From an uncultured Acidimicrobiia bacterium (GTDB lineage Bacteria > Actinomycetota > Acidimicrobiia > Spongiisociales > ZC4RG35): a stretch of 64,000 nucleotides of DNA. Where the stretch lies: assembly GCA_963744905.1 (NCBI GenBank), contig CAVUUV010000002.1, positions 261,382-325,381 of the forward strand, given 5' to 3'. Under the pieces are notes generated by a model. It was given only the letters and a program-made list of their open reading frames with translations, did no database searches and was not told the origin of the DNA. Shown piece after piece: positions 1-64,000 of this stretch. How positions within the stretch are numbered: position 1 is the first letter of the stretch; each line of letters begins with the position of its first letter. Position numbers and translations under genes: made by a program.

Positions 1-295
1 GGGACGACAGGAGGATCCTCACCAGGCCGGGCCTGGCCAACAAGACCGAAATTCCCCTCAGCCAACGCTCGAAGGCGAAGATGCGCCAGTTCAGAATCTC
101 TCCCGGGCGGCCCGACGCGAGGCGGGCGGCCAGGGCACCCAGACCCGACCGGGCCGCTACCTCCGGCGTCGACTCCGGTGAGCAAAGCACCGCCACCCCC
201 AGCTCGGACAGAGCAACCTGCAGAGCCCGGGCCACGGTGGACTTCCCCGCCCCCGGGGTTCCCATCAACTCCACCACTATGGGTTCATCGGTCAT
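1..295 (-). CDS. P-loop NTPase / kinase-like protein, N-terminal part (gene continues beyond window start)
   Basis: Minus-strand ATG at 295..293 overlaps the stop of the upstream sulfotransferase (ATGA). Translation MTDEPIVVELMGTPGAGKSTVARAL... contains a Walker A motif GTPGAGKST. Function inferred only from the motif and context. Confidence 0.45.
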   Translation of the reverse strand, partial: MTDEPIVVELMGTPGAGKSTVARALQVALSELGVAVLCSPESTPEVAARSGLGALAARLASGRPGEILNWRIFAFERWLRGISVLLARPGLVRILLSS

Positions 296-1224
296 GGCGA
301 GCGGTAACGGTCCAGAAACGAGAAGTCGGCCGTAGTCTCTGCCATCACCGTCCGGGCCGCCTCGGGCCAGTCCACCCTGTCCGACTCCCCCGGCCGGTCC
401 GCATTCACCAGGGCTGCGCACGCCCTCAGATAGTCCGGGTCGGCTTGCACACCCAGGAAACTGGCGACAGATTCCAAGGTCGGAACGGTTCGGGCCACGA
501 GATCCTCGTAATAGACCGTGGTCAGTCTCGGCTTCAGGAGTGCCCTCAGCATCTCGAGCCGCTCGCACTGCGACCTGTGGTCGTGGGCCGCGTCCACGGG
601 ATCGCGCCCGCTCCTCAAGACCATCGCTGCCACCGAGTCCGCCGGAGCCCGCACCATCTGGACGAACATCACCCGTCTCGGGGCCATTCGCTCGTCGAGT
701 AGGGCGATGCTGGCGGGCGATTCTCCAAGAATCCGCGTGGTCGGCCCCGCCCTGGACACACCTACCACGTGAGGCCGGCCCACACGACCCTGGTCCGATC
801 CCGCGATGGCGAGTGAGTAGCCACCATCGAGCCGTCGGGCTGTCACCCGGCCCTTCATCGCCTCCCGTCGGGACGACCGAGCCAGGACCCCGATAACCTC
901 GTCGGCCGTGAAACCGGCTTCGACCAGGTCCATGACATCCACTTCGTCACCGAACACCACATCAGGGTGGGCATCGAGCATTGCTCCCAGCAAGCTGCCT
1001 CCGCTCTTGGTATGGCCCAGCAGGACACACAGCGTTCCTACCGCCGTGAACCTGCCCGGATCGGCACTGTTGGCGGCCCGGGCCCGCCGCCGGCGTCGCC
1101 AGCGATCGACCGAGGCTACCGGCTCGCTCCGCCGCAATCGGCGCATAGGCTCGCTCTTCAACACCTTCCGGGCCGGCTTCGAGTTGAGGAGCGCCACCCA
1201 GGCCCGCTCCCTGGCGGACGTCAT
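292..1224 (-). CDS. Sulfotransferase family protein (paralog 1 of 4)
   Basis: Track ORF 292..1980 trimmed to the internal ATG at 1224, which overlaps the stop of the ligase gene (tcat = ATGA). Carries PAPS 5'-PSB-like LGHTKSGGSL and a 3'-PB-like region. Similar to Stf0/Sulfotransfer_3-type enzymes. Confidence 0.7.
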   Translation of the reverse strand: MTSARERAWVALLNSKPARKVLKSEPMRRLRRSEPVASVDRWRRRRRARAANSADPGRFTAVGTLCVLLGHTKSGGSLLGAMLDAHPDVVFGDEVDVMDLVEAGFTADEVIGVLARSSRREAMKGRVTARRLDGGYSLAIAGSDQGRVGRPHVVGVSRAGPTTRILGESPASIALLDERMAPRRVMFVQMVRAPADSVAAMVLRSGRDPVDAAHDHRSQCERLEMLRALLKPRLTTVYYEDLVARTVPTLESVASFLGVQADPDYLRACAALVNADRPGESDRVDWPEAARTVMAETTADFSFLDRYRSP

Positions 1225-2669
1225 GACTCCGCTGACATGGAGGACGGTTTCCGTGCCTTGTCCACCCCGCTGAAGGCATTGCCGATCAGTGCCAGACTCA
1301 ACCACCAGACAGCAAGGCCGACGCTGACCACCATGTTCGAGAACGAGCTGACGATGACGTGGCCGAGGATGACGAACCACAGGATGACCACCAGCTTCCT
1401 CCCGTACAGCCCGTTCCCCCGAAGGCGCGACAAGCCCTTGGGCGTCTTGGCCAGCCAGTAAAGGGCGGCCCCGAGGTAGGCGATCAGACCGACCAGTCCC
1501 TGCTCGGCGAGAATGGTAAGGAACAAATTGTGTGATGAGTGATCCTTGGTGGGAACGAACAGGTCTCCCACCCGCGACTGGAACAACGTGTCGTAGCGGT
1601 CGAAGTTGCCATATCCCCAACCGGTGACCGGCTTCTCCTCGAACATCCTCACCGAGGCGATCATCACCGGTAGACGACTGAGGGCGGTCGTCTCGGAGGC
1701 CGGAGAGTAGACCCTCTCCCTCAGATAGCTGGAGAGCCATCCAGAGCTGCCGATGGCGAGAAAGGCGACCACGGCCACCACCCCCGCCACCAGGATCACC
1801 CGGGCCGCATTCCGGTAGGCGAAGAAGACCCCTACCAATACCACGATGGCCGCCAGCCAACTCGCCCGGGAGAAGGTGGCGAAGGCCATCACCACTCCCA
1901 GGGTGAAGCCGGGCAGTCCCCAACGCCGAAGACTTCCCGACAACTGACGCGACAGGTGCAGTACCAGGGCGCCGGCCCACAGGGCCACGATGCCGAAGAC
2001 GTTGGCCTGGTCGAGCGACCCGGTAGTGCGTTCACCTACCCGGCCCAGCAGGCGATCCGGGAGAACCCCGGGGGCAAACCATTGAGCCAACCCGATCAAC
2101 GCCTGCGAGACGAGCACAAACATCAGAATGTAGGTGAACTTGCGCAACTCGGCACGCTTGGGGGGGACAAGGCGAACGAGCAGGTAGAGGATCATGGGGA
2201 CCCCTGCCCGGTCATACAGGTGCCTCAACTCGGCGCCTACGTCGTTGGAGAGGTACAGGATCGAAAGTGCCGTGACGACCAGGTATGCCGCCATCAGCAA
2301 CTCCGCCACGCCCAGCCTGGGCAGGCGGCGATCAGAGGCCCTGGCCATGCTGGAGGCGACCACGACCACCAGGGTGGCCAGTGGCGCCAACCTGTGCACC
2401 AGCCAGTAGGCCAACTTCAGGCTTCCCCCGTCTTCCAGTCCGGACATGAACGGGAGCACCAGCATCCACACACCCACGGTGATCAGTGGATAGCGATGAA
2501 CGACCAGAAACACCGGAACAACCAGCAACACCGCAGCCAACTCGAACCACATTCCACGGCTGACGGCGATGGCCGATACGATCGATCCCACCACCGCTAC
2601 CAGCAGCCACAGGAGTCGACCAGGCCAGCGCCTGATCCAGGGCAGCTGCGGGGCAAGCTCGGCGGTCAC
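1221..2669 (-). CDS. O-antigen ligase / Wzy_C-family polytopic membrane protein
   Basis: 482 aa, about 12 predicted TM helices. Wzy_C-like periplasmic loop motif WGYGNFDRYD...SSHNLFLTILAEQGLVGL. Confidence 0.7.
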   Translation of the reverse strand: MTAELAPQLPWIRRWPGRLLWLLVAVVGSIVSAIAVSRGMWFELAAVLLVVPVFLVVHRYPLITVGVWMLVLPFMSGLEDGGSLKLAYWLVHRLAPLATLVVVVASSMARASDRRLPRLGVAELLMAAYLVVTALSILYLSNDVGAELRHLYDRAGVPMILYLLVRLVPPKRAELRKFTYILMFVLVSQALIGLAQWFAPGVLPDRLLGRVGERTTGSLDQANVFGIVALWAGALVLHLSRQLSGSLRRWGLPGFTLGVVMAFATFSRASWLAAIVVLVGVFFAYRNAARVILVAGVVAVVAFLAIGSSGWLSSYLRERVYSPASETTALSRLPVMIASVRMFEEKPVTGWGYGNFDRYDTLFQSRVGDLFVPTKDHSSHNLFLTILAEQGLVGLIAYLGAALYWLAKTPKGLSRLRGNGLYGRKLVVILWFVILGHVIVSSFSNMVVSVGLAVWWLSLALIGNAFSGVDKARKPSSMSAES

Positions 2670-3670
2670 GTTCCTGTCTCCGAACGAACGAACCTATGGC
2701 TGGGAATCCGGCGTCCGACGCGATCCAGGACCCGATCCCTCACCTCCCACAGGTACATCCTGGCGCCCTCCAGGGGGACCACCACCATCGTGAACCACAA
2801 CCCGGCCAGCCGATTCTGCGAGGGCCGATCCGGCTCGTATCCCAGTCGCTGCATGGGACCGGAGACGGCGCGTTCGATGTAACGAACCTGTCCCTCACTC
2901 AAGACATCCCTAAATCGGCCTATCGAATCGGTGGTTATCGCTCCGGCCCGACGCCGTCCATACGAGCTGTTGCCCGTTTCGTCGAAATCGTCGGCACCCT
3001 GCATTGACAGCATCTCCGCGGTGTAGTCGACCCCGATGAACCCACACACAGTCTTCAAATGCCCTTCGGGGTCGGAAACCAGATCTTCATACCGAACCAG
3101 AAGATAGGAATCCGGCCAACGCACGGTGTTCTTCTCCGCCCGACGGACCGAGAACCGCCATTGCGCCACTCCCACACCGGCGCCGCCTCGCCGGCGCTCC
3201 CACCGCTTCTGCACCGACGCGTAGCGATCGCGGGGATCACGAATCATGTGAATGATCCGTGCCCCCGGGTAGGCTGCCAGGATCTGCTGGGCGTGGCGCT
3301 CCGTCATGAGCGACTTGTCTCCCCACCGGGGCTTTCCCACTCGATCGGCGAATTGGCGTTCCAACAGTTCGAACAGCCGGGGATAGCTAGAAGGCCCCGA
3401 TCGGAAATCTCGTCGCAGACGATCCCAGTCGATGTTCAACTTCACCAGGCGCTTGTAGCGGGACATCACATCGAGGCATCTATCCAGATTGCGATCATGG
3501 GAAAGATCGCCGTAGCGCCGGTAGAAGTACCTCCACAGGTTGGTCCGTCTGGTCATGGCGATCTCGGGATGAGATGAGAGCAGCGCATACATCAAGCTGG
3601 TTCCGGTACGCTCCAATCCGGCCACGAAGACTGGACCGGCCGGCCGCGTGGTTGACGTGCTTTCGGTCAT
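2666..3670 (-). CDS. Sulfotransferase family protein (paralog 2)
   Basis: Start ATG at 3670 overlaps the upstream stop (ATGA). Motifs GLERTGTSLMY (5'-PSB) and IHMIRDPRDRYAS (3'-PB, RDPRD). Confidence 0.75.
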   Translation of the reverse strand: MTESTSTTRPAGPVFVAGLERTGTSLMYALLSSHPEIAMTRRTNLWRYFYRRYGDLSHDRNLDRCLDVMSRYKRLVKLNIDWDRLRRDFRSGPSSYPRLFELLERQFADRVGKPRWGDKSLMTERHAQQILAAYPGARIIHMIRDPRDRYASVQKRWERRRGGAGVGVAQWRFSVRRAEKNTVRWPDSYLLVRYEDLVSDPEGHLKTVCGFIGVDYTAEMLSMQGADDFDETGNSSYGRRRAGAITTDSIGRFRDVLSEGQVRYIERAVSGPMQRLGYEPDRPSQNRLAGLWFTMVVVPLEGARMYLWEVRDRVLDRVGRRIPSHRFVRSETGT

Positions 3671-4530
3671 CGTGCTTGCGCAAACCGCACGCGGGTACGG
3701 AACACCGTTCGGTCGACCAATCCCGAGAGAAACGGCGGCGGGCCGGCCGCCGCCGCGGCATAGCCCAGATCTCTCATCTCTTCTGCAACCAGATCCTCCA
3801 GGACCGGAACGAACCACGCCGGCGGTGGCGACTCCTTGGAATCAGGGGCGATCTCCGGCGACCGTCCACCGGGTTGCGTTTCGAATCCGAGGATGTCGAC
3901 CACTCGGTCCAACACACCCGATGGATCATGGGTCAGCTGCTCCCAAGGCAAGACCCAATACCGGTCTCCGAAGCGATCCTGATTGACGATCGCCAAACGA
4001 GCCGACTGAGCCCAGGTGGCCAGATCCCATCCCCGTCGACCAATCCGCCCGGCGCGGCGGGAGAATCCCAGCAAATGACGGGGATCGCGTATGAGATGCA
4101 CCATACGGGCGTGGGGCAGGTCCGTCAGGAGCGAGGCGGCCAGGCGCTCCAAACCACGCAGCTGAACCACCTTCGCCCGCACCGCATCGACTTCCTGAAT
4201 GGCGGCGAACAACGACCCGTACGACAGCGGAGTGCCGGCGTTATCCAGATCCTCCGCTATGCGGAGGACATCGGCCGACGTCGACCCCACCGACCCGTCC
4301 TTACCCAAAGCGACGGCGCAGAGTGCCAGGTTGGACGGATGGACAAGATCTCCATAGCGTCCGTAATGGCGGGTCCAGAAGTACGCCTTCCGGATCACCT
4401 CGATTCCCGGTGTGCCCGCCAGCAGCCGCCCCAGTTCGGTCTTGCCCGAATGAGCCATGCCCGTGACGAACAGCGGACCGGCCTGCCCTAGATGCCCGAG
4501 ATGATCGCCCGACCTGCTCTCGGGAATCAT
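3667..4530 (-). CDS. Sulfotransferase family protein (paralog 3)
   Basis: Start ATG at 4530 overlaps the upstream stop (ATGA). Motifs GMAHSGKTELG and LIRDPRHLLGF. Confidence 0.65.
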   Translation of the reverse strand: MIPESRSGDHLGHLGQAGPLFVTGMAHSGKTELGRLLAGTPGIEVIRKAYFWTRHYGRYGDLVHPSNLALCAVALGKDGSVGSTSADVLRIAEDLDNAGTPLSYGSLFAAIQEVDAVRAKVVQLRGLERLAASLLTDLPHARMVHLIRDPRHLLGFSRRAGRIGRRGWDLATWAQSARLAIVNQDRFGDRYWVLPWEQLTHDPSGVLDRVVDILGFETQPGGRSPEIAPDSKESPPPAWFVPVLEDLVAEEMRDLGYAAAAAGPPPFLSGLVDRTVFRTRVRFAQAR

Positions 4531-5573
4531 GCCGCAGGCTCCACGATCATTCGCCGGCCTGGCTTCCTTCCCACCAGGCCGGGAAGATGCTGTTGAAGAG
4601 ACTCGGCAACCCTCCACGCCACCATCCGCGCCGTTTGATCCGGCCAGACCCCGAAGATGAACCGCACCCACTGACCGGCACTGAACTGGATGGGGTCCCT
4701 CCGGTAGCCGCGCTCGGCCATACCACGGCCGGCATGAAGGTCGATGAAGGCGCGCTCGAACCCATCGATCCGGTCCCGATGGAGCCCGATGTAGGAATCA
4801 GACAACAATTCGTCGCCGCCGTCTGATGAGAGGAGCCGATCGCGGTGGCGTGGCGCGCCTCGCATTTCGAGCATCTCGGGACGAAAATCCTCCTCCAGGA
4901 ATTCGCACACCGACCGAAGTGTCGCCTCGGTATCACGGATCAAATCCTCAAACCTCACCACCCGGTAACGATCCGGCCACCGCCGCTCGTTGGCCCGGGC
5001 CAGGCGATTGGAGTAATTCCAGCGGGCGACTGCACCCCCCGCCCGGCCTTTGCCGTCGGGCCACAGTGCCAGGGACGCTTCGTAGCGGTCCCTGGGATCA
5101 CGCACCATATGGACCACCCGGAGACCGCCGTAGGAGCGAAACAACTCGGGCGCATACCGCTCTATCAGACCCGTTTGAGCTCCCCACCGAGGCTTGCCTT
5201 CCCGTTCAGCATATTGACGGAGAAAGAGGCCGAACAACTGGGCATAGGTTCTCTCTCCGGCCAGGAAGCGGACGCGGATCTGATCGAAGTCGGGCTTCAA
5301 GAAGACGACGTGCTTGTAGCGACTCATCGCATCGAGGCAGCGGTCCAGATTGCCGTCGTCTCGCAGGTCCCCGTACTGCCGGTAGAAGTAGGTCCACATG
5401 TTCGACCCCACGGCCGGTATGGCGACATTGGGATGGGAGGCGAGAAAAGCGGCCATGGTGGTCTTGCCGCTTCGATCCAGCCCCCCGATGTAGATCGGGT
5501 CGCCCGAACCCGGGCCGACTACCGCCCGGCCGGCCCCCTCGAACAGAGGAGCGGGATCATGCCTCGACGGCAT
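4527..5573 (-). CDS. Sulfotransferase family protein (paralog 4)
   Basis: Motifs GLDRSGKTTMA and VHMVRDPRDRYEAS. Start taken at MPSRHDPAPLF (5573) to minimise overlap with the Wzz-like gene; M at 5621 is an alternative start. Confidence 0.7.
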   Translation of the reverse strand: MPSRHDPAPLFEGAGRAVVGPGSGDPIYIGGLDRSGKTTMAAFLASHPNVAIPAVGSNMWTYFYRQYGDLRDDGNLDRCLDAMSRYKHVVFLKPDFDQIRVRFLAGERTYAQLFGLFLRQYAEREGKPRWGAQTGLIERYAPELFRSYGGLRVVHMVRDPRDRYEASLALWPDGKGRAGGAVARWNYSNRLARANERRWPDRYRVVRFEDLIRDTEATLRSVCEFLEEDFRPEMLEMRGAPRHRDRLLSSDGGDELLSDSYIGLHRDRIDGFERAFIDLHAGRGMAERGYRRDPIQFSAGQWVRFIFGVWPDQTARMVAWRVAESLQQHLPGLVGRKPGRRMIVEPAA

Positions 5574-6573
5574 CGCTGGGCACACTCTCCAATCGATGAG
5601 AGTCGGTCGACGTGTATTCACGCACCTCTATCTCGACGTGAAGGGGCCTGGCCAGCTGCATGGTCTCGATCGAGGCCACCCAGTCTTCGAGCAACCGACG
5701 GCAGGCGTTTCCGTCTACCTCGGGGAAGATGGTCGACAGGGTGCGGGGCTCGGTTGCGCAGAGGACGTCCTGGGGCCGCAAAGCTTCCGACAGGAGGTCG
5801 CCGACGGCACGAATGGTGGCGCCTTCGACCGGTCGATCCTCGTCCTCGAGATCCTCGAGTTTCAATATCCCCACAGAGAAGGTGGATGGCGCCCCGTCGA
5901 GGCGGGCTATCTCTTCTCTCATCCTGAGCTGAAAGTAGTCGGCGTTGAACATCCCCGAGACGGGATCCAGGATCTCGAACGATGTCTTGCGGCCGGCAGC
6001 CCGCGAGAAGTAGTCGACCAGGAATGCCAGGACCCAACCGAGAAGGAAGCCAAACACGGCTCCGATCACGATGGTCAGCGGTTTGTTGGGCCCCGACGGT
6101 GAGTTCGGCGCCTGGGGAGGGTCGAGCGGTTGAAGCTCATAGGCATCGTGGAGAGCATCAACATAGGCGACGGTCTCGGCGCCGATTGCCTGTGCGAAGG
6201 CGAATGACTTGTCGGGATCGGTGCTCTCGACCGAGATCCGGATCATGTTGGTCCCAGTGACCACATCAGAGTTGACCCGTATCCCGCCCTTGGACTGTCC
6301 GACCTGTTCGGCGGCTCGGTCACGTACCAGATCACTGCGGGCTATGGCGGCATAAGTCGAGTTGATCTCGACACCTCTGTTCAGGGTGTTGAATGCCTGT
6401 ACGATCTCGTCGGCGGTCGAGGCGCGGGGACGGACGATGAGGGTGCCCCCGGACTGGTATACCCAGGGCTGTTGAGCCACGAAGGCGATGGTCAAGCCCA
6501 GGGTGAGCGAGAAGCACACCGCCACCAGGATCCAGTGATCCCGCAGGATCTTCAGGTACCGACGAATTTCCAT
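5557..6573 (-). CDS. Wzz/polysaccharide co-polymerase-like protein with C-terminal degenerate GGDEF-like cytoplasmic domain
   Basis: N-terminal YLKILRDHWILVAVCFSLTLGL (Wzz TM1), periplasmic segment, then second TM LTIVIGAVFGFLLGWVLAFLV. The C-terminal ~130 aa align with the GGDEF fold (DPVSGMFNADYF..., SVGILKLEDL, ...CATEPRTLSTIFP in place of RYGGEEF). Confidence 0.6.
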   Translation of the reverse strand: MEIRRYLKILRDHWILVAVCFSLTLGLTIAFVAQQPWVYQSGGTLIVRPRASTADEIVQAFNTLNRGVEINSTYAAIARSDLVRDRAAEQVGQSKGGIRVNSDVVTGTNMIRISVESTDPDKSFAFAQAIGAETVAYVDALHDAYELQPLDPPQAPNSPSGPNKPLTIVIGAVFGFLLGWVLAFLVDYFSRAAGRKTSFEILDPVSGMFNADYFQLRMREEIARLDGAPSTFSVGILKLEDLEDEDRPVEGATIRAVGDLLSEALRPQDVLCATEPRTLSTIFPEVDGNACRRLLEDWVASIETMQLARPLHVEIEVREYTSTDSHRLESVPSDAVEA

Positions 6574-6574
6574 T

Positions 6575-7816
6575 TCAGATACTCCCCTGATAGAACTTGC
6601 CGACTGCCATGGCTACTCGTGCGAGAGCCTCAACCGGCATCTCCGGATACATCGGAAGGGAGAGAATCCTCTGCGCCCCTTCCTCCGTCACCGGAAACGC
6701 CCCCCTCCGATAACCCAGCTCCCGGTGGGCCTCCTGAAGATGTACGGGCAGCGGATAGTGGATTCCCGTTGCCACCCGGTTCCGGCTCAGGTGCTCGATG
6801 AGCGCCTCCCGATCGTCCACCTCGACCACGAATAGATGGTATACGTGTTCGATCGCCGAGAACTCCGTCGGCAACTGAACGGGAAAGGCCGTCAACAGAT
6901 CTCGGTACACGGCGGCTGCCAATCGCCGGGAGGCGTTGGCTTCGTCGAGCCGGATGAGCTTGACCCGGAGAACGGCCGCCTGCAATGTGTCGAGGCGCCG
7001 GTTGAAACCCTTGACAGTGTGGTGGTATTTCACCTCCGACCCCAGGTTCCGCAGTAATCGGATCCGCCGAGCCAACCCGGCGTCGCTGGTCACCACCATC
7101 CCTCCGTCACCAAAGCCACCCAGGTTCTTGCTGGGATAGAAACTGAAGGCGGCAGCATCTCCCAGTGATCCGGCTCGCACGCCCTGGTGCCGTGCGCCGT
7201 GCGCCTGGCATGCATCCTCGATCAACGCCAGACCGTGCCGATGGGCGATCTCCGCCAGCCGACCCATGTCGGCCGGGCGCCCGTAGAGATGGACGGCGAT
7301 GACGGCCGCGGTCGATGGAGTTATCGCCGCTTCGACCTGTTCCGGATCCAGGTCGTAGGTAATTGGATCCACGTCTACCAGCACCGGCCGGGCACCGACC
7401 GCATCTATTGCGTTCACCGTGGCGATGAAGGTGTTGGCCGCGGTGATCACCTCGTCACCCGGGCCGATCCCCATTCCTCGCAGTATCAATTCCAGAGCCG
7501 AGAAGCCCGAGTCGACACCGATGCCGAACCCCGCCTCACAGAACGCGGCGAACTCGGACTCGAAGCGCGCCACCGCCTCCCCGAGCACGAAGTCACCCTT
7601 TTCGAGAACTGCCGCCATGGCCGCGTCGATCGCAGACTTAGATCGCTGGTATTCACCACGGAGGTCTACGAATGGCACCTCACGTTGTGGCTCCACCCGC
7701 AGCCCGGGCTGGTCTCTGGTTCGTAGGTCGATGACGATGCCGTCTGTCTCCTCCTCGTCTTCGGGGACGAGGAGGAGAAGTCCTTCGCCATCCATCTCCG
7801 GTTCCAACGCTGTCAT
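6575..7816 (-). CDS. DegT/DnrJ/EryC1/StrS-family PLP-dependent sugar aminotransferase
   Basis: Motifs ALIEDACQAHGA and FSFYPSKNLGGFGDGGMVVTSD (PLP lysine). N-terminal ~50 aa may be an over-extension. Confidence 0.85.
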   Translation of the reverse strand: MTALEPEMDGEGLLLLVPEDEEETDGIVIDLRTRDQPGLRVEPQREVPFVDLRGEYQRSKSAIDAAMAAVLEKGDFVLGEAVARFESEFAAFCEAGFGIGVDSGFSALELILRGMGIGPGDEVITAANTFIATVNAIDAVGARPVLVDVDPITYDLDPEQVEAAITPSTAAVIAVHLYGRPADMGRLAEIAHRHGLALIEDACQAHGARHQGVRAGSLGDAAAFSFYPSKNLGGFGDGGMVVTSDAGLARRIRLLRNLGSEVKYHHTVKGFNRRLDTLQAAVLRVKLIRLDEANASRRLAAAVYRDLLTAFPVQLPTEFSAIEHVYHLFVVEVDDREALIEHLSRNRVATGIHYPLPVHLQEAHRELGYRRGAFPVTEEGAQRILSLPMYPEMPVEALARVAMAVGKFYQGSI

Positions 7817-7825
7817 GACCGCCTC

Positions 7826-8899
7826 CTATCGAGCCGCTTGGCCGCTGGTTGATTCGACCAGATCCCGAGCCGACATGGTGTTCACGTCCATCGGGGCGCC
7901 GCTGTCAGCCAGCGACTTCTGTGCGGCCTCGATGACCTGCACGACTCTCAGGCCGGAAGCGCCATCGGAAGTCGGCGCTTTCCCGGTACGAATCGATTCG
8001 ATGAACTGGCGGCATTCGACTCGAAGCGGTTCCTCGAAATGAATGTGTGGGCTGACCACACTTCCATAGTGGTAGGCGAATTGGAAGTCTCCATAGGTGT
8101 CCGTCCGGCGGATGGTGGTCACGCGTTTGTCGAATATGCGCAGCTTCTCCATCGGTTCCACATCGTCATAGACCACCATCTTCTCGGAACCGACCACGGT
8201 TATGCGCCGCGTCTTCAGAGGATCCAGCCAACTCATCCTCGTATTGGCAGTCATGCCGTTGGGATAGTTGAGGGTGAGATAAGCCACATCCGCCACGTCC
8301 TCGTGCACACAGGCCGCACCTCTGGCAGACACGTCGGAGGGCATCGTCCCGGTCAGATAGTTCAGGATCGAGATGTCGTGGGGAGCCAGATCCCAGATGA
8401 CATTGAGGGTGGGATGAAACAAGCCGAGGCCGACGCGCACACCATCGATGTAGAGGATTCGGCCCAGCTCCCCGCTGTCGATGATTCCCTTGAGGTCCCT
8501 CACCGCCTGGTTGTACTCGAAAGTGTGACCCACCATCAGGATTCTGTCGGCGTGCTCGGCCTTGATCGCAAGATCGGCCGCGGTCGTGGCGGACACGGTC
8601 AGTGGCTTCTCCACCAGCACGTGATGTCCCGACATGAGGAAGTCGGAGGCGATGGCGTGGTGGGTCTCGGGAGGCGTGCAGATTGCCACCGCGTCCAGAT
8701 CCAGTTCTAGGAGTTCCCGATAGTCGGTCGTGAAGACATCCACGGTCCGATAGCGCTCCGCCACCCGCTCGAGCAGGTTGCGGTTGAGATCGGCGATTCC
8801 GACCAGGTCGACATCCGGCATCTCCCAGAAATTGCGAATGATGTTCGGGCCCCAGTAGCCGCTACCTACGACGGCTGCCCGTACGCGTTGGCTTGTCAA
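7826..8899 (-). CDS. Gfo/Idh/MocA-family NAD(P)-dependent sugar dehydrogenase (WbpB-like)
   Basis: N-terminal Rossmann AAVVGSGYWGPNIIRNF and a Gfo/Idh/MocA C-terminal domain. TTG start at 8899 overlaps the upstream stop (TTGA). Confidence 0.8.
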   Translation of the reverse strand: MTSQRVRAAVVGSGYWGPNIIRNFWEMPDVDLVGIADLNRNLLERVAERYRTVDVFTTDYRELLELDLDAVAICTPPETHHAIASDFLMSGHHVLVEKPLTVSATTAADLAIKAEHADRILMVGHTFEYNQAVRDLKGIIDSGELGRILYIDGVRVGLGLFHPTLNVIWDLAPHDISILNYLTGTMPSDVSARGAACVHEDVADVAYLTLNYPNGMTANTRMSWLDPLKTRRITVVGSEKMVVYDDVEPMEKLRIFDKRVTTIRRTDTYGDFQFAYHYGSVVSPHIHFEEPLRVECRQFIESIRTGKAPTSDGASGLRVVQVIEAAQKSLADSGAPMDVNTMSARDLVESTSGQAAR

Positions 8900-9585
8900 C
8901 CCGCTCCCTCCCCTGCAAATACGGCCGGAAGAGTGAGGAACACAATCCGGAGATCGAACACGAGGCTCTGTCGAGCGATATATTCCAGATCGAGATCGAT
9001 CATCTCTTCAAATGGAGTGGTGGCCCTGCCCCTTATCTGCCACCAGCCGGTCAGACCCTGGGGGGTGGCGAACCGGCGCATGTGGCGCTCCCCGTACAGA
9101 GGAACCTCATAGTCGATGGGCGGCCGGGGCCCAACCAGGCTCATGTCTCCGCGAACCACATTCCACAGCTGGGGAAGCTCATCCAGACTGAAAGCCCTGA
9201 GAAACCGTCCGACACGGGTGATCCGGCTGTCTCGTCCCAGCTTGTACGACCCCTCTGTCCGCATCGATTCGGCGGCCGAGACCGTTACGTCGTCACCCTG
9301 GATGTAGGCAGCGATGTATTCGCGATGGACCGACTGGTCGGCTTGCCACCGCATGGTCCGGAACTTGTAGAGCGTGAAGGGTCGGACCCCCCACGCATCG
9401 GCCCTCCGCGTCAGAGGCCGAGACCCGATCCGCGTCTGGCGAAAGAACACCGGACCGGGACTGTCTAGCCGTATCAATAGGGCCACAACCGCCAATACCG
9501 GCAGGGCCAAGACAAGCAAGATCGACCCGACGCCGATATCGAATCCGCGCTTGGCCAGGTAATAACCCGAGGAACGGTCACCCAT
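8896..9585 (-). CDS. Bacterial sugar transferase (undecaprenyl-phosphate sugar phosphotransferase, PglC/WbaP C-domain type)
   Basis: Motifs [10 protein letters not shown]...LYKFRTMR...[21 protein letters not shown]. Start placed at [16 protein letters not shown] (9585); the track ORF extends to 9684. Confidence 0.8.
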
Positions 9586-9996
9586 GCGGGGAACGCGGAT
9601 ATCTCTCCAGTCGTGCGAGATGGTCACGAGTGACCACCCGCGCCGTGTTCGCCCCCACGTCCTGCAACCCAATCCCCGCGCCAAGAGCGCACGAGGTAAG
9701 CGTCGACCCCAACTCCCAATTCAAGCCTCCCGTTTACAGCGTCCCTGCGGTCGCTTTCTGCCCACCTGCAGGATACCGGGAGTTCACGGAAAGTGAAGGA
9801 CCTAGGGACCCATTGTCGGGAGAGTTGTACCGCCATCGGGGGAGTCGAAGCGGCAAGCGACCGTCGTCGCACCATCCACCCGGTCGGTTTGGCAAGAGGT
9901 GGGGCTCCGACCGTTCAAAGATCTCGGTCATCCGGTGCAAGAGAAACCCTCTCTTCCCGGATCCCGACCCTCCCCGCTCACGAGGCGGGGAGGGTC

Positions 9997-10072
9997 TGGT
10001 AGCCCCGACCGGATTCGAACCGGCGTTACCGGCTTGAGAGGCCGGCGTCCTGGGCCACTAGACGACGGGGCC
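9997..10072 (-). tRNA. tRNA-Glu (anticodon CUC)
   Basis: Minus-strand sequence GGCCCCGTCGTCTAGTGG...CCGGC-CTCTCAA-GCCGG...GGTTCGAATCC...TCGGGGCTACCA. Cloverleaf folds by hand with U33 and A37; CCA is encoded. Confidence 0.85.
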
Positions 10073-10101
10073 AAAGGAAGGCCTCGAATTCGGGGGCCTT
10101 C

Positions 10102-10173
10102 GCTCGGGGGGAAGGACTCGAACCCTCAACGACAGGACCAGAACCTGCTGTGTTACCAATTACACCACCCCCG
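10102..10173 (-). tRNA. tRNA-Gln (anticodon CUG)
   Basis: Minus-strand TCGGGGG-TG-GTGT-AATTGGTA-ACAC-A-GCAGG-TTCTGGT-CCTGT-CGTT-GAGGG-TTCGAGT-CCTTC-CCCCCGA-G. All stems pair; 72 nt; CCA not encoded. Confidence 0.8.
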
Positions 10174-10409
10174 AACGCGACTCGGATAGGACGAGCGCGG
10201 GGAGATGGGCAGTCTAGCGCCCCGCTGTCGGTCCCGTCACACCGACCATCCCCGACCGAACCCCGCTACACGCAACCGACGGGGGGAGGCCCCAACCAGA
10301 ATGAACCACCCGAGTGGCCGATCGGCGCCGTGATCGGGAGCGCCTGATCAGGGCATGAATCGCCCAACCATCAACAGGTCGAGGTCGATACTCCGCGAGG
10401 GGATCTCAC

Positions 10410-13400
10410 TCAGGGATGAGACCTGAAGTAGAAATCGTCGATCCAGAGACTGTCGATCACAGGCTCGAACTTGGAGCTGTCGGCGTCGGTTGCTCGGACC
10501 AGAACCGTCCCCGACACCCCGGTCGGCAGGTCGAACGTCTGGTAGGTGCCGTCGTCGGTGGTCTTCGTCACCCGCATCATGTCCAGCCAGGATGACCCGC
10601 CGTCGGTCGAATACGAGAACTGGAAATCCTCCGCTCCGGAGTGGTGAGCCTGGAGGAAGAAGGTGACTGTGCTGCCACCCGTGACCGAGAATGTCCATTG
10701 CTGCTCCAGACGAGTCCTCTTCCCGCCTCCATAGGCTTCCTCGCTGATGACGAGATAATCACCGTCGTCGGCGAAGGTGCTTGAGAGATCGCCGGCAACC
10801 ACCGATCCGTAGACGGTGGTCTGGGAGGAGGCATCGTCATCGGTGGCTACCTGGTCGTTGTCCACGATGATCACACTGGCATCGGAGGGAAAGCCGATCT
10901 GGTAGTTGGCATCAGTGCTCAAAGTGATGACCACCGATTCGTTTCCCTCCGCAGCGGTGTCGTCAACCGCTGCCACCGGAACGAGAGCCGTCGACTGACC
11001 TGCCCCGAGAGTCATCGAACCCGACAAAGGCCCATAGTCGTCACCGGGGGTAGCCGTGCCGGAAACGGTGTAGAAGACGGTCAGATCGGCGGAAACGTCA
11101 TTGCGGGAGATCGTGAACCCGCCATCGGCTCCGCCCTCGTAGGCGAAAGGCCCGGTTGCGTCGACCGACACCTCCGGAAGAGGGGGCTGGGGGTTCACCG
11201 TCTTTATCGCCATGTAGTCAACGAAGAGCGTATCGGTCGACCCGTTGCCGATGGTGCGGTCGGAGTCGATGGCTCGCACGATGACCGTTCCGCTGATCGT
11301 GGGTGGCAGATCGGCCCGATAAGTGGTGTCGGAGCCGGCCGACACCACCACCAACGGTTCGAAACTCACGCCACCATCGGTCGAATACGAGAACTCGAAG
11401 TCGTCACCCTCCGAGTTGGCGGTGCGTCGGGCTTCGAGCACGAAGTTGATGCTGTCCCCGCGCTCGACGTCGAAGGTCCAGCGATGCTCGAGCCTGCTCA
11501 CCCTGCGATTGCGTGGACCACCGGTCTGCTCCTCGGTTAGTTGCTCATACACATCGTCGGTGGCGGTGGTATCTGCCAGGCTCCCGCTCACCGAGCCGAG
11601 CAGGGTCTGCTCGGATCCGGCAAACTGGTCGAGAGTGGTCTCTCCGATGGAGACCGTGACGGTGGCGACGTTCGACAAATCGGTCCCATCCGAGGCCTGA
11701 TAGGTGAAACTGTCCGAGCCGGAGAACCCGGCCGTCGGGGTGTAAGTAACCGTCCCGTCCGTCTCCAACGTCACCGACCCGTTGGCCGGCGTCGACAGAT
11801 TCGTCACCGACAACACATCCCCATCCGGATCACTGTCATTGGCCAACACATCCACATTCACCGGCTGACCCTTGGTAGTAGAAGCCGAATCGTCCACCGC
11901 CACCGGAGCCCGATTGGCAACCGTCACCGACACCGTCGCCACATTCGACAAATCGGTCCCATCGGACGCCTGATAGGTGAAACTGTCCGAGCCGGAGAAC
12001 CCGGCCGTCGGGGTGTAAGTAACCGTCCCGTCCGTCTCCACCGTCACCGACCCGTTGGCCGGCGTCGACAGATTCGTCACCGACAACACATCCCCATCCG
12101 GATCACTGTCATTGGCCAACACATCCACATTCACCGGCTGACCCTTGGTAGTAGAAGCCGAATCGTCCACCGCCACCGGAGCCTGATTGGCGACCGTCAC
12201 CGACACCGTCGCCAGGTTGGAGGGGTTGTTCCCGTCCGATGCCTGGTAGGTGAAGGTATCCACCCCGGAGAATCCCCCCGCCGGCGTATACGTCACGGTC
12301 TCATCCACCTCCACCACCACCGAGCCATTGGAAGGGGCGGAGGCGATCTGGACCGTCAAGGGATCACTTTCAGGATCCGTGTCGTTGGCCAACACATCCA
12401 CATTGACCGGCTGACCCTTGGTAGTAGAAGCCGAATCGTCCGCCGCCACCGGAGCCTGATTGGCGACCGTCACCGACACCGTCGCCACATTCGACAAATC
12501 GAGTCCCATCCGAAGCCTGATACGTGAAACTGTCCGAACCGGAGAACCCGGCCGTCGGGGTGTAAGTAACCGTCCCGTCCGTCTCCACCGTCACCGACCC
12601 GTTGGCCGGCGTCGACAGATTCGTCACCGACAACACATCCCCATCCGGATCACTGTCATTGGCCAACACATCCACATTCACCGGCTGACCCTTGGTGGTA
12701 GAAGCCGAATCATCCACCGCCACCGGAGCCTGATTGGCAACCGTCACCGACACCGTCGCCACATTCGACAAATCGGTCCCATCCGACGCCTGATAGGTGA
12801 AACTGTCCGAGCCGGAGAACCCGGCCGTCGGGGTGTAAGTAACCGTCCCGTCCGTCTCCACCGTCACCGACCCGTTGGCCGGCGTCGACAGATTCGTCAC
12901 CGACAACACGTCCCCATCCGCATCATTGTCATTGGCCAACACATCCACATTCACCGGCTGACCCTTGGTGGTAGAAGCCGAATCGTCCACCGCCACCGGA
13001 GCCTGATTAGGGGCCGGATCCACCGTAATCGTCACCGTGGCCGTGTCAGAAGCCACACCGTCAGAGGCGTCATAGGTGAACGAATCCACACCCGAGAACC
13101 CGGCATCAGGCGTATAGGTCACCGTCCTGTCCGTCTTCACCGTCACCGACCCGTTGGCCGGAGTCGACAGATTCGTCACCGACAACACGTCCCCATCCGG
13201 ATCACTGTCATTGGCCAGCACATCCACATTCACCGGCTGACCCTCGGGGGTCGACGCTGTGTCATCGACCGCCACCGGAGCCCGATTGGCAACCGTCACC
13301 GACACCGTCGCCACATTCGACACATCGGTCCCATCCGACGCCTGATACGTGAAGGTATCCACACCCGAGAACCCCGACCCTGGCGTGTAAGTCACCGTCC

Positions 13401-16400
13401 CGTCCGTCTCCACCGTCACCGACCCGTTGGCCGGCGTCGACAAATTCGTCACCGACAACACATCCCCATCCGGATCACTGTCGTTGGCCAACACATCCAC
13501 ATTCACCGGTTGACCGGCATCCGTCGACGTACTGTCGTCGACCGCCACCGGGGCCTGATTGGCAACCGTCACCGACACCGTCGCCACATTCGACAAATCG
13601 GTCCCATCCGAGGCCTGATAGGTGAAACTGTCCGAGCCGGAGAACCCGGCCGTCGGGGTGTAAGTAACCGTCCCGTCCGTCTCCACCGTCACCGACCCGT
13701 TGACCGGCGTCGACAGATTCGTCACCGACAACGCATCCCCATCCGGATCACTGTCATTGGCCAACACATCCACATTCACCGGCTGACCCTTGGTAGTAGA
13801 AGCCGAATCGTCCACCGCCACCGGAGCCTGATTGGCGACCGTCACCGACACCGTCGCCACATTCGACAAATCGGTCCCATCGGACGCCTGATAGGTGAAA
13901 CTGAATCCGAGCCGGAGAACCCGGCCGTCGGGGTGTAAGTAACCGTCCCGTCCGTCTCCAACGTCACCGAACCGTTGGCCGGCGTCGACAGATTCGTCAC
14001 CGACAACACATCCCCATCCGGATCACTGTCATTGGCCAACACATCCACATTCACCGGCTGACCCTTGGTAGTAGAAGCCGAATCGTCCACCGCCACCGGA
14101 GCCTGATTGGCAACCGTCACCGACACCGTCGCCACATTCGACAAATCGGTCCCATCCGAGGCCTGATAGGTGAAACTGTCCGAGCCGGAGAACCCGGCCG
14201 TCGGGGTGTAAGTAACCGTCCCGTCCGTCTCCACCGTCACCGACCCGTTGGCCGGCGTCGACAGATTCGTCACCGACAACACATCCCCATCCGGATCGCT
14301 GTCGTTGGCCAACACATCCACATTGACCGGCTGACCCTTGGTAGTAGAAGCCGAATCGTCCACCGCCACCGGAGCCTGATTGGCGGTGCCCGCGGTGACG
14401 GTCACGTTGAAGCTGGTTGAGTCGGTGAGGGCGACGGGCTTGGGCGTCAGGGCGACCGTGAAGGCGTTACGCGTATTCTCGCCGGTGCTGGCCGACCCGC
14501 TGGCGACCGCAGTCCCCACCGGTCCGGCAGTGGATTGGACCTGGTCACCCGCCAGGACACGGTTCTTCCCGGTTCCTGAACTACCCACTTGTTCCGACCA
14601 CCGTTCGGTTACCCCGGTGGGCACGGTATTGAATCCCACGCCGGGATCAGTGGCGCTCGCCCCTCTCCAACCCCACAGACGCAATACCCGGGCGTTGTCG
14701 ACCGTCGTGTTCAAGTCGGGGGCTTCGAGGGTCGCTATGTCCTCGGCCGAGGCAGCCCAGGCGTCGATGGGGTTCTCGGGGTCCACACCCACGTATGCCC
14801 CGATTCCTCCAGCCATACGGCCTTCGGCGTATCCCTGATCGAAGCTGTACGAAGTGGGTTCGGATGAACCGGCGATCTTGTAATAGACGCTCTGGTGGCC
14901 GTTGGAGGTGCTGGGAATCGTGGCCAGCTCGGTCCATCCAGCCGGCGGGGTCATGGATGGGAGGTCGCCCCGGTAGCGCACCTGCGCCAGCAACAGATCA
15001 CCGGCCTGGACCCCGTCCGGTTTGGGGATCGTAAGCACCGAGCCCGAGGTGCTGGTGTCGATAGCCGACGCCGCAGACCGGAAAGCCGGCGCACCGGCGT
15101 CGGTCGACGCTCCGTCGGCGACCGTCACGGTCACAGGCCCATACGTTCCCGCGTCTCCCACTGTCGGGGAGAAGGTCATCTCCAAGGTGGCGGCGTCGAA
15201 CGAGCCGAACGAGGGAAGCCCATCGACGGTGACCGTCAGCGGGTCACCGTCAGGGTCGGAGGCCGAGACCGCCACCACGGCAGTCTCGCCCTCTGCCACT
15301 GTGACGTCACTGATCGGATCGACCGTTGGGGGAGAGTTGGGTGGCCCGTTGACGGTCACGATCACGTCGTCCGAGCCAGACAGCTCTCCGTCAGAGGCGG
15401 TCAGCTCCAGGGTATAAGTGCCTTCCGTGTCGAAGCTGGCCGTGGTAGAGGCGGAATTGGGGTCTGCGAACGTGACCTGACCGGGGCCGGTCACCATGGA
15501 CCAGGTTTGGGTGACCGAACCCGAAGGCAGCCCGTCATCCGTAACAGAACCGGACAGAGTCACATCCGACGGTAGGGTGATGGTCTGGTCGGGCCCGGCG
15601 TCGACGACCGGCGCCAGGTTGCCGGGGGGATCGGCGAGATTGGGGGCCGAAAGCTCGAACACCTTGCCGTCGTTCTCGTTCGAATTGGCTCCATTGTCGA
15701 CCGCCCGGTCGGCGATCCACAGATCCATCCCCGAGCTGTTGGTGGCGGGGGCAAGACCCAGGCCGGAAACGTGGGTCATGGCCGACACACTGATGTTGAT
15801 CGTGCGAATCAAGGTCCCGTCGAGGCCGATCTCAAACACCTTGTGCACACTGCTGACCGGATTCCGGGCACCCACATAGAGCGACCCGCGCGAGGGGGCG
15901 GCCACCAGTCCCTCCCAGTCCGTCGGTCCCAGTCCGGAGATGTCGAAATGGGAAACCGAGTCGTTTCCGTTGCCGAATATCCCGTCAGTCGGGTCGACCC
16001 GGTAGATCTCGCTGTCCACCCCGCTGAGAATGAACAGGTCACCGGTGGCCGTGTCGAAGGTGGGATCTTCGGTATCGCTGGCATTGAAAGGCGGCCCGCC
16101 GGTGTCGATGAACGACACCGCATCATCGCCGGTTCCGAAGGCTCCATCCCCTCCGGGGCGAATCACGAACACGCCCTGAGCGCTGTCGTCTGACACGAAC
16201 AGGGTGTTGGACCCGGGGTCGTAACCGACGCCGGTTGGTTCCTTGGAGAAACCGACAGAGCCTCCGAAGGTGGCCGCGGTTGGGCCCCAGAAGGTGCCTG
16301 TGCCCACCACGGTGCCGGTCCTCAGCGCCCGCCACATGTTCACGTTGTGCCAACCCGCACCGGTCGTCTCGTCCACCTCGGAGTCCACCACGACGAGTTG

Positions 16401-17378
16401 GTCCACCCCCGGCAACCACGTCACTCCCGAGGGGTCGGGTGCCGCCGGGTCCCAGGCCGAAGTGTCGATCGTCTGGACCAGCGTGGCGTAGTCCTCTGTC
16501 GCAGTCACTGCGGCCACCTGAACCAGGGAGACCTCCGTTATCCCACCGAGGGAAGTGGCTGTCCCTGAGTCCGCGACGTAGAGGTTCTGGATCGAGGGGG
16601 CATCGGTCGAGTCCGTGCTGGGGGCAAACGTCATGTCCTCGGGCGACATCAGACCCACCGAGGAAAGGTCGTAGGAGACCGCCACCTCTCCATTCGAGTC
16701 GAGCCCGTCGAGACGGTTGCCGTCGCTCGACAAGACGTACAGCCGATCATCTGACGGATTGAAGGCGATCTGGCCCGCATCGACTCCGCTCGGCAGGGCG
16801 AGCGAGCCGGATTGGAGGCCGGTGGACAAATCTGTGACCACAACGTCATGACCACTTGCGGACAGCGAATACAGCACCCCGCTATCAGGATCCACCGTCC
16901 GGCCGATCGCCGAGACGCTGCCGGACTCCGGGATGATTTGAACCGCCGGGGTCCTCGATTCCAGGTCGCTCCCTTGCATCACCACGGCGTCCCGATCCCC
17001 GAACAGAAGCAGTTCATCCTCAATCGGGTCGAAAGCTGCCGTTTCCAGTGCCGAGATAGCCGCCACTACTGAGGTTCCGATCAGCTTGGAGCGCCGATCG
17101 AGTCGAACCAGCGCCGTCTCATTGCCCTTTCGCCCTCCGACGACGAATTGACTGCGCGATGGGTCATATGCCAGGGCAGTGGGACGAGCGATACCGACTT
17201 CGTCCGTCCAGACGGTGCGTACGAGCCGGCCGATCAGGGGAGTTGAAATCTGCCCGGCCGCCTCAGTGCGGGCGGATGACGTGGCGCCGACAGCCAGGGC
17301 TGCTTGCGACGGCATGAGACTGAACAACATGCCCATGAGCGCGACGATGACAACAAAACGCCGCCCAGAAGAACCCAA
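10410..17378 (-). CDS. Giant secreted repeat/adhesin-like protein (PKD + ~10 cadherin-like 95-aa repeats + Calx-beta + duplicated C-terminal domain), interrupted by two compensating frameshifts
   Basis: Three track ORFs (13842..17552, 12370..13869, 10410..12509) encode contiguous, homologous repeat sequence. ORFs 1 and 3 share a frame and ORF 2 is offset. Candidate TTG start at ~17378 sits 6 nt after GGAGG and is followed by a signal-peptide-like GSSGRRFVVIVALMGMLFSLMPSQAALA. A PKD-like segment GPDQTITLPSDVTLSGSV...TYTLELTASDG and a Calx-beta-like segment DYGPLSGSMTLGAGQSTALVPVAAVDDTAAEGNESVVITL are present. Confidence 0.6.
11650..14430 (-). repeat. Tandem ~285-bp (95-codon) near-identical coding repeats (cadherin-like VANQAPVAVDDSASTTKGQPVNVDVLANDSDPDGD... 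units), ~10 copies
   Basis: Directly visible as near-identical DNA periodicity; inter-copy identity mostly >90%. Confidence 0.85.
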
Positions 17379-17609
17379 AATCCAGCCTCCCACCGACTGC
17401 CCGTCTCTCGATCCTGACGGACGATAACACCCGACGCCCCCCGGGCAATGGTCTCCGGGACCCATCCTCGAGGGGATCAGGCGGAACCTCGGAGCGAGGA
17501 TCGGCCGAGCGCCGGTCGCCAAGCTGTCGGAGCGGCGGCGGGTGGCCGGCACGCCCGGGGCCAGCCCGCCTCGGGACGGGGTAATCCCCTCTCCTCCACC
17601 CGCGTAGCT

Positions 17610-17978
17610 CTAGCGCATTCCGGTGTCGTACATCAGCGTTCCGACATCGACGGTGTCGGTACTCACGGTGACCGCAACCGGTCCCGGACTTGAGAAGTAG
17701 CCTTCGACCGGCTCGGCCACCACCGTATAAGCGCCGGGAATCAGATCGAGCTGGAAACGGCCCGTGGCATCACTGACGGTCCGGGCCTGCACTTGCCCAG
17801 CCTCATCGACCGCCTTGACCACCGCGCCTTCCACCGGCCGCGGAGAGCAATTGGGATCGGGGGGCTGACGCTGGACCGGACAGGTTGGCCCGGCCGCCAG
17901 TACACCACTCACCTGCACTGGTGCCCCCGGGTGACAGGCCGTCAGGGAGGCAATCAATATGAGGATGGAGGCTCGCAT
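17610..17978 (-). CDS. Lipoprotein with carboxypeptidase-regulatory-like (transthyretin-like) domain
   Basis: Lipobox-like MRASILILIASLTAC, followed by ...TVSDATGRFQLDLIPGAYTVVAEPVEGY. Start chosen at the internal Met with signal peptide; the track ORF extends to 18074. Confidence 0.5.
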   Translation of the reverse strand: MRASILILIASLTACHPGAPVQVSGVLAAGPTCPVQRQPPDPNCSPRPVEGAVVKAVDEAGQVQARTVSDATGRFQLDLIPGAYTVVAEPVEGYFSSPGPVAVTVSTDTVDVGTLMYDTGMR

Positions 17979-18088
17979 CACACGTTGGACGAGCCCTGCT
18001 GCTGTCGGGTTCCCCTGTTCGGGACCTGGCGACTGGAGCGTGTCGAACCGCCACAGTTTGGGTAGATACGACAAATCAGGAGGTGACT

Positions 18089-18244
18089 ATGCCCGTAAAG
18101 CGTGGCAAGGACAAGGACGGCCCCTATTACCAGTGGGGCGAAAGCGGCAAGAAATACCGTTACGAGGCCGGAAAAACTGAGAGCAGGAACCGGGCCAAGT
18201 CGAAGGCGAAGAAGCAGGGTCAGGCCATCAAGGCCAACTCCTGA
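18089..18244 (+). CDS. Small basic protein, 51 aa (not in ORF track because <60 aa)
   Basis: ATG preceded by a perfect AGGAGG 5 nt upstream (18078..18083). Product MPVKRGKDKDGPYYQWGESGKKYRYEAGKTESRNRAKSKAKKQGQAIKANS. Sits in an otherwise gene-free 330-bp gap. Confidence 0.45.
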   Translation: MPVKRGKDKDGPYYQWGESGKKYRYEAGKTESRNRAKSKAKKQGQAIKANS

Positions 18245-18408
18245 TCACCGCTCGACGAGGAGCCTGTTGGATAATGCCGTTGCTCGGATTGGCGGCCAGG
18301 CGCGCCAGCCGCAAGGCCGAGGTTTCGCCACTCCTTGTATCGGAATGGCGGGGCCGAGAACGCAGCGGGTGGTGATGCATGGTCGTCAAGACGGGTGACA
18401 TGCATTGT

Positions 18409-19176
18409 TCAACGGGCTCGTAGCACGGACCGACCCGACAGCGACCAGGCCACACCGGCGACAACCATCGACGCCAGGGCCAGGACGACAACTCCAACTC
18501 GTGCCACAGGTACGAACGAGGCGATCCCCGCCGTCTGATGGGAGGCGGCCTCGAAATCGTTGAGCGTGGTCTCGTAGCCGACCAGCGCCGTTTGCGCATC
18601 ACCGAGACTGGCCTCGATCTCGTGAATTCGATCAGTCAGATCACCCATGTTCTGGCCGCTGCGGCGTATGACCGGGAGAAGAGCGTCGATGTTGGCTCCC
18701 TGTTCCTCGATCGCCTGGGGGAGTCCCTGCAGTTCCACCTGCACCTGGGCCAATGCCTGATCGAATGGCACCTGGGGGTTGTAGGGCACACCCAGACGGG
18801 ACAGCGCTCGCATCGACTGGTCGACAACCGAGGCTGTCCCGATGAGCGCCGGCAAACTCGACTGGACGGCGGTGAGAGCAGGAGGGATCTGGTTCTCGAG
18901 CACATCCGTCACGCCTCCGAGTGTGTCGATCAGATCATCGGTGGAGGTGGCGACGTCGTTCGTCGTCCGTGACACGACACCCAGGGTGGTCCGCAACTCG
19001 GAAACGGTCTGCTGGGTGGAATCAAGCAGATCACGGGTAGGCGAAACGGCGGTCGTCGGTGTCAACGAGACAGACGCCTCGACCACGTCCAATCCGAACC
19101 ACGCCAGTCCGGCTGCAGACAGCGCGGCGAGCGCAAAAAAGGCTGAGGCGATTCGTATCAAGGTCTTCAGGGACAT
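18409..19176 (-). CDS. Hypothetical bitopic membrane protein (N- and C-terminal TM helices, central helical/coiled region)
   Basis: Long ORF with coding-like composition; no recognised motif. Confidence 0.45.
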   Translation of the reverse strand: MSLKTLIRIASAFFALAALSAAGLAWFGLDVVEASVSLTPTTAVSPTRDLLDSTQQTVSELRTTLGVVSRTTNDVATSTDDLIDTLGGVTDVLENQIPPALTAVQSSLPALIGTASVVDQSMRALSRLGVPYNPQVPFDQALAQVQVELQGLPQAIEEQGANIDALLPVIRRSGQNMGDLTDRIHEIEASLGDAQTALVGYETTLNDFEAASHQTAGIASFVPVARVGVVVLALASMVVAGVAWSLSGRSVLRAR

Positions 19177-19229
19177 AGTGGGGGGACCATCGTTGCGGAT
19201 CCCAATGAGCCATTACCCGGTCCACACGG

Positions 19230-20258
19230 ATGCAAACCGGGCTCATGTTTGGAATACAGCCCTTGGGGGCATATCTAGCCCGTTCCCTGCTGGAGGCTAT
19301 TCCTTTGGACAACCATGCGATCAGCGCCGTCGGTGTCGGCAAGACGTACCCCAATGGCGCCGGTCTGAACGAAATCGACCTGGAAGTCGATACCGGCACC
19401 ATCGTCGGGCTTATAGGCCCGAGCGGAGCCGGTAAGACCACGGCCGTCCGGCTCTTTGCCGGCTTATTAGATCGAGATCAGGGCCGGCTCTCGGTCCTGG
19501 GGCGCGATCCGCAGAGCTTCACCCCCGTCGAGCAAAGCCGGCTGGGTTACCTTCCCCAGGACTCAGCCCTGTATCCCAGGCTATCGGTCAAGGAGAATCT
19601 CGACTTCATTGCCGCCACATACGGGCTCAGAGCCGGCCCCCGCAACGAGGCACGCCAGAGGGTGCTGGAGTTCGTCGAACTGACGGAAGCCCAGGATATG
19701 AAGCTGAGCGAGGTTTCGGGGGGTATGCGGCGCCGGGCCAGCCTGGCCGCGGCTCTCATCCATCGTCCTGAGTTGCTCTTCCTGGATGAGCCGACTGCCG
19801 GTCTCGACCCGATCCTCCGCCAAACCATATGGGAGCACCTGGGCGACCTGGGAGAGGAAGGCCGCACACTCGTAGTCACCACCCAGTACATAGGCGAGGC
19901 GGCGTATTGCGATCTAATCGTGTTGCTGTCCGACGGATACGTGATCCAGAGTGGCGAGCCTGAAGCGATCCGACGAGCCGCCTTCGACGGAGAACTGGTC
20001 GATGTGGTGTTTTCCTCCCGTCCCGGCTGGTCGGCGATCGACACCATAGGGAAGGCCATTGGAGCCTCCAACGCCAAGCCTCTGGCACCGGGCTCGGTGC
20101 GCTACACGGTGGAGGACGCCGGCTCAGCGATACCGGTCATCACCTCGACGGCCTCCGAACTGGACCTTGAACTGCAAGAAGCCGAACGGGTAGTCCCCGA
20201 CTTCGACCAGGTGTTCGTCCGTCTGGTGGATCGCCACCGAAACGGGTCCGAGCGATGA
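19230..20258 (+). CDS. ABC transporter ATP-binding protein
   Basis: Walker A GPSGAGKTT, signature LSGGMRRRASLA, Walker B LLFLDEPTAGLD. Confidence 0.85.
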   Translation: MQTGLMFGIQPLGAYLARSLLEAIPLDNHAISAVGVGKTYPNGAGLNEIDLEVDTGTIVGLIGPSGAGKTTAVRLFAGLLDRDQGRLSVLGRDPQSFTPVEQSRLGYLPQDSALYPRLSVKENLDFIAATYGLRAGPRNEARQRVLEFVELTEAQDMKLSEVSGGMRRRASLAAALIHRPELLFLDEPTAGLDPILRQTIWEHLGDLGEEGRTLVVTTQYIGEAAYCDLIVLLSDGYVIQSGEPEAIRRAAFDGELVDVVFSSRPGWSAIDTIGKAIGASNAKPLAPGSVRYTVEDAGSAIPVITSTASELDLELQEAERVVPDFDQVFVRLVDRHRNGSER

Positions 20259-21742
20259 GGAGAAGCATCCTCACCATCCTGGCTTTCGCCGGTAAGGAGA
20301 TTCGCCAGGTCCTTCGTCAGCCGAAGCTGATGATGGCACTGATCGCCGGACCCTTCGTGATCCTCGGTCTCTTCGCAGTGGGGTTCCAGGCCAACCCTCC
20401 CCCACTGAAGACGATGCTCGTCGTGCCCAAGGACAGTGCCCTTCCGATCGACATCGAGACCCTCAACGAACAGGTCGGGTCGAGCGTCGACCTGGTCGGG
20501 AGCACTGAGAACGAGACGGCGGCCCGCCAGGACCTCCGCAACGGGCAGGTGGATCTGGTAGTCATCACCCCCAAGGATCTGACCTCGGCTTTCCAGAAGA
20601 ACGAACAGGCGCAGGTCACCGTTCTCAACAACCAGCTCGACCCCTTCGTCCGCGCCACCATCGACGTGGCCGCCCGTCAGGCCGTGAGCCATCTCAACCG
20701 CATGATCCTGGCCGATGCCATCGCCGCCGTCCAGGAACGGACGAATCCCGTTAGCGATGCCCTGCCGGCTGCCGAGTCGGCAGCCTCCGATCTGGCACAG
20801 GCCCTGCGGGAGGGAGACCAGGCAGCCGCCACCGAATCGAAGCTCCGTGCCCAGAGCGCCATGAGCGACCTACTCGACCAGATGAACGGGGCTTCGGGAG
20901 CCCTCAGCGGGATCGACAGCATGGCTCCCGGATGGACCGAGAATCCCACCGACGTCTTACACCAATCCAATGACGCAATCGAGCAAGTCGACACAAACGA
21001 TCCGGGTGCTGCCAACGATGCCCAGCTGGTGGCTGACCACCTTGCCCAGCTCGAAACCGACCTGGAGACATTTCGCCAGGCTTCCCCCGACGTACTCGTC
21101 CAGCCCTTCGTCGCCGACACAGAATCCACTACTCCTGTAGACATCCCCCTCACCGACTACTACTCCCCGGCGGTAGTGGTGGTGCTGCTCCAGCACGTGG
21201 TTCTCACTTTCGCCGCCCTGTCAGTTGTCGGCGAGCGCTCTGTTGGAGCCACCGAGCTGTTCCGGGTGGGCCCGGTCCGGCCGATCGAACTGCTGGTAGG
21301 AAAGTTCCTGGGCTATGCCGGCATGGGCATAGTCACAGGCGCCATTTTGATCGCTTTGGTGGTCTTCGGCTTCGGCACTCCGATGGCCGGCTCGTGGTTG
21401 TGGCTGGCGGGGGTGCTGCTGCTGACGATGTGCGCCTCGCTCGGCCTTGGGTTCGTCATCGCCGCCGCGGCCCGCTCCGAGCTGCAGGCGGTGCAGTACG
21501 CGATGCTCGCCTTGCTGTTCACCATCTTCTTCAGCGGTCTGATCGTCTCACTGAGCAGGCTGGCCAGGGGAGTCCACCAACTCGCTTTCCTGGCTCCGGC
21601 CACAGCCGGCACGGCGGCCATCCAAGACGTCATGTTCCGTGGACGGACACCTCAGCCGTACCTGGTCTTCATCCTGGTCGGGTACGCCCTCGTGACGCTC
21701 CTCGCCGCCTGGTTGTGGCTGAGGCGTCAGGAAGTGGCCTGA
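20255..21742 (+). CDS. ABC-2 family transporter permease
   Basis: ATGA overlap with the ATPase gene. N-terminal TM, large extracytoplasmic domain and a C-terminal cluster of about 5 TM helices. Confidence 0.7.
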   Translation: MRRSILTILAFAGKEIRQVLRQPKLMMALIAGPFVILGLFAVGFQANPPPLKTMLVVPKDSALPIDIETLNEQVGSSVDLVGSTENETAARQDLRNGQVDLVVITPKDLTSAFQKNEQAQVTVLNNQLDPFVRATIDVAARQAVSHLNRMILADAIAAVQERTNPVSDALPAAESAASDLAQALREGDQAAATESKLRAQSAMSDLLDQMNGASGALSGIDSMAPGWTENPTDVLHQSNDAIEQVDTNDPGAANDAQLVADHLAQLETDLETFRQASPDVLVQPFVADTESTTPVDIPLTDYYSPAVVVVLLQHVVLTFAALSVVGERSVGATELFRVGPVRPIELLVGKFLGYAGMGIVTGAILIALVVFGFGTPMAGSWLWLAGVLLLTMCASLGLGFVIAAAARSELQAVQYAMLALLFTIFFSGLIVSLSRLARGVHQLAFLAPATAGTAAIQDVMFRGRTPQPYLVFILVGYALVTLLAAWLWLRRQEVA

Positions 21743-22257
21743 GCCTCGTCCTTCACGGTCCAGATGATCCAGGATCCTCCGCTTCGTTCGAGGACGAGGA
21801 TCCAGGAGTAGCTGCGGGGCCGCTCGCCCACCCTGGCGAAGGTCACCCGGCCTCTCACCGACCCCGTCGAGCCCTTCACTTCCACATCCGGACTCTGGAT
21901 ATCGACCGAATAGGGGGATCCGGCCGCCGGGGGGCGACCGGCTTCCTCGACGAAGCGAGCGAACTGGGGACCATCCGGGTCGAACCACTGAACCATTTCA
22001 CGGAGATCGCCCGTGACGGCAAACCGACCCCAGGCACGCAGACCGTGGCGAACCACATCGAGAGGTCCGGGCGGATCGGCTGTCGCCGTGGCGATCGAAG
22101 GCGGTTGGGGAACCGGCGATGAAGTGGTCGACGAACCAACGGCAACCGACTGAGAGCGTGGTCGCCAGGTGCGGTCCGGGCCAAACCTCCAGGCACCCAC
22201 GGCTATCACCATCAGAGCGACGATCATGCCTCCGCCCAGGACCCTGGCCGGCCTCAT
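21727..22257 (-). CDS. Hypothetical membrane-anchored protein (first gene downstream of the tad operon)
   Basis: Start MRPARVLGGGMIVALMVIAVGAW (TM). Its ATG overlaps the stop of the upstream tadE-like gene. Confidence 0.4.
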   Translation of the reverse strand: MRPARVLGGGMIVALMVIAVGAWRFGPDRTWRPRSQSVAVGSSTTSSPVPQPPSIATATADPPGPLDVVRHGLRAWGRFAVTGDLREMVQWFDPDGPQFARFVEEAGRPPAAGSPYSVDIQSPDVEVKGSTGSVRGRVTFARVGERPRSYSWILVLERSGGSWIIWTVKDEAQATS

Positions 22258-22670
22258 CAGGGTGAGAGCTGCGGACCGGCGGTGGCGGTGGCCGACACGT
22301 CGATGCCCCCCGGTGCGACCAGCTTCAGCAGAGTCAATTCCACCCGAGCGGTCCCGGTGACTGTGGCAGACGACCCGTCGTCGGCCGTGAGCACCAGGAT
22401 CCGAATCGAGTCGGCTTCGTCCTGAGCGGAGACGGCCCGCGCCACCCGCTCTTCGACCTGTCCCGGGTCCAGGGCCAGGCTTCCGGCGGAGCGCCACAGA
22501 CCCTCATCGATGCCCGAACCGGCCGCAACCGCGGCCGAGTCGACCACGGCCGCCACCAGACGATGCACGGCCAGGGCACGCCACAGGTCCACGGCAATGC
22601 CTCCCACCACCAGCACGACCAGCATCATGCCCATCATCCACAGGGTGATCGAGCCGCGCTCCTCGCTCAC
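22257..22670 (-). CDS. TadE-like pseudopilin (Flp pilus assembly)
   Basis: GTG start at 22670 overlaps the upstream stop (GTGA). N-terminal ERGSITLWMMGMMLVVLVVGGIAVDLWR is a TadE/G-like N-domain. Confidence 0.6.
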   Translation of the reverse strand: MSEERGSITLWMMGMMLVVLVVGGIAVDLWRALAVHRLVAAVVDSAAVAAGSGIDEGLWRSAGSLALDPGQVEERVARAVSAQDEADSIRILVLTADDGSSATVTGTARVELTLLKLVAPGGIDVSATATAGPQLSP

Positions 22671-23101
22671 GGGAGGCTCCGGTAGGCGTCGACGGGCTCT
22701 GAGTGCGAAGCCACGACGGTGAGTCCCCCGACGGGCCCCCACGGGGTCGAGATCAGGGGCACGACGACGCTCACGGTTGCGTTCACCATCGCCCCCCGGA
22801 CCAGCACGCAGTAACCCTGGCCGGCTCCGGCGGGGAGCCAGGGCCCACCACACATGGCCACCCGGACCGAGCCGGGATCGACTCCTCTCCCGACCGCCAT
22901 GTCCGCCACGAGAGCGGAGCCCGCCGCGGCAGGATCAGCCTGGGTGAGGACCGCGGTCCTGGCAGCCTCGGCGGCTGCGGCACGAGCAAAAGCGCGCCCT
23001 TCCAGCCAGGGGCCGAACGACACGACTACCACCAGGGCAGGAATCACCAGCAGGCCTGCGCCGAGCGCCAGCTCCAGGGAAGCCGCTCCCCGCTCCCTCA
23101 C
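22667..23101 (-). CDS. TadE-family protein
   Basis: GTG start at 23101 (GTGA overlap). N-terminal RERGAASLELALGAGLLVIPALVVVV. Confidence 0.65.
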   Translation of the reverse strand: MRERGAASLELALGAGLLVIPALVVVVSFGPWLEGRAFARAAAAEAARTAVLTQADPAAAGSALVADMAVGRGVDPGSVRVAMCGGPWLPAGAGQGYCVLVRGAMVNATVSVVVPLISTPWGPVGGLTVVASHSEPVDAYRSLP

Positions 23102-23505
23102 GGATTGCGCTCCCTGGTGGCGGAGACTTCGAGGTGGAAGGCGAGGCCGGGACCCGGAAGCCACGAAGGGACCGACCCGGAGGCACTAGCCCGCACTGAT
23201 TCGGAGTCCGCGACGCAGGTGGCGGTCAGAGTGTCGCCCACTGCTCCTCCGAGAACCTCTCCCAGCGAATCCGACAGAACCGCCAGGCATTCGGTTTCGC
23301 CGCCGCCCACCACGGCCGCGGCCCGGGCTGCCCGCTCCAATCCGGCGGTGACGGCTCCCCGCGTGTACTGGTAGGCCACCAGTTGGACCAGCCCCACCAC
23401 GAAGACCATGGCCAGGGCGGCGGCCACGACGAACTCGAGAGAAGCGAACCCGGCGTCGTCCGAGGGTCGGTGGATCAGGCGCCCAGAAGCTGGCCGCGGA
23501 TCCAA
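23098..23505 (-). CDS. TadE-like protein
   Basis: N-terminal GFASLEFVVAAALAMVFVVGLVQL. Confidence 0.55.
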   Translation of the reverse strand: MDPRPASGRLIHRPSDDAGFASLEFVVAAALAMVFVVGLVQLVAYQYTRGAVTAGLERAARAAAVVGGGETECLAVLSDSLGEVLGGAVGDTLTATCVADSESVRASASGSVPSWLPGPGLAFHLEVSATRERNP

Positions 23506-23666
23506 TTGACCACGTCGATGCCAAGGGCCTGCAATGCGGCCCAGATAACGACCAGTGCCCCAATGGCCAGGGCGGCGTTCCCCATCAATTCGGCCGTGTT
23601 GAGGCCGCGCTCGTCCTGATCGAGGGTGGCGATGAATCCCATCACTAGGCCCATCAGGTTGTGCAT
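23475..23666 (-). CDS. flp: Flp/Fap-family prepilin
   Basis: 63 aa. Leader ...DQDERG followed by LNTAELMGNAALAIGALVVIW, a Flp-type G/xxxxE processing motif plus hydrophobic helix. Confidence 0.6.
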   Translation of the reverse strand: MHNLMGLVMGFIATLDQDERGLNTAELMGNAALAIGALVVIWAALQALGIDVVNWIRGQLLGA

Positions 23667-23679
23667 GCCGTTCTCCTTT

Positions 23680-24597
23680 CTATCTCCAGCCGGTCAGCAG
23701 ATATGGCAGCGGAGCTGCCACGAACAACAGAAGAGTGGGAGCGAGAAGGGCGATCGTGGGAACGAGCATCGCCGCCCTGCGTCTCGTGGCGGCCCTCTTC
23801 ATCGCCTCGCGTCGCGTCTCGCGGGCATCCTCCGCCAGGGCGAGGAGGCCCTCGGCGAGGTCAACGCCTCGTTCGTCGGCGACCGCCAGCAAGCGGTAGG
23901 TTCTGGCGCACGCAGGCTCCGGGCTCATATCCGCCACATGCTTGAACGCCTCCCCCACGCTCATACCTGCCTTGTGGAGACGGAGCGCTTCTCCCAGTTC
24001 CCGCACCACTTCGCCCCGTCCTCGCCTGACCACATCAGCGACGGCCTGGATCACTCCCCCTCCCGCACGGACCTGTAGGGCCAGCACCTGGTCCACGGTG
24101 TAGATCTCGATCCGCATCAGCGTCACACGCCGTTCGATCGCTCGCTCCACGGCTCCGCGAGTGCGCCCGTATCCGGCCACGCACCCCATCACGACCAGGG
24201 CGACCAGTCCCCGAGTCGACAGGCCAAGGACTGCTCCCAAGCCAGCAGCGGTACCCATGGACACTGCCAGGGTGCGCAGTTGTCGGACGCGATAGGCGGT
24301 GATCCGACCTTCGTCACCGAGTTCTGGAAACAGCCCGCCTTGTCGCAGGCGAAGTGCCAGAGTCGACTCGGCTGAGGGATCGATCCTCCGGGCGACGGCA
24401 CCTGCCACCCCGGCCAGCATCGGTCCGAAGACTCGAACCGGAACCGGCTGCGCCGGCCTCCCGACGGCGGGGCCGGCCGGGAATAGATACGGTCTGACCC
24501 GCCTCCCCAGACGGGGCGTCGGTGGAATGAGCAACCACATCATCCCCGCTACCGCCACCCCCGACAGCAGGGCCACTGCCATTTGGAGCGGGCTCAT
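23680..24597 (-). CDS. tadC: TadC (type II secretion system F-domain inner-membrane protein)
   Basis: T2SS-F-like TM architecture; position in tad locus. Confidence 0.75.
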   Translation of the reverse strand: MSPLQMAVALLSGVAVAGMMWLLIPPTPRLGRRVRPYLFPAGPAVGRPAQPVPVRVFGPMLAGVAGAVARRIDPSAESTLALRLRQGGLFPELGDEGRITAYRVRQLRTLAVSMGTAAGLGAVLGLSTRGLVALVVMGCVAGYGRTRGAVERAIERRVTLMRIEIYTVDQVLALQVRAGGGVIQAVADVVRRGRGEVVRELGEALRLHKAGMSVGEAFKHVADMSPEPACARTYRLLAVADERGVDLAEGLLALAEDARETRREAMKRAATRRRAAMLVPTIALLAPTLLLFVAAPLPYLLTGWR

Positions 24598-25457
24598 GAT
24601 GGCCCTCCGAGAATGCGGGGCTCGTCTGGTTGCTTGCCCAGGCGGCTGACGATCAGCGAACCGCTCAAGGACAGGATCCCACCAAGGACTATCACCGCCA
24701 GGCCCAGGCGAGTGCCGTAGAAGTCGCGAAACGGACCCGGACGGGCGGTCATGGCGATGAGCACCAGCCAGGGAAGGACGAACACCGCCCGGGCATTGAT
24801 CTTGTGCTCCAGGGCGGCGCTGTCGATCTCCTCTGATACCCAGACGTCACGTGCGGTTGCCTCGGCGAGATCACGGAGGATCTCAGGAACGATCCCACCA
24901 CCGCGCCGGTGGGCGACGATCAGCACCTCGATGACACGATCGGTGGTCGGGTCGGCCATTTCGTCACGGATGGCCTCCAGGGCGGGCACCACTCCGAGAC
25001 TCCTCGAGCGAAAAGCGAAACTGGCGAAAGCCTGCCGCAGGGGACCCGGGCCGGATTCAGCCAGATCCTCGATCGCTCGGGGGAGCGAACGGCCCGCCGA
25101 TATCGAAGCCACCAGGTCCCTCAGCCCGTCGGGCCAGGCCTGGCGAACCGCGGCCAGGCGCTTGCGCCTCTGGGCCCCGAAATAGAGGCGCGGAAGCATC
25201 CCGACCAGTACCGCCGGGACTATCGCCACCACCCAGGCCCGGGTGAGCAGAGAAACCAGCAGAAAGGTGAGGAACCCGGCCCCCAATGCCGACGCCCAAA
25301 ACTGGAGGGGAGTTGCCGGCACGCCCGCCTGAGTCAGCCAGGCACCACCGGGTTCAGATCTGTGAGCCGCCCTGGTGGAGCGACGGATCAGTCCGAGAAG
25401 GGAGGCAACGATTCCCCCGGCGGCGATGGCGGAGAGGAAGGGGACCAACAGCCTCAT
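24594..25457 (-). CDS. tadB: TadB (type II secretion system F-domain protein)
   Basis: ATG at 25457 overlaps the tadA stop (ATGA). T2SS-F fold. Confidence 0.75.
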   Translation of the reverse strand: MRLLVPFLSAIAAGGIVASLLGLIRRSTRAAHRSEPGGAWLTQAGVPATPLQFWASALGAGFLTFLLVSLLTRAWVVAIVPAVLVGMLPRLYFGAQRRKRLAAVRQAWPDGLRDLVASISAGRSLPRAIEDLAESGPGPLRQAFASFAFRSRSLGVVPALEAIRDEMADPTTDRVIEVLIVAHRRGGGIVPEILRDLAEATARDVWVSEEIDSAALEHKINARAVFVLPWLVLIAMTARPGPFRDFYGTRLGLAVIVLGGILSLSGSLIVSRLGKQPDEPRILGGPS

Positions 25458-26722
25458 GCCACACCCTCGCTGTGCTGGACCAACCCGCGTAGACCTCCAA
25501 CGCCCGGAGAGGCGCGCTCGATCCGATCGACGAGATGTTGGGGTGGAAGGGCCCCGGTCCACTCCAGAGGCGCCCCGATGTGGTCCCGGCGGAAAATCGG
25601 CTGGGTGGTGAAGTCGTCGCGCAACGACGGGACCACGGCAAGTATCTCCATCACCCGTCGCCGGACCGGACCGCCGGAGGCCGCATCCCGATCGAGATGG
25701 ACTACGAAGTCGAGAGCGGAGGCGAAGACCTTTCTGACTACCCGCTCGGTGACATTTTCACCCGCCATCAGGGCGGCATTGACCAGGGCATCCAGGGCGT
25801 CCGATGCCGAGTTGGCGTGAACCGTGCAGGCGAAACCACACCCGGCGTTGACGGCTCGAGTCAGTTCGAAAGACTCGGCTCCTCGCACCTCACCCACCAC
25901 GATCCGATCCGGCCTCATCGCCAGGACAAGCTTGACCAGGTCCCTGAGGCTGATCTCGCCTCCACCATCCAGTCCCGGTGGACGGGCTTCATAGAAGGAC
26001 CCATGAACCAGGGGGACGTGGAGTTCCCGCACCTCCTCACAGCAGCGCACACAGTGCCCGGCCGGGACTGCGCCGATCAGGGCAGAGAGAAGGGAGGTCT
26101 TGCCGGCGCCCGGCGGGCCCGAGACGACAATCGAAGTGGTTGTTTGCATGCAGGCCCAGAGAAAGCGGGCCGCCCCCGACGACAGAGCCTCCCGTTCCAC
26201 CATGGTGTCGAGGGATTCCCGGCGCAGGGCATAGCGACGAATCGTGGCTGAGAGCCGATCCGCCACGGGAGGGATCACCGCCGTGAGACGGGCGGAGTCG
26301 TCCAGGACCCGGGCCTGGACCATTGGTGCGGAGGCGTCGAGCCGGCGATCGGAATCGGCCAGGAGCCGGTCGAGAACCTGACGATTCTCGCGCTCCGAGG
26401 TGGGCTGATCCAGAGCTCTCAGATTGCCGGCCGCGTCGAGATAGCTGACCCGGCTTCCTTCTATGAACACCTCCTCCAGGTCGGGGCGTTCGAGAAGCTC
26501 GGTGAGGGGACCAAAGGCGGAGACCGAGCGCATGATCCGTTCGGCCATGCCCGAAGGGTCGGCCAGAGCCCGCCCCTGGCCGAGATGGGCACCGCGCTGG
26601 TACTCCTCCACAGCTCCGTCGACCAGAGTCCTGGCCGCCTGACGATCGGTGGCCACGTCGATCCCCCGCTGCTCGACCAGGCTCACCACCCTCCGGCGGA
26701 TGGTCTCGTAGGCGTCACTCAT
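25454..26722 (-). CDS. tadA: TadA/CpaF secretion ATPase
   Basis: Walker A VSGPPGAGKTSLLSAL, Asp box, His box; VirB11-family. Confidence 0.9.
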   Translation of the reverse strand: MSDAYETIRRRVVSLVEQRGIDVATDRQAARTLVDGAVEEYQRGAHLGQGRALADPSGMAERIMRSVSAFGPLTELLERPDLEEVFIEGSRVSYLDAAGNLRALDQPTSERENRQVLDRLLADSDRRLDASAPMVQARVLDDSARLTAVIPPVADRLSATIRRYALRRESLDTMVEREALSSGAARFLWACMQTTTSIVVSGPPGAGKTSLLSALIGAVPAGHCVRCCEEVRELHVPLVHGSFYEARPPGLDGGGEISLRDLVKLVLAMRPDRIVVGEVRGAESFELTRAVNAGCGFACTVHANSASDALDALVNAALMAGENVTERVVRKVFASALDFVVHLDRDAASGGPVRRRVMEILAVVPSLRDDFTTQPIFRRDHIGAPLEWTGALPPQHLVDRIERASPGVGGLRGLVQHSEGVA

Positions 26723-27843
26723 CGAGCCAGGTCCCGCGCCACGCGTCTGAGGGCTTTTCGAAAAGGCCCCCGCTCAACTCGGGTACCGGCCCAGGCCGCC
26801 TCGGCAACCCTCTGATCGTCCGGAACGAAATCAATACGCACACCGGGGAATAGGCGGGTCAATTCCGACACCACTTCAGCTCTGCGGAATCCGGACCGGC
26901 TCATGCGATTGACGAGGATGTGCAAGGGCGCGGAACCGTTGAGAACGGCGGCCTCTTCGATCCAGCGCGCCAGACGGGTAACCCCAACGGGAGTCGGAAG
27001 CCCGACGGCCACGATCAGGTCGGCTGATGCCAGCAGTCGTCGACCTAGCTCGAATCGTCCGGGGCCGAACTGCACTCCTTCGAGACCGGAGCCGATGTTG
27101 ACAACCACCTGGGCGAACACCGAGGCGATCTCGTCGATCACCGCTTCGACCTCACCCGCATGGAGTTGTGCCCAGTCCTCACCCGCTGCCAGGCCTGCCA
27201 GTAGAGCCAGGTCGCCGGTGTCCGTCAGGGCTTGTCTGACATCGCCCGATCGATGGTGAACCAGGTCGATGGCGGTCCGCAGGTTGGGATGCAGGCTCAC
27301 CCCGCGACGTTGGGCCAGGGATGGCACCAGGTCGTCCCCGTCTACCAGGGCCGCTCCCAGAAGCGTGGCGAGTTCCAGGGCGATCTCACTCGCTCCACAC
27401 CCTCCCATCGGGGCGCCGACCACAACAACCTCGCCTCGCCGGGAAGGCAGCGCCGTCGAACGCGGCCCGACGGCGGCGGGAACCAGCCGGCGGGCTGCCC
27501 TTATCACCTCGATGAACTCGTCGGGGGAGGCATCTGCCTCGACGACGTCATCGACACCGCAGTCGAGCAGTCGTCGCTTGGCGTCGGTGCCATCGGCGCC
27601 GTCGAATACCCCCACTATCAGGCGACCCCGGAGCCGAACCTGTTCAACCAGACGCGGTGTCAGGAAGGAGCAGACATCATCGATCAACAGAACGTCATAT
27701 GTCTCCGCGCTTGCCTGTTCGGAGCTCATCACCACGGCCCGAACCCGGGCACCGCCGTGATCGGTCAAGAACCGGTGCAGTCGGCCCGACCAGGCGCGTG
27801 CAGACGCAGCCAACGCCAACTCGATGTCAGTCACCGTCAGCAC
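26719..27843 (-). CDS. TadZ/CpaE-like protein (REC-like N-domain + ParA/MinD-like domain with degenerate Walker A)
   Basis: N-terminal receiver-like fold. P-loop position reads VVVVGAPMGGCGAS, lacking the conserved lysines of KGGxGKT. Confidence 0.65.
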   Translation of the reverse strand: MLTVTDIELALAASARAWSGRLHRFLTDHGGARVRAVVMSSEQASAETYDVLLIDDVCSFLTPRLVEQVRLRGRLIVGVFDGADGTDAKRRLLDCGVDDVVEADASPDEFIEVIRAARRLVPAAVGPRSTALPSRRGEVVVVGAPMGGCGASEIALELATLLGAALVDGDDLVPSLAQRRGVSLHPNLRTAIDLVHHRSGDVRQALTDTGDLALLAGLAAGEDWAQLHAGEVEAVIDEIASVFAQVVVNIGSGLEGVQFGPGRFELGRRLLASADLIVAVGLPTPVGVTRLARWIEEAAVLNGSAPLHILVNRMSRSGFRRAEVVSELTRLFPGVRIDFVPDDQRVAEAAWAGTRVERGPFRKALRRVARDLAR

Positions 27844-28495
27844 CAGTGGTCACGATCACGTCGACCGAGCCATCGTCTATGGCTTCTGCGACCGCCAGCG
27901 CCGCCCCGGCATCCACGCCGATGACAATGTGATCGTGGGTGGTTCCGGTCAGGGCTCCGGTCTCGACGGAGGACACCGATATGACGGGAGCGGCCCGGAC
28001 CACATAACTGGCTATGCCGTCCTGGCCGACATCGACCAGATCGACCCGGTCGCCTACCCGGATCGAACCACCGGCGGCATGGGCCGCCGTCACCGGTATG
28101 GCCATGGCCCGCAGGCCATCGGGAGCAGGCTCGGAGAGCAGGTCCTGGCTGCCGATCAGCTCGCCGGCCTCGAGCCGTCTGCGAGCAACCCGACCATCGA
28201 GGCCGTCGAACGAGGTGAGAAGCCCGGCCATCACGGAGGCGTCACCTCGGACTCGAGCAGTCTCGAGGTCCCCCACGCCCACCGTCTGTCCGGCCTCTAT
28301 TGCATGCGCGGCCACAACTACGGCCGTCGTGTCGTCGTTGGATCGCAGCAATGCGACGTTGGCCACGAAAGCGAGGAGAGCAGCCAGGGCCACGGCGACA
28401 TGACCCAGACTCAGCCTGGGCAGTCGCCGGGCCCTGAACGGCGCCGGCTGCTCCGGCTCCCCCTCATTCCACCCCACGGTCATGATCACTCCCAT
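27827..28495 (-). CDS. cpaB: CpaB/RcpC-like Flp pilus assembly protein (SAF-domain)
   Basis: N-terminal TM LGHVAVALAALLAFVANVALL, then a beta-rich periplasmic domain; first gene of the tad operon. Confidence 0.6.
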   Translation of the reverse strand: MGVIMTVGWNEGEPEQPAPFRARRLPRLSLGHVAVALAALLAFVANVALLRSNDDTTAVVVAAHAIEAGQTVGVGDLETARVRGDASVMAGLLTSFDGLDGRVARRRLEAGELIGSQDLLSEPAPDGLRAMAIPVTAAHAAGGSIRVGDRVDLVDVGQDGIASYVVRAAPVISVSSVETGALTGTTHDHIVIGVDAGAALAVAEAIDDGSVDVIVTTGADGD

Positions 28496-28554
28496 CCCGG
28501 GATGACGACGAACCTACGCTGGGGTTGTGCCGAGTGTCCGGGAACGCGAAATCC

Positions 28555-29080
28555 ATGGGTGAGTTCGATGAGTTGGCCAGAGAGTTGCGTCACCGGGTGG
28601 GTGGCGAGATCCGGGCCGAGGCAGCCGAAGACGAGACCCTGACGGAGCTGGCTCGCCGCCGGCACCTCGATCTGGCCGATGCCGCCCGGGAGGCCATGCA
28701 CCGGGGAGACCGGATCACGATTCAGGCTGGGGGAATCACCCTCGGCGATACCGTCCGCCACGTAGGTGGCGACTACCTGACCGTCGAGGCAGCCCGACCT
28801 CGTGGCCGACGTTCTGCTGGCCAGAGCGACACTCCTCGTCGAGCCCCGCCAACACGGAGGAAGGTCCGGAAAGCCGCCCGCGTGGACGTTTCGGGCGCGT
28901 CTCGCCGAACACGAGCAAAGCCAAAGGCCCGTCGAGGTGGTTCTCGACAACGGGGACAGGATCCGGGGCGTGGTCGAGGTCGTGGCAACCGACCACCTCG
29001 TCATCGCCGATGGGGAGACCGGCTCTCGCCTCATCCCCATTTCCCTGGTTGTGGCCGTGCTCAGTCGGCCTGCGCTCTAG
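28555..29080 (+). CDS. Hypothetical protein, apparently frameshifted near 28790-28800
   Basis: Frame 1 (MGEFDELARELRHRVGGEIRAEAAED...GDYLTVEAA) and frame 2 (DLVADVLLARATLLVEPRQHGG...VEVVATDHLVIADGETGSRLIPISLVVAVL) both look protein-like and are contiguous. No stop separates them. Confidence 0.3.
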
Positions 29081-29300
29081 AGACCTCTTCAGCGGCTTCC
29101 TCGCCCTCCGGGACCACCGGATGAGCGCGGATGAACTCGAAGACCTCGTCCCGGAAGAACTTGAAAGTCCTGCCTCCGGGCAGCTTGTAGGCGGGGAGGC
29201 GACCCTCCCGGGCATATCTCCGGACCATCTGCACGTTCATACCCAGCAAGTCCGCAACTTGGGCCGCATCCAGAATGGGAGGGAGATCCTCATTCGCCAT
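29061..29300 (-). CDS. Excisionase-family helix-turn-helix DNA-binding protein
   Basis: DAAQVADLLGMNVQMVRRYAREGRLPAYKLPGGRTFKFFRDEVFEFI matches the HTH_17/excisionase-type domain. Confidence 0.6.
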   Translation of the reverse strand: MANEDLPPILDAAQVADLLGMNVQMVRRYAREGRLPAYKLPGGRTFKFFRDEVFEFIRAHPVVPEGEEAAEEVSRAQAD

Positions 29301-29608
29301 GTGTCGTCCTCCAATGACTTACATCGCCATCGTATGGGATCGGCACCGCTACGTGAAGGGACTTGTTGCCCTTGTCCGCCGGAAGAGCCGGTCCAGCGGC
29401 CCGAATCCGCCGATCCCGGCTGGTGGCTCAGGTCGGGACACGGGTCGGACCGGTTCCGCCAGTGCCGCATTCCACTGTACCCCGCCCCGTAATTACGCTG
29501 ACGTTTCAACGGCCGGCTGCGCCGCTTGCGTCCTCGTCCTGCGCACCGTCGGCGCCTGCGACTCTCCGCCGAACATGCGACCAATTGCACGACTTAGGCT
29601 GGGAGAGA

Positions 29609-30112
29609 ATGAATGACGAAGCCACCCAACAAGCCACTCAGCGGGAAGCCCTCAGGCCCGACGCGGTGGAGCCTGCCGAGGTCGAGGGCGAGGTCGAACA
29701 GGACGGAGCCGGCCCCGAGCGACTGACTCACCCCTCGAAGCTGATCAGGATCGCCACCATGACCCGGGCGATGCTCGACGAGGTCCGTCAGGCACCGATC
29801 GACGACAAGGGCCGGTCCCGCCTGGCCGAGGTGCACCGCCTTTCGGTCGACGAGCTGCGGGGAGTGCTCTCCGATGACCTCCTGGAGGAGTTCGACCAGG
29901 TCATGGTTCCCCTCCACAAGGAGGACGCGAGCGAGGGAGAGATCCGCATCGCCCAGGCCCAGTTGATCGGCTGGCTCGAAGGCCTATTCCACGGCATCCA
30001 GGCCTCGCTCTTCTCACAGCAACTGGCCGCCCAGAACCAGCTCGCCGAGATGCAACGTCGGGCGTTGCAGCGACCCCAGGGAGAGGACCAGGGCCCCGGG
30101 CTCTACCTGTAG
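29609..30112 (+). CDS. bpa: Bacterial proteasome activator Bpa/PafE (DUF2587)
   Basis: RBS GGGAGAG then ATG. LRIAQAQLIGWLEGLFHGIQASLFSQQLAAQNQL is near-identical to the conserved core of mycobacterial Rv3780. C-terminus ends ...GPGLYL. Confidence 0.8.
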   Translation: MNDEATQQATQREALRPDAVEPAEVEGEVEQDGAGPERLTHPSKLIRIATMTRAMLDEVRQAPIDDKGRSRLAEVHRLSVDELRGVLSDDLLEEFDQVMVPLHKEDASEGEIRIAQAQLIGWLEGLFHGIQASLFSQQLAAQNQLAEMQRRALQRPQGEDQGPGLYL

Positions 30113-30116
30113 GCAG

Positions 30117-30809
30117 TCAGAAGATAATCCCCAGCAGGATCCCCAGCACCAACAGGCTTGCTCCCACCAGGATCAGCCGTATCGGGTTGATGGCGGGGGG
30201 CAGCCACTCCTCGATCGACTCTTCGACCAGGCCGAGGGCGCCCACGACGAGCGCTATCAGCCCACCGATCAGCGTGATCGCGGCGGCGATGCCGGGCAGA
30301 AAGATGGCCAGGATGATCAGGGCAGCGAGGCCGACCCATACCCAGGGCCCCGACCGGGCGAGACCCCAGAGGTCCTTGGCCTCGAGGGCCACCGATGAGA
30401 GCTCCTTGCTCAAATCCTGGCGGACCTCGTCGACGTCCTGACGCAGGTCATCGACGAGCGATGGCCCCGGCTCCTCCTCTTCCGTGCGGAAGGCTTCGTG
30501 GACCCGCTCGCGCTGAACCCGTTTCTCGCCCCTTCTGTAGGGAGCGGTCTCGGCCAGGAAGCTCTCGTGCTCGTTGAGCCGCAGGATCAGGTCCTCCCCG
30601 TCGGCCCTCAAGGTGACGCTCTTCTCGTCGCGAGGGCGGATGGCCACTTCATACAGCTTCCACGTGCCCAGCTCCGTGCGACCCGAGTTGAGACGGATCG
30701 TGCCCTGCTCGATCGTCACCATCGCCGGCAGCACGGAGGGCTCGTCGGGGAGCTGCATCTCACCGAAGTAGACAGGCATACCCCCCATAATCGTCCATCC
30801 GTCGGGCAT
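30117..30809 (-). CDS. Hypothetical membrane protein (soluble N-domain + 2-3 C-terminal TM helices)
   Basis: Coding-like ORF; hydrophobic C-terminal WVWVGLAALIILAIFLPGIAAAITLIGGLIALVVGALGL. Confidence 0.45.
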   Translation of the reverse strand: MPDGWTIMGGMPVYFGEMQLPDEPSVLPAMVTIEQGTIRLNSGRTELGTWKLYEVAIRPRDEKSVTLRADGEDLILRLNEHESFLAETAPYRRGEKRVQRERVHEAFRTEEEEPGPSLVDDLRQDVDEVRQDLSKELSSVALEAKDLWGLARSGPWVWVGLAALIILAIFLPGIAAAITLIGGLIALVVGALGLVEESIEEWLPPAINPIRLILVGASLLVLGILLGIIF

Positions 30810-30839
30810 ACTGCACGATTTTCGGCCCCGGCGTGCAAT

Positions 30840-31040
30840 CGCACACTCTGTGAACGCTTTTGGCGACGACGGCCGAGATTCGGTTCACAGAACTACCGGC
30901 CGCCTCCACCACCGCACACTCTGTGAACGCTTTTGGCGACGACGGCCGAGATTCGGTTCACAGAACTACCGGCCGCCTCCACCACCGCACACTCTGTGAA
31001 CGCTCTTGGCGACGACAGCCGAGATTCGGTTCACAGAGAA
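30840..31040. repeat. Tandem direct repeat, 73-bp unit x ~2.7, each unit with internal inverted repeat CTCTGTGAAC...GTTCACAGA
   Basis: Units start at 30840, 30913 and 30986. Copies 1 and 2 are identical; copy 3 diverges after ~50 bp. Confidence 0.85.
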
Positions 31041-31055
31041 GGTGACGATGCGCGG

Positions 31056-31331
31056 TCAGCCGGCGCGACGGGAGCCGATCTGGCGTTCCCGTCTCACCCG
31101 ACGGCGCTCACGTTCGGACATGCCGCCCCAGATCCCGAACTTCTCACCGATCTCGATGGCGAAGTCGAGGCACTCGGCCCGCACCTGGCACTCGGCACAG
31201 ATGGCCTTTGCCTTGCGGGTCGAAGCCCCTCGCTCCGGAAAGAAGAGGTCGGCGTCGGCTCCCCGGCAGTTGGCATAGTCCTGCCATGACAACTCCCCTA
31301 CTGCCAGCGCCTCGATGAGCTTGCCTTGCAT
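31056..31331 (-). CDS. whiB: WhiB-family transcriptional regulator (Fe-S cluster, four conserved Cys)
   Basis: WQDYANCRG...C...CAEC...C plus C-terminal GIWGG and basic tail; start MQGKLIEAL with GAGGGG RBS. Confidence 0.85.
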   Translation of the reverse strand: MQGKLIEALAVGELSWQDYANCRGADADLFFPERGASTRKAKAICAECQVRAECLDFAIEIGEKFGIWGGMSERERRRVRRERQIGSRRAG

Positions 31332-31342
31332 TCCGGGGCATC

Positions 31343-31356
31343 CCCTCACACGCGTG
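31343..31356. promoter_or_regulatory. Perfect 14-bp palindrome CGTGTAATTACACG in whiB-sdhC divergent intergenic region (candidate operator)
   Basis: Exact self-complementarity. AT-rich in a 68% GC genome. Located 12-25 bp upstream of the whiB start codon. Confidence 0.35.
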
Positions 31357-31469
31357 TAATTACACGTTTGAGATTACGGGTTCTTACGCGCGCCGTCAAC
31401 CCCCAGACACGTGACGATTCGTGTCCCCAGTCGGCTTGCCATAATGGGAAGCCGATCGAAGGGAAGAGG

Positions 31470-32201
31470 TTGACGACGACAGCGGAACGAAGACGGCTCC
31501 CCTGGCCGGTCGAGTTCTACCGCTCGGCGGTAGGCAAGAAGTGGGTCATGGCCATAACCGGCATCGCCCTCCTCGGTTACCTGCTGGCCCACATGATCGG
31601 CAACCTCAAGATCTTCCTCCCGGCCGAGAACGGGGTGCCCGACATCAACCTCTACGCCGAGGCCCTGCGCTCGCTCCTCTTCCCGCTCATGCCCCGCTAC
31701 GTCACACTGTGGATCCTGCGCACCGGCTTGCTGATCGCAGCGATTCTCCACATCCACGCCGCCTACTCGCTGACGATCATGAACCATCACGCCCGGCCGG
31801 TCGACTACGCCGGACCGCGCCATTACCTGGTGGCCAACTACGCCAGTCGGACCATGCGGTGGTCGGGAGTCATCGTGCTTCTGTTCGTCCTCTTCCACCT
31901 GGCCGACCTGACCTGGGGCATCCAGCCTGTCGCCCCCGCCTCCTGGGCGCACGGTGCGGTCTATGCCAACTTCATCGCCACCTTTTCCCGGCCCTGGGTG
32001 ACGACCTTCTATGTCATCGCCAACCTGGCCGTGGGATTGCACATCTTCCACGGGGCCTGGTCGATGTTCCAGAGCATGGGAGCCAACAATCCCCGCTTCA
32101 ACACATGGCGCCGCTATTTCGCCTGGACCCTGGCCGGGGTCATCACCGCGGGCAACGTGGTGATGCCACTGGCGGTTCTGTTCGGGCTGGTGGGAGGATG
32201 A
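31470..32201 (+). CDS. sdhC: Succinate dehydrogenase/fumarate reductase cytochrome b membrane anchor subunit
   Basis: TTG start after GGGAAGAGG. Polytopic with conserved His residues; immediately upstream of sdhA. Confidence 0.7.
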
Positions 32202-32205
32202 GATC

Positions 32206-34125
<1,920 letters not shown>

Positions 34126-34262
34126 ATCCCCCCTACCTCCCGACTCACGTCGGCAGGGACCTTCCCCCTGCCTCCGGCAGGGGGACAAAGAGAGAGTCTG
34201 TCCCCCGAGCGAGCGAAGGCGGGCCCCACGTCGCAGACGTGGGGTAGGGGGGCGAGCCGGCC

Positions 34263-35027
34263 ATGAACATCACACTTCAGGTCTGGCGTCAGGAAGGGCC
34301 CGAGCGGGCGGGCAGATTCGAGACCTACCAGGTCAACGACGTCGAGCCGGAGATGTCCTTCCTGGAGATGCTGGACGTCCTCAACGAACGTCTCGTCCAT
34401 CAAGGAGAGGAGCCGGTCACCTTCGATCACGATTGCCGGGAGGGGATCTGCGGTACGTGCGGGGTGATGATCGACGGCCAGGCCCACGGCCCCCAGCTGG
34501 GTACGGCCACCTGCCAGCTGCACATGCGCAAGTTCAGCGACGGCGACACCATCGTGGTCGAGCCGTGGCGAGCTTCCGGATTCCCCATCGTCAAGGATCT
34601 GGTGGTGGACCGCAGTGCCTTCGATCGCATCATCGAGGCGGGCGGCTATATCACGGTCGATACCGGCTCGGCTCCCGACGCCAACCTGATCCCGGTTCCG
34701 AAGGAGGTGGCCGACACCGCCTTCGACGCCGCCGCCTGCATCGGTTGCGGAGCCTGCGTGGCGGCCTGTCCCAACGGAGCCGCCAACCTGTTCACCTCCG
34801 CCAAGATCGCCCATCTCAACATGCTTCCCCAGGGTCAGGCCGAGCGGTGGGAGCGAACCCAGGCGATGGTGGAGACCATGGAGCGCTACTTCGGCTCCTG
34901 CACCAACCACGGCGAGTGCGAGAAGGCCTGTCCCAAGTCGATATCCATCGACTTCATCGCCATGATGAACCTCGACTACGCCAAGGCGAAGTGGAAGAAC
35001 CGCCGCCTCATGGCCCAGCGCAGCTGA
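34263..35027 (+). CDS. sdhB: Succinate dehydrogenase/fumarate reductase iron-sulfur subunit
   Basis: 2Fe-2[11 protein letters not shown] and 4Fe-4S/3Fe-4[13 protein letters not shown] motifs. Confidence 0.9.
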
Positions 35028-35143
35028 TCCCCCGCCTCCCAACTCAAGGGTCGTTGGGCCTATGGAAGGCGATTAGCCTGCGACCAGCATTTCCCTGAGG
35101 GCCTCTGGAGAACTCGGGCCACCGTCCGCCGTGACGGGAACGA

Positions 35144-36617
35144 GTGACGAATGTGGACCGGGCCGGTCCACCAGAGATGGGAGTGGAAGTGGGCAAAACC
35201 TCAGGGTTCGACCGAACGTCCGAACGCGGGGCGGTGGCGATTCTCGTGGCGGCCGCCCTCTTGGTCTTGATGGGTTTCGCCGCCCTGGTCGTCGACGTTG
35301 GAGCCGGCTTCAGCGAACGCAGGCAGGACCAGAGCGCAGCGGATTTCTCCAGCCTCGCCGCCGTCCAGTTCGCCCGAGGCAGCGCCAACAAGCAGACGGC
35401 GGCCGACAACGGAGCCGCCGAAGCCCGGGCAGTGGCCGAAGCAAGTATGGACGTGACTCTCACCGCCTCCCAGTGGTCGAACTGCACAGATCCAGGGCGC
35501 CCCAGTCAGTTCACCGTCGTCTCCACTACCAGCCCCTGCATCTCGTTCACGGCCAATCTCCAGAAGTCGAGAGTGGTCATACCGACGATCGACGTGAATA
35601 CCACGTTCGGAAAGGCACTGGGCTTCGCCAAGCTGCAGACGTCGGCTCTCGCTGAAGCCCAGGGCGACCTGAGTCAGGAAGGGCGAGTCATGCCCTTCGG
35701 CCTGCCGGGCGGCTCCGCCGGACAGACCGAAGTGTGTCTCCGGGACAGCAACTCGGTGCCGGGCCCCCTGTGATGGGCCCGACAGCGGGAATTTCGGGAC
35801 TCTCGACTTCTCTCTGTACGGCAACGACACGGTGGGGACTGTCGAGACATGCGGCAATGCCATGTCCCAGGACAAACTGGGGCAAACATGGTCGTGGGCG
35901 TGGACCACCCCCTAGCGACCGCCTCGGCGGAACCGCGCCGACGAGGCCTACTGTCCGATCTTCAACGCTCGCCCCAACCACGTCGACGGACAGACCGGCA
36001 TAGGGTCGGCATTGTACCGGGCATGGTGGCCGGAACCAGCCGGACTGAGCGGATACGTGCCCGGGCGGATCGCACGGGGGCAAACCGATCACGGTGGAGG
36101 GGGATCGAATGGGGTCGACGACACTGGGCTGTGGCATTACATCGACGCCTCCAGCCCCTCAGCCGCCTGCTGTGACGGCGTCTCGGACACCACCGAAATG
36201 GCCTCCTGCATTGCCGACTGGAGAGCCGGCAACTACAACAACCCGCTCTTCACGCTGGCGATAGCCGACGCCGTGCGCTTCGGCGCCGTACCCGTGCTCG
36301 ATGCCGGTGCCTGGGGAAACGGAACCAGTACCTATGGCATCGCCGACATCGTCCCTGTTATTAGTGGGGCTGCAATAGCTCCGGCGGTAACGGAAATGGA
36401 AATGGGAACGGGAACGGTGGAGGATCAGGATCGAGCTGTGCCATCATCCACTATCCCGCCGACCCCGCGCCTCCTCGGGTCTGGGCAGCACGGTGAACGG
36501 AGCAACCGGCTCAATGCAGTCACCGCGTTCGTGCTGGATGTGGAGATGCTCCCTGAGCCACTCCGTTCGAACTTCCCCACCAGCCCCGAACAGGTGGACT
36601 ATGCACTCACGAAATGA
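35144..36617 (+). pseudogene. TadG-like pseudopilin gene disrupted by a frameshift (~35760, C5 run) and an in-frame TAG (35913..35915)
   Basis: 35144..35773 encodes a TadE/G N-domain (ERGAVAILVAAALLVLMGFAALVVDVG). Protein-like sequence continues in the next frame (CDGPDSGNFGTLDFSLYGN...WAWTTP*). After the TAG it continues as ...ALYRAWWPEPAGLSG... to 36617. Confidence 0.45.
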
Positions 36618-37058
36618 AGACGAAACGAAACGACGAGCGAGGGGTGGCGCTGGTGGAGATGGCACTCCTCACCCCGTTCCTGGTTCTTCTGCTCCTCGGC
36701 ATGATCGAGTTCGGCTGGCTGTTCGCCCAGAATCTCGACATCAAGCACGGCGCCCGGGAGGCGGCACGGATGCTTTCGGTCAACGACGATCCTGGCGGGG
36801 GAGGCACCCAGTCCCAGAACATCATCACCGGTGTGTGCGTCGATGGACCTCTATCCCGGCACCACAGTGCAACTGATCCAGTCCGGTACGACCGTTGATT
36901 CGCCGGCCTCGGCCGTCGTATCGATTGCGGCGGGACAGAACACCTTGACCGGTTTCCTGGACTGGGCGATTCCCGCCTCGATGACCATTTCCTCTACCGC
37001 CGAAACCCGCCTGCAGAAGGAAGCGGACTGGACATCGGGCTCTGGCTCATGTCCGTGA
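36614..37058 (+). CDS. TadE-like pseudopilin, frameshifted near 36835 (GTGTGTG tract)
   Basis: N-terminal ERGVALVEMALLTPFLVLLLLGMIEFGW (36614..). Continues in the neighbouring frame as ...ASMDLYPGTTVQLIQSGTTVDSPASAVVSIAAGQNTL... to 37058. Confidence 0.45.
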
Positions 37059-37468
37059 CGCGGAGAGAGCCTCAGCCCGAACGGGGGGCGAGCCTCGTGG
37101 AGTTCGCCCTGGTCCTTCCGCTTCTGATTGTGCTCCTATTCGGGCTGATCGAGTTCAGTTGGGGCTTCGCCCAGGCTTTGGACGTGAAGCAAGTTGCGCG
37201 GGAGGTTGGCCGCCTGGCCGCGGTCGATGGAACCCAGGCCGACATCGACGCCAAGGCGTGCGGATCTCGGCTGGCAGAGGTCGGAACGGCGTCCGTGTCG
37301 GGTGGGACGACGGCTGGCGAAACGGCAATCATCACGGTCTCGGCTGATCTGCATCAGATCACAGGTCTGTTCGGTGAGTTCTTCGGGTCCGCCGGGGTGC
37401 TCGACTCGACGATCGAAGTTCGTCTCGAGCAAGACCTGACCAACTGGTCCGGAACGACCTGTCCCTGA
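37049..37468 (+). CDS. TadE-like pseudopilin
   Basis: ERGASLVEFALVLPLLIVLLFGLIEFSWGFAQALDVKQVAREVGRLAA. Confidence 0.65.
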   Translation: MSVTRREPQPERGASLVEFALVLPLLIVLLFGLIEFSWGFAQALDVKQVAREVGRLAAVDGTQADIDAKACGSRLAEVGTASVSGGTTAGETAIITVSADLHQITGLFGEFFGSAGVLDSTIEVRLEQDLTNWSGTTCP

Positions 37469-37695
37469 CCCCAGGCCTGAGGAGTCGGCATCGAAACAGG
37501 CGATTGATACCATCGCACTCGCTGGTAGCCTTTCGGTGGGGCTGGATCGTTCACGTATGGACGTGGCCAACCCCATGGAAGCCAAGGAAGGCTGGGAGTG
37601 CTCAGGGGTACTAGACGGACACGAGGAGAGAATGGCGCCACCATGGTCGAGGTCGCCATCGTGCCGCCACTGTCGAATTCGCCTGGCGTATTGCT

Positions 37696-38364
37696 ATGCG
37701 CCGACAGCTGAGCCGAACAGCACGGGGGCGTGCTCGAGTCGTTGACGCCGACATCCTCTCAGACATCGAGAGCGTGCATGTCGGTAATCAACAACCGTTC
37801 TCCCGCGACGTCCAAGCTGGAGGCACGTCCCAAAGGCGCCGGCTGCGCCACGGCGTCGATCGCGGAGCGACCCTGGTGGAGTTCGCCATAGCGTTTCCCT
37901 TGTTGATCCTCTTGCTCATGGCAATCATAGAATTCGGACGCTTGGCCTTCACCTATTCCGAGGTCTGGTCGGCAGCACGTGAGGGAGCCCGATTTGCAAC
38001 CACGGTCGGAGACAATGATGGAAACGGCCTGCCCAACTTCATCGACTGCCCACAGATCCTTGGCGCGGCCCAATCAAAGGTGACATTTCATCCACTCACG
38101 GCCAGTGATATCGAGGTCATCTACGAAGATCAGGCCTCGCCTCCCAATACCATCGCCAGCTGTCAGACTCCACCAGCACCACCCGCGAAGACTCCGCCCA
38201 ATCCCGTCGATGCTGGAAACATCGACCCAGGCACCCAGATCAAGGTAGTAGTCCACTCGACATACGACTCGATTGTCCCCCTGGTCGGCGTGTTTCTCGA
38301 TGGGCTGAGCTTGGACTCCACCCAGATCAGGTCCGTTCACTACGAGGTCAAGAATGGCTCATGA
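37696..38364 (+). CDS. TadE-like pseudopilin (true start probably internal)
   Basis: DRGATLVEFAIAFPLLILLLMAIIEFGRLAFTYSEVWSAAREGARFA. Confidence 0.6.
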   Translation: MRRQLSRTARGRARVVDADILSDIESVHVGNQQPFSRDVQAGGTSQRRRLRHGVDRGATLVEFAIAFPLLILLLMAIIEFGRLAFTYSEVWSAAREGARFATTVGDNDGNGLPNFIDCPQILGAAQSKVTFHPLTASDIEVIYEDQASPPNTIASCQTPPAPPAKTPPNPVDAGNIDPGTQIKVVVHSTYDSIVPLVGVFLDGLSLDSTQIRSVHYEVKNGS

Positions 38365-38791
38365 GTCTGATCGAGAACGCGGTGCGGCCGTTGTCGAGTT
38401 GGCGTTCGTCACGGCCTTCCTTCTCATCCCCTTGTTGATCGGTTTGATCGACGTTGGGCGCATGATCTACACGAGAATTGCGCTGCAAGAAGCAGCTCAG
38501 GAAGGGGTGCTATATGCCTCATTTCCTGAGGGATCTGTCCCCATTACTGCAGCCGACATTACAGCTCGAGTGATTGAGTCGGTCTCATATCCTCCACTCG
38601 ATTCATCAGGCGTTTCTGTCTATTGCGAGCTCGTGCCTCGGTTGGTCGATGCAGCCGAGGTGGCGGTCCAGGTCGACTACCAGATCGACTCATTCTTTCC
38701 GTTCACCGGCCCCGTGACCATCAGCCGCACGGCCGTCAGTGATCGATTCCTCGACTCATGCCCGGCGGGAAGCCTGAGTCCGTTACCCTAG
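38354..38791 (+). CDS. TadE-like pseudopilin
   Basis: ERGAAVVELAFVTAFLLIPLLIGLIDVGRMIYTRIALQEAAQEG. Confidence 0.65.
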   Translation: MAHESDRERGAAVVELAFVTAFLLIPLLIGLIDVGRMIYTRIALQEAAQEGVLYASFPEGSVPITAADITARVIESVSYPPLDSSGVSVYCELVPRLVDAAEVAVQVDYQIDSFFPFTGPVTISRTAVSDRFLDSCPAGSLSPLP

Positions 38792-38801
38792 GCGAGAGGA
38801 A

Positions 38802-40034
38802 GTGGGATCTGGGATGAGGCAAAATGAAGAAGGCGCCACAGCAATCCTGGTCGCTGTGAGTCTGTTGATGATCTTTGGGCTGGTGGCACTCGGAATTGAT
38901 GGCAGCCTGGCCTTCAATGACCGACGAGGCAGTCAGAACGCTGCGGACATCGCGGCGATGGCGGCTGCTTGGGAATCCTGCAACCCAGCGGACTCCGCCA
39001 CGACTCCTGTGAACGCAGCGCTCGCCGCAGCCGCTGAGAATGGCTACGACAACACCGATGCCGGCGTTCAGGTGAACGTGACGGGACCATCCGCCGCTTC
39101 AGATGGGTGGACCGTTGCGATCCAAAAGGTAAGCGGCGGCGTCTTCGGCCCCGCGACGCCCTACGCACCAGACAACATCGATGTCATCTCAACTGCGACA
39201 GCACACTGCGTCGATCAGCCAATACTTGGCGGCTATGCACTTTTCGCCGGGGCTGCGACTTGTCCCGGAATCAACGAGCTAAACACCACGAGTTCGAGCG
39301 TAACCGTTAACGGTAACGTCCACACAAACGGCGACGTGAACACCGGGGCAAGCTTCGATGTCACCGGCAATGTGACGTATAGAGGCGACAACAAGATAAG
39401 CGATCCCGATACTGAAGCAACCAAGTTTGTCGGCTCGGCAATTAAGTACCCGTTGGACCTTACCCTCAGTGACTACGACCTCGGCAGCCCTCGGGCCGAC
39501 GCCGCCAACGTGTTCGGGGAATACTACGACTTCGGTAGCTCCGTCATAGACGAAAAAGCGCTCACCGGCTGGAGCCCTCCCCTGGCTGTGCTGACCGCGA
39601 CCGGCATCAAGATAACGCACTCAGGTATCTACAGAACGGACGGTGATGTCACACTGGGAAAGGTTGAGCTTGCCCCCGACGTCAGGGTCACATTCGTAGC
39701 CAAAGGTCAGATCAAGCTAACGGGGAACTCGGATTTCGAAGGATACGATCCGATCGAAGGACCAAACGGCCCACGTATGGCACTCTTCTCGGAATACCAG
39801 CCGACCGGAAATAGGTGCAACAACAAGGCGATCACCGTCTCCTCCAACGGAGTGGCATGGGACGGCGTCATCTTTGCCCCCAACGGGTCAGTCGACATCT
39901 CAGCGTCGTCTGCCACCGGGATCAACGGATCGATCATCTCCTTCGTAATCAATCTCTCTGGTTCGAGCATCACGGTCAGCTTTCAGGACGATCCAGATCG
40001 CCCGCCGAACCTGTCAATGGAGCTGATCCGCTGA
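38802..40034 (+). CDS. TadG-like pilus assembly protein
   Basis: N-terminal EEGATAILVAVSLLMIFGLVALGIDGSLAFNDRRGSQNAADIAAMAAAW (TadG N-domain); 410 aa. Confidence 0.65.
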   Translation: MGSGMRQNEEGATAILVAVSLLMIFGLVALGIDGSLAFNDRRGSQNAADIAAMAAAWESCNPADSATTPVNAALAAAAENGYDNTDAGVQVNVTGPSAASDGWTVAIQKVSGGVFGPATPYAPDNIDVISTATAHCVDQPILGGYALFAGAATCPGINELNTTSSSVTVNGNVHTNGDVNTGASFDVTGNVTYRGDNKISDPDTEATKFVGSAIKYPLDLTLSDYDLGSPRADAANVFGEYYDFGSSVIDEKALTGWSPPLAVLTATGIKITHSGIYRTDGDVTLGKVELAPDVRVTFVAKGQIKLTGNSDFEGYDPIEGPNGPRMALFSEYQPTGNRCNNKAITVSSNGVAWDGVIFAPNGSVDISASSATGINGSIISFVINLSGSSITVSFQDDPDRPPNLSMELIR

Positions 40035-40329
40035 TCTCGCGTCCGTCGGACGTCCAAGGCGCCCACGAAGTGGTACCGATGCACTCCACCGCGCCTTGGT
40101 CCTCGCGCTTCCGCGACATGGCGAGAGTCTGGTTCCGTTCCTCGGCCCAGATGTAACCGGTGGACAGGGGAAAGAACCGGCGGAGGTTCCAGCGAACGAC
40201 GGAGGGCCCAATCGGGCGCGGATTTCGCTGCCTTTGGCCGTTCTCCGGCTTGCCGCCGGCTGCTGCGCACCCGCGCATGGCCGACGGACGCGACCTGATT
40301 GATACCGCCCTCCAGCCGGTTTGCCTTCG

Positions 40330-41960
40330 CCCTATCGGCTCTTGAGCCCTCCGCGAGGGCCGTACTGGTACCTGATCCAGACGGTCATCAGCTTCGCTCT
40401 CGATCGGAGGACGCTCCGGCCGCGACTCTCGATTTCGACTACATCCCACGGGCCTTGATGGTCCTACGCAACCAACCTGGGATGGCGGCGAGTCCGGATG
40501 CTGGTGACGGTGTGATTATGACGGGCAGGTCCTCGTCCTGCGAGGAGGATCCGGAGCTTGTAGTTGGCGAAGTTCCGGAAGCCACGGCCGGATCTCTTGA
40601 CGGTTTTGATGGTCAGGTTGGCCGCTTCGGTCTTGCCGTTGGAGGCGCCGGTGTGATGGTGAGCCAGGATCTCAGTTCGCCACCGGGTCAGGGTCTTGGC
40701 GAGGCGACGCAGTTCGGGTCCGGACTCGTCGTCGAGACACCATTCGGTCGCCCGGTCGAGGGCCGCTTCAGCGGCGGCGGGGTCGTCGGTGAGATACACA
40801 TCACGGACATACTCCTTGGCTACCCAGGCGTCTTGGACCAGCCCGTCAGCGTCGCCCTCTCGGAGAGCCCGATGGATCCGCTCCCATCCCCGCTCGTCGA
40901 CCCGTTCGGCCGCCATCAACAGCAGCTTACGCACCCCAAAGAGGGGATCTCTCTTGCGGCCCCGATGACCCAGCGTCTCGTTTTGGACTCGCTGACGGCA
41001 CTTGGTGAGCGCCTGGTTGGCGAGACGAACAATGTGGAATCCGTCCACCACCAAGGTCACATCCCAGAGTGCAGAGACCTGGCCGGTGACAGGGTCGACA
41101 CCACAGATGGCGGCCCGGTAGCCCTCATGAGGATCGACCGACACCACCTTCACCGCCTCCAGATGCTCGGCGGACTGTTTTCGCATCCATTCCCGCAGAT
41201 CCTTGGCGTCGCGACCCTCGAACACATCGGCGATCCGACCCGAACGGGTATCTACCACCGACGTCACGAACCGTCGCCGCCGACCCCGCGAAGCCGGCGA
41301 CATCACCGTCTCATCGAACCCGACCTGGGTGGGGAACTCCCAGGACTCAGCATCATCGCCTAGCCGCCCCCCGCCCACACGCCTCACCGCTTCCATCACC
41401 GTTCCCCATGCCACCCCCAACCGCCGCCGACACGACTCAACCGTCCCCTCCACCGCCTCCACCCGGTCGGTCACCCACTCCTCGGCCCGGGCCGTCAACA
41501 CCCGCCGAGGGGCGGCAATGTCGGGCCGCTGCTCGGTCCACGTCCTCACCAAACAGGAAGGATCGACACACTCCCAGATCCGCTTCCACCACTCCACCCG
41601 CACCGACCGGGCACCCATCGGGACATCCCGCACCGTCACCCACCGGCGGTCCTTGGGCCGAGCCACCAACCCGCACCCTCCACAAGTCACCAGCCCCCGA
41701 ACCGTCTCAATCTCCACCACCACCTCCCCGTCGTCCGTCTCCACCATCCGCCGGACGGTCACATCCCGCCAACCCAACAACACTGAACTACCGTCACCCA
41801 TCAGGGGGACCTCCTGTCGGTACCCGGACCTTGCAGTCACGAGCATCACAGAGGTCCCCCTCTCACCGAAAGACCATCACCTCATCCCAGCTTCGATGAG
41901 TAGGGCCCCTTTGATCCACCTCCTGGTGGCCGAGCAGTAGGAGCAAGAAGCCACTCAAGT
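40330..41960 (-). mobile_element. ISL3-family insertion sequence (ends not resolved)
   Basis: Single transposase gene in a 2-kb gap that interrupts the pseudopilin array. Terminal inverted repeats could not be confidently identified by eye. Confidence 0.4.
40464..41849 (-). CDS. ISL3-family transposase
   Basis: N-terminal zinc-finger region VTCGGCGLVARPKDRRWVTVRDVPMGARSVRVEWWKRIWEC...; DDE domain; ~440-460 aa. Confidence 0.8.
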   Translation of the reverse strand: MMLVTARSGYRQEVPLMGDGSSVLLGWRDVTVRRMVETDDGEVVVEIETVRGLVTCGGCGLVARPKDRRWVTVRDVPMGARSVRVEWWKRIWECVDPSCLVRTWTEQRPDIAAPRRVLTARAEEWVTDRVEAVEGTVESCRRRLGVAWGTVMEAVRRVGGGRLGDDAESWEFPTQVGFDETVMSPASRGRRRRFVTSVVDTRSGRIADVFEGRDAKDLREWMRKQSAEHLEAVKVVSVDPHEGYRAAICGVDPVTGQVSALWDVTLVVDGFHIVRLANQALTKCRQRVQNETLGHRGRKRDPLFGVRKLLLMAAERVDERGWERIHRALREGDADGLVQDAWVAKEYVRDVYLTDDPAAAEAALDRATEWCLDDESGPELRRLAKTLTRWRTEILAHHHTGASNGKTEAANLTIKTVKRSGRGFRNFANYKLRILLAGRGPARHNHTVTSIRTRRHPRLVA

Positions 41961-42040
41961 TCCTCCGGCTTCCTGTCGATATGGACCTCCAAGCGGTCCG
42001 CTACCACTAGGCCTGCGTCGAGCCAGAAAGCACAGGGGTC

Positions 42041-42562
42041 ATGAGGATGGAATCTCGCCGAAACAGACGAGAGCGGGGGGCAACAATGATCGAGTTCGCC
42101 ATAGTGGCGCCTCTCCTGTTCCTCCTGCTCTTCGGGGTCATCGAGTTCAGTCGCCTCATCGGGGCCTACACGTCGGTGTGGACTGCAGCCAGGGAAGGAG
42201 CCCGCTACGCCACCACTTCGGGCGACGACCCCTACAACCCCAACATTCTCCGCTATCGGAGCTGTGACGGAATACTGGCGGCCGCCCAGTCGAAGGCGGT
42301 CCTGAGCAAGGTGACGACCGCCAACATCGACATCTCATGGGTGGCCCCCGACGGGACCGTTCTCGCCGATTGCGATTCCTCAACGGCGCCGCCCGACCCG
42401 GCCACGGATCACAACCTCCTCCTTCCCGACGGAACCAAGATCGAGGTGACCGTTACGGACACCTTCCAGGGGGTATCGCCCATCGTGGGCGGGCTGCTGG
42501 ACGGCCTCGATCTCAGCTCCACTCAACGACGGTCGATCTACCTGGGGGTTCTCGGTGGCTGA
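42041..42562 (+). CDS. TadE-like pseudopilin
   Basis: ERGATMIEFAIVAPLLFLLLFGVIEFSRLIGAYTSVWTAAREGARYA. Confidence 0.65.
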   Translation: MRMESRRNRRERGATMIEFAIVAPLLFLLLFGVIEFSRLIGAYTSVWTAAREGARYATTSGDDPYNPNILRYRSCDGILAAAQSKAVLSKVTTANIDISWVAPDGTVLADCDSSTAPPDPATDHNLLLPDGTKIEVTVTDTFQGVSPIVGGLLDGLDLSSTQRRSIYLGVLGG

Positions 42563-42974
42563 CACCATGAAAGAGAGAGGCGCCGCCGTGGTCGAGATGG
42601 CCTTCCTTACCATCTTCCTCATCGTCCTGGTCACCGGAATCATCGACATCGGACGGGCTATCTACACCGACATATCCGTACAGGAGGCCGCCCAGGAAGG
42701 AGCCCACTACGCCAGCTTCGAGGAGGCCGCCACCGTTGCAGAGATCGTCGACCGGACCGTGAACAGCACCGGCTCGATCACAGTCGATCCCGTCGACGTC
42801 AATATCACCTGTACGGCTGTGACCCGAGGCAAGCGCAATGCCACCCGGGTCGAGGTGTCGGTCGATTACACCCTCGGCCTGATCACCCCTGTCATCTCCG
42901 ACTGGTTCGGAGGGACGCTGACGCTCCACAAGACCGCGGAAGTCGAACGCTTCTACGAGAGTTGCCCGGCATGA
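42555..42974 (+). CDS. TadE-like pseudopilin
   Basis: ERGAAVVEMAFLTIFLIVLVTGIIDIGRAIYTDISVQEAAQEGAHYA; overlaps the upstream gene (ATGA). Confidence 0.65.
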   Translation: MADTMKERGAAVVEMAFLTIFLIVLVTGIIDIGRAIYTDISVQEAAQEGAHYASFEEAATVAEIVDRTVNSTGSITVDPVDVNITCTAVTRGKRNATRVEVSVDYTLGLITPVISDWFGGTLTLHKTAEVERFYESCPA

Positions 42975-43014
42975 ACCGAAACCCTGCCCAACCAAGCACG
43001 AGGACCAGTCGCCG

Positions 43015-44229
43015 ATGAGCACCGTACGCCACATACTGTCGATGAGATCACCTCGAGGGGAAAGGGGCGCCGCCGCCATCATGGTCGCCATCTCCCTTCT
43101 GATGCTGCTGGGTGTCACGGCTCTGGCCATCGACGGCAGCTCGGCCTACAACGATCGTCGAGGCAGCCAGAACGCAGCCGACAACGCTGCCCTGGCCGCC
43201 GCCTGGCAGCAATGCAATCCCGACACCATTGGCTCCACGCCCGAGAACGCGGCCCGGGCAACGGCCGCCGACAACGGTTACGACGACAAGAACCCAGACG
43301 TGACCGTCACTCCCACCCAGGTGAGTGCCGGCGTCTGGGAGGTGAAGATAACCAAGCTGCAGGACGGCATCTTCGGGCAGGCCACGCCGTATGCCCCCGA
43401 CGCCCTCACCGTCGTCTCCCAGGCGGTGGCCGAATGCGTGGTCCAGGAGTACCTGGGCAACTACGCCCTCTTCGCGGCGGCCTATGGGTGCTCCGGAGAC
43501 GAGATATCCGTCACGAGCTCCAATATCGACGTCACTGGCGGCGTCTTCTCCAACGAGCAGATCACGATCAGTGGCGGCGGCCCCGGCGTCACGGGTGACA
43601 TCATCAACCGCGACCCCTCGGGTGGCAGCGACGGAACCTACGACAAGGGACCACCCCAGAAATATCCGGTCGACCTCGATATCACCGACTTCCGCCCCGG
43701 CGGCACGGAAAGCAGCGACCCCAACTACCACGCCGCTTCCGGAAACATCGACAGCAACTGGCTGGTCAATAACGGCTACACGACGATGGTTTCCGGCACA
43801 CCCAACCTGACGGTATCGGGAATCTACTACTCACCGGGTTCCATCACCCTGATCAAGGGCCTCACCACCAATCCGGGCGTGAAGGCGACCTTCGTGGCAG
43901 AGAAGGACATCCAGATGCAACAGAAGGTGACCCTCACCGGCTATGCCAACGTGGTCAGCGGCGCCTACTCTCCGTTGGCCCTCTTCGCCAACGACCCGGG
44001 ATCACCGTCGTGCAACCGGACGGCCATAAAGTTCGCCACCAGCGAGACCAAGGCCATAACCGGGCTCATCTTCGCTCCCAACGGGGCGGTGGATATGTCA
44101 GGGTCTACCATCGAGGTCAACGGCTCGATTCTCGCCTACCGCATCAACGCCTCGACCTCGTCTCTCACCGTGACCTGGCAGGACGCCCCCGGCGCTCCCG
44201 ACGACTTCGTGGTCAATCTCCTCGAGTAG
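43015..44229 (+). CDS. TadG-like pilus assembly protein
   Basis: ERGAAAIMVAISLLMLLGVTALAIDGSSAYNDRRGSQNAADNAALAAAW; 404 aa. Confidence 0.65.
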   Translation: MSTVRHILSMRSPRGERGAAAIMVAISLLMLLGVTALAIDGSSAYNDRRGSQNAADNAALAAAWQQCNPDTIGSTPENAARATAADNGYDDKNPDVTVTPTQVSAGVWEVKITKLQDGIFGQATPYAPDALTVVSQAVAECVVQEYLGNYALFAAAYGCSGDEISVTSSNIDVTGGVFSNEQITISGGGPGVTGDIINRDPSGGSDGTYDKGPPQKYPVDLDITDFRPGGTESSDPNYHAASGNIDSNWLVNNGYTTMVSGTPNLTVSGIYYSPGSITLIKGLTTNPGVKATFVAEKDIQMQQKVTLTGYANVVSGAYSPLALFANDPGSPSCNRTAIKFATSETKAITGLIFAPNGAVDMSGSTIEVNGSILAYRINASTSSLTVTWQDAPGAPDDFVVNLLE

Positions 44230-44628
44230 GCTCCACCCCGGCGGAGTCGCCGTGTTCTGGCCGCAGCCTCCAACGCCTCCAGATGCATGCCGCGGACCAG
44301 AACCCCGCTGACGGCCTCACGAGGTTCGCACGTTGGTGGGATACGGCTCCCGCTGGGTGATCAGCCTCCTCCGGTGCAGCCCAACTGTCAGCGCCTTGAA
44401 GGGAGATCGCAAAACGAAAGCGCTCGTCCATGGGCCAAGGGGCGCATTCGTACCCTTCGCCGATGTGACGGACTCATCCATTGGCAGTCGAAACCCTGTC
44501 CCGCGTAGGCTGCGGCGGCAGGGTCGGATCCGCGTGAGGTCACCTATTGCGCGAGCAGGGGTGGGCGTTTAGCCTGACCGCAGAGAGTGACCAGGGCGGT
44601 CACAGTCTGAAGGCAACCGAGGGGTCAA

Positions 44629-45180
44629 ATGGGAGGCTTCGAGTCGAAGAACCAAAGGCGCGTCCCGGCGCGGCGTCGGGAGCGAGGCGCATCGCTGGTG
44701 GAGATGGCCCTCGTCCTGCCACTCTTGGTGATGCTGCTCTTGGGGATCGTCAGTTCGGGCATCGCCTACAACCACCAGCTCAGCCTGACCCACTCGGCTC
44801 GGGAAGCGGGCCGCTATGGCGCCACCCTGCCGGTCGACAACTTCGCATCCATGAGTGGGTGGCTTTCCGCCGTCGAAACCAGGGCCATAGACAGCGCCAC
44901 CGGCTCCCTCAACGCCGGGACCCCGGGCCTGTACATATGCGTCGCCTACGTGTTCCCCAACGGAACCGCCGCCGACGACTCGACCGCCAGACGTATCAAC
45001 AGCGCCGGGACCGTGACCACCGATTCCGGAACGTGCTTCTCTGACGGACGGCCCAACGACGAGCGCCGGGTCCAGGTCGAGGTCCGTCGAGACGTGGACT
45101 TCAACGCCCTTCTGTTCCAGACCACCATCACCCTCCACTCCCAGGCCGCCAACAAGTTCGAGGCGGCGTTGGGGGCATGA
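44629..45180 (+). CDS. TadE-like pseudopilin
   Basis: ERGASLVEMALVLPLLVMLLLGIVSSGIAYNHQLSLTHSAREAGRYGA. Confidence 0.65.
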   Translation: MGGFESKNQRRVPARRRERGASLVEMALVLPLLVMLLLGIVSSGIAYNHQLSLTHSAREAGRYGATLPVDNFASMSGWLSAVETRAIDSATGSLNAGTPGLYICVAYVFPNGTAADDSTARRINSAGTVTTDSGTCFSDGRPNDERRVQVEVRRDVDFNALLFQTTITLHSQAANKFEAALGA

Positions 45181-46913
45181 TGAGCCGCTGGAATCCTCGC
45201 GAGGAGAAGGGAGCCACCCTGATCATCGTGACGGCCGCCCTGCTGATGCTGTTTGGAGCCGCGGCCTTGGCCGTCGACATGTCCGGTCTCCGCTCCGACA
45301 TACGCTCCGACCGGCTGGCAGCCGATGCGGCCGCAACGGCCGGCGCCGCCTTCATCAACCCATTCGCCGGCAGCCAGGCCGACCAGGCCTGTGAGGCGGC
45401 ATGGAACTACCTGCAGCTCAACTTGAGCGACGCCAATACATCTGTGTCGCCGCCGAACTGCACCGTCTTCGCCGGGTCCTGCATCCCCTCTATCGTCCGC
45501 CAGGCAACGGCATCCGCCGGACCATACAACTTCACGATCACCCATCCCGTCCCCGACAACGACCCCCTGATGGCCGGACAGGCCATCAACCTGGAAATCG
45601 ACGGCGCGCCTTGTCAGCGGCTGGGAGTGGAGGTCAAACGCGTCCGCGATTACTACTTCGCGCCCGTGATGGGTTTCGACTCCGGCTCTACCACCATCCA
45701 CAGCGTGGCCCGGATCGCGGCCGACATCGGGGAGGGAGAGGTCGTGCCCCTGCTGGTGCTGGAGCCCACCTCGTGCAATGCCCTCTACGCCAGTGGTCAG
45801 GGCGGAGTCACCGTCGACTACTACCAGGACTCGCCGGGTTTCATCGTCGTCGACTCCGATGCCAACGGCGGAAATGCTCCAAACAACTGCACCGCCAACC
45901 GGTACGCCATAGACGCCCAGGGCAACAACAACGGCTGGATCCGGGCACTGCCCGTGCCGGCACCCCAGAACATCCCCTCCGCCATCCTGTCCTACGCCCT
46001 CTCGGGTAAACCCGGCACCAACGCTGCCTATGCCTACGACCCCAATGACCTGGTCACACCGGCAGCCGGCGTCGATCCATCGGATCCGGCTTACACCGCA
46101 TTCCGTCTCTACCCCACCCCGCAGCCGATCTCACGTCGGATCACCCGGGCACCGATCGACTGGCGCTACAACTGCAAGTCGAGCTATCCGGATTACCTGG
46201 GGTGGGTCCCGGTCGACGGATGCCCGGATGCTGCTGCTCCTCACATCGACCAGTTGATATCCCGCTATGGGGGAAACGCCTCGCCCATGGGGATTTCACA
46301 ACGCTGGTTTGGCACCTCCGGCTTCTCGTGCTCCCCTGCCACCGACATGACCGTGTCTGGTAACTGGTACGTCGATTGCCCGGGTGGATTCATCGTGAAT
46401 GGCGTGAACATCACCTTCCAGGACGGCGATGTGGTCTTCGACGGCAACGTCGATCTTCGATCATCGGGAACGCTGACCATCAACCCGAGCCCCACTGCCG
46501 ACCACGTCGTCTACGTCCGCAATGACGGAAATCTCCTCAAAGGCGCCCAATCCTCGATCGACATGGAGAGGGTGTTCGTCTATCTGGCGGGTGGAAACTT
46601 GGATCTCACCGGTGGCGACGGAGGCCTTACATGGATCGCTCCGATCAGCGGCGACTTCGAGGACCTGGCCCTCTGGGCCGAGGCCGATCTCCAGTTCCAG
46701 ATCGGTGGCCAGGCGGGAAACACCCTCACCGGCACCTTCTTCACCCCGCTCAGCAACCCCTTCACTCTGACCGGACAGGGTGGACAATTCCAGACCGATG
46801 CCCAATTCCTCACCCGCCGTCTCGAAGTGAAGGGACAGGGCGAGGTGAAGATGCAGCCCGACCCCACCCGCCAAACCCTCATTCCCATTCGCGCCGTCAA
46901 GCTCATCCGCTGA
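45177..46913 (+). CDS. TadG-like pilus assembly protein (578 aa)
   Basis: EKGATLIIVTAALLMLFGAAALAVDMSGLRSDIRSDRLAADAAATAGA; ATGA overlap with the upstream tadE-like gene. Confidence 0.65.
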   Translation: MMSRWNPREEKGATLIIVTAALLMLFGAAALAVDMSGLRSDIRSDRLAADAAATAGAAFINPFAGSQADQACEAAWNYLQLNLSDANTSVSPPNCTVFAGSCIPSIVRQATASAGPYNFTITHPVPDNDPLMAGQAINLEIDGAPCQRLGVEVKRVRDYYFAPVMGFDSGSTTIHSVARIAADIGEGEVVPLLVLEPTSCNALYASGQGGVTVDYYQDSPGFIVVDSDANGGNAPNNCTANRYAIDAQGNNNGWIRALPVPAPQNIPSAILSYALSGKPGTNAAYAYDPNDLVTPAAGVDPSDPAYTAFRLYPTPQPISRRITRAPIDWRYNCKSSYPDYLGWVPVDGCPDAAAPHIDQLISRYGGNASPMGISQRWFGTSGFSCSPATDMTVSGNWYVDCPGGFIVNGVNITFQDGDVVFDGNVDLRSSGTLTINPSPTADHVVYVRNDGNLLKGAQSSIDMERVFVYLAGGNLDLTGGDGGLTWIAPISGDFEDLALWAEADLQFQIGGQAGNTLTGTFFTPLSNPFTLTGQGGQFQTDAQFLTRRLEVKGQGEVKMQPDPTRQTLIPIRAVKLIR

Positions 46914-46970
46914 GTCTGAGCGAGATTCTGCCCCGGGTAACGTGGCCTGATGCGCGCCACACCGCCCGTA

Positions 46971-47822
46971 ATGCCCGCACTGATCACCCCCTTCGACCAG
47001 GCGGATGACCTCGACCCGAAGGCTCACGCCCACAACGTCGGCTTCCTGACCGGCATAGGCTGTGAGGGATTCGTCCTCGGCGGCTCCAACGGAGAGGGCC
47101 CCTACCTGGAGCCGGGCGAGAGACGCCAACTGCTGGAAGCCGCCCGACATGCGGCCCCCAAAGCTCACCTGATGGTGGGCATCATGGCCGAATCGACCCG
47201 CCAGGGAATCTCCCAGGTGGATGAGTGTGAGGCCGCCGACTCGATTCTGGTGATGACCCCCACCACCCTCGTTCGCCGCCAGCCCACCGCCGTCGCCTCC
47301 TACTTCCGGGCCATGGCCGACCACTCCGGGGCGCCGGTCTTCCTCTACTCCGTTCCTCCCACCACCGCCTACAGCCTGGGACTCGACCTCGTCACCGAAC
47401 TGGCCGAGCATCCCAACATCGTCGGGATGAAGGACTCCTCGGGTGACGTGGTGCGGCTCCAGGCCATAGTCGACGCCACTCCGGACGACTTCCTCGTCTA
47501 CTCCGGCTCTTCCCCCGCCGCCACGGCGGCAATAGCCGTGGGAGCGGACGGTGTCATCACCGGCTCGGCCAACTACGCCTTCGGGCTGGTGGCCGCAGTG
47601 GTCCAGGCCGCCCGGACCGACCTGGCCCGGGCTCGCCGTCTCCAGGCCCACCTCACTGCTCTTTCGGAGGCGGTGGAGCGCCTCGGTATTCCCGGTGTGA
47701 AGGCCGCCGCCCGGGCCGCCGGACTCGACCCGGGGCGTCCCCGCCTTCCCCTGGAGCCGCTTGCTCCCCCGTTGGCCGAGGAGGTGGCGCTCCTGGTGGG
47801 GGAACGAACCGGCGTCATCTGA
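46971..47822 (+). CDS. DapA-family (dihydrodipicolinate synthase/N-acetylneuraminate lyase family) aldolase
   Basis: MPALITPF..., GSNGEGPYLEPGERRQL, and Schiff-base lysine region GMKDSSGD. Confidence 0.75.
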   Translation: MPALITPFDQADDLDPKAHAHNVGFLTGIGCEGFVLGGSNGEGPYLEPGERRQLLEAARHAAPKAHLMVGIMAESTRQGISQVDECEAADSILVMTPTTLVRRQPTAVASYFRAMADHSGAPVFLYSVPPTTAYSLGLDLVTELAEHPNIVGMKDSSGDVVRLQAIVDATPDDFLVYSGSSPAATAAIAVGADGVITGSANYAFGLVAAVVQAARTDLARARRLQAHLTALSEAVERLGIPGVKAAARAAGLDPGRPRLPLEPLAPPLAEEVALLVGERTGVI

Positions 47823-47910
47823 GAGCGCCGCCAGAGTTTGAGTACGCGCTCAAAGTCCTGAGGAGCACTGTTACCATCATCCACAGCAGCTTCAGCCAGA
47901 AAGGAAGACC

Positions 47911-48297
47911 ATGGCCGTTCAGTTCCTCACCGGCGAATGGGCCCAGGCCGTTACCGACGCCCTCAACAACCACCCCGGATTCAAGAGCTCCATGGGCTCG
48001 GCCGAGCTGACCATCCAGTTCAAGACGACCGACACTCCCGACGGCGAGGTCGACTACTACATGAACACCTCCGGAGGCGAGGCGCAGCTGGCCATGGGAC
48101 AGGCCGCAGATCCCGACGTCACCATCGCCCAGACCTACGACACCGCCACCGCCATCTCCAAGGGCGAGCTCAACACCCAGACCGCTTTCATGACCGGCAA
48201 GATCAAGGTGTCGGGCAACCTGGCCAAGCTGATGATGCACCAGCGAGCCATCGGAGAGTGGGGATCGGCCGTCAAGGACCTCGACGTCGACTACTGA
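47911..48297 (+). CDS. SCP2 sterol-carrier-like domain protein
   Basis: MAVQFLTGEWAQAVTDALNNHPGF...AFMTGKIKVSGNLAKLMMHQ matches the SCP2 fold. Confidence 0.6.
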   Translation: MAVQFLTGEWAQAVTDALNNHPGFKSSMGSAELTIQFKTTDTPDGEVDYYMNTSGGEAQLAMGQAADPDVTIAQTYDTATAISKGELNTQTAFMTGKIKVSGNLAKLMMHQRAIGEWGSAVKDLDVDY

Positions 48298-48719
48298 GCA
48301 ATCGCCAGCCCGCAATCGTCCAGCGTCGCTTCCATCTCCCCGCCACCGAACTTGAACCGTTCGAAGGAGACCACCTGTTGGATCTCGGAGTCGCTGAGGG
48401 ACTCCCCGAACTCGGGCATCACCGCCGTTATCTCCTTGCCCCCGGCTCCATAGGTAGGACCGTTCTCTTCGGTCCATTTGACCGAGCCCAGGGTCACCCA
48501 GTGGATCTGATCGTCACAGGCGGGGAAAGTGGTCAGCACGCCGGCCAGGGCCGGGCCCGCCCCACCCTGGCCGTTTCCGCCATGACAGGTGGCGCAGCGA
48601 TCGGAGAAGATCTGCTTGCCGGCGTCGAGGTTGGGATCGCCCAGCGACGCAGGGGGGCCGACGCAGGCGGTCAGGAAAACCACCAGGAGCAGCGCCGACC
48701 CGATTCGCCTGCTGCTCAC
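48291..48719 (-). CDS. Mono-haem c-type cytochrome lipoprotein
   Basis: GTG start at 48719 (GTGA overlap). Lipobox LLLVVFLTAC and haem motif CATCHGGNGQGG. Confidence 0.7.
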   Translation of the reverse strand: MSSRRIGSALLLVVFLTACVGPPASLGDPNLDAGKQIFSDRCATCHGGNGQGGAGPALAGVLTTFPACDDQIHWVTLGSVKWTEENGPTYGAGGKEITAVMPEFGESLSDSEIQQVVSFERFKFGGGEMEATLDDCGLAIAQ

Positions 48720-49897
48720 GCAGGTGCCAGCGGTCGCCTGACCATGAGCTGACGGAAGAACCAGTAGACGGCGAACAGCAACGCCGCCCCCATGATCGGA
48801 GCTCCGATTCGCTTCAGGAGGGCAGAGTCGGCCACCAGACCCACCAGGAAGATGACGAGACCGCCGTTGACCCCCCACAGCACGGCCGGGTTGGCCCTTA
48901 CCCCGGACAGCCTCTGCGCCACGGCAAAGAGGGCGTTGGTCATCACCCCGATGAACATGGTGTGGTCGAACGCCAGCAGCACACCGACCGGACCCTCACC
49001 GGTCTCGGGGTCGAGCTGGCCGGAAACGAAGAGCTGGACCAGGTACACCAGCAGGCCGATGCCTACGGCCAGGAACACCACCGACATGCGGGCGAAGTCC
49101 TGCCCGTCACCGGTTCCCCATGAAGCGGGCTTGAGCCGGGACCACATGCGAACGATGAACATGACGACCGCGACCACCTCGAGAGCAGAGGCGATCTGGA
49201 CCAGGGCGTCGATCTCGAAGATGAAAGAGATGTTGATCAGGATCCCGGAGCCGAACAGGCTCCAGGCTACGATCCGGCCACTACGCCCCTCCGGGCCCTC
49301 CAGTAGCCACTCCGTCACCGCCACCCCGGCCAGGATCAGATAGCCGATCAGCATGGCGGGCGGGTGAGCACCGGCCAGCGACGAGGCGGTCTCGTTACTC
49401 AGCCCGGGAAGGGAACCCTGGGCGATAAACAGGCCCAGCAGGACGCCGAGCACAGCCCCTATGCCGAGGGATATGGTGGCCAGCAGGATGGCCAGTTGCG
49501 ACACCGTTCGCGATGAGGTGCGGTAACGGGCCCAGACCCAGGAGATGACCCAGACGATGGCGAGGAGCATGAGGGTGCCGGTGATGGGCCGGTAGATCCC
49601 GGTCCCGGCCAGGAAGGCGATCACATACAGCCCGACCACTGCCGCCGTGATTATCCCGATGCGACGGGCAGACCGTTCCTCGTCCTCACTCACCCCCTGA
49701 CCCAGCATGAGGAAGGCGGAACCGACCACCGAGAGGGTGATCCATCCCAGCGTGCCGGAGTGAACGTGGGTGAGCAGTGCCTCGTGAGAGGGATTCCACA
49801 CGTCCATCCCGTTCAGTATCCCGATGACGATCGTCACCACGAAGATCGCCAGAGCGGTGCGAAATAACACACGCGCCGTGGCGTCGAGTCCCAACAT
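48716..49897 (-). CDS. Polytopic membrane protein (~12 TM; conserved His in TM segments), co-transcribed with cytochrome c
   Basis: Hydropathy pattern. THVHSGTLGW and other His residues in TM regions suggest metal/haem ligands. Start taken at MLGLDATARV. Confidence 0.45.
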   Translation of the reverse strand: MLGLDATARVLFRTALAIFVVTIVIGILNGMDVWNPSHEALLTHVHSGTLGWITLSVVGSAFLMLGQGVSEDEERSARRIGIITAAVVGLYVIAFLAGTGIYRPITGTLMLLAIVWVISWVWARYRTSSRTVSQLAILLATISLGIGAVLGVLLGLFIAQGSLPGLSNETASSLAGAHPPAMLIGYLILAGVAVTEWLLEGPEGRSGRIVAWSLFGSGILINISFIFEIDALVQIASALEVVAVVMFIVRMWSRLKPASWGTGDGQDFARMSVVFLAVGIGLLVYLVQLFVSGQLDPETGEGPVGVLLAFDHTMFIGVMTNALFAVAQRLSGVRANPAVLWGVNGGLVIFLVGLVADSALLKRIGAPIMGAALLFAVYWFFRQLMVRRPLAPA

Positions 49898-50013
49898 GTC
49901 AGCCTCCAGTAGTTGCCCAGGCCGTGCTGGGCGCACGGCGGCCAAAGACTAAGTACTCAATCCACTCCGTGCGGCCGAAAACGGCTAGTTGTCGCAACGA
50001 TCCATCCCAACGC

Positions 50014-50041
50014 AAAAGACCCCGGCCGAACGACCGGGGTC
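50014..50041 (-). terminator. Rho-independent terminator downstream of hup
   Basis: Minus-strand GACCCCGG-(8 nt loop)-CCGGGGTC followed by UUUU. Confidence 0.45.
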
Positions 50042-50064
50042 TTCCACAGATGCTGTCGGTCTTA

Positions 50065-50337
50065 TCAGTTGACAGCGTCCTTGAGGCTCTTGCCGGCCTT
50101 GAAGGCGGGGGCCTTCGAAGCCTTGACCTGGATGGTCTCGCCCGTCTGGGGGTTACGCCCGGTGCGGGCGGCACGGTGACGCACCTCGAAGGTGCCGAAT
50201 CCGGTCAGCGACACCTTGTCACCCTTCTTCAAGGCGTCGGTGATGCTGTCCAGCACGGCGTCGAGATGGGCCTGGGCGTCTGCCTTGGTGCCGTCGGTGG
50301 CGGCAGCGATGGCATCGACGAGTTCGGACTTGTTCAT
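50065..50337 (-). CDS. hup: HU-family nucleoid-associated DNA-binding protein
   Basis: [11 protein letters not shown]...[26 protein letters not shown] (HU arm). Confidence 0.9.
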
Positions 50338-50463
50338 GAACGTCTCCTCCTTTGGAGAACGGAACTACAGATACGTAATTCTGGTAGGACCGCCGGGGCT
50401 ATGCAAGCCAAAGCCGCGCAACGAAAGGGTTTTCGCGCTCTGGTGCGACCACGGGAAAGGCTC

Positions 50464-51450
50464 TCAGATGAGCCCGAGCGACTCCACCGCCTCCCGCTCG
50501 GAGACCAGTTCCGCCACCGAGGCGTCGATGCGCTGGCGCGACCAGGCATCGATCTCCAGGTCAGGGACGATCCGCCACTCCCCGTTGGCGGTCGTACACG
50601 GAAAAGAACAGATCAGCCCCTCGGGGACACCGTAGGAGCCGTCGGAGGGCACCGACATCGACACCCAGTCACCTTCCGGTGTGCCGCTGGTCCAGTCCCG
50701 CACATGACAGATGGCGGCGTTGGCGGCGGAAGCGGCCGACGAAGCACCCCGCGCCTCGATGATCGCCGCTCCCCGCTTGGCAACAGTGGGAATGAACTCG
50801 TTCTCGACCCAGGCGCGATCGTCCACCACCTCCATGGCCGGTCGCCCCGATATCTCGGCGTGGAACAGGTCTGGATACTGGGTCGAAGAGTGATTTCCCC
50901 AAATCGACATCCGACGAATGTCTGACACCGGCACTCCTACCTTGTTGGCGACCTGGCTCAGAGCGCGGTTGTGGTCGAGGCGGGTCATGGCCGTGAACCG
51001 GCGCGGGTCGAGACCCCGGGCGTTGCTCATGGCGATGAGGGCATTGGTGTTGGCCGGGTTGCCCACCACCAGCACGTGCACCAGCGGAGAGGCGGCCTCG
51101 GCCAACGCACGGCCCTGGGGCTTGAAGATGCCCCCGTTCGCCTCGAGGAGATCGCTCCGTTCCATCCCCGCCTTGCGAGGCATGGCTCCCACCAGGAGGG
51201 CGACATCGGCGTCGGCGAACGCCTCCTCGGCATCGCTGGTCATGACCAGACCATCCAACAGGGGGTAGGCACAATCCTCCAATTCCATGGCCACTCCTTC
51301 CAGAGCACCCATGGCGGGAGGTATCTCGAGCATCTGCAGGGTCACGGGCTGATGGGGCCCGAGCATTTCGCCGGCGGCGATCCTGAAGAGCAGGCTGTAT
51401 CCGATCTGTCCGGCCGCCCCGGTGACGGCCACGCGTTTGGTGGAACTCAT
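50464..51450 (-). CDS. mdh: Malate dehydrogenase (NAD-dependent, LDH-like cytoplasmic type)
   Basis: [26 protein letters not shown]...[10 protein letters not shown]. Confidence 0.9.
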
Positions 51451-51527
51451 GGCGGTGAGCGTAGTGGGCTGTGGGACGGACGAACCAGACGGCTCAAGTC
51501 GAGTCGCCCCGGGGTCGATACAGCCTC

Positions 51528-51767
51528 ATGTCACACAAAGCGAGCCAGATCAGCACATTCCACCTGGTGGCCCTGGTCACAACCCTCGTGGCGTCAGCCA
51601 TTCTGGCTGCGGTGAGCGTCTTCGTGGCGATCGCGCTGGGGACGCCCGCCGCACTCGGGTGGGTGATTCTGGCGGCAGTTGCCGGCTGGTATACGCTCGA
51701 CAAATTGACGGCGATGAAACCGAGCGGCTCGCCCCGTCACGCCAGGTCGAGCGTCACATCCAGCTGA
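51528..51767 (+). CDS. Possible small membrane protein
   Basis: Two hydrophobic helices (LVALVTTLVASAILAAVSVFVAIALG / VILAAVAGWYTL). Weak call; overlaps the nadC 3' end. Confidence 0.25.
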   Translation: MSHKASQISTFHLVALVTTLVASAILAAVSVFVAIALGTPAALGWVILAAVAGWYTLDKLTAMKPSGSPRHARSSVTSS

Positions 51768-52576
51768 GGGGCCGAGTGGGTAATCCAGCCCACTGAGATC
51801 ACGTCCACCCCAGTCTCGGCGATGGCCCGCACGTTGTGGCGAGTCACGCCTCCCGAAGCCTCGCACACCATCTGGCCGTCCACTCTTCGCACCGCCTTTG
51901 ACAACGTGGCCAGGTCCATGTTGTCCAGCAGCACCAGGTCGGCCCCCACGGCCAGCAGCTCATCGAGCTGATCCAAACTCTCCACCTCCACCTCGATCTT
52001 GACCGTGTGCCCTACCCGGGTCCTGGCCGCCAAGACGGCCTCGGTCAAGCTACCGGCGACGGCGATGTGGTTGTCCTTGATCATCACCGCGTCGTATAGC
52101 CCGAATCGGTGGTTGCGCCCTCCCCCCGTCCTCACCGCGTACTTGTCCAGAGCTCTCAGGCCGGGCATCGTCTTGCGCGTATCCATGATGGCGGCGCCTG
52201 TCCCTTCCACCAGCCGGACCAGCTCGGCGGTGGCGGTGGCCACCCCCGACATGCGACCCAGGAGGTTCAGGGCGGTGCGTTCCCCGGTCAGGATCGAGCG
52301 GGCCGGGCCGGTTACCACAGCCACCGTTGTCATCGCCTCGACCTCCTCCCCATCGAGGGAGCGGCCCTCGAAGGTGATACGCCCGTCGACCCGGGCGAAG
52401 ACGGTACCCGCTACCTCCAGACCCGCCAGTACCCCCGGGGCCCGGACCACGACATGGCCTGTGGCCTCGGCATCGGCCGGGATGCAGGCGTCGCTGGTCA
52501 GGTCACCTGCCTGGGCGAGGTCCTCGTCGAGAGCACGGCGGATCACTTCGGCGTACATGGATGAGTGCAGCGACAC
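51737..52576 (-). CDS. nadC: Nicotinate-nucleotide pyrophosphorylase (quinolinate phosphoribosyltransferase)
   Basis: Conserved QPRTase regions ...LLDNMDLATL...GGV. Confidence 0.9.
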   Translation of the reverse strand: MSLHSSMYAEVIRRALDEDLAQAGDLTSDACIPADAEATGHVVVRAPGVLAGLEVAGTVFARVDGRITFEGRSLDGEEVEAMTTVAVVTGPARSILTGERTALNLLGRMSGVATATAELVRLVEGTGAAIMDTRKTMPGLRALDKYAVRTGGGRNHRFGLYDAVMIKDNHIAVAGSLTEAVLAARTRVGHTVKIEVEVESLDQLDELLAVGADLVLLDNMDLATLSKAVRRVDGQMVCEASGGVTRHNVRAIAETGVDVISVGWITHSAPQLDVTLDLA

Positions 52577-52600
52577 GGCCCGATCAGGCTACCGGCCGAC

Positions 52601-54121
52601 TCAGATGGGAACCAGCTCCACCGGGGTGGCCTGGACCATGGTTCGCTCCGCCTGGAGCGGATCCGGCTCGGGGTAGTCGGCGCGGTAGTGACCTCCTCGT
52701 GATTCGCTCCGGCGCAAGGCGGCCGGGATCACGAAACGGGCCACATCGGCCGCCACCCGGCCCCCCACGGATCTGCGCAGCACGGGGTCGAGGTCCAGCA
52801 GCTGGTTGCGGGCATCCCACAGCCCATTCCCGGTCCGGACCAATCCCACCCGCTCCCACATCAGCTTGCGCAACTCCTCGAACGCGGGCCCGGAGCGGAG
52901 CGGCAGATCCAGGGCCTCGGGGGGCACCAGAAACGGCCCACTGCCCAGACGAGGAGCACGGGCGAAGACGTCGGCCGCCACCCGGGCGCCGAAGACCAGG
53001 CCCTCCAGAAGCGAGTTGGAGGCGAGCCGGTTGGCACCGTGAACGCCGGTGGAGGCGCATTCTCCCACCGCCCACAGCCCGGGCATCGATGTGCGGCCGT
53101 CGGGGTCGGCGTCGATGCCTCCCATGAAGTAGTGGGCGGCAGGCGAGACCGGGAGCGGATCGGTGGTCGGATCGAGGCCGATCGACTGGGCATGGGTGTA
53201 GACGGTGGGGAATCTGGACGAGAAGTTGCCGATCATGCGCCCATCGAGATAGGCCCCGGCTCCTTTGTCGAGTTGCCACCAGATGGCCCGAGCAACGATG
53301 TCGCGGGGCGCCAGCTCCGCGTCGGGGTGTTGGGTGAGCATGAAGCGACGGCCGTGGGCGTCGATCAGCTTGGCGCCTTCCCCCCGCAAAGCCTCGGTCA
53401 GCAGCGGCATCGGGTCCTTCCCCCCTGCCATGGCGGTGGGATGGAACTGGACGAACTCCATGTCCACCAGGCGGACTCCTGCCCTGGCGGCCATGGCGAT
53501 CCCGTCGCCCCTCACCCCAACCGGGTTGGTGGTGTGGGAGTAGAGACGCCCGATGCCGCCCGTGGCGAGCACCACCGCCGGCGCCAGGATCACCCGTCTG
53601 TTGCCGCGCTGATCGGCAGCCACCACTCCCGCCGCCCGGCCATGGGTCTGGACCAGGTCGACCGCCCGCCATCCCTCCATCTGATTCACCTGCGGGTTGC
53701 GATCGGCCGCTTTCATGAGGGTGTTCATCACCTCGGCCCCGGTGGCGTCGCCGTCGGCGTGCAGTATCCGCCGTCGGGAGTGACCCGCCTCGCGCCCGTA
53801 GACGAGGTCGCCCTCCTCGTCTGTGTCGAAATGCGCCCCCAGGGCGATGAGACGCTCGACGGCCTCCGGGCCCCCCTCGGTCAGTATCTCGACTACGTTC
53901 TCCACCGCCAGACCGGCCGACACCCCGATCGTGTCGGCCGCGTGCAGGTCGGGGTTGTCCCCCTGGTTCATGGCCACGGCGATCCCCCCCTGCGCCCACC
54001 AGGTCGATCCGGGCTCGTCTGCCAGCAGAACGGCGGCCCTGGGCAGCGCCAGAGCGACGGTGAGACCGGCTACCCCCGCCCCCACCACCAGCGGCTCATC
54101 CAGCCGGACAGAGTCGGTCAC
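52601..54121 (-). CDS. nadB: L-aspartate oxidase
   Basis: FAD-binding VVGAGVAGLTVA and succinate-dehydrogenase-like flavoprotein fold. Confidence 0.9.
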   Translation of the reverse strand: MTDSVRLDEPLVVGAGVAGLTVALALPRAAVLLADEPGSTWWAQGGIAVAMNQGDNPDLHAADTIGVSAGLAVENVVEILTEGGPEAVERLIALGAHFDTDEEGDLVYGREAGHSRRRILHADGDATGAEVMNTLMKAADRNPQVNQMEGWRAVDLVQTHGRAAGVVAADQRGNRRVILAPAVVLATGGIGRLYSHTTNPVGVRGDGIAMAARAGVRLVDMEFVQFHPTAMAGGKDPMPLLTEALRGEGAKLIDAHGRRFMLTQHPDAELAPRDIVARAIWWQLDKGAGAYLDGRMIGNFSSRFPTVYTHAQSIGLDPTTDPLPVSPAAHYFMGGIDADPDGRTSMPGLWAVGECASTGVHGANRLASNSLLEGLVFGARVAADVFARAPRLGSGPFLVPPEALDLPLRSGPAFEELRKLMWERVGLVRTGNGLWDARNQLLDLDPVLRRSVGGRVAADVARFVIPAALRRSESRGGHYRADYPEPDPLQAERTMVQATPVELVPI

Positions 54122-54159
54122 GCCCCGTCCCGCACCCTTCCAACCACCACCGCCGCCGC

Positions 54160-54285
54160 CGCCTTCTTTGGACGCTGACGAACGCCCCTACCCTTCTTTG
54201 GACCGTCACCGTCGCTATGCGTTCCCCACGGTCCAAAGAAGGGATTTTCGCGTTCCCCACGGTCCAAAGAACAGCGAGGGCGACC
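54160..54285. repeat. Dispersed hairpin-rich intergenic repeat element, copy A (between nadA and nadB)
   Basis: Contains 4x CCTTCTTTGGAC / GTCCAAAGAAGG inverted motifs. About 85% identical over ~115 bp to the reverse complement of 61975..62095. Confidence 0.8.
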
Positions 54286-54314
54286 CGAGCCGTCCAAGCA
54301 AGGCGGATGTCGGG

Positions 54315-55283
54315 TCAGCCATTGCGGCCGACTTCGAGCATTCGCTCGACCGCCCGTCGGGCGCGAACAGCCACGTCGGCGTCGATCTCGACCTGGTGAG
54401 TCATGGTCTCCAGCGAACGCCGGATCCCCTCCAGAGTGATCCTCTTCATGTGGGGGCAAAGGTTGCAGGGCCGAACGAACTCGGTATCTGGTGACTCGAG
54501 GGCGACGTTGTCGGCCATGGAGCACTCGGTGATCATCATCACCCGTTGGGGCTGATGAGCCCTGACCCAGTCGATCATGCCGTTGGTTGACCCCACGTAG
54601 TCTGCCTCGGCGAGCACATCGGGCGGGCACTCGGGGTGAGCGATCACCGATACCTCCCCGAGGCCCTGGCGATGAGCCGCTATCTCCTGGCCGGTGAACC
54701 GCTCATGCACCATGCACGAGCCGGCCCAGGTGTGGACCTCGACGTCGGTCTGGGACGCCACCCACGAAGCCAGATACTGATCGGGGATGAATATCACCTC
54801 GTCCACCCCCAGGGACTCCACCACCGCCTTGGCATTGCCCGAGGTGCAGCAGACGTCGGACTCAGCCTTGACCTCGGCCGAGGTGTTTACGTAGGTCACC
54901 ACCGGCGCCCCCGGATACTGGCTGCGTAGCCGCCTGACGTCAGCCCCAGTGATTCCCTCCGAAAGCGAGCACCCGGCCCGCAGATCCGGGACCAGCACGG
55001 TCTTGTCGGGATTGATGATCTTGGCCGTCTCGGCCATGAAATGGACCCCGGCCAGCACGATGACGTCCGCGTCGGTGTCGCGGGCCACCTGTGCCAGGTA
55101 GAGCGAGTCGCCCCTGAGGTCGGCGGTGGCGAAGATGTCGGGGGTCATGTAGTTGTGGGCCGCCACCACCGCGTTCCGCTCCGCTTTGAGCCGATCGATC
55201 TCGGCCAGCAACGGCTCCAACGCCGCCCTCTCGAGCGGGGGCAGGACGTCACTCTGGCGGGTGATCTGCAAGGTCGTCACGTT
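54315..55283 (-). CDS. nadA: Quinolinate synthase
   Basis: ...AAHNYMTPDIF...VHFMAETAKI...; GTG start at ~55283 after GGATGAGAG. The track ORF extends further. Confidence 0.9.
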   Translation of the reverse strand, partial: NVTTLQITRQSDVLPPLERAALEPLLAEIDRLKAERNAVVAAHNYMTPDIFATADLRGDSLYLAQVARDTDADVIVLAGVHFMAETAKIINPDKTVLVPDLRAGCSLSEGITGADVRRLRSQYPGAPVVTYVNTSAEVKAESDVCCTSGNAKAVVESLGVDEVIFIPDQYLASWVASQTDVEVHTWAGSCMVHERFTGQEIAAHRQGLGEVSVIAHPECPPDVLAEADYVGSTNGMIDWVRAHQPQRVMMITECSMADNVALESPDTEFVRPCNLCPHMKRITLEGIRRSLETMTHQVEIDADVAVRARRAVERMLEVGRNG

Positions 55284-55344
55284 ACGGCTCTCATCCGACC
55301 CAAAAGGGTAAGCCGCTCCCACCCCCAACCGAACCGGCCAACCG

Positions 55345-56547
<1,203 letters not shown>

Positions 56548-56806
56548 GGGACTCCTCAGGCTGGTGCTATCTGAAGATGAGGGTAACCGCCGACGACCGG
56601 GCCGGATTCGCCCCGCAGGAGCGTCCGAATCCCCACGTCGGGGGGAAGTCAGCGTCTCCTCAGCCGGAGGGGGGGCCGAGCAAAGCGAGGCGGAGGGGGA
56701 TCCGGAACCCGCAGTCTCCTCCCGGCGGGGTCTGTTCCGGGCGGCGCTAGCATCGTTCGACGTGGCAACCACCGTTCGCACAGCCAGGCCACCGGCAGAT
56801 CAGTTC

Positions 56807-57145
56807 ATGCGACGATTGCTGGGGGTCGAGGGTGACCCCGTCAAGGGGGCCGTGTTCGACGCGCAGAACAAGCTGCGCAGCTCGATCATCATCTCCGGAA
56901 TCCGCTGCACGATCACCTATCTGCTGGTACCGATCATCACCCCCATCGTCGGCTTCATGAGTACGGTGGCGGCGCCGATCAGCATCGGCCTGTCTTTCAT
57001 CGCCATATTCTTCGGCTACAACAGCCTCAAACGATTCTGGCTGGCCGATCACCGCTTCAGATGGCGCTACACGATCTTCATCACCGTGGTGTGGTCACTA
57101 CTGGTGGTGGGCATCGTCACCGACGTGGTAGGTCTTGTCGCCTGA
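56807..57145 (+). CDS. Hypothetical small membrane protein (3 TM)
   Basis: Internal ATG chosen; a ~118-codon low-complexity region upstream is probably not translated. Confidence 0.4.
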   Translation: MRRLLGVEGDPVKGAVFDAQNKLRSSIIISGIRCTITYLLVPIITPIVGFMSTVAAPISIGLSFIAIFFGYNSLKRFWLADHRFRWRYTIFITVVWSLLVVGIVTDVVGLVA

Positions 57146-57542
57146 TCAGGCGTCGCGTCGGCTGATTTCCTCGGGAGCTCCCTGGGAGCGCCGGGTGGGC
57201 TACTCCCGTGCCGTGCGTGTGGGCGCCATGGTGTTCGTATCGGGGACCACTGCAGCCGAGCCCGATGGTGGGGTCGTGGGCCACGACGACCTCCGGGCCC
57301 AGACCCGCGAGACGCTCCGCAGGATCGATTCCGCTCTCCACGAGGCCGGGGCCCGCCTGGACCAGGTGGTCCGAACCCGCATCTTCATCACCGACATCTC
57401 CCGCTGGGAAGAGGTGGCCGAGATCCACGGGGAGGTCTTCGGTGACATCCGGCCCGCTTCGACCATGGTGGAGGTGGCAGCGCTGATCGACCCCACCTTG
57501 CTGGTCGAGATCGAAGCCGATGCCGTCATTGCCGCCGGGTAA
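57135..57542 (+). CDS. RidA/YjgF/TdcF-family protein
   Basis: ...RTRIFITDISRWEEVAEIHGEVFG...PASTMVEVAAL... Confidence 0.8.
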   Translation: MSPDQASRRLISSGAPWERRVGYSRAVRVGAMVFVSGTTAAEPDGGVVGHDDLRAQTRETLRRIDSALHEAGARLDQVVRTRIFITDISRWEEVAEIHGEVFGDIRPASTMVEVAALIDPTLLVEIEADAVIAAG

Positions 57543-57602
57543 CCCCTGGCGGGGTCGATAAAGTCCGACCCGTGACCGGACCCGACCAGTATTCGCAGGA
57601 GG

Positions 57603-59219
57603 TTGCCCGCGGACGGGCGGCTCCTCTCCCGCCAGGCCTGGGATGAGGCGGTGAAGGCCTTCGCGCTGGCCGATCGCACGGGCGAGCTGGAACCCGAGGA
57701 TCTCGTCGACTGGGCCATGGCCGCCTACCTCCTGGGCAGGGTCGAAGTGTCGGTGGACGCCCTGTCCCGCGCCTATCAGCGCTTCATGGTCGAAAATGAG
57801 CCCGGCCAGGCCATTAGGAGCGGGTTCTGGATGATCTACATCCTCCTCTCCAGGGGTGACACCGCCCAGGCCGGAGGCTGGATCGCCCGTTGTGCGCACG
57901 TGCTCGAACAGCTTCCACCCGACGCGGTCGAACGGGGCTACATGCTGGCACTCCAATCCCACCGCCAGGCCGCCATGGAACACGACTACCAGCAGGCGCA
58001 TGAGACCGCCCAGAAGGCTGTGGACGCCGGGCGCCGGGGAGGCGACTCCGATCTGGTCGCCCTGGCCCTGAACAGCGGCGGACGAGCACTGATCCGGCTG
58101 GGCCGGACCGACGAGGGAATGGGTTGGCTGGACGAGGCGATGGTGTCGGTCGTCTCGGGTGAACTCTCCGCCACCGTCGCCGGCACCGTCTACTGCTCTT
58201 TGATCGAAGCCTGCGAGGAGATCTCCGAGTTCCGGCGCGCTCAGGAGTGGACCGAGGCCCTGACCCGGTGGTGCGACGGCCAGCAGGGGATGCTCACCTT
58301 CAACGGGCAGTGCCTAACCCATCGGGCCATGATCCTGCGCCGGCACGGCGACTGGACGGCCGCTGCCGAGGAAGCCGTTCGAGCCTGCGAGAAGTTCCGG
58401 GGCGCCTCCGACGAGGTCGCCACCGGCAGGGCCCTGTATCAGCTGGCCGAGGTCCGGCGGGTGTCGGGGAGTGAGACGGAGGCAGAGGAGCTCTACCGCC
58501 AGGCCAGCGAATGGGGCCACGACCCTCAGCCGGGCCTGGCGCTCCTTCGCCTCGCTCAAGGCAAGGTCGAGACGGCGGCAGCCGCCATGCGCCGATCCCT
58601 GGCCGAGGCCGGCGGCCGGATCGATCGACTCCGCCTATTGCCCGCCTTCGTCGAGGTGATGCTGGCGGCCGACGACGTCGAGGCCGCCCTCACCGGGGTC
58701 GAGGATCTGGAGCAGGCCGCGACCACCTATGGCACCTCGGCCCTGGAAGCCGAGGCGGACATGGCCAGAGGGGCGGTACTGGTAAGGAAGGGTGAACCGG
58801 ATGAGGCACTCAACCATCTCCGGCGGGCCTACGACAGGTGGCGAATGGTGGAGGCCCCCTTCGAAGCGGCTCGAACCCGAATCCTGATCGGCCTGGCCTG
58901 TCGGGAGCTGGGGGATGAAGACTCCGCCGGCCTCGAGCTGGAGGCGGCCCGACAGGCTCTGACGGACCTCGGCGCCGTCTCGGCTCTGGCCGAATTGGGG
59001 CGACTCACCGGCGAGGCTCCTCCTTCCCATCCCCTGACCGACCGCGAGCTCGAGGTGCTGCGGCTGGTGGCCACCGGGATGACCAACAAGGAGATCGCCG
59101 ATCAGCTTTTCGTGGCCGTCAAAACCGTGGACCGCCACGTGGGCAACATCCTCACCAAACTGGGAGTCGCGTCCCGTACCGCCGCCACCGCCTTCGCCTA
59201 CGAGCACGAGCTGATCTGA
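57603..59219 (+). CDS. LuxR-family transcriptional regulator with TPR-like N-terminal region
   Basis: C-terminal LTDRELEVLRLVATGMTNKEIADQLFVAVKTVDRHVGNILTKLG. Start uncertain: AGGAGG abuts the TTG at 57603. Confidence 0.7.
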   Translation: MPADGRLLSRQAWDEAVKAFALADRTGELEPEDLVDWAMAAYLLGRVEVSVDALSRAYQRFMVENEPGQAIRSGFWMIYILLSRGDTAQAGGWIARCAHVLEQLPPDAVERGYMLALQSHRQAAMEHDYQQAHETAQKAVDAGRRGGDSDLVALALNSGGRALIRLGRTDEGMGWLDEAMVSVVSGELSATVAGTVYCSLIEACEEISEFRRAQEWTEALTRWCDGQQGMLTFNGQCLTHRAMILRRHGDWTAAAEEAVRACEKFRGASDEVATGRALYQLAEVRRVSGSETEAEELYRQASEWGHDPQPGLALLRLAQGKVETAAAAMRRSLAEAGGRIDRLRLLPAFVEVMLAADDVEAALTGVEDLEQAATTYGTSALEAEADMARGAVLVRKGEPDEALNHLRRAYDRWRMVEAPFEAARTRILIGLACRELGDEDSAGLELEAARQALTDLGAVSALAELGRLTGEAPPSHPLTDRELEVLRLVATGMTNKEIADQLFVAVKTVDRHVGNILTKLGVASRTAATAFAYEHELI

Positions 59220-59240
59220 CCCGGAGATGGCGCCGAGGGG

Positions 59241-59705
59241 TCATACGAAACGGCGCACCCGATCCCGATACCGAAGGTAATCGGTGCCGAAGGTGGCGAT
59301 GAGACGAGTCTCTTCCCGGCGTGCCTCACGCCGCACCCACCATCCGAGGACGGGAGAAAGGAAAAGGGGCCAGCGAGTATCAAAGGCCGGGGCCACCCCG
59401 AGGTAGGCCATAGTCCAGGCCACATACATCGGATGCCGCGACCATCGGTAGGGCCCGTCGACCACCAGCCCCGCCGGGTGCTCGAGGTCGAGCTCCCCGG
59501 CGGCACGCGTGGCCCAGGCAGCCAGAGCCACCCCGGCCATGATCATCGACAATCCCAGCCTTCGGCCGCGCCCCAACGGCTTGGGCCATCGGCGGGAAAG
59601 GAACAGCGACAGGCCCATCAGCGCCAGGTGGCCTTCCGGCACGGGGAAGTTGGCCCACCTCCATTCTCTTGATCCGTCGGGTGTGCCCGGGAGGCTCATT
59701 CTCAT
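59241..59705 (-). CDS. Isoprenylcysteine carboxyl methyltransferase (ICMT)/phospholipid methyltransferase-family membrane protein
   Basis: ...RWSRHPMYVAW...GTDYLRYRDRVRRFV. Confidence 0.7.
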   Translation of the reverse strand: MRMSLPGTPDGSREWRWANFPVPEGHLALMGLSLFLSRRWPKPLGRGRRLGLSMIMAGVALAAWATRAAGELDLEHPAGLVVDGPYRWSRHPMYVAWTMAYLGVAPAFDTRWPLFLSPVLGWWVRREARREETRLIATFGTDYLRYRDRVRRFV

Positions 59706-59816
59706 CGAACCTACCTCCCCGAGACCCGCCCGGGATGTGGGTAATTACACCCAGCACCACCCAAGCCGGATTTTGGCAATCCTCCCGAAGACCGGCACTG
59801 CCCCTTCTCCGTACCT

Positions 59817-60782
59817 TTGTTGCGAGTCGGACGCCACCCCTGGAGAATCATGTCGATCACCGAATACGCCCGGGCCCAGCAAGAGATGCTCGATCGCTAC
59901 GGGCTCGCCCCGGAAACCGATTTCGTCGATGTGGCCGCAATCGATGGCCGGGCCCACGTGATCATGTGTGGCGACGGCCCCCCGGTGATGATGCTGATCG
60001 GGGGCGGCGTGCCGGCCGCAATGTGGGCGCCCCTGATGGCTCGGCTCGACGGATTCACCCTCTACGCCGTCGACCTGCCCGGCCACGGCCTGTCGGACCG
60101 GGCCGAGTTCACCACCTCGACCCTGCGACCCATGATGACCTCCTTCCTTCGCCAGGTGCTGGATGGGCTCGGGCTGGACCGACCCGTATTCGTGTCCCAG
60201 TCGATCGGAGGACTCATCACCACCTGGCTGGCTCTGGAGGATCCGGACAGGGTCGCATCTATCTCCTATGTCGGATGCCCGGCCCTGATGCTCGGGACCT
60301 CGGCTCCCTTCCTGCTCCGGCTTGCCTCCATCCCTCCCCTCGGCCGCCTGGTGAGAAGGCTCCAGCCGCCTTCGCCCAAGCAAGTGGATCTGGTGGCCGA
60401 CATGGCGGGCGAGGACTTCTCCGACTTCCCCGAGCTACACCACCTGATGCTGGAACTGGAGCGACTGCCGTCCTTTGGAGAGGACCTCAACCAACTCCAC
60501 TATGCCGTGGTTCGTCTCAGGGGCCCTCGCCCTGAGCTGGAGCAGACACCCGACCAACTCGCCCGGATCACCCAGCCCGTTCAACTCATTTGGGGCCAGG
60601 ACGACACCTTCGGACCTCCCACCGCCGGAGAGCGGGCAGCGCGGATCATCCCCGACGCCGAGGTTCACGTCGTCCCGGGCGGTCACGCCCCCTGGCTGCA
60701 ATCGACCCAAAGGGTCGCCGAGATCCTCACCCCGTTTCTGCGCAAGCACAGCGCAGACGCGGTCCGAGAGGACCACAGGTAG
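59817..60782 (+). CDS. Alpha/beta-fold hydrolase
   Basis: ...LYAVDLPGHGLSD..., nucleophile elbow SQSIGG, C-terminal HAPW. Confidence 0.75.
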   Translation: MLRVGRHPWRIMSITEYARAQQEMLDRYGLAPETDFVDVAAIDGRAHVIMCGDGPPVMMLIGGGVPAAMWAPLMARLDGFTLYAVDLPGHGLSDRAEFTTSTLRPMMTSFLRQVLDGLGLDRPVFVSQSIGGLITTWLALEDPDRVASISYVGCPALMLGTSAPFLLRLASIPPLGRLVRRLQPPSPKQVDLVADMAGEDFSDFPELHHLMLELERLPSFGEDLNQLHYAVVRLRGPRPELEQTPDQLARITQPVQLIWGQDDTFGPPTAGERAARIIPDAEVHVVPGGHAPWLQSTQRVAEILTPFLRKHSADAVREDHR

Positions 60783-60805
60783 AACCCACTCACAGCGAGA
60801 CGAGC

Positions 60806-61918
60806 ATGTCCCCCAAACCACTGCATGTCGACACCCTCGTCATAGGGGGCGGCCAGGCCGGCCTCGCAACCGGATACCACCTGGCCCGACGCAACGTGCC
60901 CTTCCTCGTCGTCGACGCCGGTCACCGGATCGGCGACTCGTGGCGCAATCGATGGGACTCCCTCAGGCTGTTCACCCCGGCCCGCTACAGCTCTCTCGAT
61001 GGCCTGCCCTTCCCGGCACCCGCCGACTACTGCCCGACCAAGGACGAGATGGCGGACTACCTGGAGCGGTACGCCATCCATTTCGACCTGCCTGTGAGAC
61101 TCGGATTCGAGGTGGATCGGCTCGCTCGCAGGGGGAACGGATTCGTCGTGGCGTCGGGTGATCGAGTCATCGAGGCGGGCAACGTCGTGGTGGCGATGGG
61201 CAACGAGCAGGAGCCACGGATTCCCGCCTTTGCTGGTGAACTCGATCCGACCATCACTCAACTGCACTCCTCGAGCTACCGACGCCCTTCTCAGATTCCT
61301 CCTGGGGCGGTGCTGATCGTGGGTGCGGGGAACTCCGGCGCCGAGATCGCCCTCGACCTGGCAGGGGAACACAAGGTATGGCTATCCGGTCGTCACCCCG
61401 GTCACGTGCCGGGGGACATCGACAGCTTCGTCGGCCGCAAGATCGCCTCCCGATTCGTCAACGGAGTCCTCTTCCACCACATCCTGCGGATGAGCAACCC
61501 TCTGGGACGGACGGCGTACCGGAAGCTGCGCGGGCACGGCAAGCCTCTCGTCCGAACTAAACCCAACGACCTGCTACGTTCGGGCGTCGAGACAGTCGGC
61601 CGCACCGCAGGAACCCGCCAGGGCATGCCGCTTCTCGACGACGGGCGAACGCTCGACGTTCAATGCGTGGTTTGGGCCACCGGCAGCCGCCCGGGGTTTA
61701 CCTGGATCGACCGAGACATCCTGGCAGGGGACGAGCCCGCTCATGATCGTGGGGTGGTCGGGGAGGTACCCGGCCTCTACTTCGTGGGCCTGGACTTCCT
61801 GCACGCGCTGTCCTCGGCGCAGGTCCGAGGTGTGAGCCGGGACGCGGCTCACGTCGCTGCAGCGGTTGCTGCCAGGGCCAGAGCAGCCAAGCGCCCGACC
61901 GCGAGCGGAGTCTCCTGA
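60806..61918 (+). CDS. FAD/NAD(P)-binding oxidoreductase (flavin monooxygenase-like)
   Basis: TLVIGGGQAGLATGYHL and second dinucleotide motif LIVGAGNSGAEIALDL. Start at MSPKPLHV avoids overlap with the hydrolase gene. Confidence 0.7.
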   Translation: MSPKPLHVDTLVIGGGQAGLATGYHLARRNVPFLVVDAGHRIGDSWRNRWDSLRLFTPARYSSLDGLPFPAPADYCPTKDEMADYLERYAIHFDLPVRLGFEVDRLARRGNGFVVASGDRVIEAGNVVVAMGNEQEPRIPAFAGELDPTITQLHSSSYRRPSQIPPGAVLIVGAGNSGAEIALDLAGEHKVWLSGRHPGHVPGDIDSFVGRKIASRFVNGVLFHHILRMSNPLGRTAYRKLRGHGKPLVRTKPNDLLRSGVETVGRTAGTRQGMPLLDDGRTLDVQCVVWATGSRPGFTWIDRDILAGDEPAHDRGVVGEVPGLYFVGLDFLHALSSAQVRGVSRDAAHVAAAVAARARAAKRPTASGVS

Positions 61919-61974
61919 CCAGCAGGCTCCAGTGCTAGCAGCCTGAGATAGGCGGGCTGAGTCGGCCAGTATCC

Positions 61975-62095
61975 CGCCCTTCTTTGGACGGTGAGGAACG
62001 CAAAATCCCTTCTTTTGACGGTGAGGAACGCATAGCGTTAGTAGTCGTCCAAAGAAGGGATGAGGCGTTCGTCCCGGTCCAAAGAAGGGTAACCC
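61975..62095. repeat. Dispersed hairpin-rich intergenic repeat element, copy B (between convergent oxidoreductase and folD)
   Basis: Reverse complement matches 54160..54285 (shared core GCTATGCGTTCC..CAC.GTC.AAAGAAGGGATTTTGCGTTCC..CAC.GTCCAAAGAAGG). Confidence 0.8.
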
Positions 62096-62113
62096 AGCCG
62101 GCGGTTGGCGGGG

Positions 62114-62962
62114 TTAGATGCGGCGCCGGCGGGCCGCCTCCACGGTGTTGACCAAGAGCATGGCCCGGGTCATGGGGCCGACCCCACCCGGAACCGGGGT
62201 GATCGCTCCCGCCACCTCGGACACCTCGTCATAGGACACGTCACCCACCAGCTTGCCGTCGGGAAGTCGGTTGATACCGACGTCGACCACCGTCGCTCCG
62301 GGACCGACGTGATCGGCGCTGATGAGGCCGGGAGCGCCCACCGCCGCCACCAGAATGTCGGCCTCGCGGGTGAGCTCGACGAGGCCCCTGGTCCGGGAAT
62401 GGGCCATCGTCACCGTGGCGTCCACCCCCCGCTCGGACATGAGCAGAGCGAGTGGACGGCCCACCAGGAAGGAACGACCCACGATCACTGCCCGCTGGCC
62501 GGCCACAGCGATGTCGTAGTGAGCCAGGATCCTCATCACGCCGCTCGGCGTGCACGGCCGGAGACCGGGCTGCCCCAGCACCAGGCGGCCTAGGTTGAAG
62601 GGGTGAAGCCCGTCCACGTCCTTGGCGGGATCGATCCGGGCCACCACCTCTTCGCCGTCGAGATGAGCCGGCAGGGGCAGCTGGACCAGGATGCCGTCCA
62701 CTCCCTGGTCCGCGTTGAGCCGGTCGATCAAGCCGATCAGCTCGTCCTGACTGACTCCGGCATCGATCTCATGGTGGATGGAGCGGATGCCCACCTCGCC
62801 TGCATCACGACGTTTGCCACGGACATAGGTATGGGAAGCCGGATCGTCGCCGACCAGGACCGTGGCCAGGCCGGGGCTCTCGCCCATGCTTTCCACCGTC
62901 TTCGCCACCTCGGCCTTGACCGCGGCGGCAACCGCCTTGCCATCGAGGATCCGGGCTGCCAT
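62114..62962 (-). CDS. folD: Bifunctional methylenetetrahydrofolate dehydrogenase/cyclohydrolase
   Basis: MAARILDGKAVAAAVKAEV..., ...TVLVGDDPASHTYVRGKRR..., ...ILVQLPLP... Confidence 0.9.
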   Translation of the reverse strand: MAARILDGKAVAAAVKAEVAKTVESMGESPGLATVLVGDDPASHTYVRGKRRDAGEVGIRSIHHEIDAGVSQDELIGLIDRLNADQGVDGILVQLPLPAHLDGEEVVARIDPAKDVDGLHPFNLGRLVLGQPGLRPCTPSGVMRILAHYDIAVAGQRAVIVGRSFLVGRPLALLMSERGVDATVTMAHSRTRGLVELTREADILVAAVGAPGLISADHVGPGATVVDVGINRLPDGKLVGDVSYDEVSEVAGAITPVPGGVGPMTRAMLLVNTVEAARRRRI

Positions 62963-63000
62963 GACGCCCGACGCTAGCGCGGGCTCCCGGATCACTAGAA

Positions 63001-64000
63001 CTAGTGGAGGAAGTGGCGCACCGCGGTGAAGACCAATGCGACTTCCGCCTCGTCGGCGGCAGCCACGACCTCGGCATCCCGTCGGGAGCCACCGGGTTCG
63101 ACCACGGCGGTGACCCCGGCAGCGGCCAGGGTCTCCAATCCGTCGGCGAAAGGAAAATAGGCATCCGATGCGGCAACCGCCCCCTGAGCGCGTTCACCCG
63201 CCCGGGCCAGAGCCCGCTCGGCGGCCCCCACCCGACTCTGATCTCCGGCCCCCACACCCACGGCCGCTCCCCCTCGAGCCACCACGATCGCATTGGACTT
63301 GGTCCCCGCCACCACCGTCCAGGCGAAGCGCAGGTCCGCCCACTCCGCATCACTGGGTGCCCTCCGTGAGACCACCTCCCAGTTTTCGCCACCGATCGTG
63401 TCCCGGGGCTGCACGACGAAGCCACCCTCGAGCCGACGGAAGTCGAGGCCGCCCGCCGAGGGCGGCCGGGCCACCAGCACCCGCAGATTCTCCTTCCCGG
63501 CCAGCACCCGGGCCGCGTCGCTGGTTACCCGGGGAGCTACGACCACTTCCACGAAATTGGCGGTGATCAGCCTGGCGGTGTCCTCCTCCAGAGCACCGTT
63601 GACCGCGACAACTCCCCCGAAGGCGGAGAGAGGGTCACACTCCCAGGCCTCCCGGAAGGCGTCGACCACGGACCCGGCCACCGCCACGCCGGCCGGGTTA
63701 GCGTGCTTGACGACCACGGCTGCGGCCCCCTCGAACTGGTTGACCAGCCTCCAGGCAGCTTCGGCGTCGAGGTGGTTGTTGAACGACATCGCCTTGCCCT
63801 GGGTGATGACGGCCTCCGCCCACCAGGCTGGAGCATCGACCTGGCGATAGGAGGCACCGCCTTGATGGGGGTTTTCGCCGTATCTGAGGCTCGCCACCTG
63901 TTCCAGCGGGAGCACCATGCGCGCCGGCAATTCACCGGGATGCAGCCACCCCACGATGGCGGCGTCGTAGGCAGCAGTGCGGAAGAAGGCCCGCCGGGCC
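63001..64000 (-). CDS. purH: Bifunctional AICAR transformylase/IMP cyclohydrolase, C-terminal portion (gene continues beyond window end)
   Basis: ...RYGENPHQ...[12 protein letters not shown]... are AICARFT-domain motifs. The upstream part lies outside the window. Confidence 0.85.

Follow-up and report, generated by a model that had tools for sequence, protein, structure and literature searches.

Sulfated surface polysaccharides have, to our knowledge, rarely been documented in bacteria outside cyanobacteria. The closest characterised relative of the locus described here is the synechan (xss) cluster on plasmid pSYSM of Synechocystis sp. PCC 6803, the product of which has been chemically proven to be sulfated (Maeda et al. 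2021, PMC8205485). Three sulfotransferases are encoded in a capsule region of Vibrio sp. KMM 8419, whose polymer has a known, sulfated structure (PMC11641403), and two in the wps-1 cluster of Actinoplanes missouriensis, described in 2026 and predicted to be Wzx/Wzy-dependent (PMC13390465). Given these clusters, and the two sulfotransferases of synechan, a sequence-only reading of the present DNA overstated the matter when it called several sulfotransferases in one glycan locus highly unusual; still, five of them in a 13-gene operon stand at the high end among the described cases that we found.

The locus lies in a stretch of 64,000 nucleotides, which was analysed whole (the window), from an uncultured Acidimicrobiia bacterium known from metagenomes alone. 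Ten back-to-back genes fill the first 9627 positions on the minus strand (Table 1), coupled mostly via 4-nt ATGA or GTGA overlaps. The sequence-only reading had proposed ten or more consecutive genes overlapping by 0-4 nt; the number holds, and the overlaps are nearly right, as six of the nine junctions are of 4 nt (in operon order, -4, +9, +1, -17, -4, -4, -4, -4 and -4 nt). Its assignments of a PglC-like priming transferase, a dehydrogenase and aminotransferase pair for an amino sugar, a Wzy_C-like protein between sulfotransferases and a P-loop gene running off the window have likewise stood. A contig that is 99.9% identical over window positions 1-1075 (L005) carries the complete 260-aa P-loop gene and extends the operon past the window start, with an APH-type kinase, a GT4 glycosyltransferase and a fifth sulfotransferase (ST_E). 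The whole operon has 13 genes in approximately 13.3 kb, of which positions 1-9627 make up the first three quarters. Of the genes expected beyond the window start, the glycosyltransferase was found, and GT4 is the only non-priming one in this version of the operon; the 64-kb window and the 6.6 kb past its start contain neither a Wzx flippase nor genes of PAPS synthesis (cysC/cysDN), and cysC/cysDN are also missing from the 10 kb flanking ST_D on each side in five related loci.

Table 1. Genes of the operon inside the window, in order of position
Feature	Position	Strand	Evidence
P-loop NTPase, first 98 codons of 260 aa, runs off window	1..295	-	Walker A GTPGAGKST
ST_D, distinct TPST-like subtype, 310 aa	292..1224	-	Sulfotransfer_3 47.9 bits
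Wzy_C-family polytopic membrane protein	1221..2669	-	Pfam Wzy_C 69.7 bits (cut-off 31.7)
ST_C, GT[ST] / RWGDKS subtype, 334 aa	2666..3670	-	Sulfotransfer_3 112.9 bits, Sulfotransfer_1 42 bits
ST_B, divergent fast-evolving GKT-subtype member, 287 aa	3667..4530	-	Sulfotransfer_3 41.9 bits
ST_A, GKT / RWGxQ subtype, cytoplasmic (predicted), 348 aa	4527..5573	-	Sulfotransfer_3 76.5 bits
Wzz/PCP-like polysaccharide co-polymerase with degenerate GGDEF domain	5557..6573	-	Pfam, structure-family profile, AF2 model
DegT/DnrJ/EryC1-family PLP-dependent sugar aminotransferase	6575..7816	-	Pfam DegT 382.6 bits
Gfo/Idh/MocA NAD-dependent sugar-nucleotide dehydrogenase	7826..8899	-	Pfam GFO_IDH_MocA 79 bits and C-terminal domains
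PglC-like small monotopic polyprenyl-phosphate glycosyl-1-phosphate transferase (operon gene 1)	8896..9627	-	Bac_transf 193 bits

Related metagenome contigs with identities as low as approximately 40% show the same gene order (L012, L007, L010 and L011, where ST_D is 76%, 55%, 42% and 39% identical, respectively). Related loci additionally hold Wzx, which makes their Wzx/Wzy/PCP set complete, as well as further glycosyltransferases and a UDP-sugar 6-dehydrogenase. Comparison with L012 gives dN/dS of 0.08-0.27 for all genes but ST_B (0.41), i.e., purifying selection throughout; the values are 0.09 for both ST_A and ST_C, and 0.10 for the aminotransferase. We propose, with a probability of about 70%, that the operon makes a Wzy-polymerised, multiply sulfated, amino-sugar-containing polysaccharide for the cell surface or matrix.

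The four sulfotransferases in the window had been taken for paralogues of one another. All four are indeed sulfotransferase-family proteins, exceed the Pfam Sulfotransfer_3 cut-off of 27 bits, and keep both PAPS-binding motifs, which are also conserved inside each orthologue group; with ST_E, however, which has PAPS motifs too, the set comprises five proteins of three subtypes, and ST_D is a remote relative of the others, not a close paralogue. The 5'-PSB motif is RSGKT in ST_A and HSGKT in ST_B (in extended form, GLDRSGKTT and GMAHSGKTE), RTGTS in ST_C and KSGGS in ST_D; the 3'-PB motif is RDPRD in ST_A and ST_C, RDPRH in ST_B and RAPAD in ST_D. ST_A and ST_C are 44% identical to each other, and ST_A, ST_C and ST_E are all homologous to XssE of the synechan cluster at approximately 25% identity, which is too low to infer a common acceptor (E from 1e-17 to 2e-23; 24.7% and 1e-17 for ST_A, 25% and 2e-20 for ST_C). 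The best PDB matches of ST_C are the olefin-synthase sulfotransferase 4gox (2.6e-8), TPSTs, and the CurM sulfotransferase; the position of the catalytic Glu in TPST2 and CurM is occupied by Arg or Thr in ST_C, and no catalytic base was identified in ST_A, ST_B, ST_C or ST_E. None of the five proteins has a signal peptide or a transmembrane segment, which supports cytoplasmic sulfation, and we infer that all five are cytoplasmic enzymes.

ST_D aligns with ST_A and ST_C at 21-32% identity over partial stretches, with ST_E over a 30-residue stretch only, and with ST_B not significantly. Its AF2 model (pLDDT 91.7) has a structured helical extension of 60 residues at the N-terminus, and every Foldseek match with E of 1e-3 or lower is a sulfotransferase (TPST2, at 2.6e-7, 4gox, CurM, 3-OST and Stf9). 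G70, K73, S74, G75, R192 and P194 are invariant in the ST_D family, and D93, E94 and D196 are at least 90% conserved; E94 is aligned to E99 of TPST2. The gene is found in every variant of the cluster.

ST_A has 7097 representative relatives at E of 1e-3 or lower, some of which combine two to four sulfotransferase domains in one protein. In 65 domains from the best 150 of these relatives, the positions of both motifs could be assigned: GKT is combined with Gln at the mid-domain position in 39 and GT[ST] with Lys in 14, while the other 12 have different residues at mid-domain. Not one of the 65 has Lys at both the P-loop and the mid-domain position, or Thr together with Gln. The P-loop and mid-domain lysines thus covary, which argues that the GKT subtype, i.e., ST_A and ST_B, is a functional class rather than a product of decay.

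ST_B itself, whose gene shares an ATGA overlap with that of ST_A, is the least constrained member of the operon: it is 57% identical to its L012 orthologue and evolves at the dN/dS of 0.41 given above, compared to approximately 80% and 0.1 for its neighbours, has the lowest Sulfotransfer_3 score, lacks the RWGDKS segment by deletion, and varies in the 3'-PB motif between RDPRH, RDPRQ and RDPRS across orthologues. It is possible, if doubtful, that the operon makes a sulfated glycan with only part of the five sulfotransferases active, ST_B being non-catalytic or decaying and the sulfates fewer than the genes; yet its reading frame is intact, its position is kept wherever the three-gene block occurs, the P-loop and the R-D-P-R core are retained, and a dN/dS of 0.41 is still a sign of constraint. 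Besides, five sulfates would be extreme on the very short unit expected from one non-priming glycosyltransferase, so some of the five proteins may be alternatives, regulators or inactive.

The PglC-like transferase, which starts at GTG 9627 (the start annotated in the near-identical contig L003) or at ATG 9585 (where the sequence-only reading ended the locus), has a single N-terminal hydrophobic helix by hydropathy (residues 36-54), and its 254-bit match to the NCBIfam profile EPS_sugtrans is confined to the C-terminal catalytic part of the profile. Its gene overlaps by 4 nt with that of the Gfo/Idh/MocA dehydrogenase, probably a UDP-HexNAc 3-dehydrogenase, as UDP-N-acetylglucosamine 3-dehydrogenase is its highest-scoring NCBIfam model (at 210 bits, the match falls short of the equivalog cut-off, 450). 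The DegT aminotransferase reaches no NCBIfam equivalog cut-off, and the pair is consistent with synthesis of a 3-amino sugar. At the other end of the operon, the P-loop fragment has weak Pfam matches to AAA and APS_kinase, due to the Walker A motif, and searches of Pfam, NCBIfam and PDB assigned the protein to no family; in L010 the P-loop protein and the APH kinase downstream form a single fusion protein.

The protein described from sequence as Wzz-like is indeed a polysaccharide co-polymerase (PCP), with Pfam scores of 21.9 bits for Wzz and 20.1 bits for GNVR, each under its own cut-off; the sequence-only reading missed a fused domain. Two transmembrane helices (residues 15-33 and 168-186) precede a cytoplasmic degenerate GGDEF domain at approximately residues 195-325, in which the catalytic motif is lost (EPRTL) and the inhibitory RxxD I-site is kept (R266 and D269, both at least 90% conserved among 20 homologues). 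The family profile matches the GGDEF structures of DgcR (6zxm, 4e-16) and PleD (2e-8), the AF2 model (pLDDT 81.5) matches GGDEF domains along with KpsE and Wzc, and orthologues have precomputed Pfam GGDEF matches. Because the RxxD site is retained, the protein is a candidate c-di-GMP receptor. A full-text literature search found no such fusion in paper titles and abstracts.

The Wzy_C protein has approximately 12 hydrophobic segments by hydropathy, and its gene overlaps at GTGA and ATGA with sulfotransferase genes on both sides. It is most likely a repeat-unit polymerase, a reading weakened by the fact that the family also covers ligases and protein O-oligosaccharyltransferases. If it worked as an enzyme of the PglL/TfpM type, a sulfated oligosaccharide or short polymer would be moved onto protein, such as an S-layer/SLH protein or the neighbouring giant adhesin, instead of becoming a free or wall-bound polysaccharide. 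Several observations are in favour of this: a giant cadherin/Big_9 surface protein adjoins the operon directly upstream, ST_E is followed by a beta-helix protein in L005 and by an SLH protein in L007, and ST_D is most similar to tyrosylprotein sulfotransferases. We nevertheless consider transfer to protein unlikely, as the matches to NCBIfam 'O-glycosylation ligase', RfaL and TfpM (40.8, 34.3 and 21.4 bits) are all far under their cut-offs, the adhesin is not kept beside the cluster in L007 or L010, the Wzx/Wzy/PCP set of related loci is complete, and the conserved chain-length co-polymerase would have no role in single-unit transfer. That the sulfotransferases have another acceptor than the glycan (protein tyrosines, a lipid or a small metabolite) and share the operon for co-regulation only is very improbable: the nearest solved structures are CurM/olefin-synthase polyketide and tyrosylprotein sulfotransferases, not carbohydrate enzymes, acceptor specificity is not predicted by sequence, and PAPS supply is unlinked, but the small-molecule context that the sequence-only reading named as evidence against a glycan is absent (no PKS, NRPS or lipid-synthesis genes in the 64-kb window, the L005 extension or related loci, and flanks of glycan-assembly and housekeeping genes), the sulfotransferase genes alternate with Wzy and GT4 in an arrangement of 4-nt overlaps that is kept in distant relatives, ST_A, ST_C and ST_E are homologous to XssE from within the synechan polysaccharide cluster, and the carbohydrate sulfotransferase NodH is likewise classed under PF13469 (PMC11625862).

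For a multiply sulfated polysaccharide, the pathway may proceed as follows. The dehydrogenase and aminotransferase would turn UDP-HexNAc into a 3-amino sugar nucleotide, and the PglC-like enzyme would transfer the first sugar phosphate to undecaprenyl phosphate. GT4, probably together with glycosyltransferases encoded elsewhere, would lengthen the repeat unit, and each of the five sulfotransferases would modify its own position on the lipid-linked unit with sulfate at the cytoplasmic face, with PAPS made elsewhere in the genome. In the weakest step of the scheme, the P-loop and APH kinase pair may add phosphate or activate a substrate. A Wzx flippase, encoded in the cluster in related loci but absent from it here, would carry the unit outward, where the Wzy_C protein would polymerise it. 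The PCP would set chain length or gate polymerisation, and the RxxD site of its cytoplasmic degenerate GGDEF domain may be a binding site for c-di-GMP.

Several parts of this scheme have counterparts in known systems. WbpB/WbpE and GnnA/GnnB are pairs of UDP-GlcNAc(A) 3-dehydrogenase and aminotransferase, in which, as here, a Gfo/Idh/MocA oxidoreductase adjoins a DegT aminotransferase; the dehydrogenase match reported above and the UDP-sugar 6-dehydrogenase of related loci extend the likeness, whereas the scores here are sub-equivalog and the operon has no WbpD-type N-acetyltransferase. PelD, PssE and YdaK are degenerate-GGDEF c-di-GMP receptors of exopolysaccharide systems, and resemble the present protein in having a membrane-anchored GGDEF fold with the I-site but without the catalytic motif, encoded within a polysaccharide operon. 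Here, in contrast, the fusion partner of the domain is a co-polymerase of the Wzz/PCP type from a Wzy-dependent pathway, and the domain takes the place that the tyrosine kinase has in Wzc-type PCPs.

The Vibrio sp. KMM 8419 region also groups polysaccharide biosynthesis genes with several sulfotransferases, but these are dispersed over 80 genes of an ABC-transporter route that include the PAPS genes cysNDC, unlike the single coupled operon here. The wps-1 cluster belongs to the same phylum, Actinomycetota, its protein-kinase-like WpsI parallels the APH kinase, and sulfation of its product, as here, is a prediction alone (PMC13390465); by description, it differs in having sulfotransferases of other families, a methyltransferase and a GH26 hydrolase, and in its tie to sporangium formation. 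The synechan cluster is closest in plan, a Wzx/Wzy-type cluster with sulfotransferase genes embedded among those for glycosyltransferases, Wzy and PCP, where XssE directly adjoins the Wzy gene (PMC8205485), like ST_C and ST_D. It has two sulfotransferases per eight glycosyltransferases, compared to five per two transferases here, and is the plasmid-borne cluster of a diderm cyanobacterium, with an OPX protein and the regulators XssS/R/Q. The Acidimicrobiia operon is chromosomal, has no in-cluster Wzx, and adds to the synechan plan the 3-amino-sugar pair, the P-loop/APH pair and the PCP-GGDEF fusion.

All four genes inside the window that the sequence-only reading had taken for sulfotransferases (ST_A to ST_D) score above the curated 27-bit cut-off of the Sulfotransfer_3 family (PF13469), and four matches to one family in less than 6 kb, each over that cut-off, are beyond chance, so that the sulfotransferase cluster is real. 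ORF listing and translation of the window place these genes in an unbroken minus-strand run that begins at position 9627 and reaches position 1, with junctions, read from the sequence in the order of transcription, of -4, +9, +1, -17, -4, -4, -4, -4 and -4 nt. The remainder of the operon, which has 13 genes, was read from contig L005, 99.9% identical to positions 1-1075 of the window; there, too, the genes are coupled by ATGA overlaps, and a fifth sulfotransferase, ST_E, is encoded. The first gene specifies an initiating polyprenyl-phosphate glycosyl-1-phosphate transferase, which also scores 254 bits against the catalytic portion of EPS_sugtrans. Of the amino-sugar pair that follows, the dehydrogenase has UDP-GlcNAc 3-dehydrogenase as its best NCBIfam match, under the cut-off of that model. 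The Wzy_C protein, well over its cut-off of 31.7 bits, has about 12 hydrophobic segments.

The expectation that glycosyltransferases, a flippase and PAPS-supply genes would be found just beyond the window start was borne out for a GT4 glycosyltransferase, but not for the rest: neither a flippase nor PAPS-synthesis genes follow ST_E on L005, Wzx and cysC/cysDN are absent from window positions 1-64000, and no Wzx flippase is encoded in the window, L005 or the related metagenome contig L007. Past ST_E, L005 continues with a convergent gene for a 437-aa acidic-repeat protein and then with one for a right-handed beta-helix protein (Pfam Beta_helix); in L007, a 668-aa SLH-domain protein is encoded just past the fifth sulfotransferase gene. 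Either of these two, the beta-helix or the SLH protein, could be a candidate wall-anchored enzyme of polymer processing. Proteins identical or nearly identical to those of the window are present in the NCBI MAG GCA_049579045.1 (annotated as Acidimicrobiia) and in Logan assemblies. When the species genomes of GTDB were searched with ST_D, the single match was a weak one, in Geobacteraceae, which indicates that the species is absent from that set, and PLSDB plasmids contain no ST_D relative.

Genes of the sulfotransferase operon, with other features discussed in the text (window positions unless a contig is named)
Feature	Location	Strand	Match or size
Priming transferase (PGT), Bac_transf	8896-9627	-	Pfam 193 bits
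Dehydrogenase, Gfo/Idh/MocA	7826-8899	-	Pfam 79 bits
Aminotransferase, DegT	6575-7816	-	Pfam 383 bits
Co-polymerase (PCP), weak Wzz/GNVR	5557-6573	-	Pfam, under cut-off
ST_A, Sulfotransfer_3	4527-5573	-	Pfam 76.5 bits
ST_B, Sulfotransfer_3	3667-4530	-	Pfam 41.9 bits
ST_C, Sulfotransfer_3	2666-3670	-	Pfam 112.9 bits
Wzy_C	1221-2669	-	Pfam 69.7 bits
ST_D, Sulfotransfer_3	292-1224	-	Pfam 47.9 bits
P-loop fragment (start of the P-loop gene that is complete on L005)	1-295	-	no Pfam family
P-loop protein	L005, past window start		260 aa
APH-family kinase	L005, past window start		349 aa
GT4 glycosyltransferase	L005, past window start		378 aa
ST_E, fifth sulfotransferase	L005, past window start		321 aa; precomputed PF13469 and PF00685 matches
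Beta-helix protein	L005:6185-7724		
SLH-domain protein	L007:15022-17028		
Cluster variant with a flippase in place of ST_A-ST_B-ST_C	L008/L009:5842-10004		
P-loop/APH fusion	L010:10900-12726		608 aa
tRNA-Glu(CTC) and tRNA-Gln(CTG)	9997-10174	-	
Surface adhesin	10410-17552	-	
Adhesin repeat array	11671-14384		
ABC-2 transporter pair	19230-21742		
TadE/G-like genes	35144, 38802, 43015		
GC dip and adjoining transposase	38000-41849		
ISL3-family transposase	40464-41849		

Directly upstream of the operon lies the gene of a giant cadherin/Big_9/PKD surface adhesin, in which a repeat of 273 nt (91 aa) occurs about 9.9 times. The window has this gene as three ORFs that overlap, with lengths of 699, 499 and 1236 aa, and the near-identical short-read contig L003 has it as one ORF of 1577 aa with fewer repeats; the three-way split implies two frameshifts or assembly errors. 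Two tRNA genes separate the adhesin gene from the first gene of the operon and thus mark the upstream boundary of the latter. No sigma-70-like promoter was detected upstream of the operon, in a leader of about 370 nt, and in window positions 1-20000 the only Rfam families are the two tRNAs, with no riboswitch. Besides adhesin and tRNAs, the other 54 kb of the window encode an ABC-2 transporter, Tad-pilus proteins, succinate dehydrogenase, an ISL3 transposase, and genes of NAD, the TCA cycle and purines. At 38-40 kb the GC content drops to 0.575, compared to about 0.64 elsewhere; the transposase gene adjoins this dip, and this may be a mobile insertion within a Tad-pilus region.

The sulfotransferases themselves are more diverse than the description of four paralogues suggested: sequence comparison points instead to five genes that fall into three subtypes. 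ST_A and ST_C are 44% identical, ST_C and ST_E 45%, ST_A and ST_E 35%, and ST_B shares about 30% identity with all three; ST_D aligns partially at best, with 21-32% identity over partial stretches of ST_A and ST_C, a 30-residue stretch of ST_E, and no significant match to ST_B. The PAPS-binding motifs were judged by the patterns [RK]-[ST]-G-x-[ST] for the 5' and R-x-P-x-D for the 3' site. The 5'-phosphosulfate-binding loop reads RSGKT in ST_A, HSGKT in ST_B, RTGTS in ST_C, KSGGS in ST_D and RSGTT in ST_E, and the 3'-phosphate-binding motif is RDPRD in ST_A, ST_C and ST_E, RDPRH in ST_B and RAPAD in ST_D; both are kept inside each orthologue group across five loci. Among 50 homologues of ST_D, Lys73, Ser74 and Gly75 are invariant, as are Arg192 and Pro194 in this family, with Asp196 conserved in at least 90% of its members. 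ST_D is the one of the five that was modelled (AF2, pLDDT 91.7), and its predicted fold is that of a sulfotransferase: all 44 Foldseek matches at E <=1e-3 are to sulfotransferases, with TM-scores of 0.4-0.5. The solved structure nearest to ST_D is TPST2, whose Glu98 and Glu99 align with the conserved Asp93 and Glu94. The nearest solved structures to ST_C are the sulfotransferase domains of olefin synthase and CurM and tyrosylprotein sulfotransferases, and where TPST2 has its catalytic Glu, ST_C has Arg or Thr. No catalytic base (Glu or His) was recognised near the acceptor site of ST_A, ST_B, ST_C or ST_E. Membrane segments and signal sequences are absent from all five proteins, in keeping with cytoplasmic sulfation, as PAPS is available in that compartment.

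A wider survey may explain why ST_A and ST_B have unusual P-loops. ST_A, used in an exhaustive HMMER search, retrieved 7097 representatives at E <=1e-3, and lysine positions were scanned in the best 150 of these. Both motifs could be located in 65 sulfotransferase domains, where, in counts that are not phylogenetically independent, a G-K-T P-loop goes with a mid-domain RWGxQ in 39 cases and a G-T-[ST] P-loop with RWGDK in 14, while lysine at both positions, or threonine together with glutamine, is never seen; the other 12 domains have other residues at the mid-domain position. ST_A and ST_B are of the GKT type, in contrast to ST_C and ST_E. This pairing suggests that a relocated active-site lysine marks a subclass of Sulfotransfer_3, and, read as a feature of a functional subclass, it argues against decay of the P-loops of ST_A and ST_B. 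In some relatives of ST_A, two to four sulfotransferase domains follow one another in a single protein, and every domain has a P-loop (P0161, 1298 aa; P0146, 674 aa; P0195; P0276), so that joint action of several such enzymes is a recurring theme of the family.

Metagenome contigs with the same gene order encode ST_D proteins 76% (L012), 55% (L007), 42% (L010) and 39% (L011) identical to that of the window. The common order is PGT, Gfo, DegT, PCP, (Wzx), the sulfotransferase block, Wzy, ST_D, P-loop, APH, GT4 and ST_E. In L010 and L011, a Polysacc_synt/MatE flippase gene separates the sulfotransferase block from that of PCP. In L008 and L009, a flippase takes the place of the ST_A-ST_B-ST_C block, the P-loop gene looks truncated (126 or 225 aa), and ST_D and ST_E are the only sulfotransferases, which makes the three-gene block a module of gain or loss and the remaining two the core. 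Beyond this common order, the related loci encode additional GT4 enzymes, along with a UDP-sugar 6-dehydrogenase and an Acetyltransf_6 protein. In comparison to L012, dN/dS is 0.08-0.27 for all operon genes but ST_B, the fastest evolving one, with dN/dS of 0.41 and 57% amino acid identity vs about 80% for its neighbours. That ST_B is non-catalytic is a real possibility, if on balance an unlikely one; it keeps both PAPS-binding motifs within its orthologue group.

The 'Wzz-like' co-polymerase (PCP) is a composite protein. Pfam Wzz and GNVR stay under their cut-offs, and membrane helices 15-33 and 168-186 flank an outer domain of about 135 residues in a two-helix topology. In an AF2 model (pLDDT 81.5), the N-terminal half matches KpsE (4e-7) and Wzc (1e-6), and the C-terminal half matches diguanylate cyclases (Foldseek, 7e-9 and weaker); a family profile likewise matches the GGDEF structures of DgcR (4e-16) and PleD (2e-8). 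The GGDEF domain sits where Wzc-type proteins have a tyrosine kinase. It is degenerate: in the alignment with GGEEF of DgcR, the window protein has EPRTL and the family consensus has GDGTL, and the metal-binding DxD...GH segment is shortened. The RxxD inhibitory site is present as RPQD (residues 266-269), five residues upstream of the motif and aligned with RKSD of DgcR, and Arg266 and Asp269 are conserved in at least 90% of the twenty homologues aligned. A lost GGDEF motif together with a retained RxxD is the hallmark of domains that act as c-di-GMP receptors, for instance in PelD, PssE and YdaK, and the C-terminal domain of PCP may be a candidate receptor of this kind. A search of the full-text literature found a PCP-GGDEF fusion in no title or abstract, which argues weakly for novelty.

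The P-loop protein and the APH-type kinase are separate and ATGA-coupled in the window lineage, and in L010 they form one fused protein, indicating that their functions are linked. Neither half fits a characterised family, and neither has an informative PDB or NCBIfam match; a weak APS_kinase match at the Walker A region was the sole support for regarding the P-loop protein as a divergent APS kinase, an assignment that we did not adopt.

The analysis shows which genes are present, their motifs and folds, their synteny and the selection on them; which substrates are used, in what order the steps run, where sulfation takes place and how the pathway is regulated are inferred. The genes most likely belong to a route of Wzy-dependent assembly of a sulfated product. 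The dehydrogenase and aminotransferase would make a 3-amino sugar nucleotide, the small PglC-like transferase would prime the lipid carrier, and GT4, probably with glycosyltransferases encoded elsewhere, would lengthen the unit. The lipid-linked unit would then be decorated by five cytoplasmic sulfotransferases, and the P-loop/APH pair probably phosphorylates something, a step proposed with low confidence. A Wzx encoded elsewhere would flip the unit outward, and Wzy_C would polymerise it under control of PCP, which may sense c-di-GMP through its cytoplasmic domain.

Wzy_C belongs to a family with ligases and O-oligosaccharyltransferases among its members, and comparison with NCBIfam assigns it to no subtype. 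It could instead serve as a protein O-oligosaccharyltransferase, with an S-layer, SLH or adhesin protein as the target; the conservation of PCP and the complete Wzx/Wzy/PCP set of related loci speak against this. The sulfotransferases could also use a non-glycan acceptor, but their interleaved arrangement with the glycan genes is conserved and genes of any other pathway are absent. A small-molecule context, which the sequence-only reading had named as the alternative, was rejected, as PKS/NRPS genes are absent from the window and the related loci. Export through the ABC-2 pair was likewise set aside, as the pair is not kept beside the cluster in L007, L008, L010 and L011.

Going beyond Wzy-dependent assembly as such, this Acidimicrobiia clade might make a hypersulfated, glycosaminoglycan-like polymer with several O-sulfates per short repeat and a possible 3-amino N-sulfate, its polymerisation gated by direct action of c-di-GMP on PCP; we consider this full picture a long shot. 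The N-sulfate is proposed since the operon lacks an N-acetyltransferase that would act on the free 3-amino group. If true, no heavily sulfated polysaccharide would have been demonstrated in Actinomycetota before this one, and gating at the co-polymerase would give Wzy-dependent pathways a control point not described so far.

Heparin and carrageenan exemplify the value of sulfated polysaccharides as biomaterials; among bacteria, such polymers have been chemically documented in only a few genera. The operon, from a widespread and poorly studied actinobacterial class, is a concrete candidate set of polysaccharide sulfotransferases for heterologous expression, and offers a hypothesis on what makes up some of the sulfated matrix of biofilms in the environment. 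It also suggests a new connection, open to testing, of c-di-GMP to the co-polymerase step of the Wzy-dependent pathway, and is a worthwhile target for the study of bacterial polysaccharide sulfotransferases or of c-di-GMP control of Wzy-dependent synthesis.

The best point of comparison is the synechan (xss) cluster of Synechocystis sp. PCC 6803, where XssE was found on plasmid pSYSM by tblastn against plasmids. The sulfotransferases match XssE with 23-28% identity, at E-values from 2e-23 (ST_E) to 1.5e-6 (ST_D); ST_E, ST_C and ST_A are about 25% identical to it (2e-23 to 1e-17), and the best E-values to XssA are 2e-5 to 7e-6. The kinship indicated by these alignments is distant homology only. 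XssE adjoins the Wzy gene of its cluster, and sulfotransferase and Wzy genes are likewise adjacent here. No XssS, XssR or XssQ genes adjoin the operon, which is bordered by the tRNA pair and the adhesin gene on one side and by the genes of the acidic-repeat and beta-helix proteins on the other. The only regulator-like gene found in the window, for a TPR/LuxR-type protein, lies at a distance of about 48 kb, and within the operon the candidate for a regulatory role is the PCP-GGDEF fusion.

Two sulfotransferases are encoded in the synechan cluster (PMC8205485), three, with cysNDC, in a Vibrio capsule region (PMC11641403), and two, with a kinase-like protein, in an Actinoplanes cluster whose product is unverified (PMC13390465). 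Sulfated polysaccharides have been called essentially confined, among bacteria, to cyanobacteria (PMC8205485, PMC13390465), and a 2024 review counts them in six genera (PMC11625862). As sulfotransferases in polysaccharide clusters, and these six genera, are already documented, the kind of locus is known; the pathway follows the established Wzx/Wzy logic, to which tailoring enzymes are added, and no new category is opened. What is new is the density, five sulfotransferases of three subtypes in a coupled 13-gene operon, together with the host lineage Acidimicrobiia, the P-loop/APH module and the fusion of PCP to a degenerate GGDEF domain.

Follow-up and report, generated by a model that had tools for sequence, protein, structure and literature searches.

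The gene on the reverse strand of the stretch of DNA analysed here (64,000 nucleotides from an uncultured Acidimicrobiia bacterium, the window) is best explained as a whole, with about even confidence, as encoding one very acidic, cysteine-free, Sec-exported fibrillar protein of ~2,300 aa that is probably intact in the organism and tethered by glycan. In the reconstructed product a signal peptide is followed by two six-bladed-propeller-like modules, a PKD domain, a Big_9 domain, an unnamed middle domain, ten tandem repeats and a C-terminal cassette made up of a CBM-like jelly-roll, a Calx-beta domain and a second CBM-like jelly-roll (Table 1). The same order had been proposed in an earlier sequence-only reading, which had passed over the Big_9 domain and the ~220-aa middle domain (14418–15095).

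Table 1. Positions of the features discussed (- denotes the reverse strand).
Feature	Position	Strand	Evidence or remark
Whole reconstructed gene	10410–17378	-	TTG start 17378, stop codon 10410–10412, 2,321 aa
ORF 1	17552–13842	-	1236 aa; frame common to ORF 3
ORF 2	13869–12370	-	499 aa
ORF 3	12509–10410	-	699 aa; frame common to ORF 1
Sec-type signal peptide	17292–17378	-	MGSSGRRFVVIVALMGMLFSLMPSQAALA/VG; sequence reading and hydropathy profile
Beta-propeller-like module 1 (YjiK / SdiA-regulated / YWTD-like)	16524–17243	-	hhalign and profile
Beta-propeller-like module 2, homologous to module 1	15645–16499	-	hhalign
PKD domain, K319L-like	15351–15599	-	Pfam PF22352, 7.7e-15, 55 bits (cut-off 27)
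Single Big_9 bacterial Ig-like domain	15102–15338	-	Pfam PF17963, 1e-06, 29.9 bits (cut-off 23.6)
Unnamed ~220-aa all-beta middle domain	14418–15095	-	AF2 model, pLDDT 88.6, pTM 0.88
Ten tandem 273-bp units (one 279 bp), 91–93-aa cadherin-like / Big_9 / 'tandem-95'	11646–14384	-	TRF, alignment, Pfam, NCBIfam
Frameshift 1	13904–13905	-	+2 in unit 1, CTCGGA[TT]CAGTTTCACC; against sister units
Frameshift 2	about 12502	-	+1 in unit 6, GATGGGAC[T]CGATTTG; against sister units
C-terminal domain copy 1, CBM-like beta-jelly-roll	11202–11621	-	Asp-box FSYSTDGGVSF
Calx-beta domain	10854–11192	-	Pfam PF03160, 1.2e-11, 45 bits (cut-off 27)
C-terminal domain copy 2, CBM-like beta-jelly-roll	10413–10844	-	Asp-box FSYSTDGGSSW; AF2 model
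tRNA-Glu(CTC) and tRNA-Gln(CTG)	9997–10174	-	ARAGORN, Rfam
Polysaccharide cluster, downstream of giant gene	292–9684	-	Pfam
Four sulfotransferase-domain ORFs	within 292–1980, 2666–3817, 3667–4671, 4527–5621	-	Pfam
Wzy_C	1221–2669	-	Pfam
Weak Wzz-like ORF	5557–6573	-	Pfam
DegT aminotransferase	6575–7816	-	Pfam
GFO/MocA oxidoreductase	7826–8899	-	Pfam
Bac_transf	8896–9684	-	Pfam

As sequenced, 10410–17552 holds three ORFs (1236, 499 and 699 aa) rather than the single giant gene that had been described, because of two small insertions in the repeat array; these sum to 3 nt so that the original frame is restored, and once they are taken out a single frame of 2,379 codons results. Position 17552 is merely the first possible GTG of ORF 1. 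On sequence grounds TTG 17378 is the likely start: it is preceded at a distance of 7 nt by a GGGAGG Shine–Dalgarno sequence, the gene call of the source assembly (P0035) begins there too, and a signal peptide is present only with this start (or GTG 17393), so that the signal peptide previously proposed exists from 17378 and not from 17552. Its basic n-region is followed by a hydrophobic core of ~15 residues and by the cleavage motif A-L-A; signal-like N-termini are also found in homologues. The mature protein would have 2,292 aa (233 kDa, pI 4.05, no Cys).

A conspecific MAG locus (L015) is colinear with the window at 99.1–99.5% DNA identity, and its gene is one intact ORF of 1,577 aa (P0295 / MGA7269599.1) corresponding to the window protein less exactly eight repeat units, although this two-unit array may be a collapsed assembly. 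The orthologues P0037 (1,428 aa) and P0039 (1,440 aa) are likewise intact; their domains follow the same order, with a single repeat. At frameshift 1 the sequence combines two synonymous D-S-F-T variants (GAC AGT TTC ACC and GAT TCG TTC ACx, the latter occurring in unit 4 of the window array and in the final unit of the conspecific one), a hybrid that makes an assembly artefact the likelier cause; frameshift 2 has no second variant to account for a hybrid. In a homologue on a Flye-style 2.19-Mb contig (L001) at least 12 frame changes are present, all confined to its repeat array. We infer that both frameshifts most probably arose as consensus errors within a near-identical tandem array and that the gene is therefore most likely intact in the cell.

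That both frameshifts are real, the gene having been inactivated here as a pseudogene or by strain-level loss of a costly or phage-targeted surface protein, we consider somewhat unlikely. Both indels stand in the sequence as given and neither lies in a homopolymer, and one orthologue (L002) carries many frameshifts from end to end, in a setting where the flanking genes and a neighbouring paralogue are intact, so real decay does occur in this gene family. The uncorrected sequence gives a truncated product of 1,178 aa (head, PKD, Ig, middle domain and about 1.7 repeats) that could still fold, since many natural family members stop directly after the middle domain. Against this, there are only two lesions, with 1.37 kb between them free of stop codons in the corrected frame, the hybrid at frameshift 1 is what a mixed-read consensus typically yields, the gene is intact at the conspecific locus, and the 18.4 kb shared with that locus outside the array shows 88 substitutions and a single indel, which is of 3 nt and in frame.

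TRF detected the repeats that make up the presumed rod as 9.9 tandem copies of a 273-bp unit (11671–14384). Seven of the ten units are 93–99% identical in DNA; the others (units 3, 4 and 7) share 73–87% with those seven and 67–78% with each other. Their number agrees with the ~10 expected, but the unit is 91 aa and not 95. Their Ig/cadherin-like nature was borne out by matches to Big_9 (2.8e-58), Cadherin_5 (1.1e-45), Cadherin_4 (4.1e-39) and the NCBIfam 'tandem-95 repeat' (NF012211, 134.9 bits against a cut-off of 90). LAND[STN]D occurs in all ten units and VDD[ST] in nine, which together with the Calx-beta domain supports the proposal of a large secreted multidomain protein with repeats of the Ca2+-binding type, as judged from these motifs.

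The duplicated C-terminal domain also proved correct: two copies of ~140 aa, 40% identical, flank the Calx-beta domain. The AF2 model of copy 2 (pLDDT 96.1, pTM 0.90) is a CBM-like jelly-roll whose top Foldseek matches in the PDB were CBM61, MAM, CBM32, CBM4 and CBM6 (TM 0.55–0.59, at most 18% identity), with CBM16 and CBM29 also among the best solved matches. The domain belongs within the galactose-binding-like / CBM jelly-roll superfamily and is by its modelled fold a binding-type module, predicted to bind glycan. Neither Pfam nor NCBIfam has a model dedicated to it, and weak Pfam matches among its members were to F5/8 type C (8/26), Reelin subrepeat B (6/26) and BNR/Asp-box (2/26). The suggestion of a novel glycan-binding module holds to this extent, but the domain is widespread, with 2,618 cluster representatives (clusters at 50% identity), and occurs in secreted proteins of many kinds, combined with Calx-beta, fn3, cadherin-like repeats, beta-helix, chondroitinase B, GH5, phosphatases and proteases.

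For the middle domain neither a Pfam model nor a solved relative was found (best Foldseek PDB match E 0.1, TM at most 0.27). It resembles phage minor tail proteins, matching BFVD models with TM 0.7–0.8 (E down to 1.5e-12), phrog_3329 (12 of 16 members) and, by tblastn, minor tail proteins of Rhodococcus, Gordonia and Rhizobium phages (E down to 3e-9); such proteins typically recognise cell-surface glycans. Many members of the family have this domain at their C-terminus.

The tRNA pair, 236 nt downstream of the stop codon, lies between the giant gene and the glycan cluster. One sulfotransferase ORF (292–1980) overlaps Wzy_C, so the true gene probably spans about 292–1200. The suspected link to the neighbouring sulfated glycan was strengthened by synteny, as sulfotransferase, Wzy and Wzx genes lie beside both the orthologues of 48–51% identity and a shorter relative (L014) whose last domain is the middle one (68% identical); together with GT4 genes they directly adjoin the orthologues in L003, L004, L005, L014 and L015, and Bac_transf and GT4 adjoin the L001 homologue. 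At distant loci with the cassette only (Cdom-Calx-Cdom; L006–L013) no sulfotransferase homologue was found within 10 kb, which indicates that synteny tracks the whole protein or its N-terminal part and not the cassette, as the shorter relative also supports.

Whether the protein acts as adhesin, glycan-tethered matrix protein, enzyme or glycosylation substrate is a choice that we infer. The N-terminal region, correctly predicted to be propeller-like, consists of two homologous modules of ~280 aa (hhalign of the halves, probability 99.1%, E 8e-19), of which module 2 holds the family's most conserved motifs (DSEVDETTGAGWHNVN, DTEDP and ENDGK). The window protein itself falls below the Pfam threshold here (17 bits, cut-off 21); among homologues SdiA-regulated (6/10) and NHL (4/10) were matched, and the family profile (A3) matches LRP6 YWTD propellers (6e-9) and YjiK (3qqz, 1.2e-3). 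LRP6 YWTD propellers are ligand-binding modules.

It is unlikely, on balance, that this double-propeller head is instead catalytic, a lyase, hydrolase or esterase acting on the sulfated polysaccharide made next door, with the Ig-like, cadherin-like and CBM-like modules as spacers and substrate-binding modules, by analogy with the hydrolases and lyases of other EPS operons. Such a secreted polysaccharide-processing enzyme would suit the constancy of the 560-aa head in at least 87 proteins with variable C-termini (including CBM96, CBM_4_9, LTD, He_PIG and SLH), a layout typical of carbohydrate-active enzymes, as well as its numerous invariant acidic residues, its weak Pfam matches to enzyme-containing propeller families (SGL/gluconolactonase, arylesterase, phytase-like) and the sulfotransferase synteny kept in the short relative that lacks the cassette. 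However, Pfam, NCBIfam and profile comparison gave no match above threshold to a characterised lyase or hydrolase family, the nearest solved relatives are YWTD propellers and YjiK, among which we know of no enzyme, and a ten-unit rod is commoner in adhesins than in enzymes.

Very unlikely is the notion of an S-layer-like or surface glycoprotein bearing the sulfated glycan, transferred by the Wzy_C-family protein as an O-oligosaccharyltransferase. The Wzy_C domain is also found in O-oligosaccharyltransferases (O-OTases) and ligases, one is encoded at 1221–2669, the synteny is conserved and Ser and Thr are abundant in the protein, but the weak Wzz-like ORF and the Wzx of orthologous loci fit an ordinary Wzx/Wzy polymer pathway, and Pfam gave neither an SLH domain nor an S-layer family match. 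The S-layer association of the sequence-only reading was not upheld, as Pfam and sequence inspection detected no sortase signal, SLH domain or other known anchor; the protein ends in ...DDFYFRSHP, lacking a sortase motif or hydrophobic tail.

Scarcely credible, finally, are three separate genes, as the ORF listing and the fragments (P0035 and P0296) annotated by the source assembly's gene caller would have it: ORFs 2 and 3 start in mid-repeat without signal peptides, ORFs 1 and 2 end in out-of-frame junk, the breaks are 1–2-nt insertions relative to sister units, and the conspecific and orthologous genes are single ORFs, so that unit alignment, the 3-nt-corrected frame and the intact conspecific ORF effectively refute this reading.

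We therefore return to the fibrillar, glycan-tethered protein, one of an ordinary, fibrillar-adhesin-like kind with two unnamed glycan-binding-like domains. Nearly half of fibrillar-adhesin-like proteins lack a known anchor (PMC8286594), and CdrA of P. aeruginosa is reported to mediate an exopolysaccharide-dependent cell–cell interaction (bioRxiv 10.64898/2026.07.13.738186). Having neither a covalent nor an SLH anchor, the giant protein would probably be held non-covalently on the cell envelope or matrix by its glycan-binding-like domains, namely those of the C-terminal cassette and perhaps also the middle one, and their ligand would most likely be the sulfated Wzx/Wzy-type polysaccharide from the conserved neighbouring cluster. 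Ten cadherin-like repeats, stiffened by Ca2+, would form a rod that holds the propeller head outward for ligand or surface binding, and the reach of the rod would be set by the number of repeats, from one in the orthologues to ten in the window.

Where the sequence-only reading had a single giant gene (10410-17552, reverse strand), the DNA carries three ORFs (see table), the first and third of which share a reading frame, and the single gene is a reconstruction rather than something literally encoded. The interruptions lie in a tandem array in which ten units could be delimited (starts at 14384, 14111, 13836, 13563, 13290, 13011, 12738, 12464, 12191 and 11918). All units are of 273 bp except unit 1 (275 bp), unit 4 (279 bp, in frame) and unit 6 (274 bp), and alignment of the units places the inserted nucleotides, bracketed here, at CTCGGA[TT]CAGTTTCACC in unit 1 (CTCGGACAGTTTCACC in sister units; frameshift 1, 13904-13905) and at GATGGGAC[T]CGATTTG in unit 6 (GATGGGACCGATTTG in sister units; frameshift 2, 12502). 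With these three nucleotides removed an uninterrupted frame of 2,379 codons runs from 17552. The first GTG (17552) contributes 58 extra residues without signal-like character, and an in-frame TTG at 17378 has GGGAGG upstream at a spacing of 7 nt. The precursor from this TTG (2,321 aa) begins MGSSGRRFVVIVALMGMLFSLMPSQAALA/VGATSS, with the basic n-region, hydrophobic core (11-residue hydropathy up to 2.97) and A-x-A site of a Sec signal peptide, present by inspection from the TTG and absent from the GTG. In the source assembly the N-terminal gene call (P0035, 1,178 aa, 100% identical, on a contig of 334,157 bp that bears P0296 too) also starts at TTG 17378 and is closed by the stop codon of the first frameshift, and homologues too have signal-like N-terminal segments. 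The protein is exported; a Tat signal was rejected as the motif 'GRRFVV' only loosely fits S/T-R-R-x-F-L-K. The mature protein has 2,292 aa (233 kDa, pI 4.05) with 243 Asp and no Cys.

Features of the giant gene and its surroundings, with the matches that name them
Feature	Position in window	Strand	Content or match
ORF 1 of giant gene	17552-13842	-	1236 aa
ORF 2 of giant gene	13869-12370	-	499 aa
ORF 3 of giant gene	12509-10410	-	699 aa
Middle domain	14418-15095	-	~220 aa, aa 820-1045
PKD, K319L-like			PF22352, 7.7e-15, 55.1 bits (cut-off 27)
PKD			PF18911, 35.6 bits (cut-off 27)
Single Big_9 Ig domain, next after PKD			Pfam, 1e-06
Tandem array	11671-14384		period 273 bp, 9.9 copies (Tandem Repeats Finder)
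Repeats, Big_9			Pfam, 2.8e-58, 195 bits (cut-off 23.6)
Repeats, Cadherin_5			Pfam, 1.1e-45, 154 bits (cut-off 26.5)
Repeats, Cadherin_4			Pfam, 4.1e-39, 133 bits (cut-off 25.1)
Repeats, 'tandem-95 repeat'			NCBIfam NF012211, 134.9 bits (cut-off 90)
C-terminal domain, copy 1	11202-11621
Calx-beta			PF03160, 1.2e-11, 45.1 bits (cut-off 27)
C-terminal domain, copy 2	10413-10844
tRNA-Glu, tRNA-Gln	downstream of giant gene	-	followed by the glycan cluster
Glycan (polysaccharide) cluster	292-9684	-	in order after the tRNAs: Bac_transf, GFO/MocA oxidoreductase, DegT aminotransferase, weak Wzz-like ORF, three sulfotransferases, Wzy_C, fourth sulfotransferase domain
CarboxypepD_reg-domain small ORF	17610-18074	-	directly upstream of giant gene
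ABC-2 transporter pair	19230-21742	opposite to giant gene
Tad/Flp pilus genes, first place	23680-27843		two TadB-/TadC-like T2SSF proteins and a TadA-like ATPase at 23680-26722
Bpa (bacterial proteasome activator)	29363-30112		PF10759, 4.8e-43
Tad/Flp pilus genes, second place	37049-40034		three TadE-like and one TadG-like pseudopilin genes

The two frameshifts probably arose during assembly. A locus from a conspecific MAG (L015; GCA_049579045.1, JBAUNC010000026.1) is colinear with window positions 1171-22299 at 99.1-99.5% DNA identity and encodes an intact ORF of 1,577 aa (P0295, MGA7269599.1), the same protein with exactly eight fewer repeat units. Over the 18.4 kb aligned outside the array the two differ by 88 substitutions and one indel (3 nt, in frame, 3754-3756), and frameshifting indels are found only inside the array. 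This comparison was used to look for further frameshifts in place of a GC3 frame plot, which was too noisy and merely showed again the 2 -> 0 -> 2 phase change within the giant gene. At frameshift 1 the nature of the error can be suggested: Asp-Ser-Phe-Thr is encoded by GAC AGT TTC ACC in most units and by GAT TCG TTC ACx in unit 4 of the window and the last unit of the conspecific locus, and unit 1 has GAT TC + AGT TTC ACC, a chimera of the two synonymous variants, which is the pattern expected from column-by-column merging of reads carrying both. The homologue on a 2.19-Mb contig (L001; ERZ25039549 contig_17637) has at least 12 frame changes, all of them inside its cadherin-like repeat array (7393-10000 of that locus), while its N-terminal (1,601 aa) and C-terminal (564 aa) parts are clean; such in-array changes may mean that long-read assembly systematically yields consensus errors where tandem repeats are nearly identical.

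That the gene has really been inactivated in this strain is rather unlikely, although for frameshift 2 no alternative allele is known and genuine decay does seem to occur in the family. One orthologue (L002, 6371-11638; JGI 3300076801, Ga0645780_05548) is frameshifted along its entire length, including the head, PKD and middle domain, with its neighbours and an adjacent paralogue (11991-16049, 1,352 aa) intact, and looks like a genuine pseudogene beside a functional paralogue. Classical phase variation was discarded because both indels are outside homopolymers and simple repeats. In annotation the three ORFs are to be read as one gene, and frameshifts confined to near-identical arrays in long contigs should raise suspicion of consensus error before a pseudogene is called.

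Repeat number differs between the two assemblies, ten in the window and two in GCA_049579045.1, where the two-unit array is a mosaic of variants from different window units and may have been collapsed in assembly. At the DNA level seven of the ten window units share 93-99% identity, and units 3, 4 and 7 are 73-87% identical to these seven and 67-78% to one another. The array is thus a recent amplification around a small number of older units. The orthologues P0037 (1,428 aa) and P0039 (1,440 aa, GCA_035544575.1) are intact and of identical domain order with one cadherin-like repeat, in contrast to the ten-fold expansion seen here.

The cadherin/Big-like repeats, the PKD domain and the Calx-beta module proposed from sequence alone each score above their Pfam cut-offs. 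The beta-propeller-like N-terminal region is borne out at the level of the fold: this head (N-terminal 560 aa) consists of two homologous modules of ~280 aa (hhalign 99.1%, E 8e-19), and a profile built from ten members matches the YWTD six-bladed propellers of LRP6 (6e-9) and YjiK of E. coli (3qqz, 1.2e-3). As a single sequence the head matched nothing in the PDB, the family profile being needed for these matches, and in Pfam it gave sub-threshold matches only (SdiA-regulated, PF06977, 16.4-17.4 bits against a cut-off of 21). Among ten head homologues SdiA-regulated was matched by six (E <= 0.1), NHL by four and SGL by two. Judged on these profiles, the head is kin to SdiA-regulated/YjiK proteins in fold and not a member of that family.

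Between the head and the repeats lies a middle domain missing from the sequence-only list. It had no Pfam match and nothing significant in a sequence-profile search of the PDB, and Foldseek matched its AF2 model, confidently all-beta (pLDDT 88.6, pTM 0.88), to no solved structure (best E 0.1, TM <= 0.27). The model does match many predicted phage proteins (TM 0.7-0.8, E down to 1.5e-12), among them a minor tail protein of a mycobacteriophage and a tail-associated phosphodiesterase of a Microbacterium phage. The similarity extends to sequence, with phrog_3329 matched by 12 of 16 members and phrog_13624 by eight, and minor tail proteins of Rhodococcus, Gordonia and Rhizobium phages found by tblastn (E down to 3e-9). 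The domain shares its fold, and detectable sequence similarity, with domains of minor tail proteins from phages of actinobacteria and of Rhizobium, but is placed here within a cellular secreted protein, and the phage domain is itself functionally uncharacterised. In many cellular relatives it is the C-terminal domain, and a scan of metagenome contigs with it returned one locus.

The two copies of the C-terminal domain, 40% identical, stand on either side of Calx-beta and form with it a cassette. The AF2 model of copy 2 is a very confident beta-sandwich/jelly-roll (pLDDT 96.1, pTM 0.90) whose best matches among solved structures are CBM61, 32, 4, 6, 16 and 29, MAM and the hyaluronan-binding module CBM70, at TM 0.55-0.59 for the best of these and identities of no more than 18%. 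In this TM range the model superposes on jelly-roll CBMs (CBM61, CBM32/F5-8 type C, CBM4, CBM6, CBM16), MAM and Reelin subrepeat B. The conserved motif FSYSTDGGxSW/F is an Asp-box, as in reelin subrepeats, and like CBMs the domain is an accessory module on secreted enzymes. Weak Pfam matches among 26 aligned copies were to F5/8 type C (PF00754; eight copies, best E 0.005), Reelin subrepeat B (six) and BNR (two). On the window protein no Pfam or NCBIfam model reached its cut-off: Reelin_subrepeat-B (PF21471; cut-off 27) scored 26.8 for the whole cassette and 15.5 when copy 2 was taken by itself, and choice-of-anchor J (NF038128; cut-off 30) 21.2; a sequence-profile search of the PDB gave nothing significant. 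An exhaustive profile search recovered 2,618 cluster representatives at E <= 1e-3 (clusters at 50% identity) and 914 at E <= 1e-30, often with two copies. In 54 sampled carriers the co-occurring domains were Calx-beta (13), fn3 (12), F5/8C (8), Big_9 (7), beta-helix (3), CBM96 (2), GDSL lipases (2) and trypsin (2), with chondroitinase B and GH5 as single cases; other carriers are a metallophosphatase and an alkaline phosphatase. To call the domain unnamed was fair, and 'novel' holds for the family label but not for the fold, as it is a common accessory module, probably of the galactose-binding-like/CBM superfamily. The cassette also occurs in another, intact giant protein, of Salsipaludibacter albus (P0200, 2,369 aa).

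The closest relatives of the giant protein are in Acidimicrobiia, Acidimicrobiales and Ilumatobacteraceae MAGs. This, together with the Bpa and Tad pilus genes of the window, disposes of a haloarchaeal origin raised by the name of one match; the Bpa match itself supports an actinobacterial origin. G+C falls to its window minimum (0.575, at 38-40 kb) at the second set of Tad genes, where the GC3 signal is weak as well. The small ORF upstream of the giant gene is kept in the conspecific locus (4388-4690).

Downstream, the polysaccharide cluster, present also at L003 (1-9929), L004 (1-9801) and the conspecific L015 (10480-18883), is kept across Acidimicrobiia lineages with adjacent giant-protein orthologues that are ~50% identical in protein. 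In three such loci (L003, L004 and L005) the orthologue lies directly downstream of Wzx, five sulfotransferases, Wzy, an APH-like kinase and GT4 genes, the sulfotransferase and Wzy homologues being 30-55% identical by tblastn; sulfotransferase-domain ORFs number four in the window and five in the orthologous loci. The homologue on the 2.19-Mb contig has Bac_transf and GT4 genes upstream. Within the window cluster, ORFs 292-1980 and 1221-2669 (both reverse strand) overlap by ~760 nt in different frames; GC3 phase suggests that the real genes are ~292-1200 (sulfotransferase domain) and 1221-2669 (Wzy_C), and the 562-aa ORF (292-1980) is probably over-extended at its 5' end. The 3-nt indel at 3754-3756 is GCG and falls where sulfotransferase ORFs 2666-3817 and 3667-4671 overlap. 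A sulfotransferase also adjoins a shorter relative with the middle domain at its C-terminus (L014, tblastn), while none of eight distant loci sharing only the cassette has a sulfotransferase homologue within 10 kb, so that the linkage is a property of the Acidimicrobiia protein family and not of the cassette; possibly it belongs to the part comprising head and middle domain. A scan of genome contigs with the cassette found distant carriers only, in Planctomycetota, KSB1, Bryobacterales and an archaeon. Literature searches on Acidimicrobiia sulfotransferase clusters and on the 'tandem-95 repeat' found nothing specific.

In its general build the giant protein resembles the fibrillar adhesin-like proteins of Monzon et al. 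(2021, PMC8286594): it is long and secreted, with a tandem Ig/cadherin-like stalk (ten units plus PKD and Big_9) bearing Ca2+-binding-type motifs and, as usual in the Gram-positive members, a non-repeat head at the N-terminus. It differs in that the head is a double beta-propeller and the C-terminus an unnamed CBM-like/Calx-beta/CBM-like cassette. No known adhesive domain was found in Pfam, and the propeller head, middle domain and CBM-like domains are candidate binding parts. It has no known anchor (LPxTG, SLH, LysM and others), as is the case for nearly half of fibrillar adhesins and fibrillar adhesin-like proteins (PMC8286594). Pfam gave no SLH or LysM match, and the suggestion of an S-layer-associated protein finds no footing here, faint or true SLH domains occurring only in some paralogues or relatives. 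There is no sortase-type motif in the last 60 aa; 'LPTGV' near the C-terminus was rejected as a sortase signal since it sits in a conserved beta-strand of the domain with no hydrophobic tail after it. RTX/T1SS giant adhesins (LapA, BapA, SiiE, MpIBP) are likewise very large, with Ca2+-binding Ig-like repeats in tandem and modules for ligand binding at one end, but the giant protein has an N-terminal Sec signal, belongs to an actinobacterial lineage, shows no HemolysinCabind (RTX) match in Pfam and scores 29 bits against a cut-off of 180 with the BapA/LapF C-terminal model NF045619. CdrA of Pseudomonas aeruginosa comes from a Gram-negative host and is a beta-helix protein exported by two-partner secretion. 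The analogy with it is functional only, CdrA being a large secreted fibrillar matrix adhesin whose role between cells depends on an extracellular polysaccharide (bioRxiv 10.64898/2026.07.13.738186); no sequence or domain relationship was seen, and glycan binding by the giant protein is putative.

The protein is acidic and lacks cysteine; it has a rod of Ca2+-type repeats and binding-type beta domains of two kinds, carries no known anchor, and its gene keeps a glycan cluster as its neighbour. These traits suggest a fibrillar surface or matrix protein that would be held non-covalently by its glycan-binding-like modules. The ligand of this tether would probably be the sulfated Wzx/Wzy polymer, and the double-propeller head would be displayed at a distance set by the number of repeats. 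This fits the general description of fibrillar adhesins (PMC8286594). The head may, however, be an enzyme acting on the polysaccharide, a reading to which we give real weight as the head is constant alongside variable CBM-bearing tails and synteny holds without the cassette (L014). The giant protein may also be a target of glycosylation. A fuller version of the fibrillar tether reading, which as a whole we hold to be improbable, would give Acidimicrobiia a sulfated exopolysaccharide with this protein as its dedicated tether or matrix protein. In it the pair of Asp-box jelly-rolls around Calx-beta and the middle domain that resembles phage minor tail proteins would be new binding-module families for sulfated or envelope glycans and a non-covalent 'anchor' for anchorless fibrillar adhesins, and actinobacterial phages would recognise such glycans by the same middle domain.

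This kind of protein is well known; here the head is unusual and the C-terminal cassette unnamed. The family to which the protein belongs, large, actinobacterial and uncharacterised, has a double-propeller head. Its noteworthy parts are two unnamed domain families for which neither Pfam nor NCBIfam has a dedicated model, one of ~2,600 clusters and the other common to phage minor tail proteins, and its conserved linkage to a polysaccharide locus with multiple sulfotransferases. That locus resembles the synechan (xss) system of Synechocystis, in another phylum, in combining Wzx/Wzy-type genes with several sulfotransferases (PMC8205485). Because sulfated exopolysaccharides are called unique to cyanobacteria among bacteria in PMC8205485, the neighbouring cluster is more notable than the giant protein, and a sulfated polymer in Acidimicrobiia, if true, would be notable against that statement. 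The neighbourhood does point to sulfated polysaccharide production outside cyanobacteria, a point that belongs to the cluster. For the giant protein itself, the conserved Wzx/Wzy-plus-multi-sulfotransferase neighbourhood in several lineages offers a candidate for how an anchorless fibrillar protein may be retained on the cell.

Follow-up and report, generated by a model that had tools for sequence, protein, structure and literature searches.

A tandem cluster of TadE/TadG-like gene modules in an uncultured Acidimicrobiia bacterium: candidate alternative tips for a Tad pilus

Why a bacterium should keep many pseudopilin-like genes in a row, with no pilus motor among them, is the question posed by the locus described here. 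The window (the whole 64,000-nt stretch of DNA that was analysed) comes from an uncultured Acidimicrobiia bacterium. Its positions 35144-46913 hold seven TadE-like genes, four TadG-like genes and an intact ISL3 transposase, and no ATPase or platform gene. A preliminary description had proposed a variable repertoire of minor pilins, with adhesin specificity or antigenic variation as its purpose. Our results point to four autonomous minor-pilin modules of the Tad (type IVc pilus) kind, arranged in tandem, which we consider fairly probable candidates for alternative tip or priming complexes of the pilus.

Gene content and units of the array

The pilin-like genes of the array all lie on the forward strand. 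The TadE-like ORFs, starting at 36614, 37049, 37696, 38354, 42041, 42555 and 44629, match PF07811 (TadE) in Pfam with E values of 3e-10 to 1e-15, all above the gathering score, and ORFs 35144, 38802 and 43015 match PF13400 (Tad/TadG). The large protein encoded at 45177 has no match in Pfam or NCBIfam. Its N-terminus is 47-48% identical to those of the other TadG proteins, an N-domain HMM derived from the array gives it a score of 76 bits, and its predicted structure is pilin-like. These assignments substantiate the machinery-less TadE/TadG-like array first described. Moreover, a contig assembled independently from short reads (L100) matches positions 37864-39982 of the window at 100% identity, which supports the accuracy of the sequence there. 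On the other hand, the three modules originally drawn do not correspond to natural units. Comparison with relatives divides the array into four co-evolving units, written here with E for TadE-like and G for TadG-like genes: G-E-E (35144-37468), E-E-G (37696-40034), E-E-G (42041-44229) and E-G (44629-46913).

The G-E-E set is decayed. Its TadG-like gene (35144-36617; PF13400, E=5e-7), from a family of 450-500 aa proteins (F3), survives as an N-terminal ORF (35144-35773) and a C-terminal ORF (36012-36617). To align it with its orthologue G472 of the relative L015 (70% identity in the N part, 49% in the C part), the frame has to change no fewer than three times, near 35765, 35870 and 35930, in line with the decay already suspected. 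We found that the following TadE-like gene (36614-37055; PF07811, E=9e-14) is broken as well, which brings the pseudogenes to two. Its ORF (36614-36898) encodes 94 aa, while the homologous frame runs on to 37055, and tblastn with L015 E151 and L005 E138 places a frame switch near 36838; the counterpart in strain L005 is intact (138 aa). The third gene (37049-37468; PF07811, E=1.5e-12) encodes a 139-aa TadE-like pseudopilin with a processing-type motif, G/ASLVEF. It is 62% identical to L015 E122, and clustering places it among TadE genes found beside F3 TadG genes, as a cognate of that family.

Two E-E-G cassettes follow. At the left edge of cassette a, the ORF listing contains a 37-aa TadE 5' remnant (37598-37711; …GENG/ATMVEVAI…), with 72% nucleotide identity to the 5' end of tadE 42041 (family D2). 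Cassette a itself comprises a first TadE-like gene (37696-38364; PF07811, E=5e-15; GC3 0.68), whose annotated N-terminal extension is doubtful because the TadE domain begins near 37858, a second one of 145 aa (38354-38791; PF07811, E=3e-10; GC3 0.62), and a 410-aa TadG-like protein (38802-40034; PF13400). Cassette b has the same layout, with TadE-like proteins of 173 aa (42041-42562; PF07811, E=1e-15; GC3 0.79) and 139 aa (42555-42974; PF07811, E=6e-12) and a 404-aa TadG-like protein of the 38802 family (43015-44229; PF13400, E=1e-10). The cassettes are homologous over their full length: identity is 44% between the first TadE products, 46% between the second and 42.5% over 407 aa between the TadG products. 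Hence, the reported contrast of conserved N-domains and diverged C-domains holds between non-cognate paralogues only. The diversity does not lie in hypervariable C-domains; it reflects the mixing of some five old TadG families, each of which has its cognate family of TadE, and the TadE families track the TadG families.

An intact ISL3-family transposase of 461 aa lies between the cassettes on the reverse strand (40464-41849; PF01610, E=4e-49, with ISL3 zinc-ribbon and HTH domains), as the description of an IS insertion had anticipated. It occupies the same site in L005; a search for terminal inverted repeats found none. Cassette a, flanked by this element and foreign in codon composition (GC3), is probably an import. 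The E-E-G unit is also found by itself, as an operon with translational coupling, in unrelated surroundings (L001, L002, L004).

The last unit pairs a 183-aa TadE-like protein (44629-45180; PF07811, E=3e-13), 62-69% identical to its L014 and L015 orthologues, with the 578-aa TadG-like protein (45177-46913). A TadE gene of the 44629 family stands directly upstream of the large gene in all 60 surveyed loci. The pair is widespread at 54-72% identity, with conservation even along its length, and it stands alone in L016-L019. Judged by these comparisons, it is the old, conserved and stable module of the array.

Turnover among relatives

In L014 and L015, which are syntenic relatives, the array has the same right flank (DHDPS, SCP2, HU) as in the window. 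Their arrays count 9 and 13 genes, respectively, in different module combinations, and the range among relatives runs from one pair to 13 genes, so that the array is not conserved copy for copy. Divergence is not uniform either, as the cassettes retain 40-48% identity among relatives, the last pair 62-71% and the flanking genes 63-76%. Even the near-identical strain L005 carries an allele of the first two array genes that is about 25% diverged, and the replacement stops at a gene boundary. The E-E-G cassettes and the G-E-E set are most probably accessory modules subject to gain, loss, exchange and pseudogenisation, a turnover that amounts to birth-and-death evolution with horizontal transfer. 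Altogether, the proposal of a variable repertoire stands in part: the number and type of modules, the uneven divergence, the foreign GC3 and the L005 allele speak for it, and the small number of old families and the stability of the last pair speak against it.

Predicted products and the presumed Tad machine

All seven TadE-like proteins, and the core Flp candidate, carry a G/XXXXE motif with E at +5. Judging from the motif, the TadE-like leader site is of the TadV type, G/XXXXE(F/M/L), and TadE/F of Micrococcus have been described with this motif class (PMC4322843). In the TadG-like proteins E at +5 is missing, and they may therefore stay membrane-anchored, as proposed for Aggregatibacter TadG, which counts against a tip position. 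In predicted models, both TadG classes show a long helix, a beta head and a beta-solenoid (pLDDT 84-86). In the 410-aa protein the pilin helix and head are followed by a C-terminal beta-solenoid; in the 578-aa protein, which has 10 cysteines invariant across its family, a middle region intervenes. Among solved structures, ComZ, a tip pilin of Thermus into which a beta-solenoid is inserted, ranks first for the 578-aa protein and fifth for the 410-aa protein. The alignments to the two models span 271 and 337 residues, pilin part included. Pilus-associated tapirin adhesins are also among the matches. These ComZ-like models of a pilin with a beta-solenoid fit a tip position. Cysteine counts are even (2, 4 or 10) in all intact array proteins and their globular parts are acidic (pI 4.1-4.9, D+E well above K+R), which makes an extracellular location likely.

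The presumed machine is a core tad locus on the reverse strand (22257-28495), 6.6 kb upstream, recognised by Pfam matches to T2SSE, T2SSF (twice), SAF/RcpC and, weakly, PF13400. It comprises RcpC/CpaB (27827-28495), a TadZ-position ORF (26719-27843), TadA (25454-26722), TadB (24594-25562), TadC (23680-24597), a putative 63-aa Flp pilin (23475-23666), two TadE-like genes (23098-23505 and 22667-23164) and a short TadG-like gene (22257-22853). The Flp and TadE assignments were made by size, position, G/XXXXE motifs and weak blastp similarity to genes of the array. In relatives, CpaB-TadZ-TadA-TadB-TadC lie co-oriented 1.3-5.6 kb downstream of the 578-aa homologue (L039, L082), as do TadZ-TadA-TadB-TadC in L074; TadA is found downstream in 6 of the 21 loci with enough flank. 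In addition, sdhAB is kept beside the modules in L082 and L033, as in the window.

Each module is thus made up of one or two small pseudopilins of the TadE type and a single large TadG-like protein bearing the predicted C-terminal beta-solenoid. Most likely, the proteins of one module join by their N-terminal helices in a small complex, which would prime the polymerisation of Flp on the presumed machine. This complex would remain at the distal end of the pilus, displaying the beta-solenoid as a possibly adhesive surface, and alternative use of the modules would give pili with different tips. Two further observations count against this explanation: the core locus has two tadE and a short tadG of its own, whose relationship to the genes of the array is remote, and the scanned ORFs of the window yielded no prepilin peptidase (Peptidase_A24).

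Type IVa pili have alternative minor-pilin/PilY1 clusters, three of them in Myxococcus xanthus, which embody the same concept of several priming or tip sets per machine in another pilus class and other protein families. The closest precedent comes from Myxococcus, for which the idea that several TadEFG-like sets serve one Tad machine was put forward in 2025, and our explanation extends it modestly: four paralogous KilLMN (TadE/F/G-like) clusters act there as interchangeable Kil Tips (KilL/KilM/KilN clusters 1-4; Herrou et al., 2025; PMC12075869). Both genomes have several such clusters, mostly without machinery genes of their own, with cysteine-rich proteins and a large TadG-like member, variable in its C-terminal domain and proposed at the pilus end (PMC12075869). 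However, the Kil clusters are dispersed, whereas the modules here form one tandem array of mixed formats, known from sequence and models, in a host from the Actinomycetota that gives no hint of predation or a T3SS partner. The KilN domain consists of two long helices and a beta-scaffold without a PDB homologue (PMC12075869), in contrast to the beta-solenoids here.

The canonical TadE/TadF/TadG of Aggregatibacter actinomycetemcomitans and the TadE/F-like genes in tad-1/tad-2 of Micrococcus luteus resemble the array in their Pfam TadE and Tad N-domains, small proteins with a G/XXXXE(Y/F) processing-type site and a large TadG with a single N-terminal helix; the M. luteus locus, like this one, lacks tadV (PMC4322843). 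Those species have one set per machine, inside the tad operon (PMC4322843), whereas four extra sets lie outside it here, with a much larger, beta-solenoid TadG and turnover between relatives. Thermus thermophilus ComZ/PilA2 (PDB 6qvi; PMC6561018) and cyanobacterial PilX (bioRxiv 10.64898/2026.02.12.705559) likewise set a large beta-solenoid on a pilin scaffold, an architecture that fits only at a fibre tip, and in these systems alternative minor-pilin sets prime different filaments on shared machinery. Unlike the array proteins, ComZ and PilX belong to type IVa pili, and no sequence similarity to them is detectable.

Alternative explanations

The modules could instead be a fixed structural set, all produced together and none of them redundant within a single apparatus. 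Such an apparatus might be a wall-spanning pseudopilus or base, with the task of guiding or anchoring the Flp fibre in an envelope of Gram-positive type. We regard this as unlikely. In its favour, the TadE/F-like proteins of a second M. luteus cluster, although all required, are missing from sheared pili, and a structure at the base or across the wall was the authors' preferred reading (PMC4322843), which also counts against a tip. The 578-aa family shows even, housekeeping-like conservation, and in some relatives its pair adjoins the core operon; such conservation speaks for at least this module being a fixed part and not a variable tip. However, a fixed apparatus should not tolerate the variation seen in module number (21 of 31 loci carry this pair without other modules), the two pseudogenes and the apparent import of cassette a. 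Less probable still are pilus-independent surface proteins, in which an uncleaved N-terminal helix would anchor the TadG-like protein, the beta-solenoid would offer an adhesin or a carbohydrate- or ice-binding-like face on the cell surface, and the TadE-like proteins would be short stalk partners. The ComZ match spans the pilin part too, cognate TadE genes with TadV-type sites are always present, and linkage of the modules to tad core genes is seen both in the window and in several relatives.

The ComZ match also invites the idea of a DNA receptor in natural transformation by way of Tad, with one or more modules catching DNA at the tip of a competence pilus in the manner of ComZ/PilA2; Tad pili drive transformation in the actinobacterium M. 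luteus (PMC4322843). We find this improbable: ComZ binding needs lysines (PMC6561018), whereas the globular parts here are all acidic, comEA/comEC were not seen among the window ORFs scanned, and beta-solenoids generally show fold similarity of this kind. Programmed antigenic or phase variation, in which recombination among silent copies would swap or switch a single expressed module, could draw on the paralogous modules, the IS element, the pseudogenes and the L005 replacement that ends at a gene boundary. Nevertheless, we consider it very improbable, and nothing pointed to the one-module-at-a-time expression that the preliminary description had wanted checked. In the array we found no invertible segments, tandem repeats or long, recombination-grade repeats of high identity, and no Rfam element; its best repeats, shared 5' coding segments of 81 nt, are just 62-70% identical to the reference copy, and paralogues at 42-46% identity are far too diverged for gene conversion. 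Moreover, every intact module has its own start codons and coupled gene order.

Gene content and modular organization of the array

An ORF map of positions 33000-48500, together with Pfam scans, bears out the gene list of the preliminary description for the array at 35144-46913, namely seven TadE-like genes, four TadG-like genes, and an ISL3 transposase. Profile searches, named there as a possible way of refuting family membership, placed N-terminal TadE domains (PF07811) in the seven ORFs starting at 36614, 37049, 37696, 38354, 42041, 42555, and 44629 (40.6-57.6 bits; Pfam gathering cut-off, 22.9), and Tad/TadG domains (PF13400; gathering cut-off, 22.3) in the three ORFs at 35144 (30.3 bits), 38802 (29.5 bits), and 43015 (42 bits). 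The 578-aa ORF at 45177 had no match in Pfam or NCBIfam. Its N-terminus is 47-48% identical to those of the remaining array TadG-like proteins in an all-against-all comparison, and it scores 76 bits against a local N-domain HMM made from the array genes. It is only through this N-terminal identity, the local HMM score, and its predicted fold that the protein can be linked, putatively, to TadG. The NCBIfam scan returned nothing beyond sub-threshold matches of the Rv3654c/Rv3655c type. As initially noted, the interval from sdhB (34263-35027) to a DHDPS-family gene (46950-47822) contains neither an ATPase nor a platform gene. Likewise, no prepilin peptidase (Peptidase_A24) matched among the window ORFs scanned, an Rfam search of the array region gave no match, and a promoter scan found zero promoter-like sites, with terminator-like sites at no more than chance level.

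The seven TadE-like translations all carry G/xxxxE(F/M/L) followed by a hydrophobic stretch, and were taken to match the Flp-type prepilin processing site, defined as G/XXXXE(Y/F) ahead of a hydrophobic helix. The corresponding motif of Micrococcus luteus TadE/F is G/XXXXE[FS] (PMC4322843). The four TadG-like proteins keep the same glycine and lack the glutamate at +5.

The genes at 37696/38354/38802 and 42041/42555/43015 form collinear paralogous cassettes, here called a (37696-40034) and b (42041-44229). Each consists of two small TadE-like genes followed by a large TadG-like gene (E-E-G), and the paired products are 44, 46, and 42.5% identical over their full length. Between non-cognate array genes, likeness is limited to the first 50-60 residues. 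Therefore, the earlier claim that N-domains are conserved and C-terminal regions diverged stands for non-cognate genes and fails for cassettes a and b. When 114 TadG-like and 123 TadE-like ORFs of the window and of 100 retrieved loci were clustered by their C-terminal parts, the former fell into five TadG families (578-aa, 400-aa E-E-G, 450-500-aa, 480-510-aa, and 415-aa types), which the TadE families track. On the basis of this clustering and of the cassette collinearity, we divide the array into four modules: a G-E-E set of the 450-500-aa type, now pseudogenised (35144-37468), cassette a, cassette b preceded by the ISL3 element, and the pair formed by tadE 44629 and the 578-aa gene. These four modules and the core tad set all fall within 25 kb, and the genome contains at least two paralogous TadE/F/G-like clusters, as in the Kil system, a Myxococcus Tad pilus.

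Within modules, gene order is conserved, stop and start codons overlap, and the E and G families co-vary. These features are indirect support for a heterotrimer (or dimer) that the proteins of one module might form through their alpha1N helices. Conservation in the 578-aa type is even along its length (59-64% mean pairwise identity); in the 400-aa type, the helix is kept (65%) and the predicted beta-solenoid is not (37-41%).

Distribution of the modules and signs of turnover

Homologues of the array genes were found in many public metagenome assemblies. More than 250 homologues of the 578-aa protein were recovered, 54-72% identical among the 120 matches listed. The few listed matches with a source name are annotated as Acidimicrobiia, and the one close match in genome contigs, among the matches listed by the TadG alignment search, is an Acidimicrobiia MAG. 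In a profile search with the 400-aa E-E-G TadG family, at least 610 clusters (50% identity) reached E <= 1e-30, and 7,291 reached E <= 1e-10. In a survey of 80 metagenome loci with a 578-aa homologue, the cognate tadE lies directly upstream in 60/60 loci, and additional TadE/G genes occur in 10 of the 31 loci whose upstream sequence extends for 2.5 kb or more. In more distant genomes the modules are solitary: E-E-G forms a single operon with unrelated surroundings in L001, L002, and L004, and a tadE paired with a gene for ~580-604 aa stands among housekeeping genes in four further loci (L016-L019).

Two syntenic relatives, L014 (GCA_041744375.1) and L015, share the right flank of the window (DHDPS, SCP2, and HU). 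The preliminary description had proposed comparing copy number and order across relatives, and had regarded copy-for-copy conservation with uniform divergence in all relatives as the mark of a stable structural set. The comparison revealed arrays that differ from the window in module content. That of L014 reads E-G (415 type), E-E-G, a different ISL3, E-G (490), and E-G (576), and that of L015 has 13 genes, with two 450-500-type modules, one 480-type module, one E-E-G cassette, and a 574-aa pair. Identity to the window is uneven, with 40-48% for the E-E-G cassettes against 62-71% for the last pair; the G-E-E set reaches 49-77%, and the flanking genes 63% (DHDPS) and 76% (SCP2). A 400-bp non-coding gap (44230-44628) separates cassette b from the last module, and at this position L014 and L015 hold an extra tadE with a tadG of 490-513 aa. 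Loss of a module may have left this gap as a scar; alternatively, it may be a promoter region serving the conserved pair.

Cassette a shows a GC3 of 62-68%, against 79-84% in cassette b, 79-85% in the last pair, and 82-91% in neighbouring housekeeping genes. Its closest relative is not cassette b but a cassette from another metagenome (L006; 55-67% identity), and it lies directly between a 37-aa TadE 5' remnant (37598-37711, from the ORF listing) and ISL3. For these reasons, we read cassette a as probably imported rather than locally duplicated. A recent in situ tandem duplication of the E-E-G cassettes was considered and rejected, given their 42-46% identity, the GC3 gap of ~15 points, and the closer kinship of cassette a with L006.

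The intact ISL3 transposase gene (40464-41849, minus strand) codes for a DDE_Tnp_ISL3 domain (PF01610, E=4e-49) with zinc ribbon and HTH (PF14690 and PF13542). Neither the repeat search nor a custom scan (at least 18 of 24 matches) found convincing terminal inverted repeats flanking 40464-41849. L014 contains an ISL3-family transposase at 5820-6695 (minus strand), a 291-aa fragment with 41% amino acid identity to that of the window. In this relative, ~65% identical at the protein level, it occupies an analogous inter-module site immediately following the E-E-G cassette. This recurrence of ISL3 between modules suggests either a preferred target or a role of the element in cassette mobility. The 430 bp between the tadG stop and the transposase gene (40035-40463) have no recognisable feature; a 157-aa ORF on the minus strand (39976-40449) had no Pfam match, and L005, a sister strain, has a 100-aa minus-strand gene call there. 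This stretch may belong to the IS or to the imported segment.

The L005 sequence, from a different assembly, is nearly identical to window 37026-44560 (~30 differences), with ISL3 at the same site. Over window 35178-37025 (L005 216-2060), nucleotide divergence rises to ~25%; it is confined to the first tadG and the first tadE, and breaks at the boundary between tadE 36614 and tadE 37049. The substitutions that separate the two alleles affect all base types, without base bias or adenine bias. The left end of L005 (1-215) did not match the 3' end of sdhB in the window. Either recombination has replaced the allele, or the metagenome contig is chimeric.

Degraded genes were also observed in the first module. 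Aligned with its 472-aa orthologue in L015, the tadG at 35144-36617 switches frame near 35765, 35870, and 35930. The short-read contig L100 is identical to window 37864-39982, and therefore the assembly is accurate at least there. L005, whose contig naming is Flye-style, differs from the window by several 1-bp indels, so that single frameshifts could be artefacts. Assembly error was rejected for the tadG lesions, with at least three frame changes within 200 bp and neighbouring sequence confirmed exactly by L100; judged by its sequence, this tadG is a real pseudogene. The tadE ORF at 36614 stops at 36898, the homologous frame reaches 37055 after a shift near 36838, and the L005 counterpart is intact. 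Assembly error is a possible cause of this lesion, which is single and lies outside any homopolymer.

Link to the core tad locus and candidate function

The core tad locus (22257-28495, minus strand) codes for RcpC/CpaB, a TadZ-position ORF, TadA, TadB, TadC, a Flp-like protein, two TadE-like proteins, and a short TadG-like protein. The Flp-like ORF (23475-23666, minus strand; 63 aa) carries G/LNTAE, and the ORF at the TadZ/CpaE position (26719-27843, minus strand; 374 aa) has homologues in the same position in L039, L074, and L082. At E <= 0.01 in Pfam and NCBIfam, these two ORFs gave a single spurious match; the Acidimicrobiia versions of TadZ and Flp escape the copies searched. The pseudopilins of the core locus show no more than a remote relationship to the array genes.

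A 6.6-kb stretch with bpa, a WhiB-like gene, and sdhCAB separates the start of the array from the core locus. In L039 and L082, a 578-aa homologue lies 1.3-2 kb upstream of CpaB-TadZ-TadA-TadB-TadC on the same strand, and in L074 it lies 1.6 kb upstream of TadZ-TadA-TadB-TadC; the tad core genes of these three loci fall within 1.3-5.6 kb downstream of the homologue. Moreover, sdhAB is next to modules in L082 and L033 too. Given these arrangements, the tad/sdh/array layout of the window would be a rearranged version of a recurrent neighbourhood. Among the loci with enough downstream sequence, TadA follows the 578-aa homologue in 6/21, and the flank at hand holds no tad gene in 15/21. The strongest evidence available for assigning the modules to the Tad system is this linkage between modules and tad core in relatives.

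AF2 models of the TadG-like proteins of cassette a (410 aa, 38802) and of the last pair (578 aa), with pLDDT of 86 and 84, both contain a 50-residue N-terminal helix (residues 7-60 and 7-57), a small beta head, and a C-terminal beta-solenoid. Both models thus conform to the layout of TadG-like proteins, a single N-terminal transmembrane or pilin helix ahead of an extracytoplasmic domain, and show, as predicted, the ComZ-like combination of a pilin fold with a large integrated beta-solenoid. PDB searches with both TadG profiles returned spurious matches only. ComZ, from Thermus, is a pilin with an integrated beta-solenoid that its authors argue can fit only at the pilus tip (PMC6561018), and beta-solenoid minor pilins of cyanobacteria have been proposed as tip plugs (bioRxiv 10.64898/2026.02.12.705559). 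We propose that the proteins of each module would assemble into a small complex that primes the Flp pilus or sits at its tip, the 578-aa pair being the ancestral, conserved module and the remaining ones accessory, exchangeable tips. We consider this reading fairly probable.

Other explanations have been weighed against priming or tip complexes. The modules could build a fixed basal or wall-spanning apparatus, such as the one proposed for Micrococcus (PMC4322843), or their TadG-like products could be pilus-independent, membrane-anchored beta-solenoid proteins. A DNA receptor like ComZ would suit the predicted fold; the globular parts of the TadG-like proteins are acidic, with a pI of 4.2-4.5 and an excess of D+E, which speaks against DNA binding. 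Acidity and even cysteine counts are common to the array proteins, and the cysteines are invariant in the 578-aa family; these properties fit extracellular, disulfide-bonded proteins and would argue against DNA binding of an unspecific kind. As for antigenic variation, suggested in the preliminary description, a programmed form of it finds no support here. The array contains neither tandem nor invertible repeats, nor recombination-grade direct or inverted repeats, nor template/variable pairs, and only short low-identity repeats were detected; moreover, the paralogues are too diverged for gene conversion.

A broader and more tentative proposal, to which we give well under even chances, is an Acidimicrobiia Tad-tip cassette system, in which recombination at gene boundaries, import associated with IS elements, and gene loss would shuffle self-contained TadE+TadG modules, drawn from some five old families, among genomes and strains. 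If true, closely related strains would bear different beta-solenoid tips on the same Flp fibre, like module swaps in phage tail fibres. It would also mark the first case of a multi-tip Tad repertoire beyond predatory Gram-negative bacteria, and in a Gram-positive-type lineage. Few bacterial colonisation organelles are as widespread as Tad pili, and the Acidimicrobiia are uncultured members of the Actinomycetota. The concept of several tips per Tad machine is already published, and is here extended to Acidimicrobiia: in Myxococcus, four paralogous TadE/F/G-like clusters provide interchangeable tips on one Tad machine (Herrou et al., 2025; PMC12075869). Unlike the Kil system, the array combines tandem packing and mixed module formats with visible gain, loss, and exchange. 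Its large subunit is also a predicted ComZ-like beta-solenoid, whereas the domain make-up of KilN, by the description in that paper, differs. The identity and specificity of Tad tips have only begun to be addressed (Myxococcus, 2025). Modular TadE+TadG sets with predicted ComZ-like beta-solenoid heads occur commonly; some relatives carry them in physical linkage with the tad core operon, and the content of the arrays varies. Altogether, the locus and its relatives offer testable candidate tip adhesins and a comparison of conserved with accessory modules for Tad binding specificity in Gram-positive-type envelopes.

Neighbouring surface-associated genes

A 73-bp unit repeated 2.7 times with 98% identity (30840-31037) occupies the intergenic space between the ORF at 30117-30809 (minus strand) and the WhiB-like ORF at 31056-31349 (minus strand). 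A GTGAAC…GTTCAC palindrome within every unit points to a putative operator or mobile repeat. Two large surface proteins with cadherin-like, Big_9, PKD, and Calx-beta repeats are encoded at 10410-12509 (minus strand, 699 aa) and 13842-17552 (minus strand, 1236 aa), both 5-12 kb from the tad core locus, so that this stretch is rich in adhesion genes. Finally, a polysaccharide biosynthesis cluster at 1221-9684 comprises a Wzy_C ligase-like gene, two sulfotransferases, a Wzz-like gene, a DegT aminotransferase, a GFO oxidoreductase, and a Bac_transf priming transferase. This cluster, a neighbour of the adhesin and pilus genes, may direct the synthesis of a sulfated exopolysaccharide.
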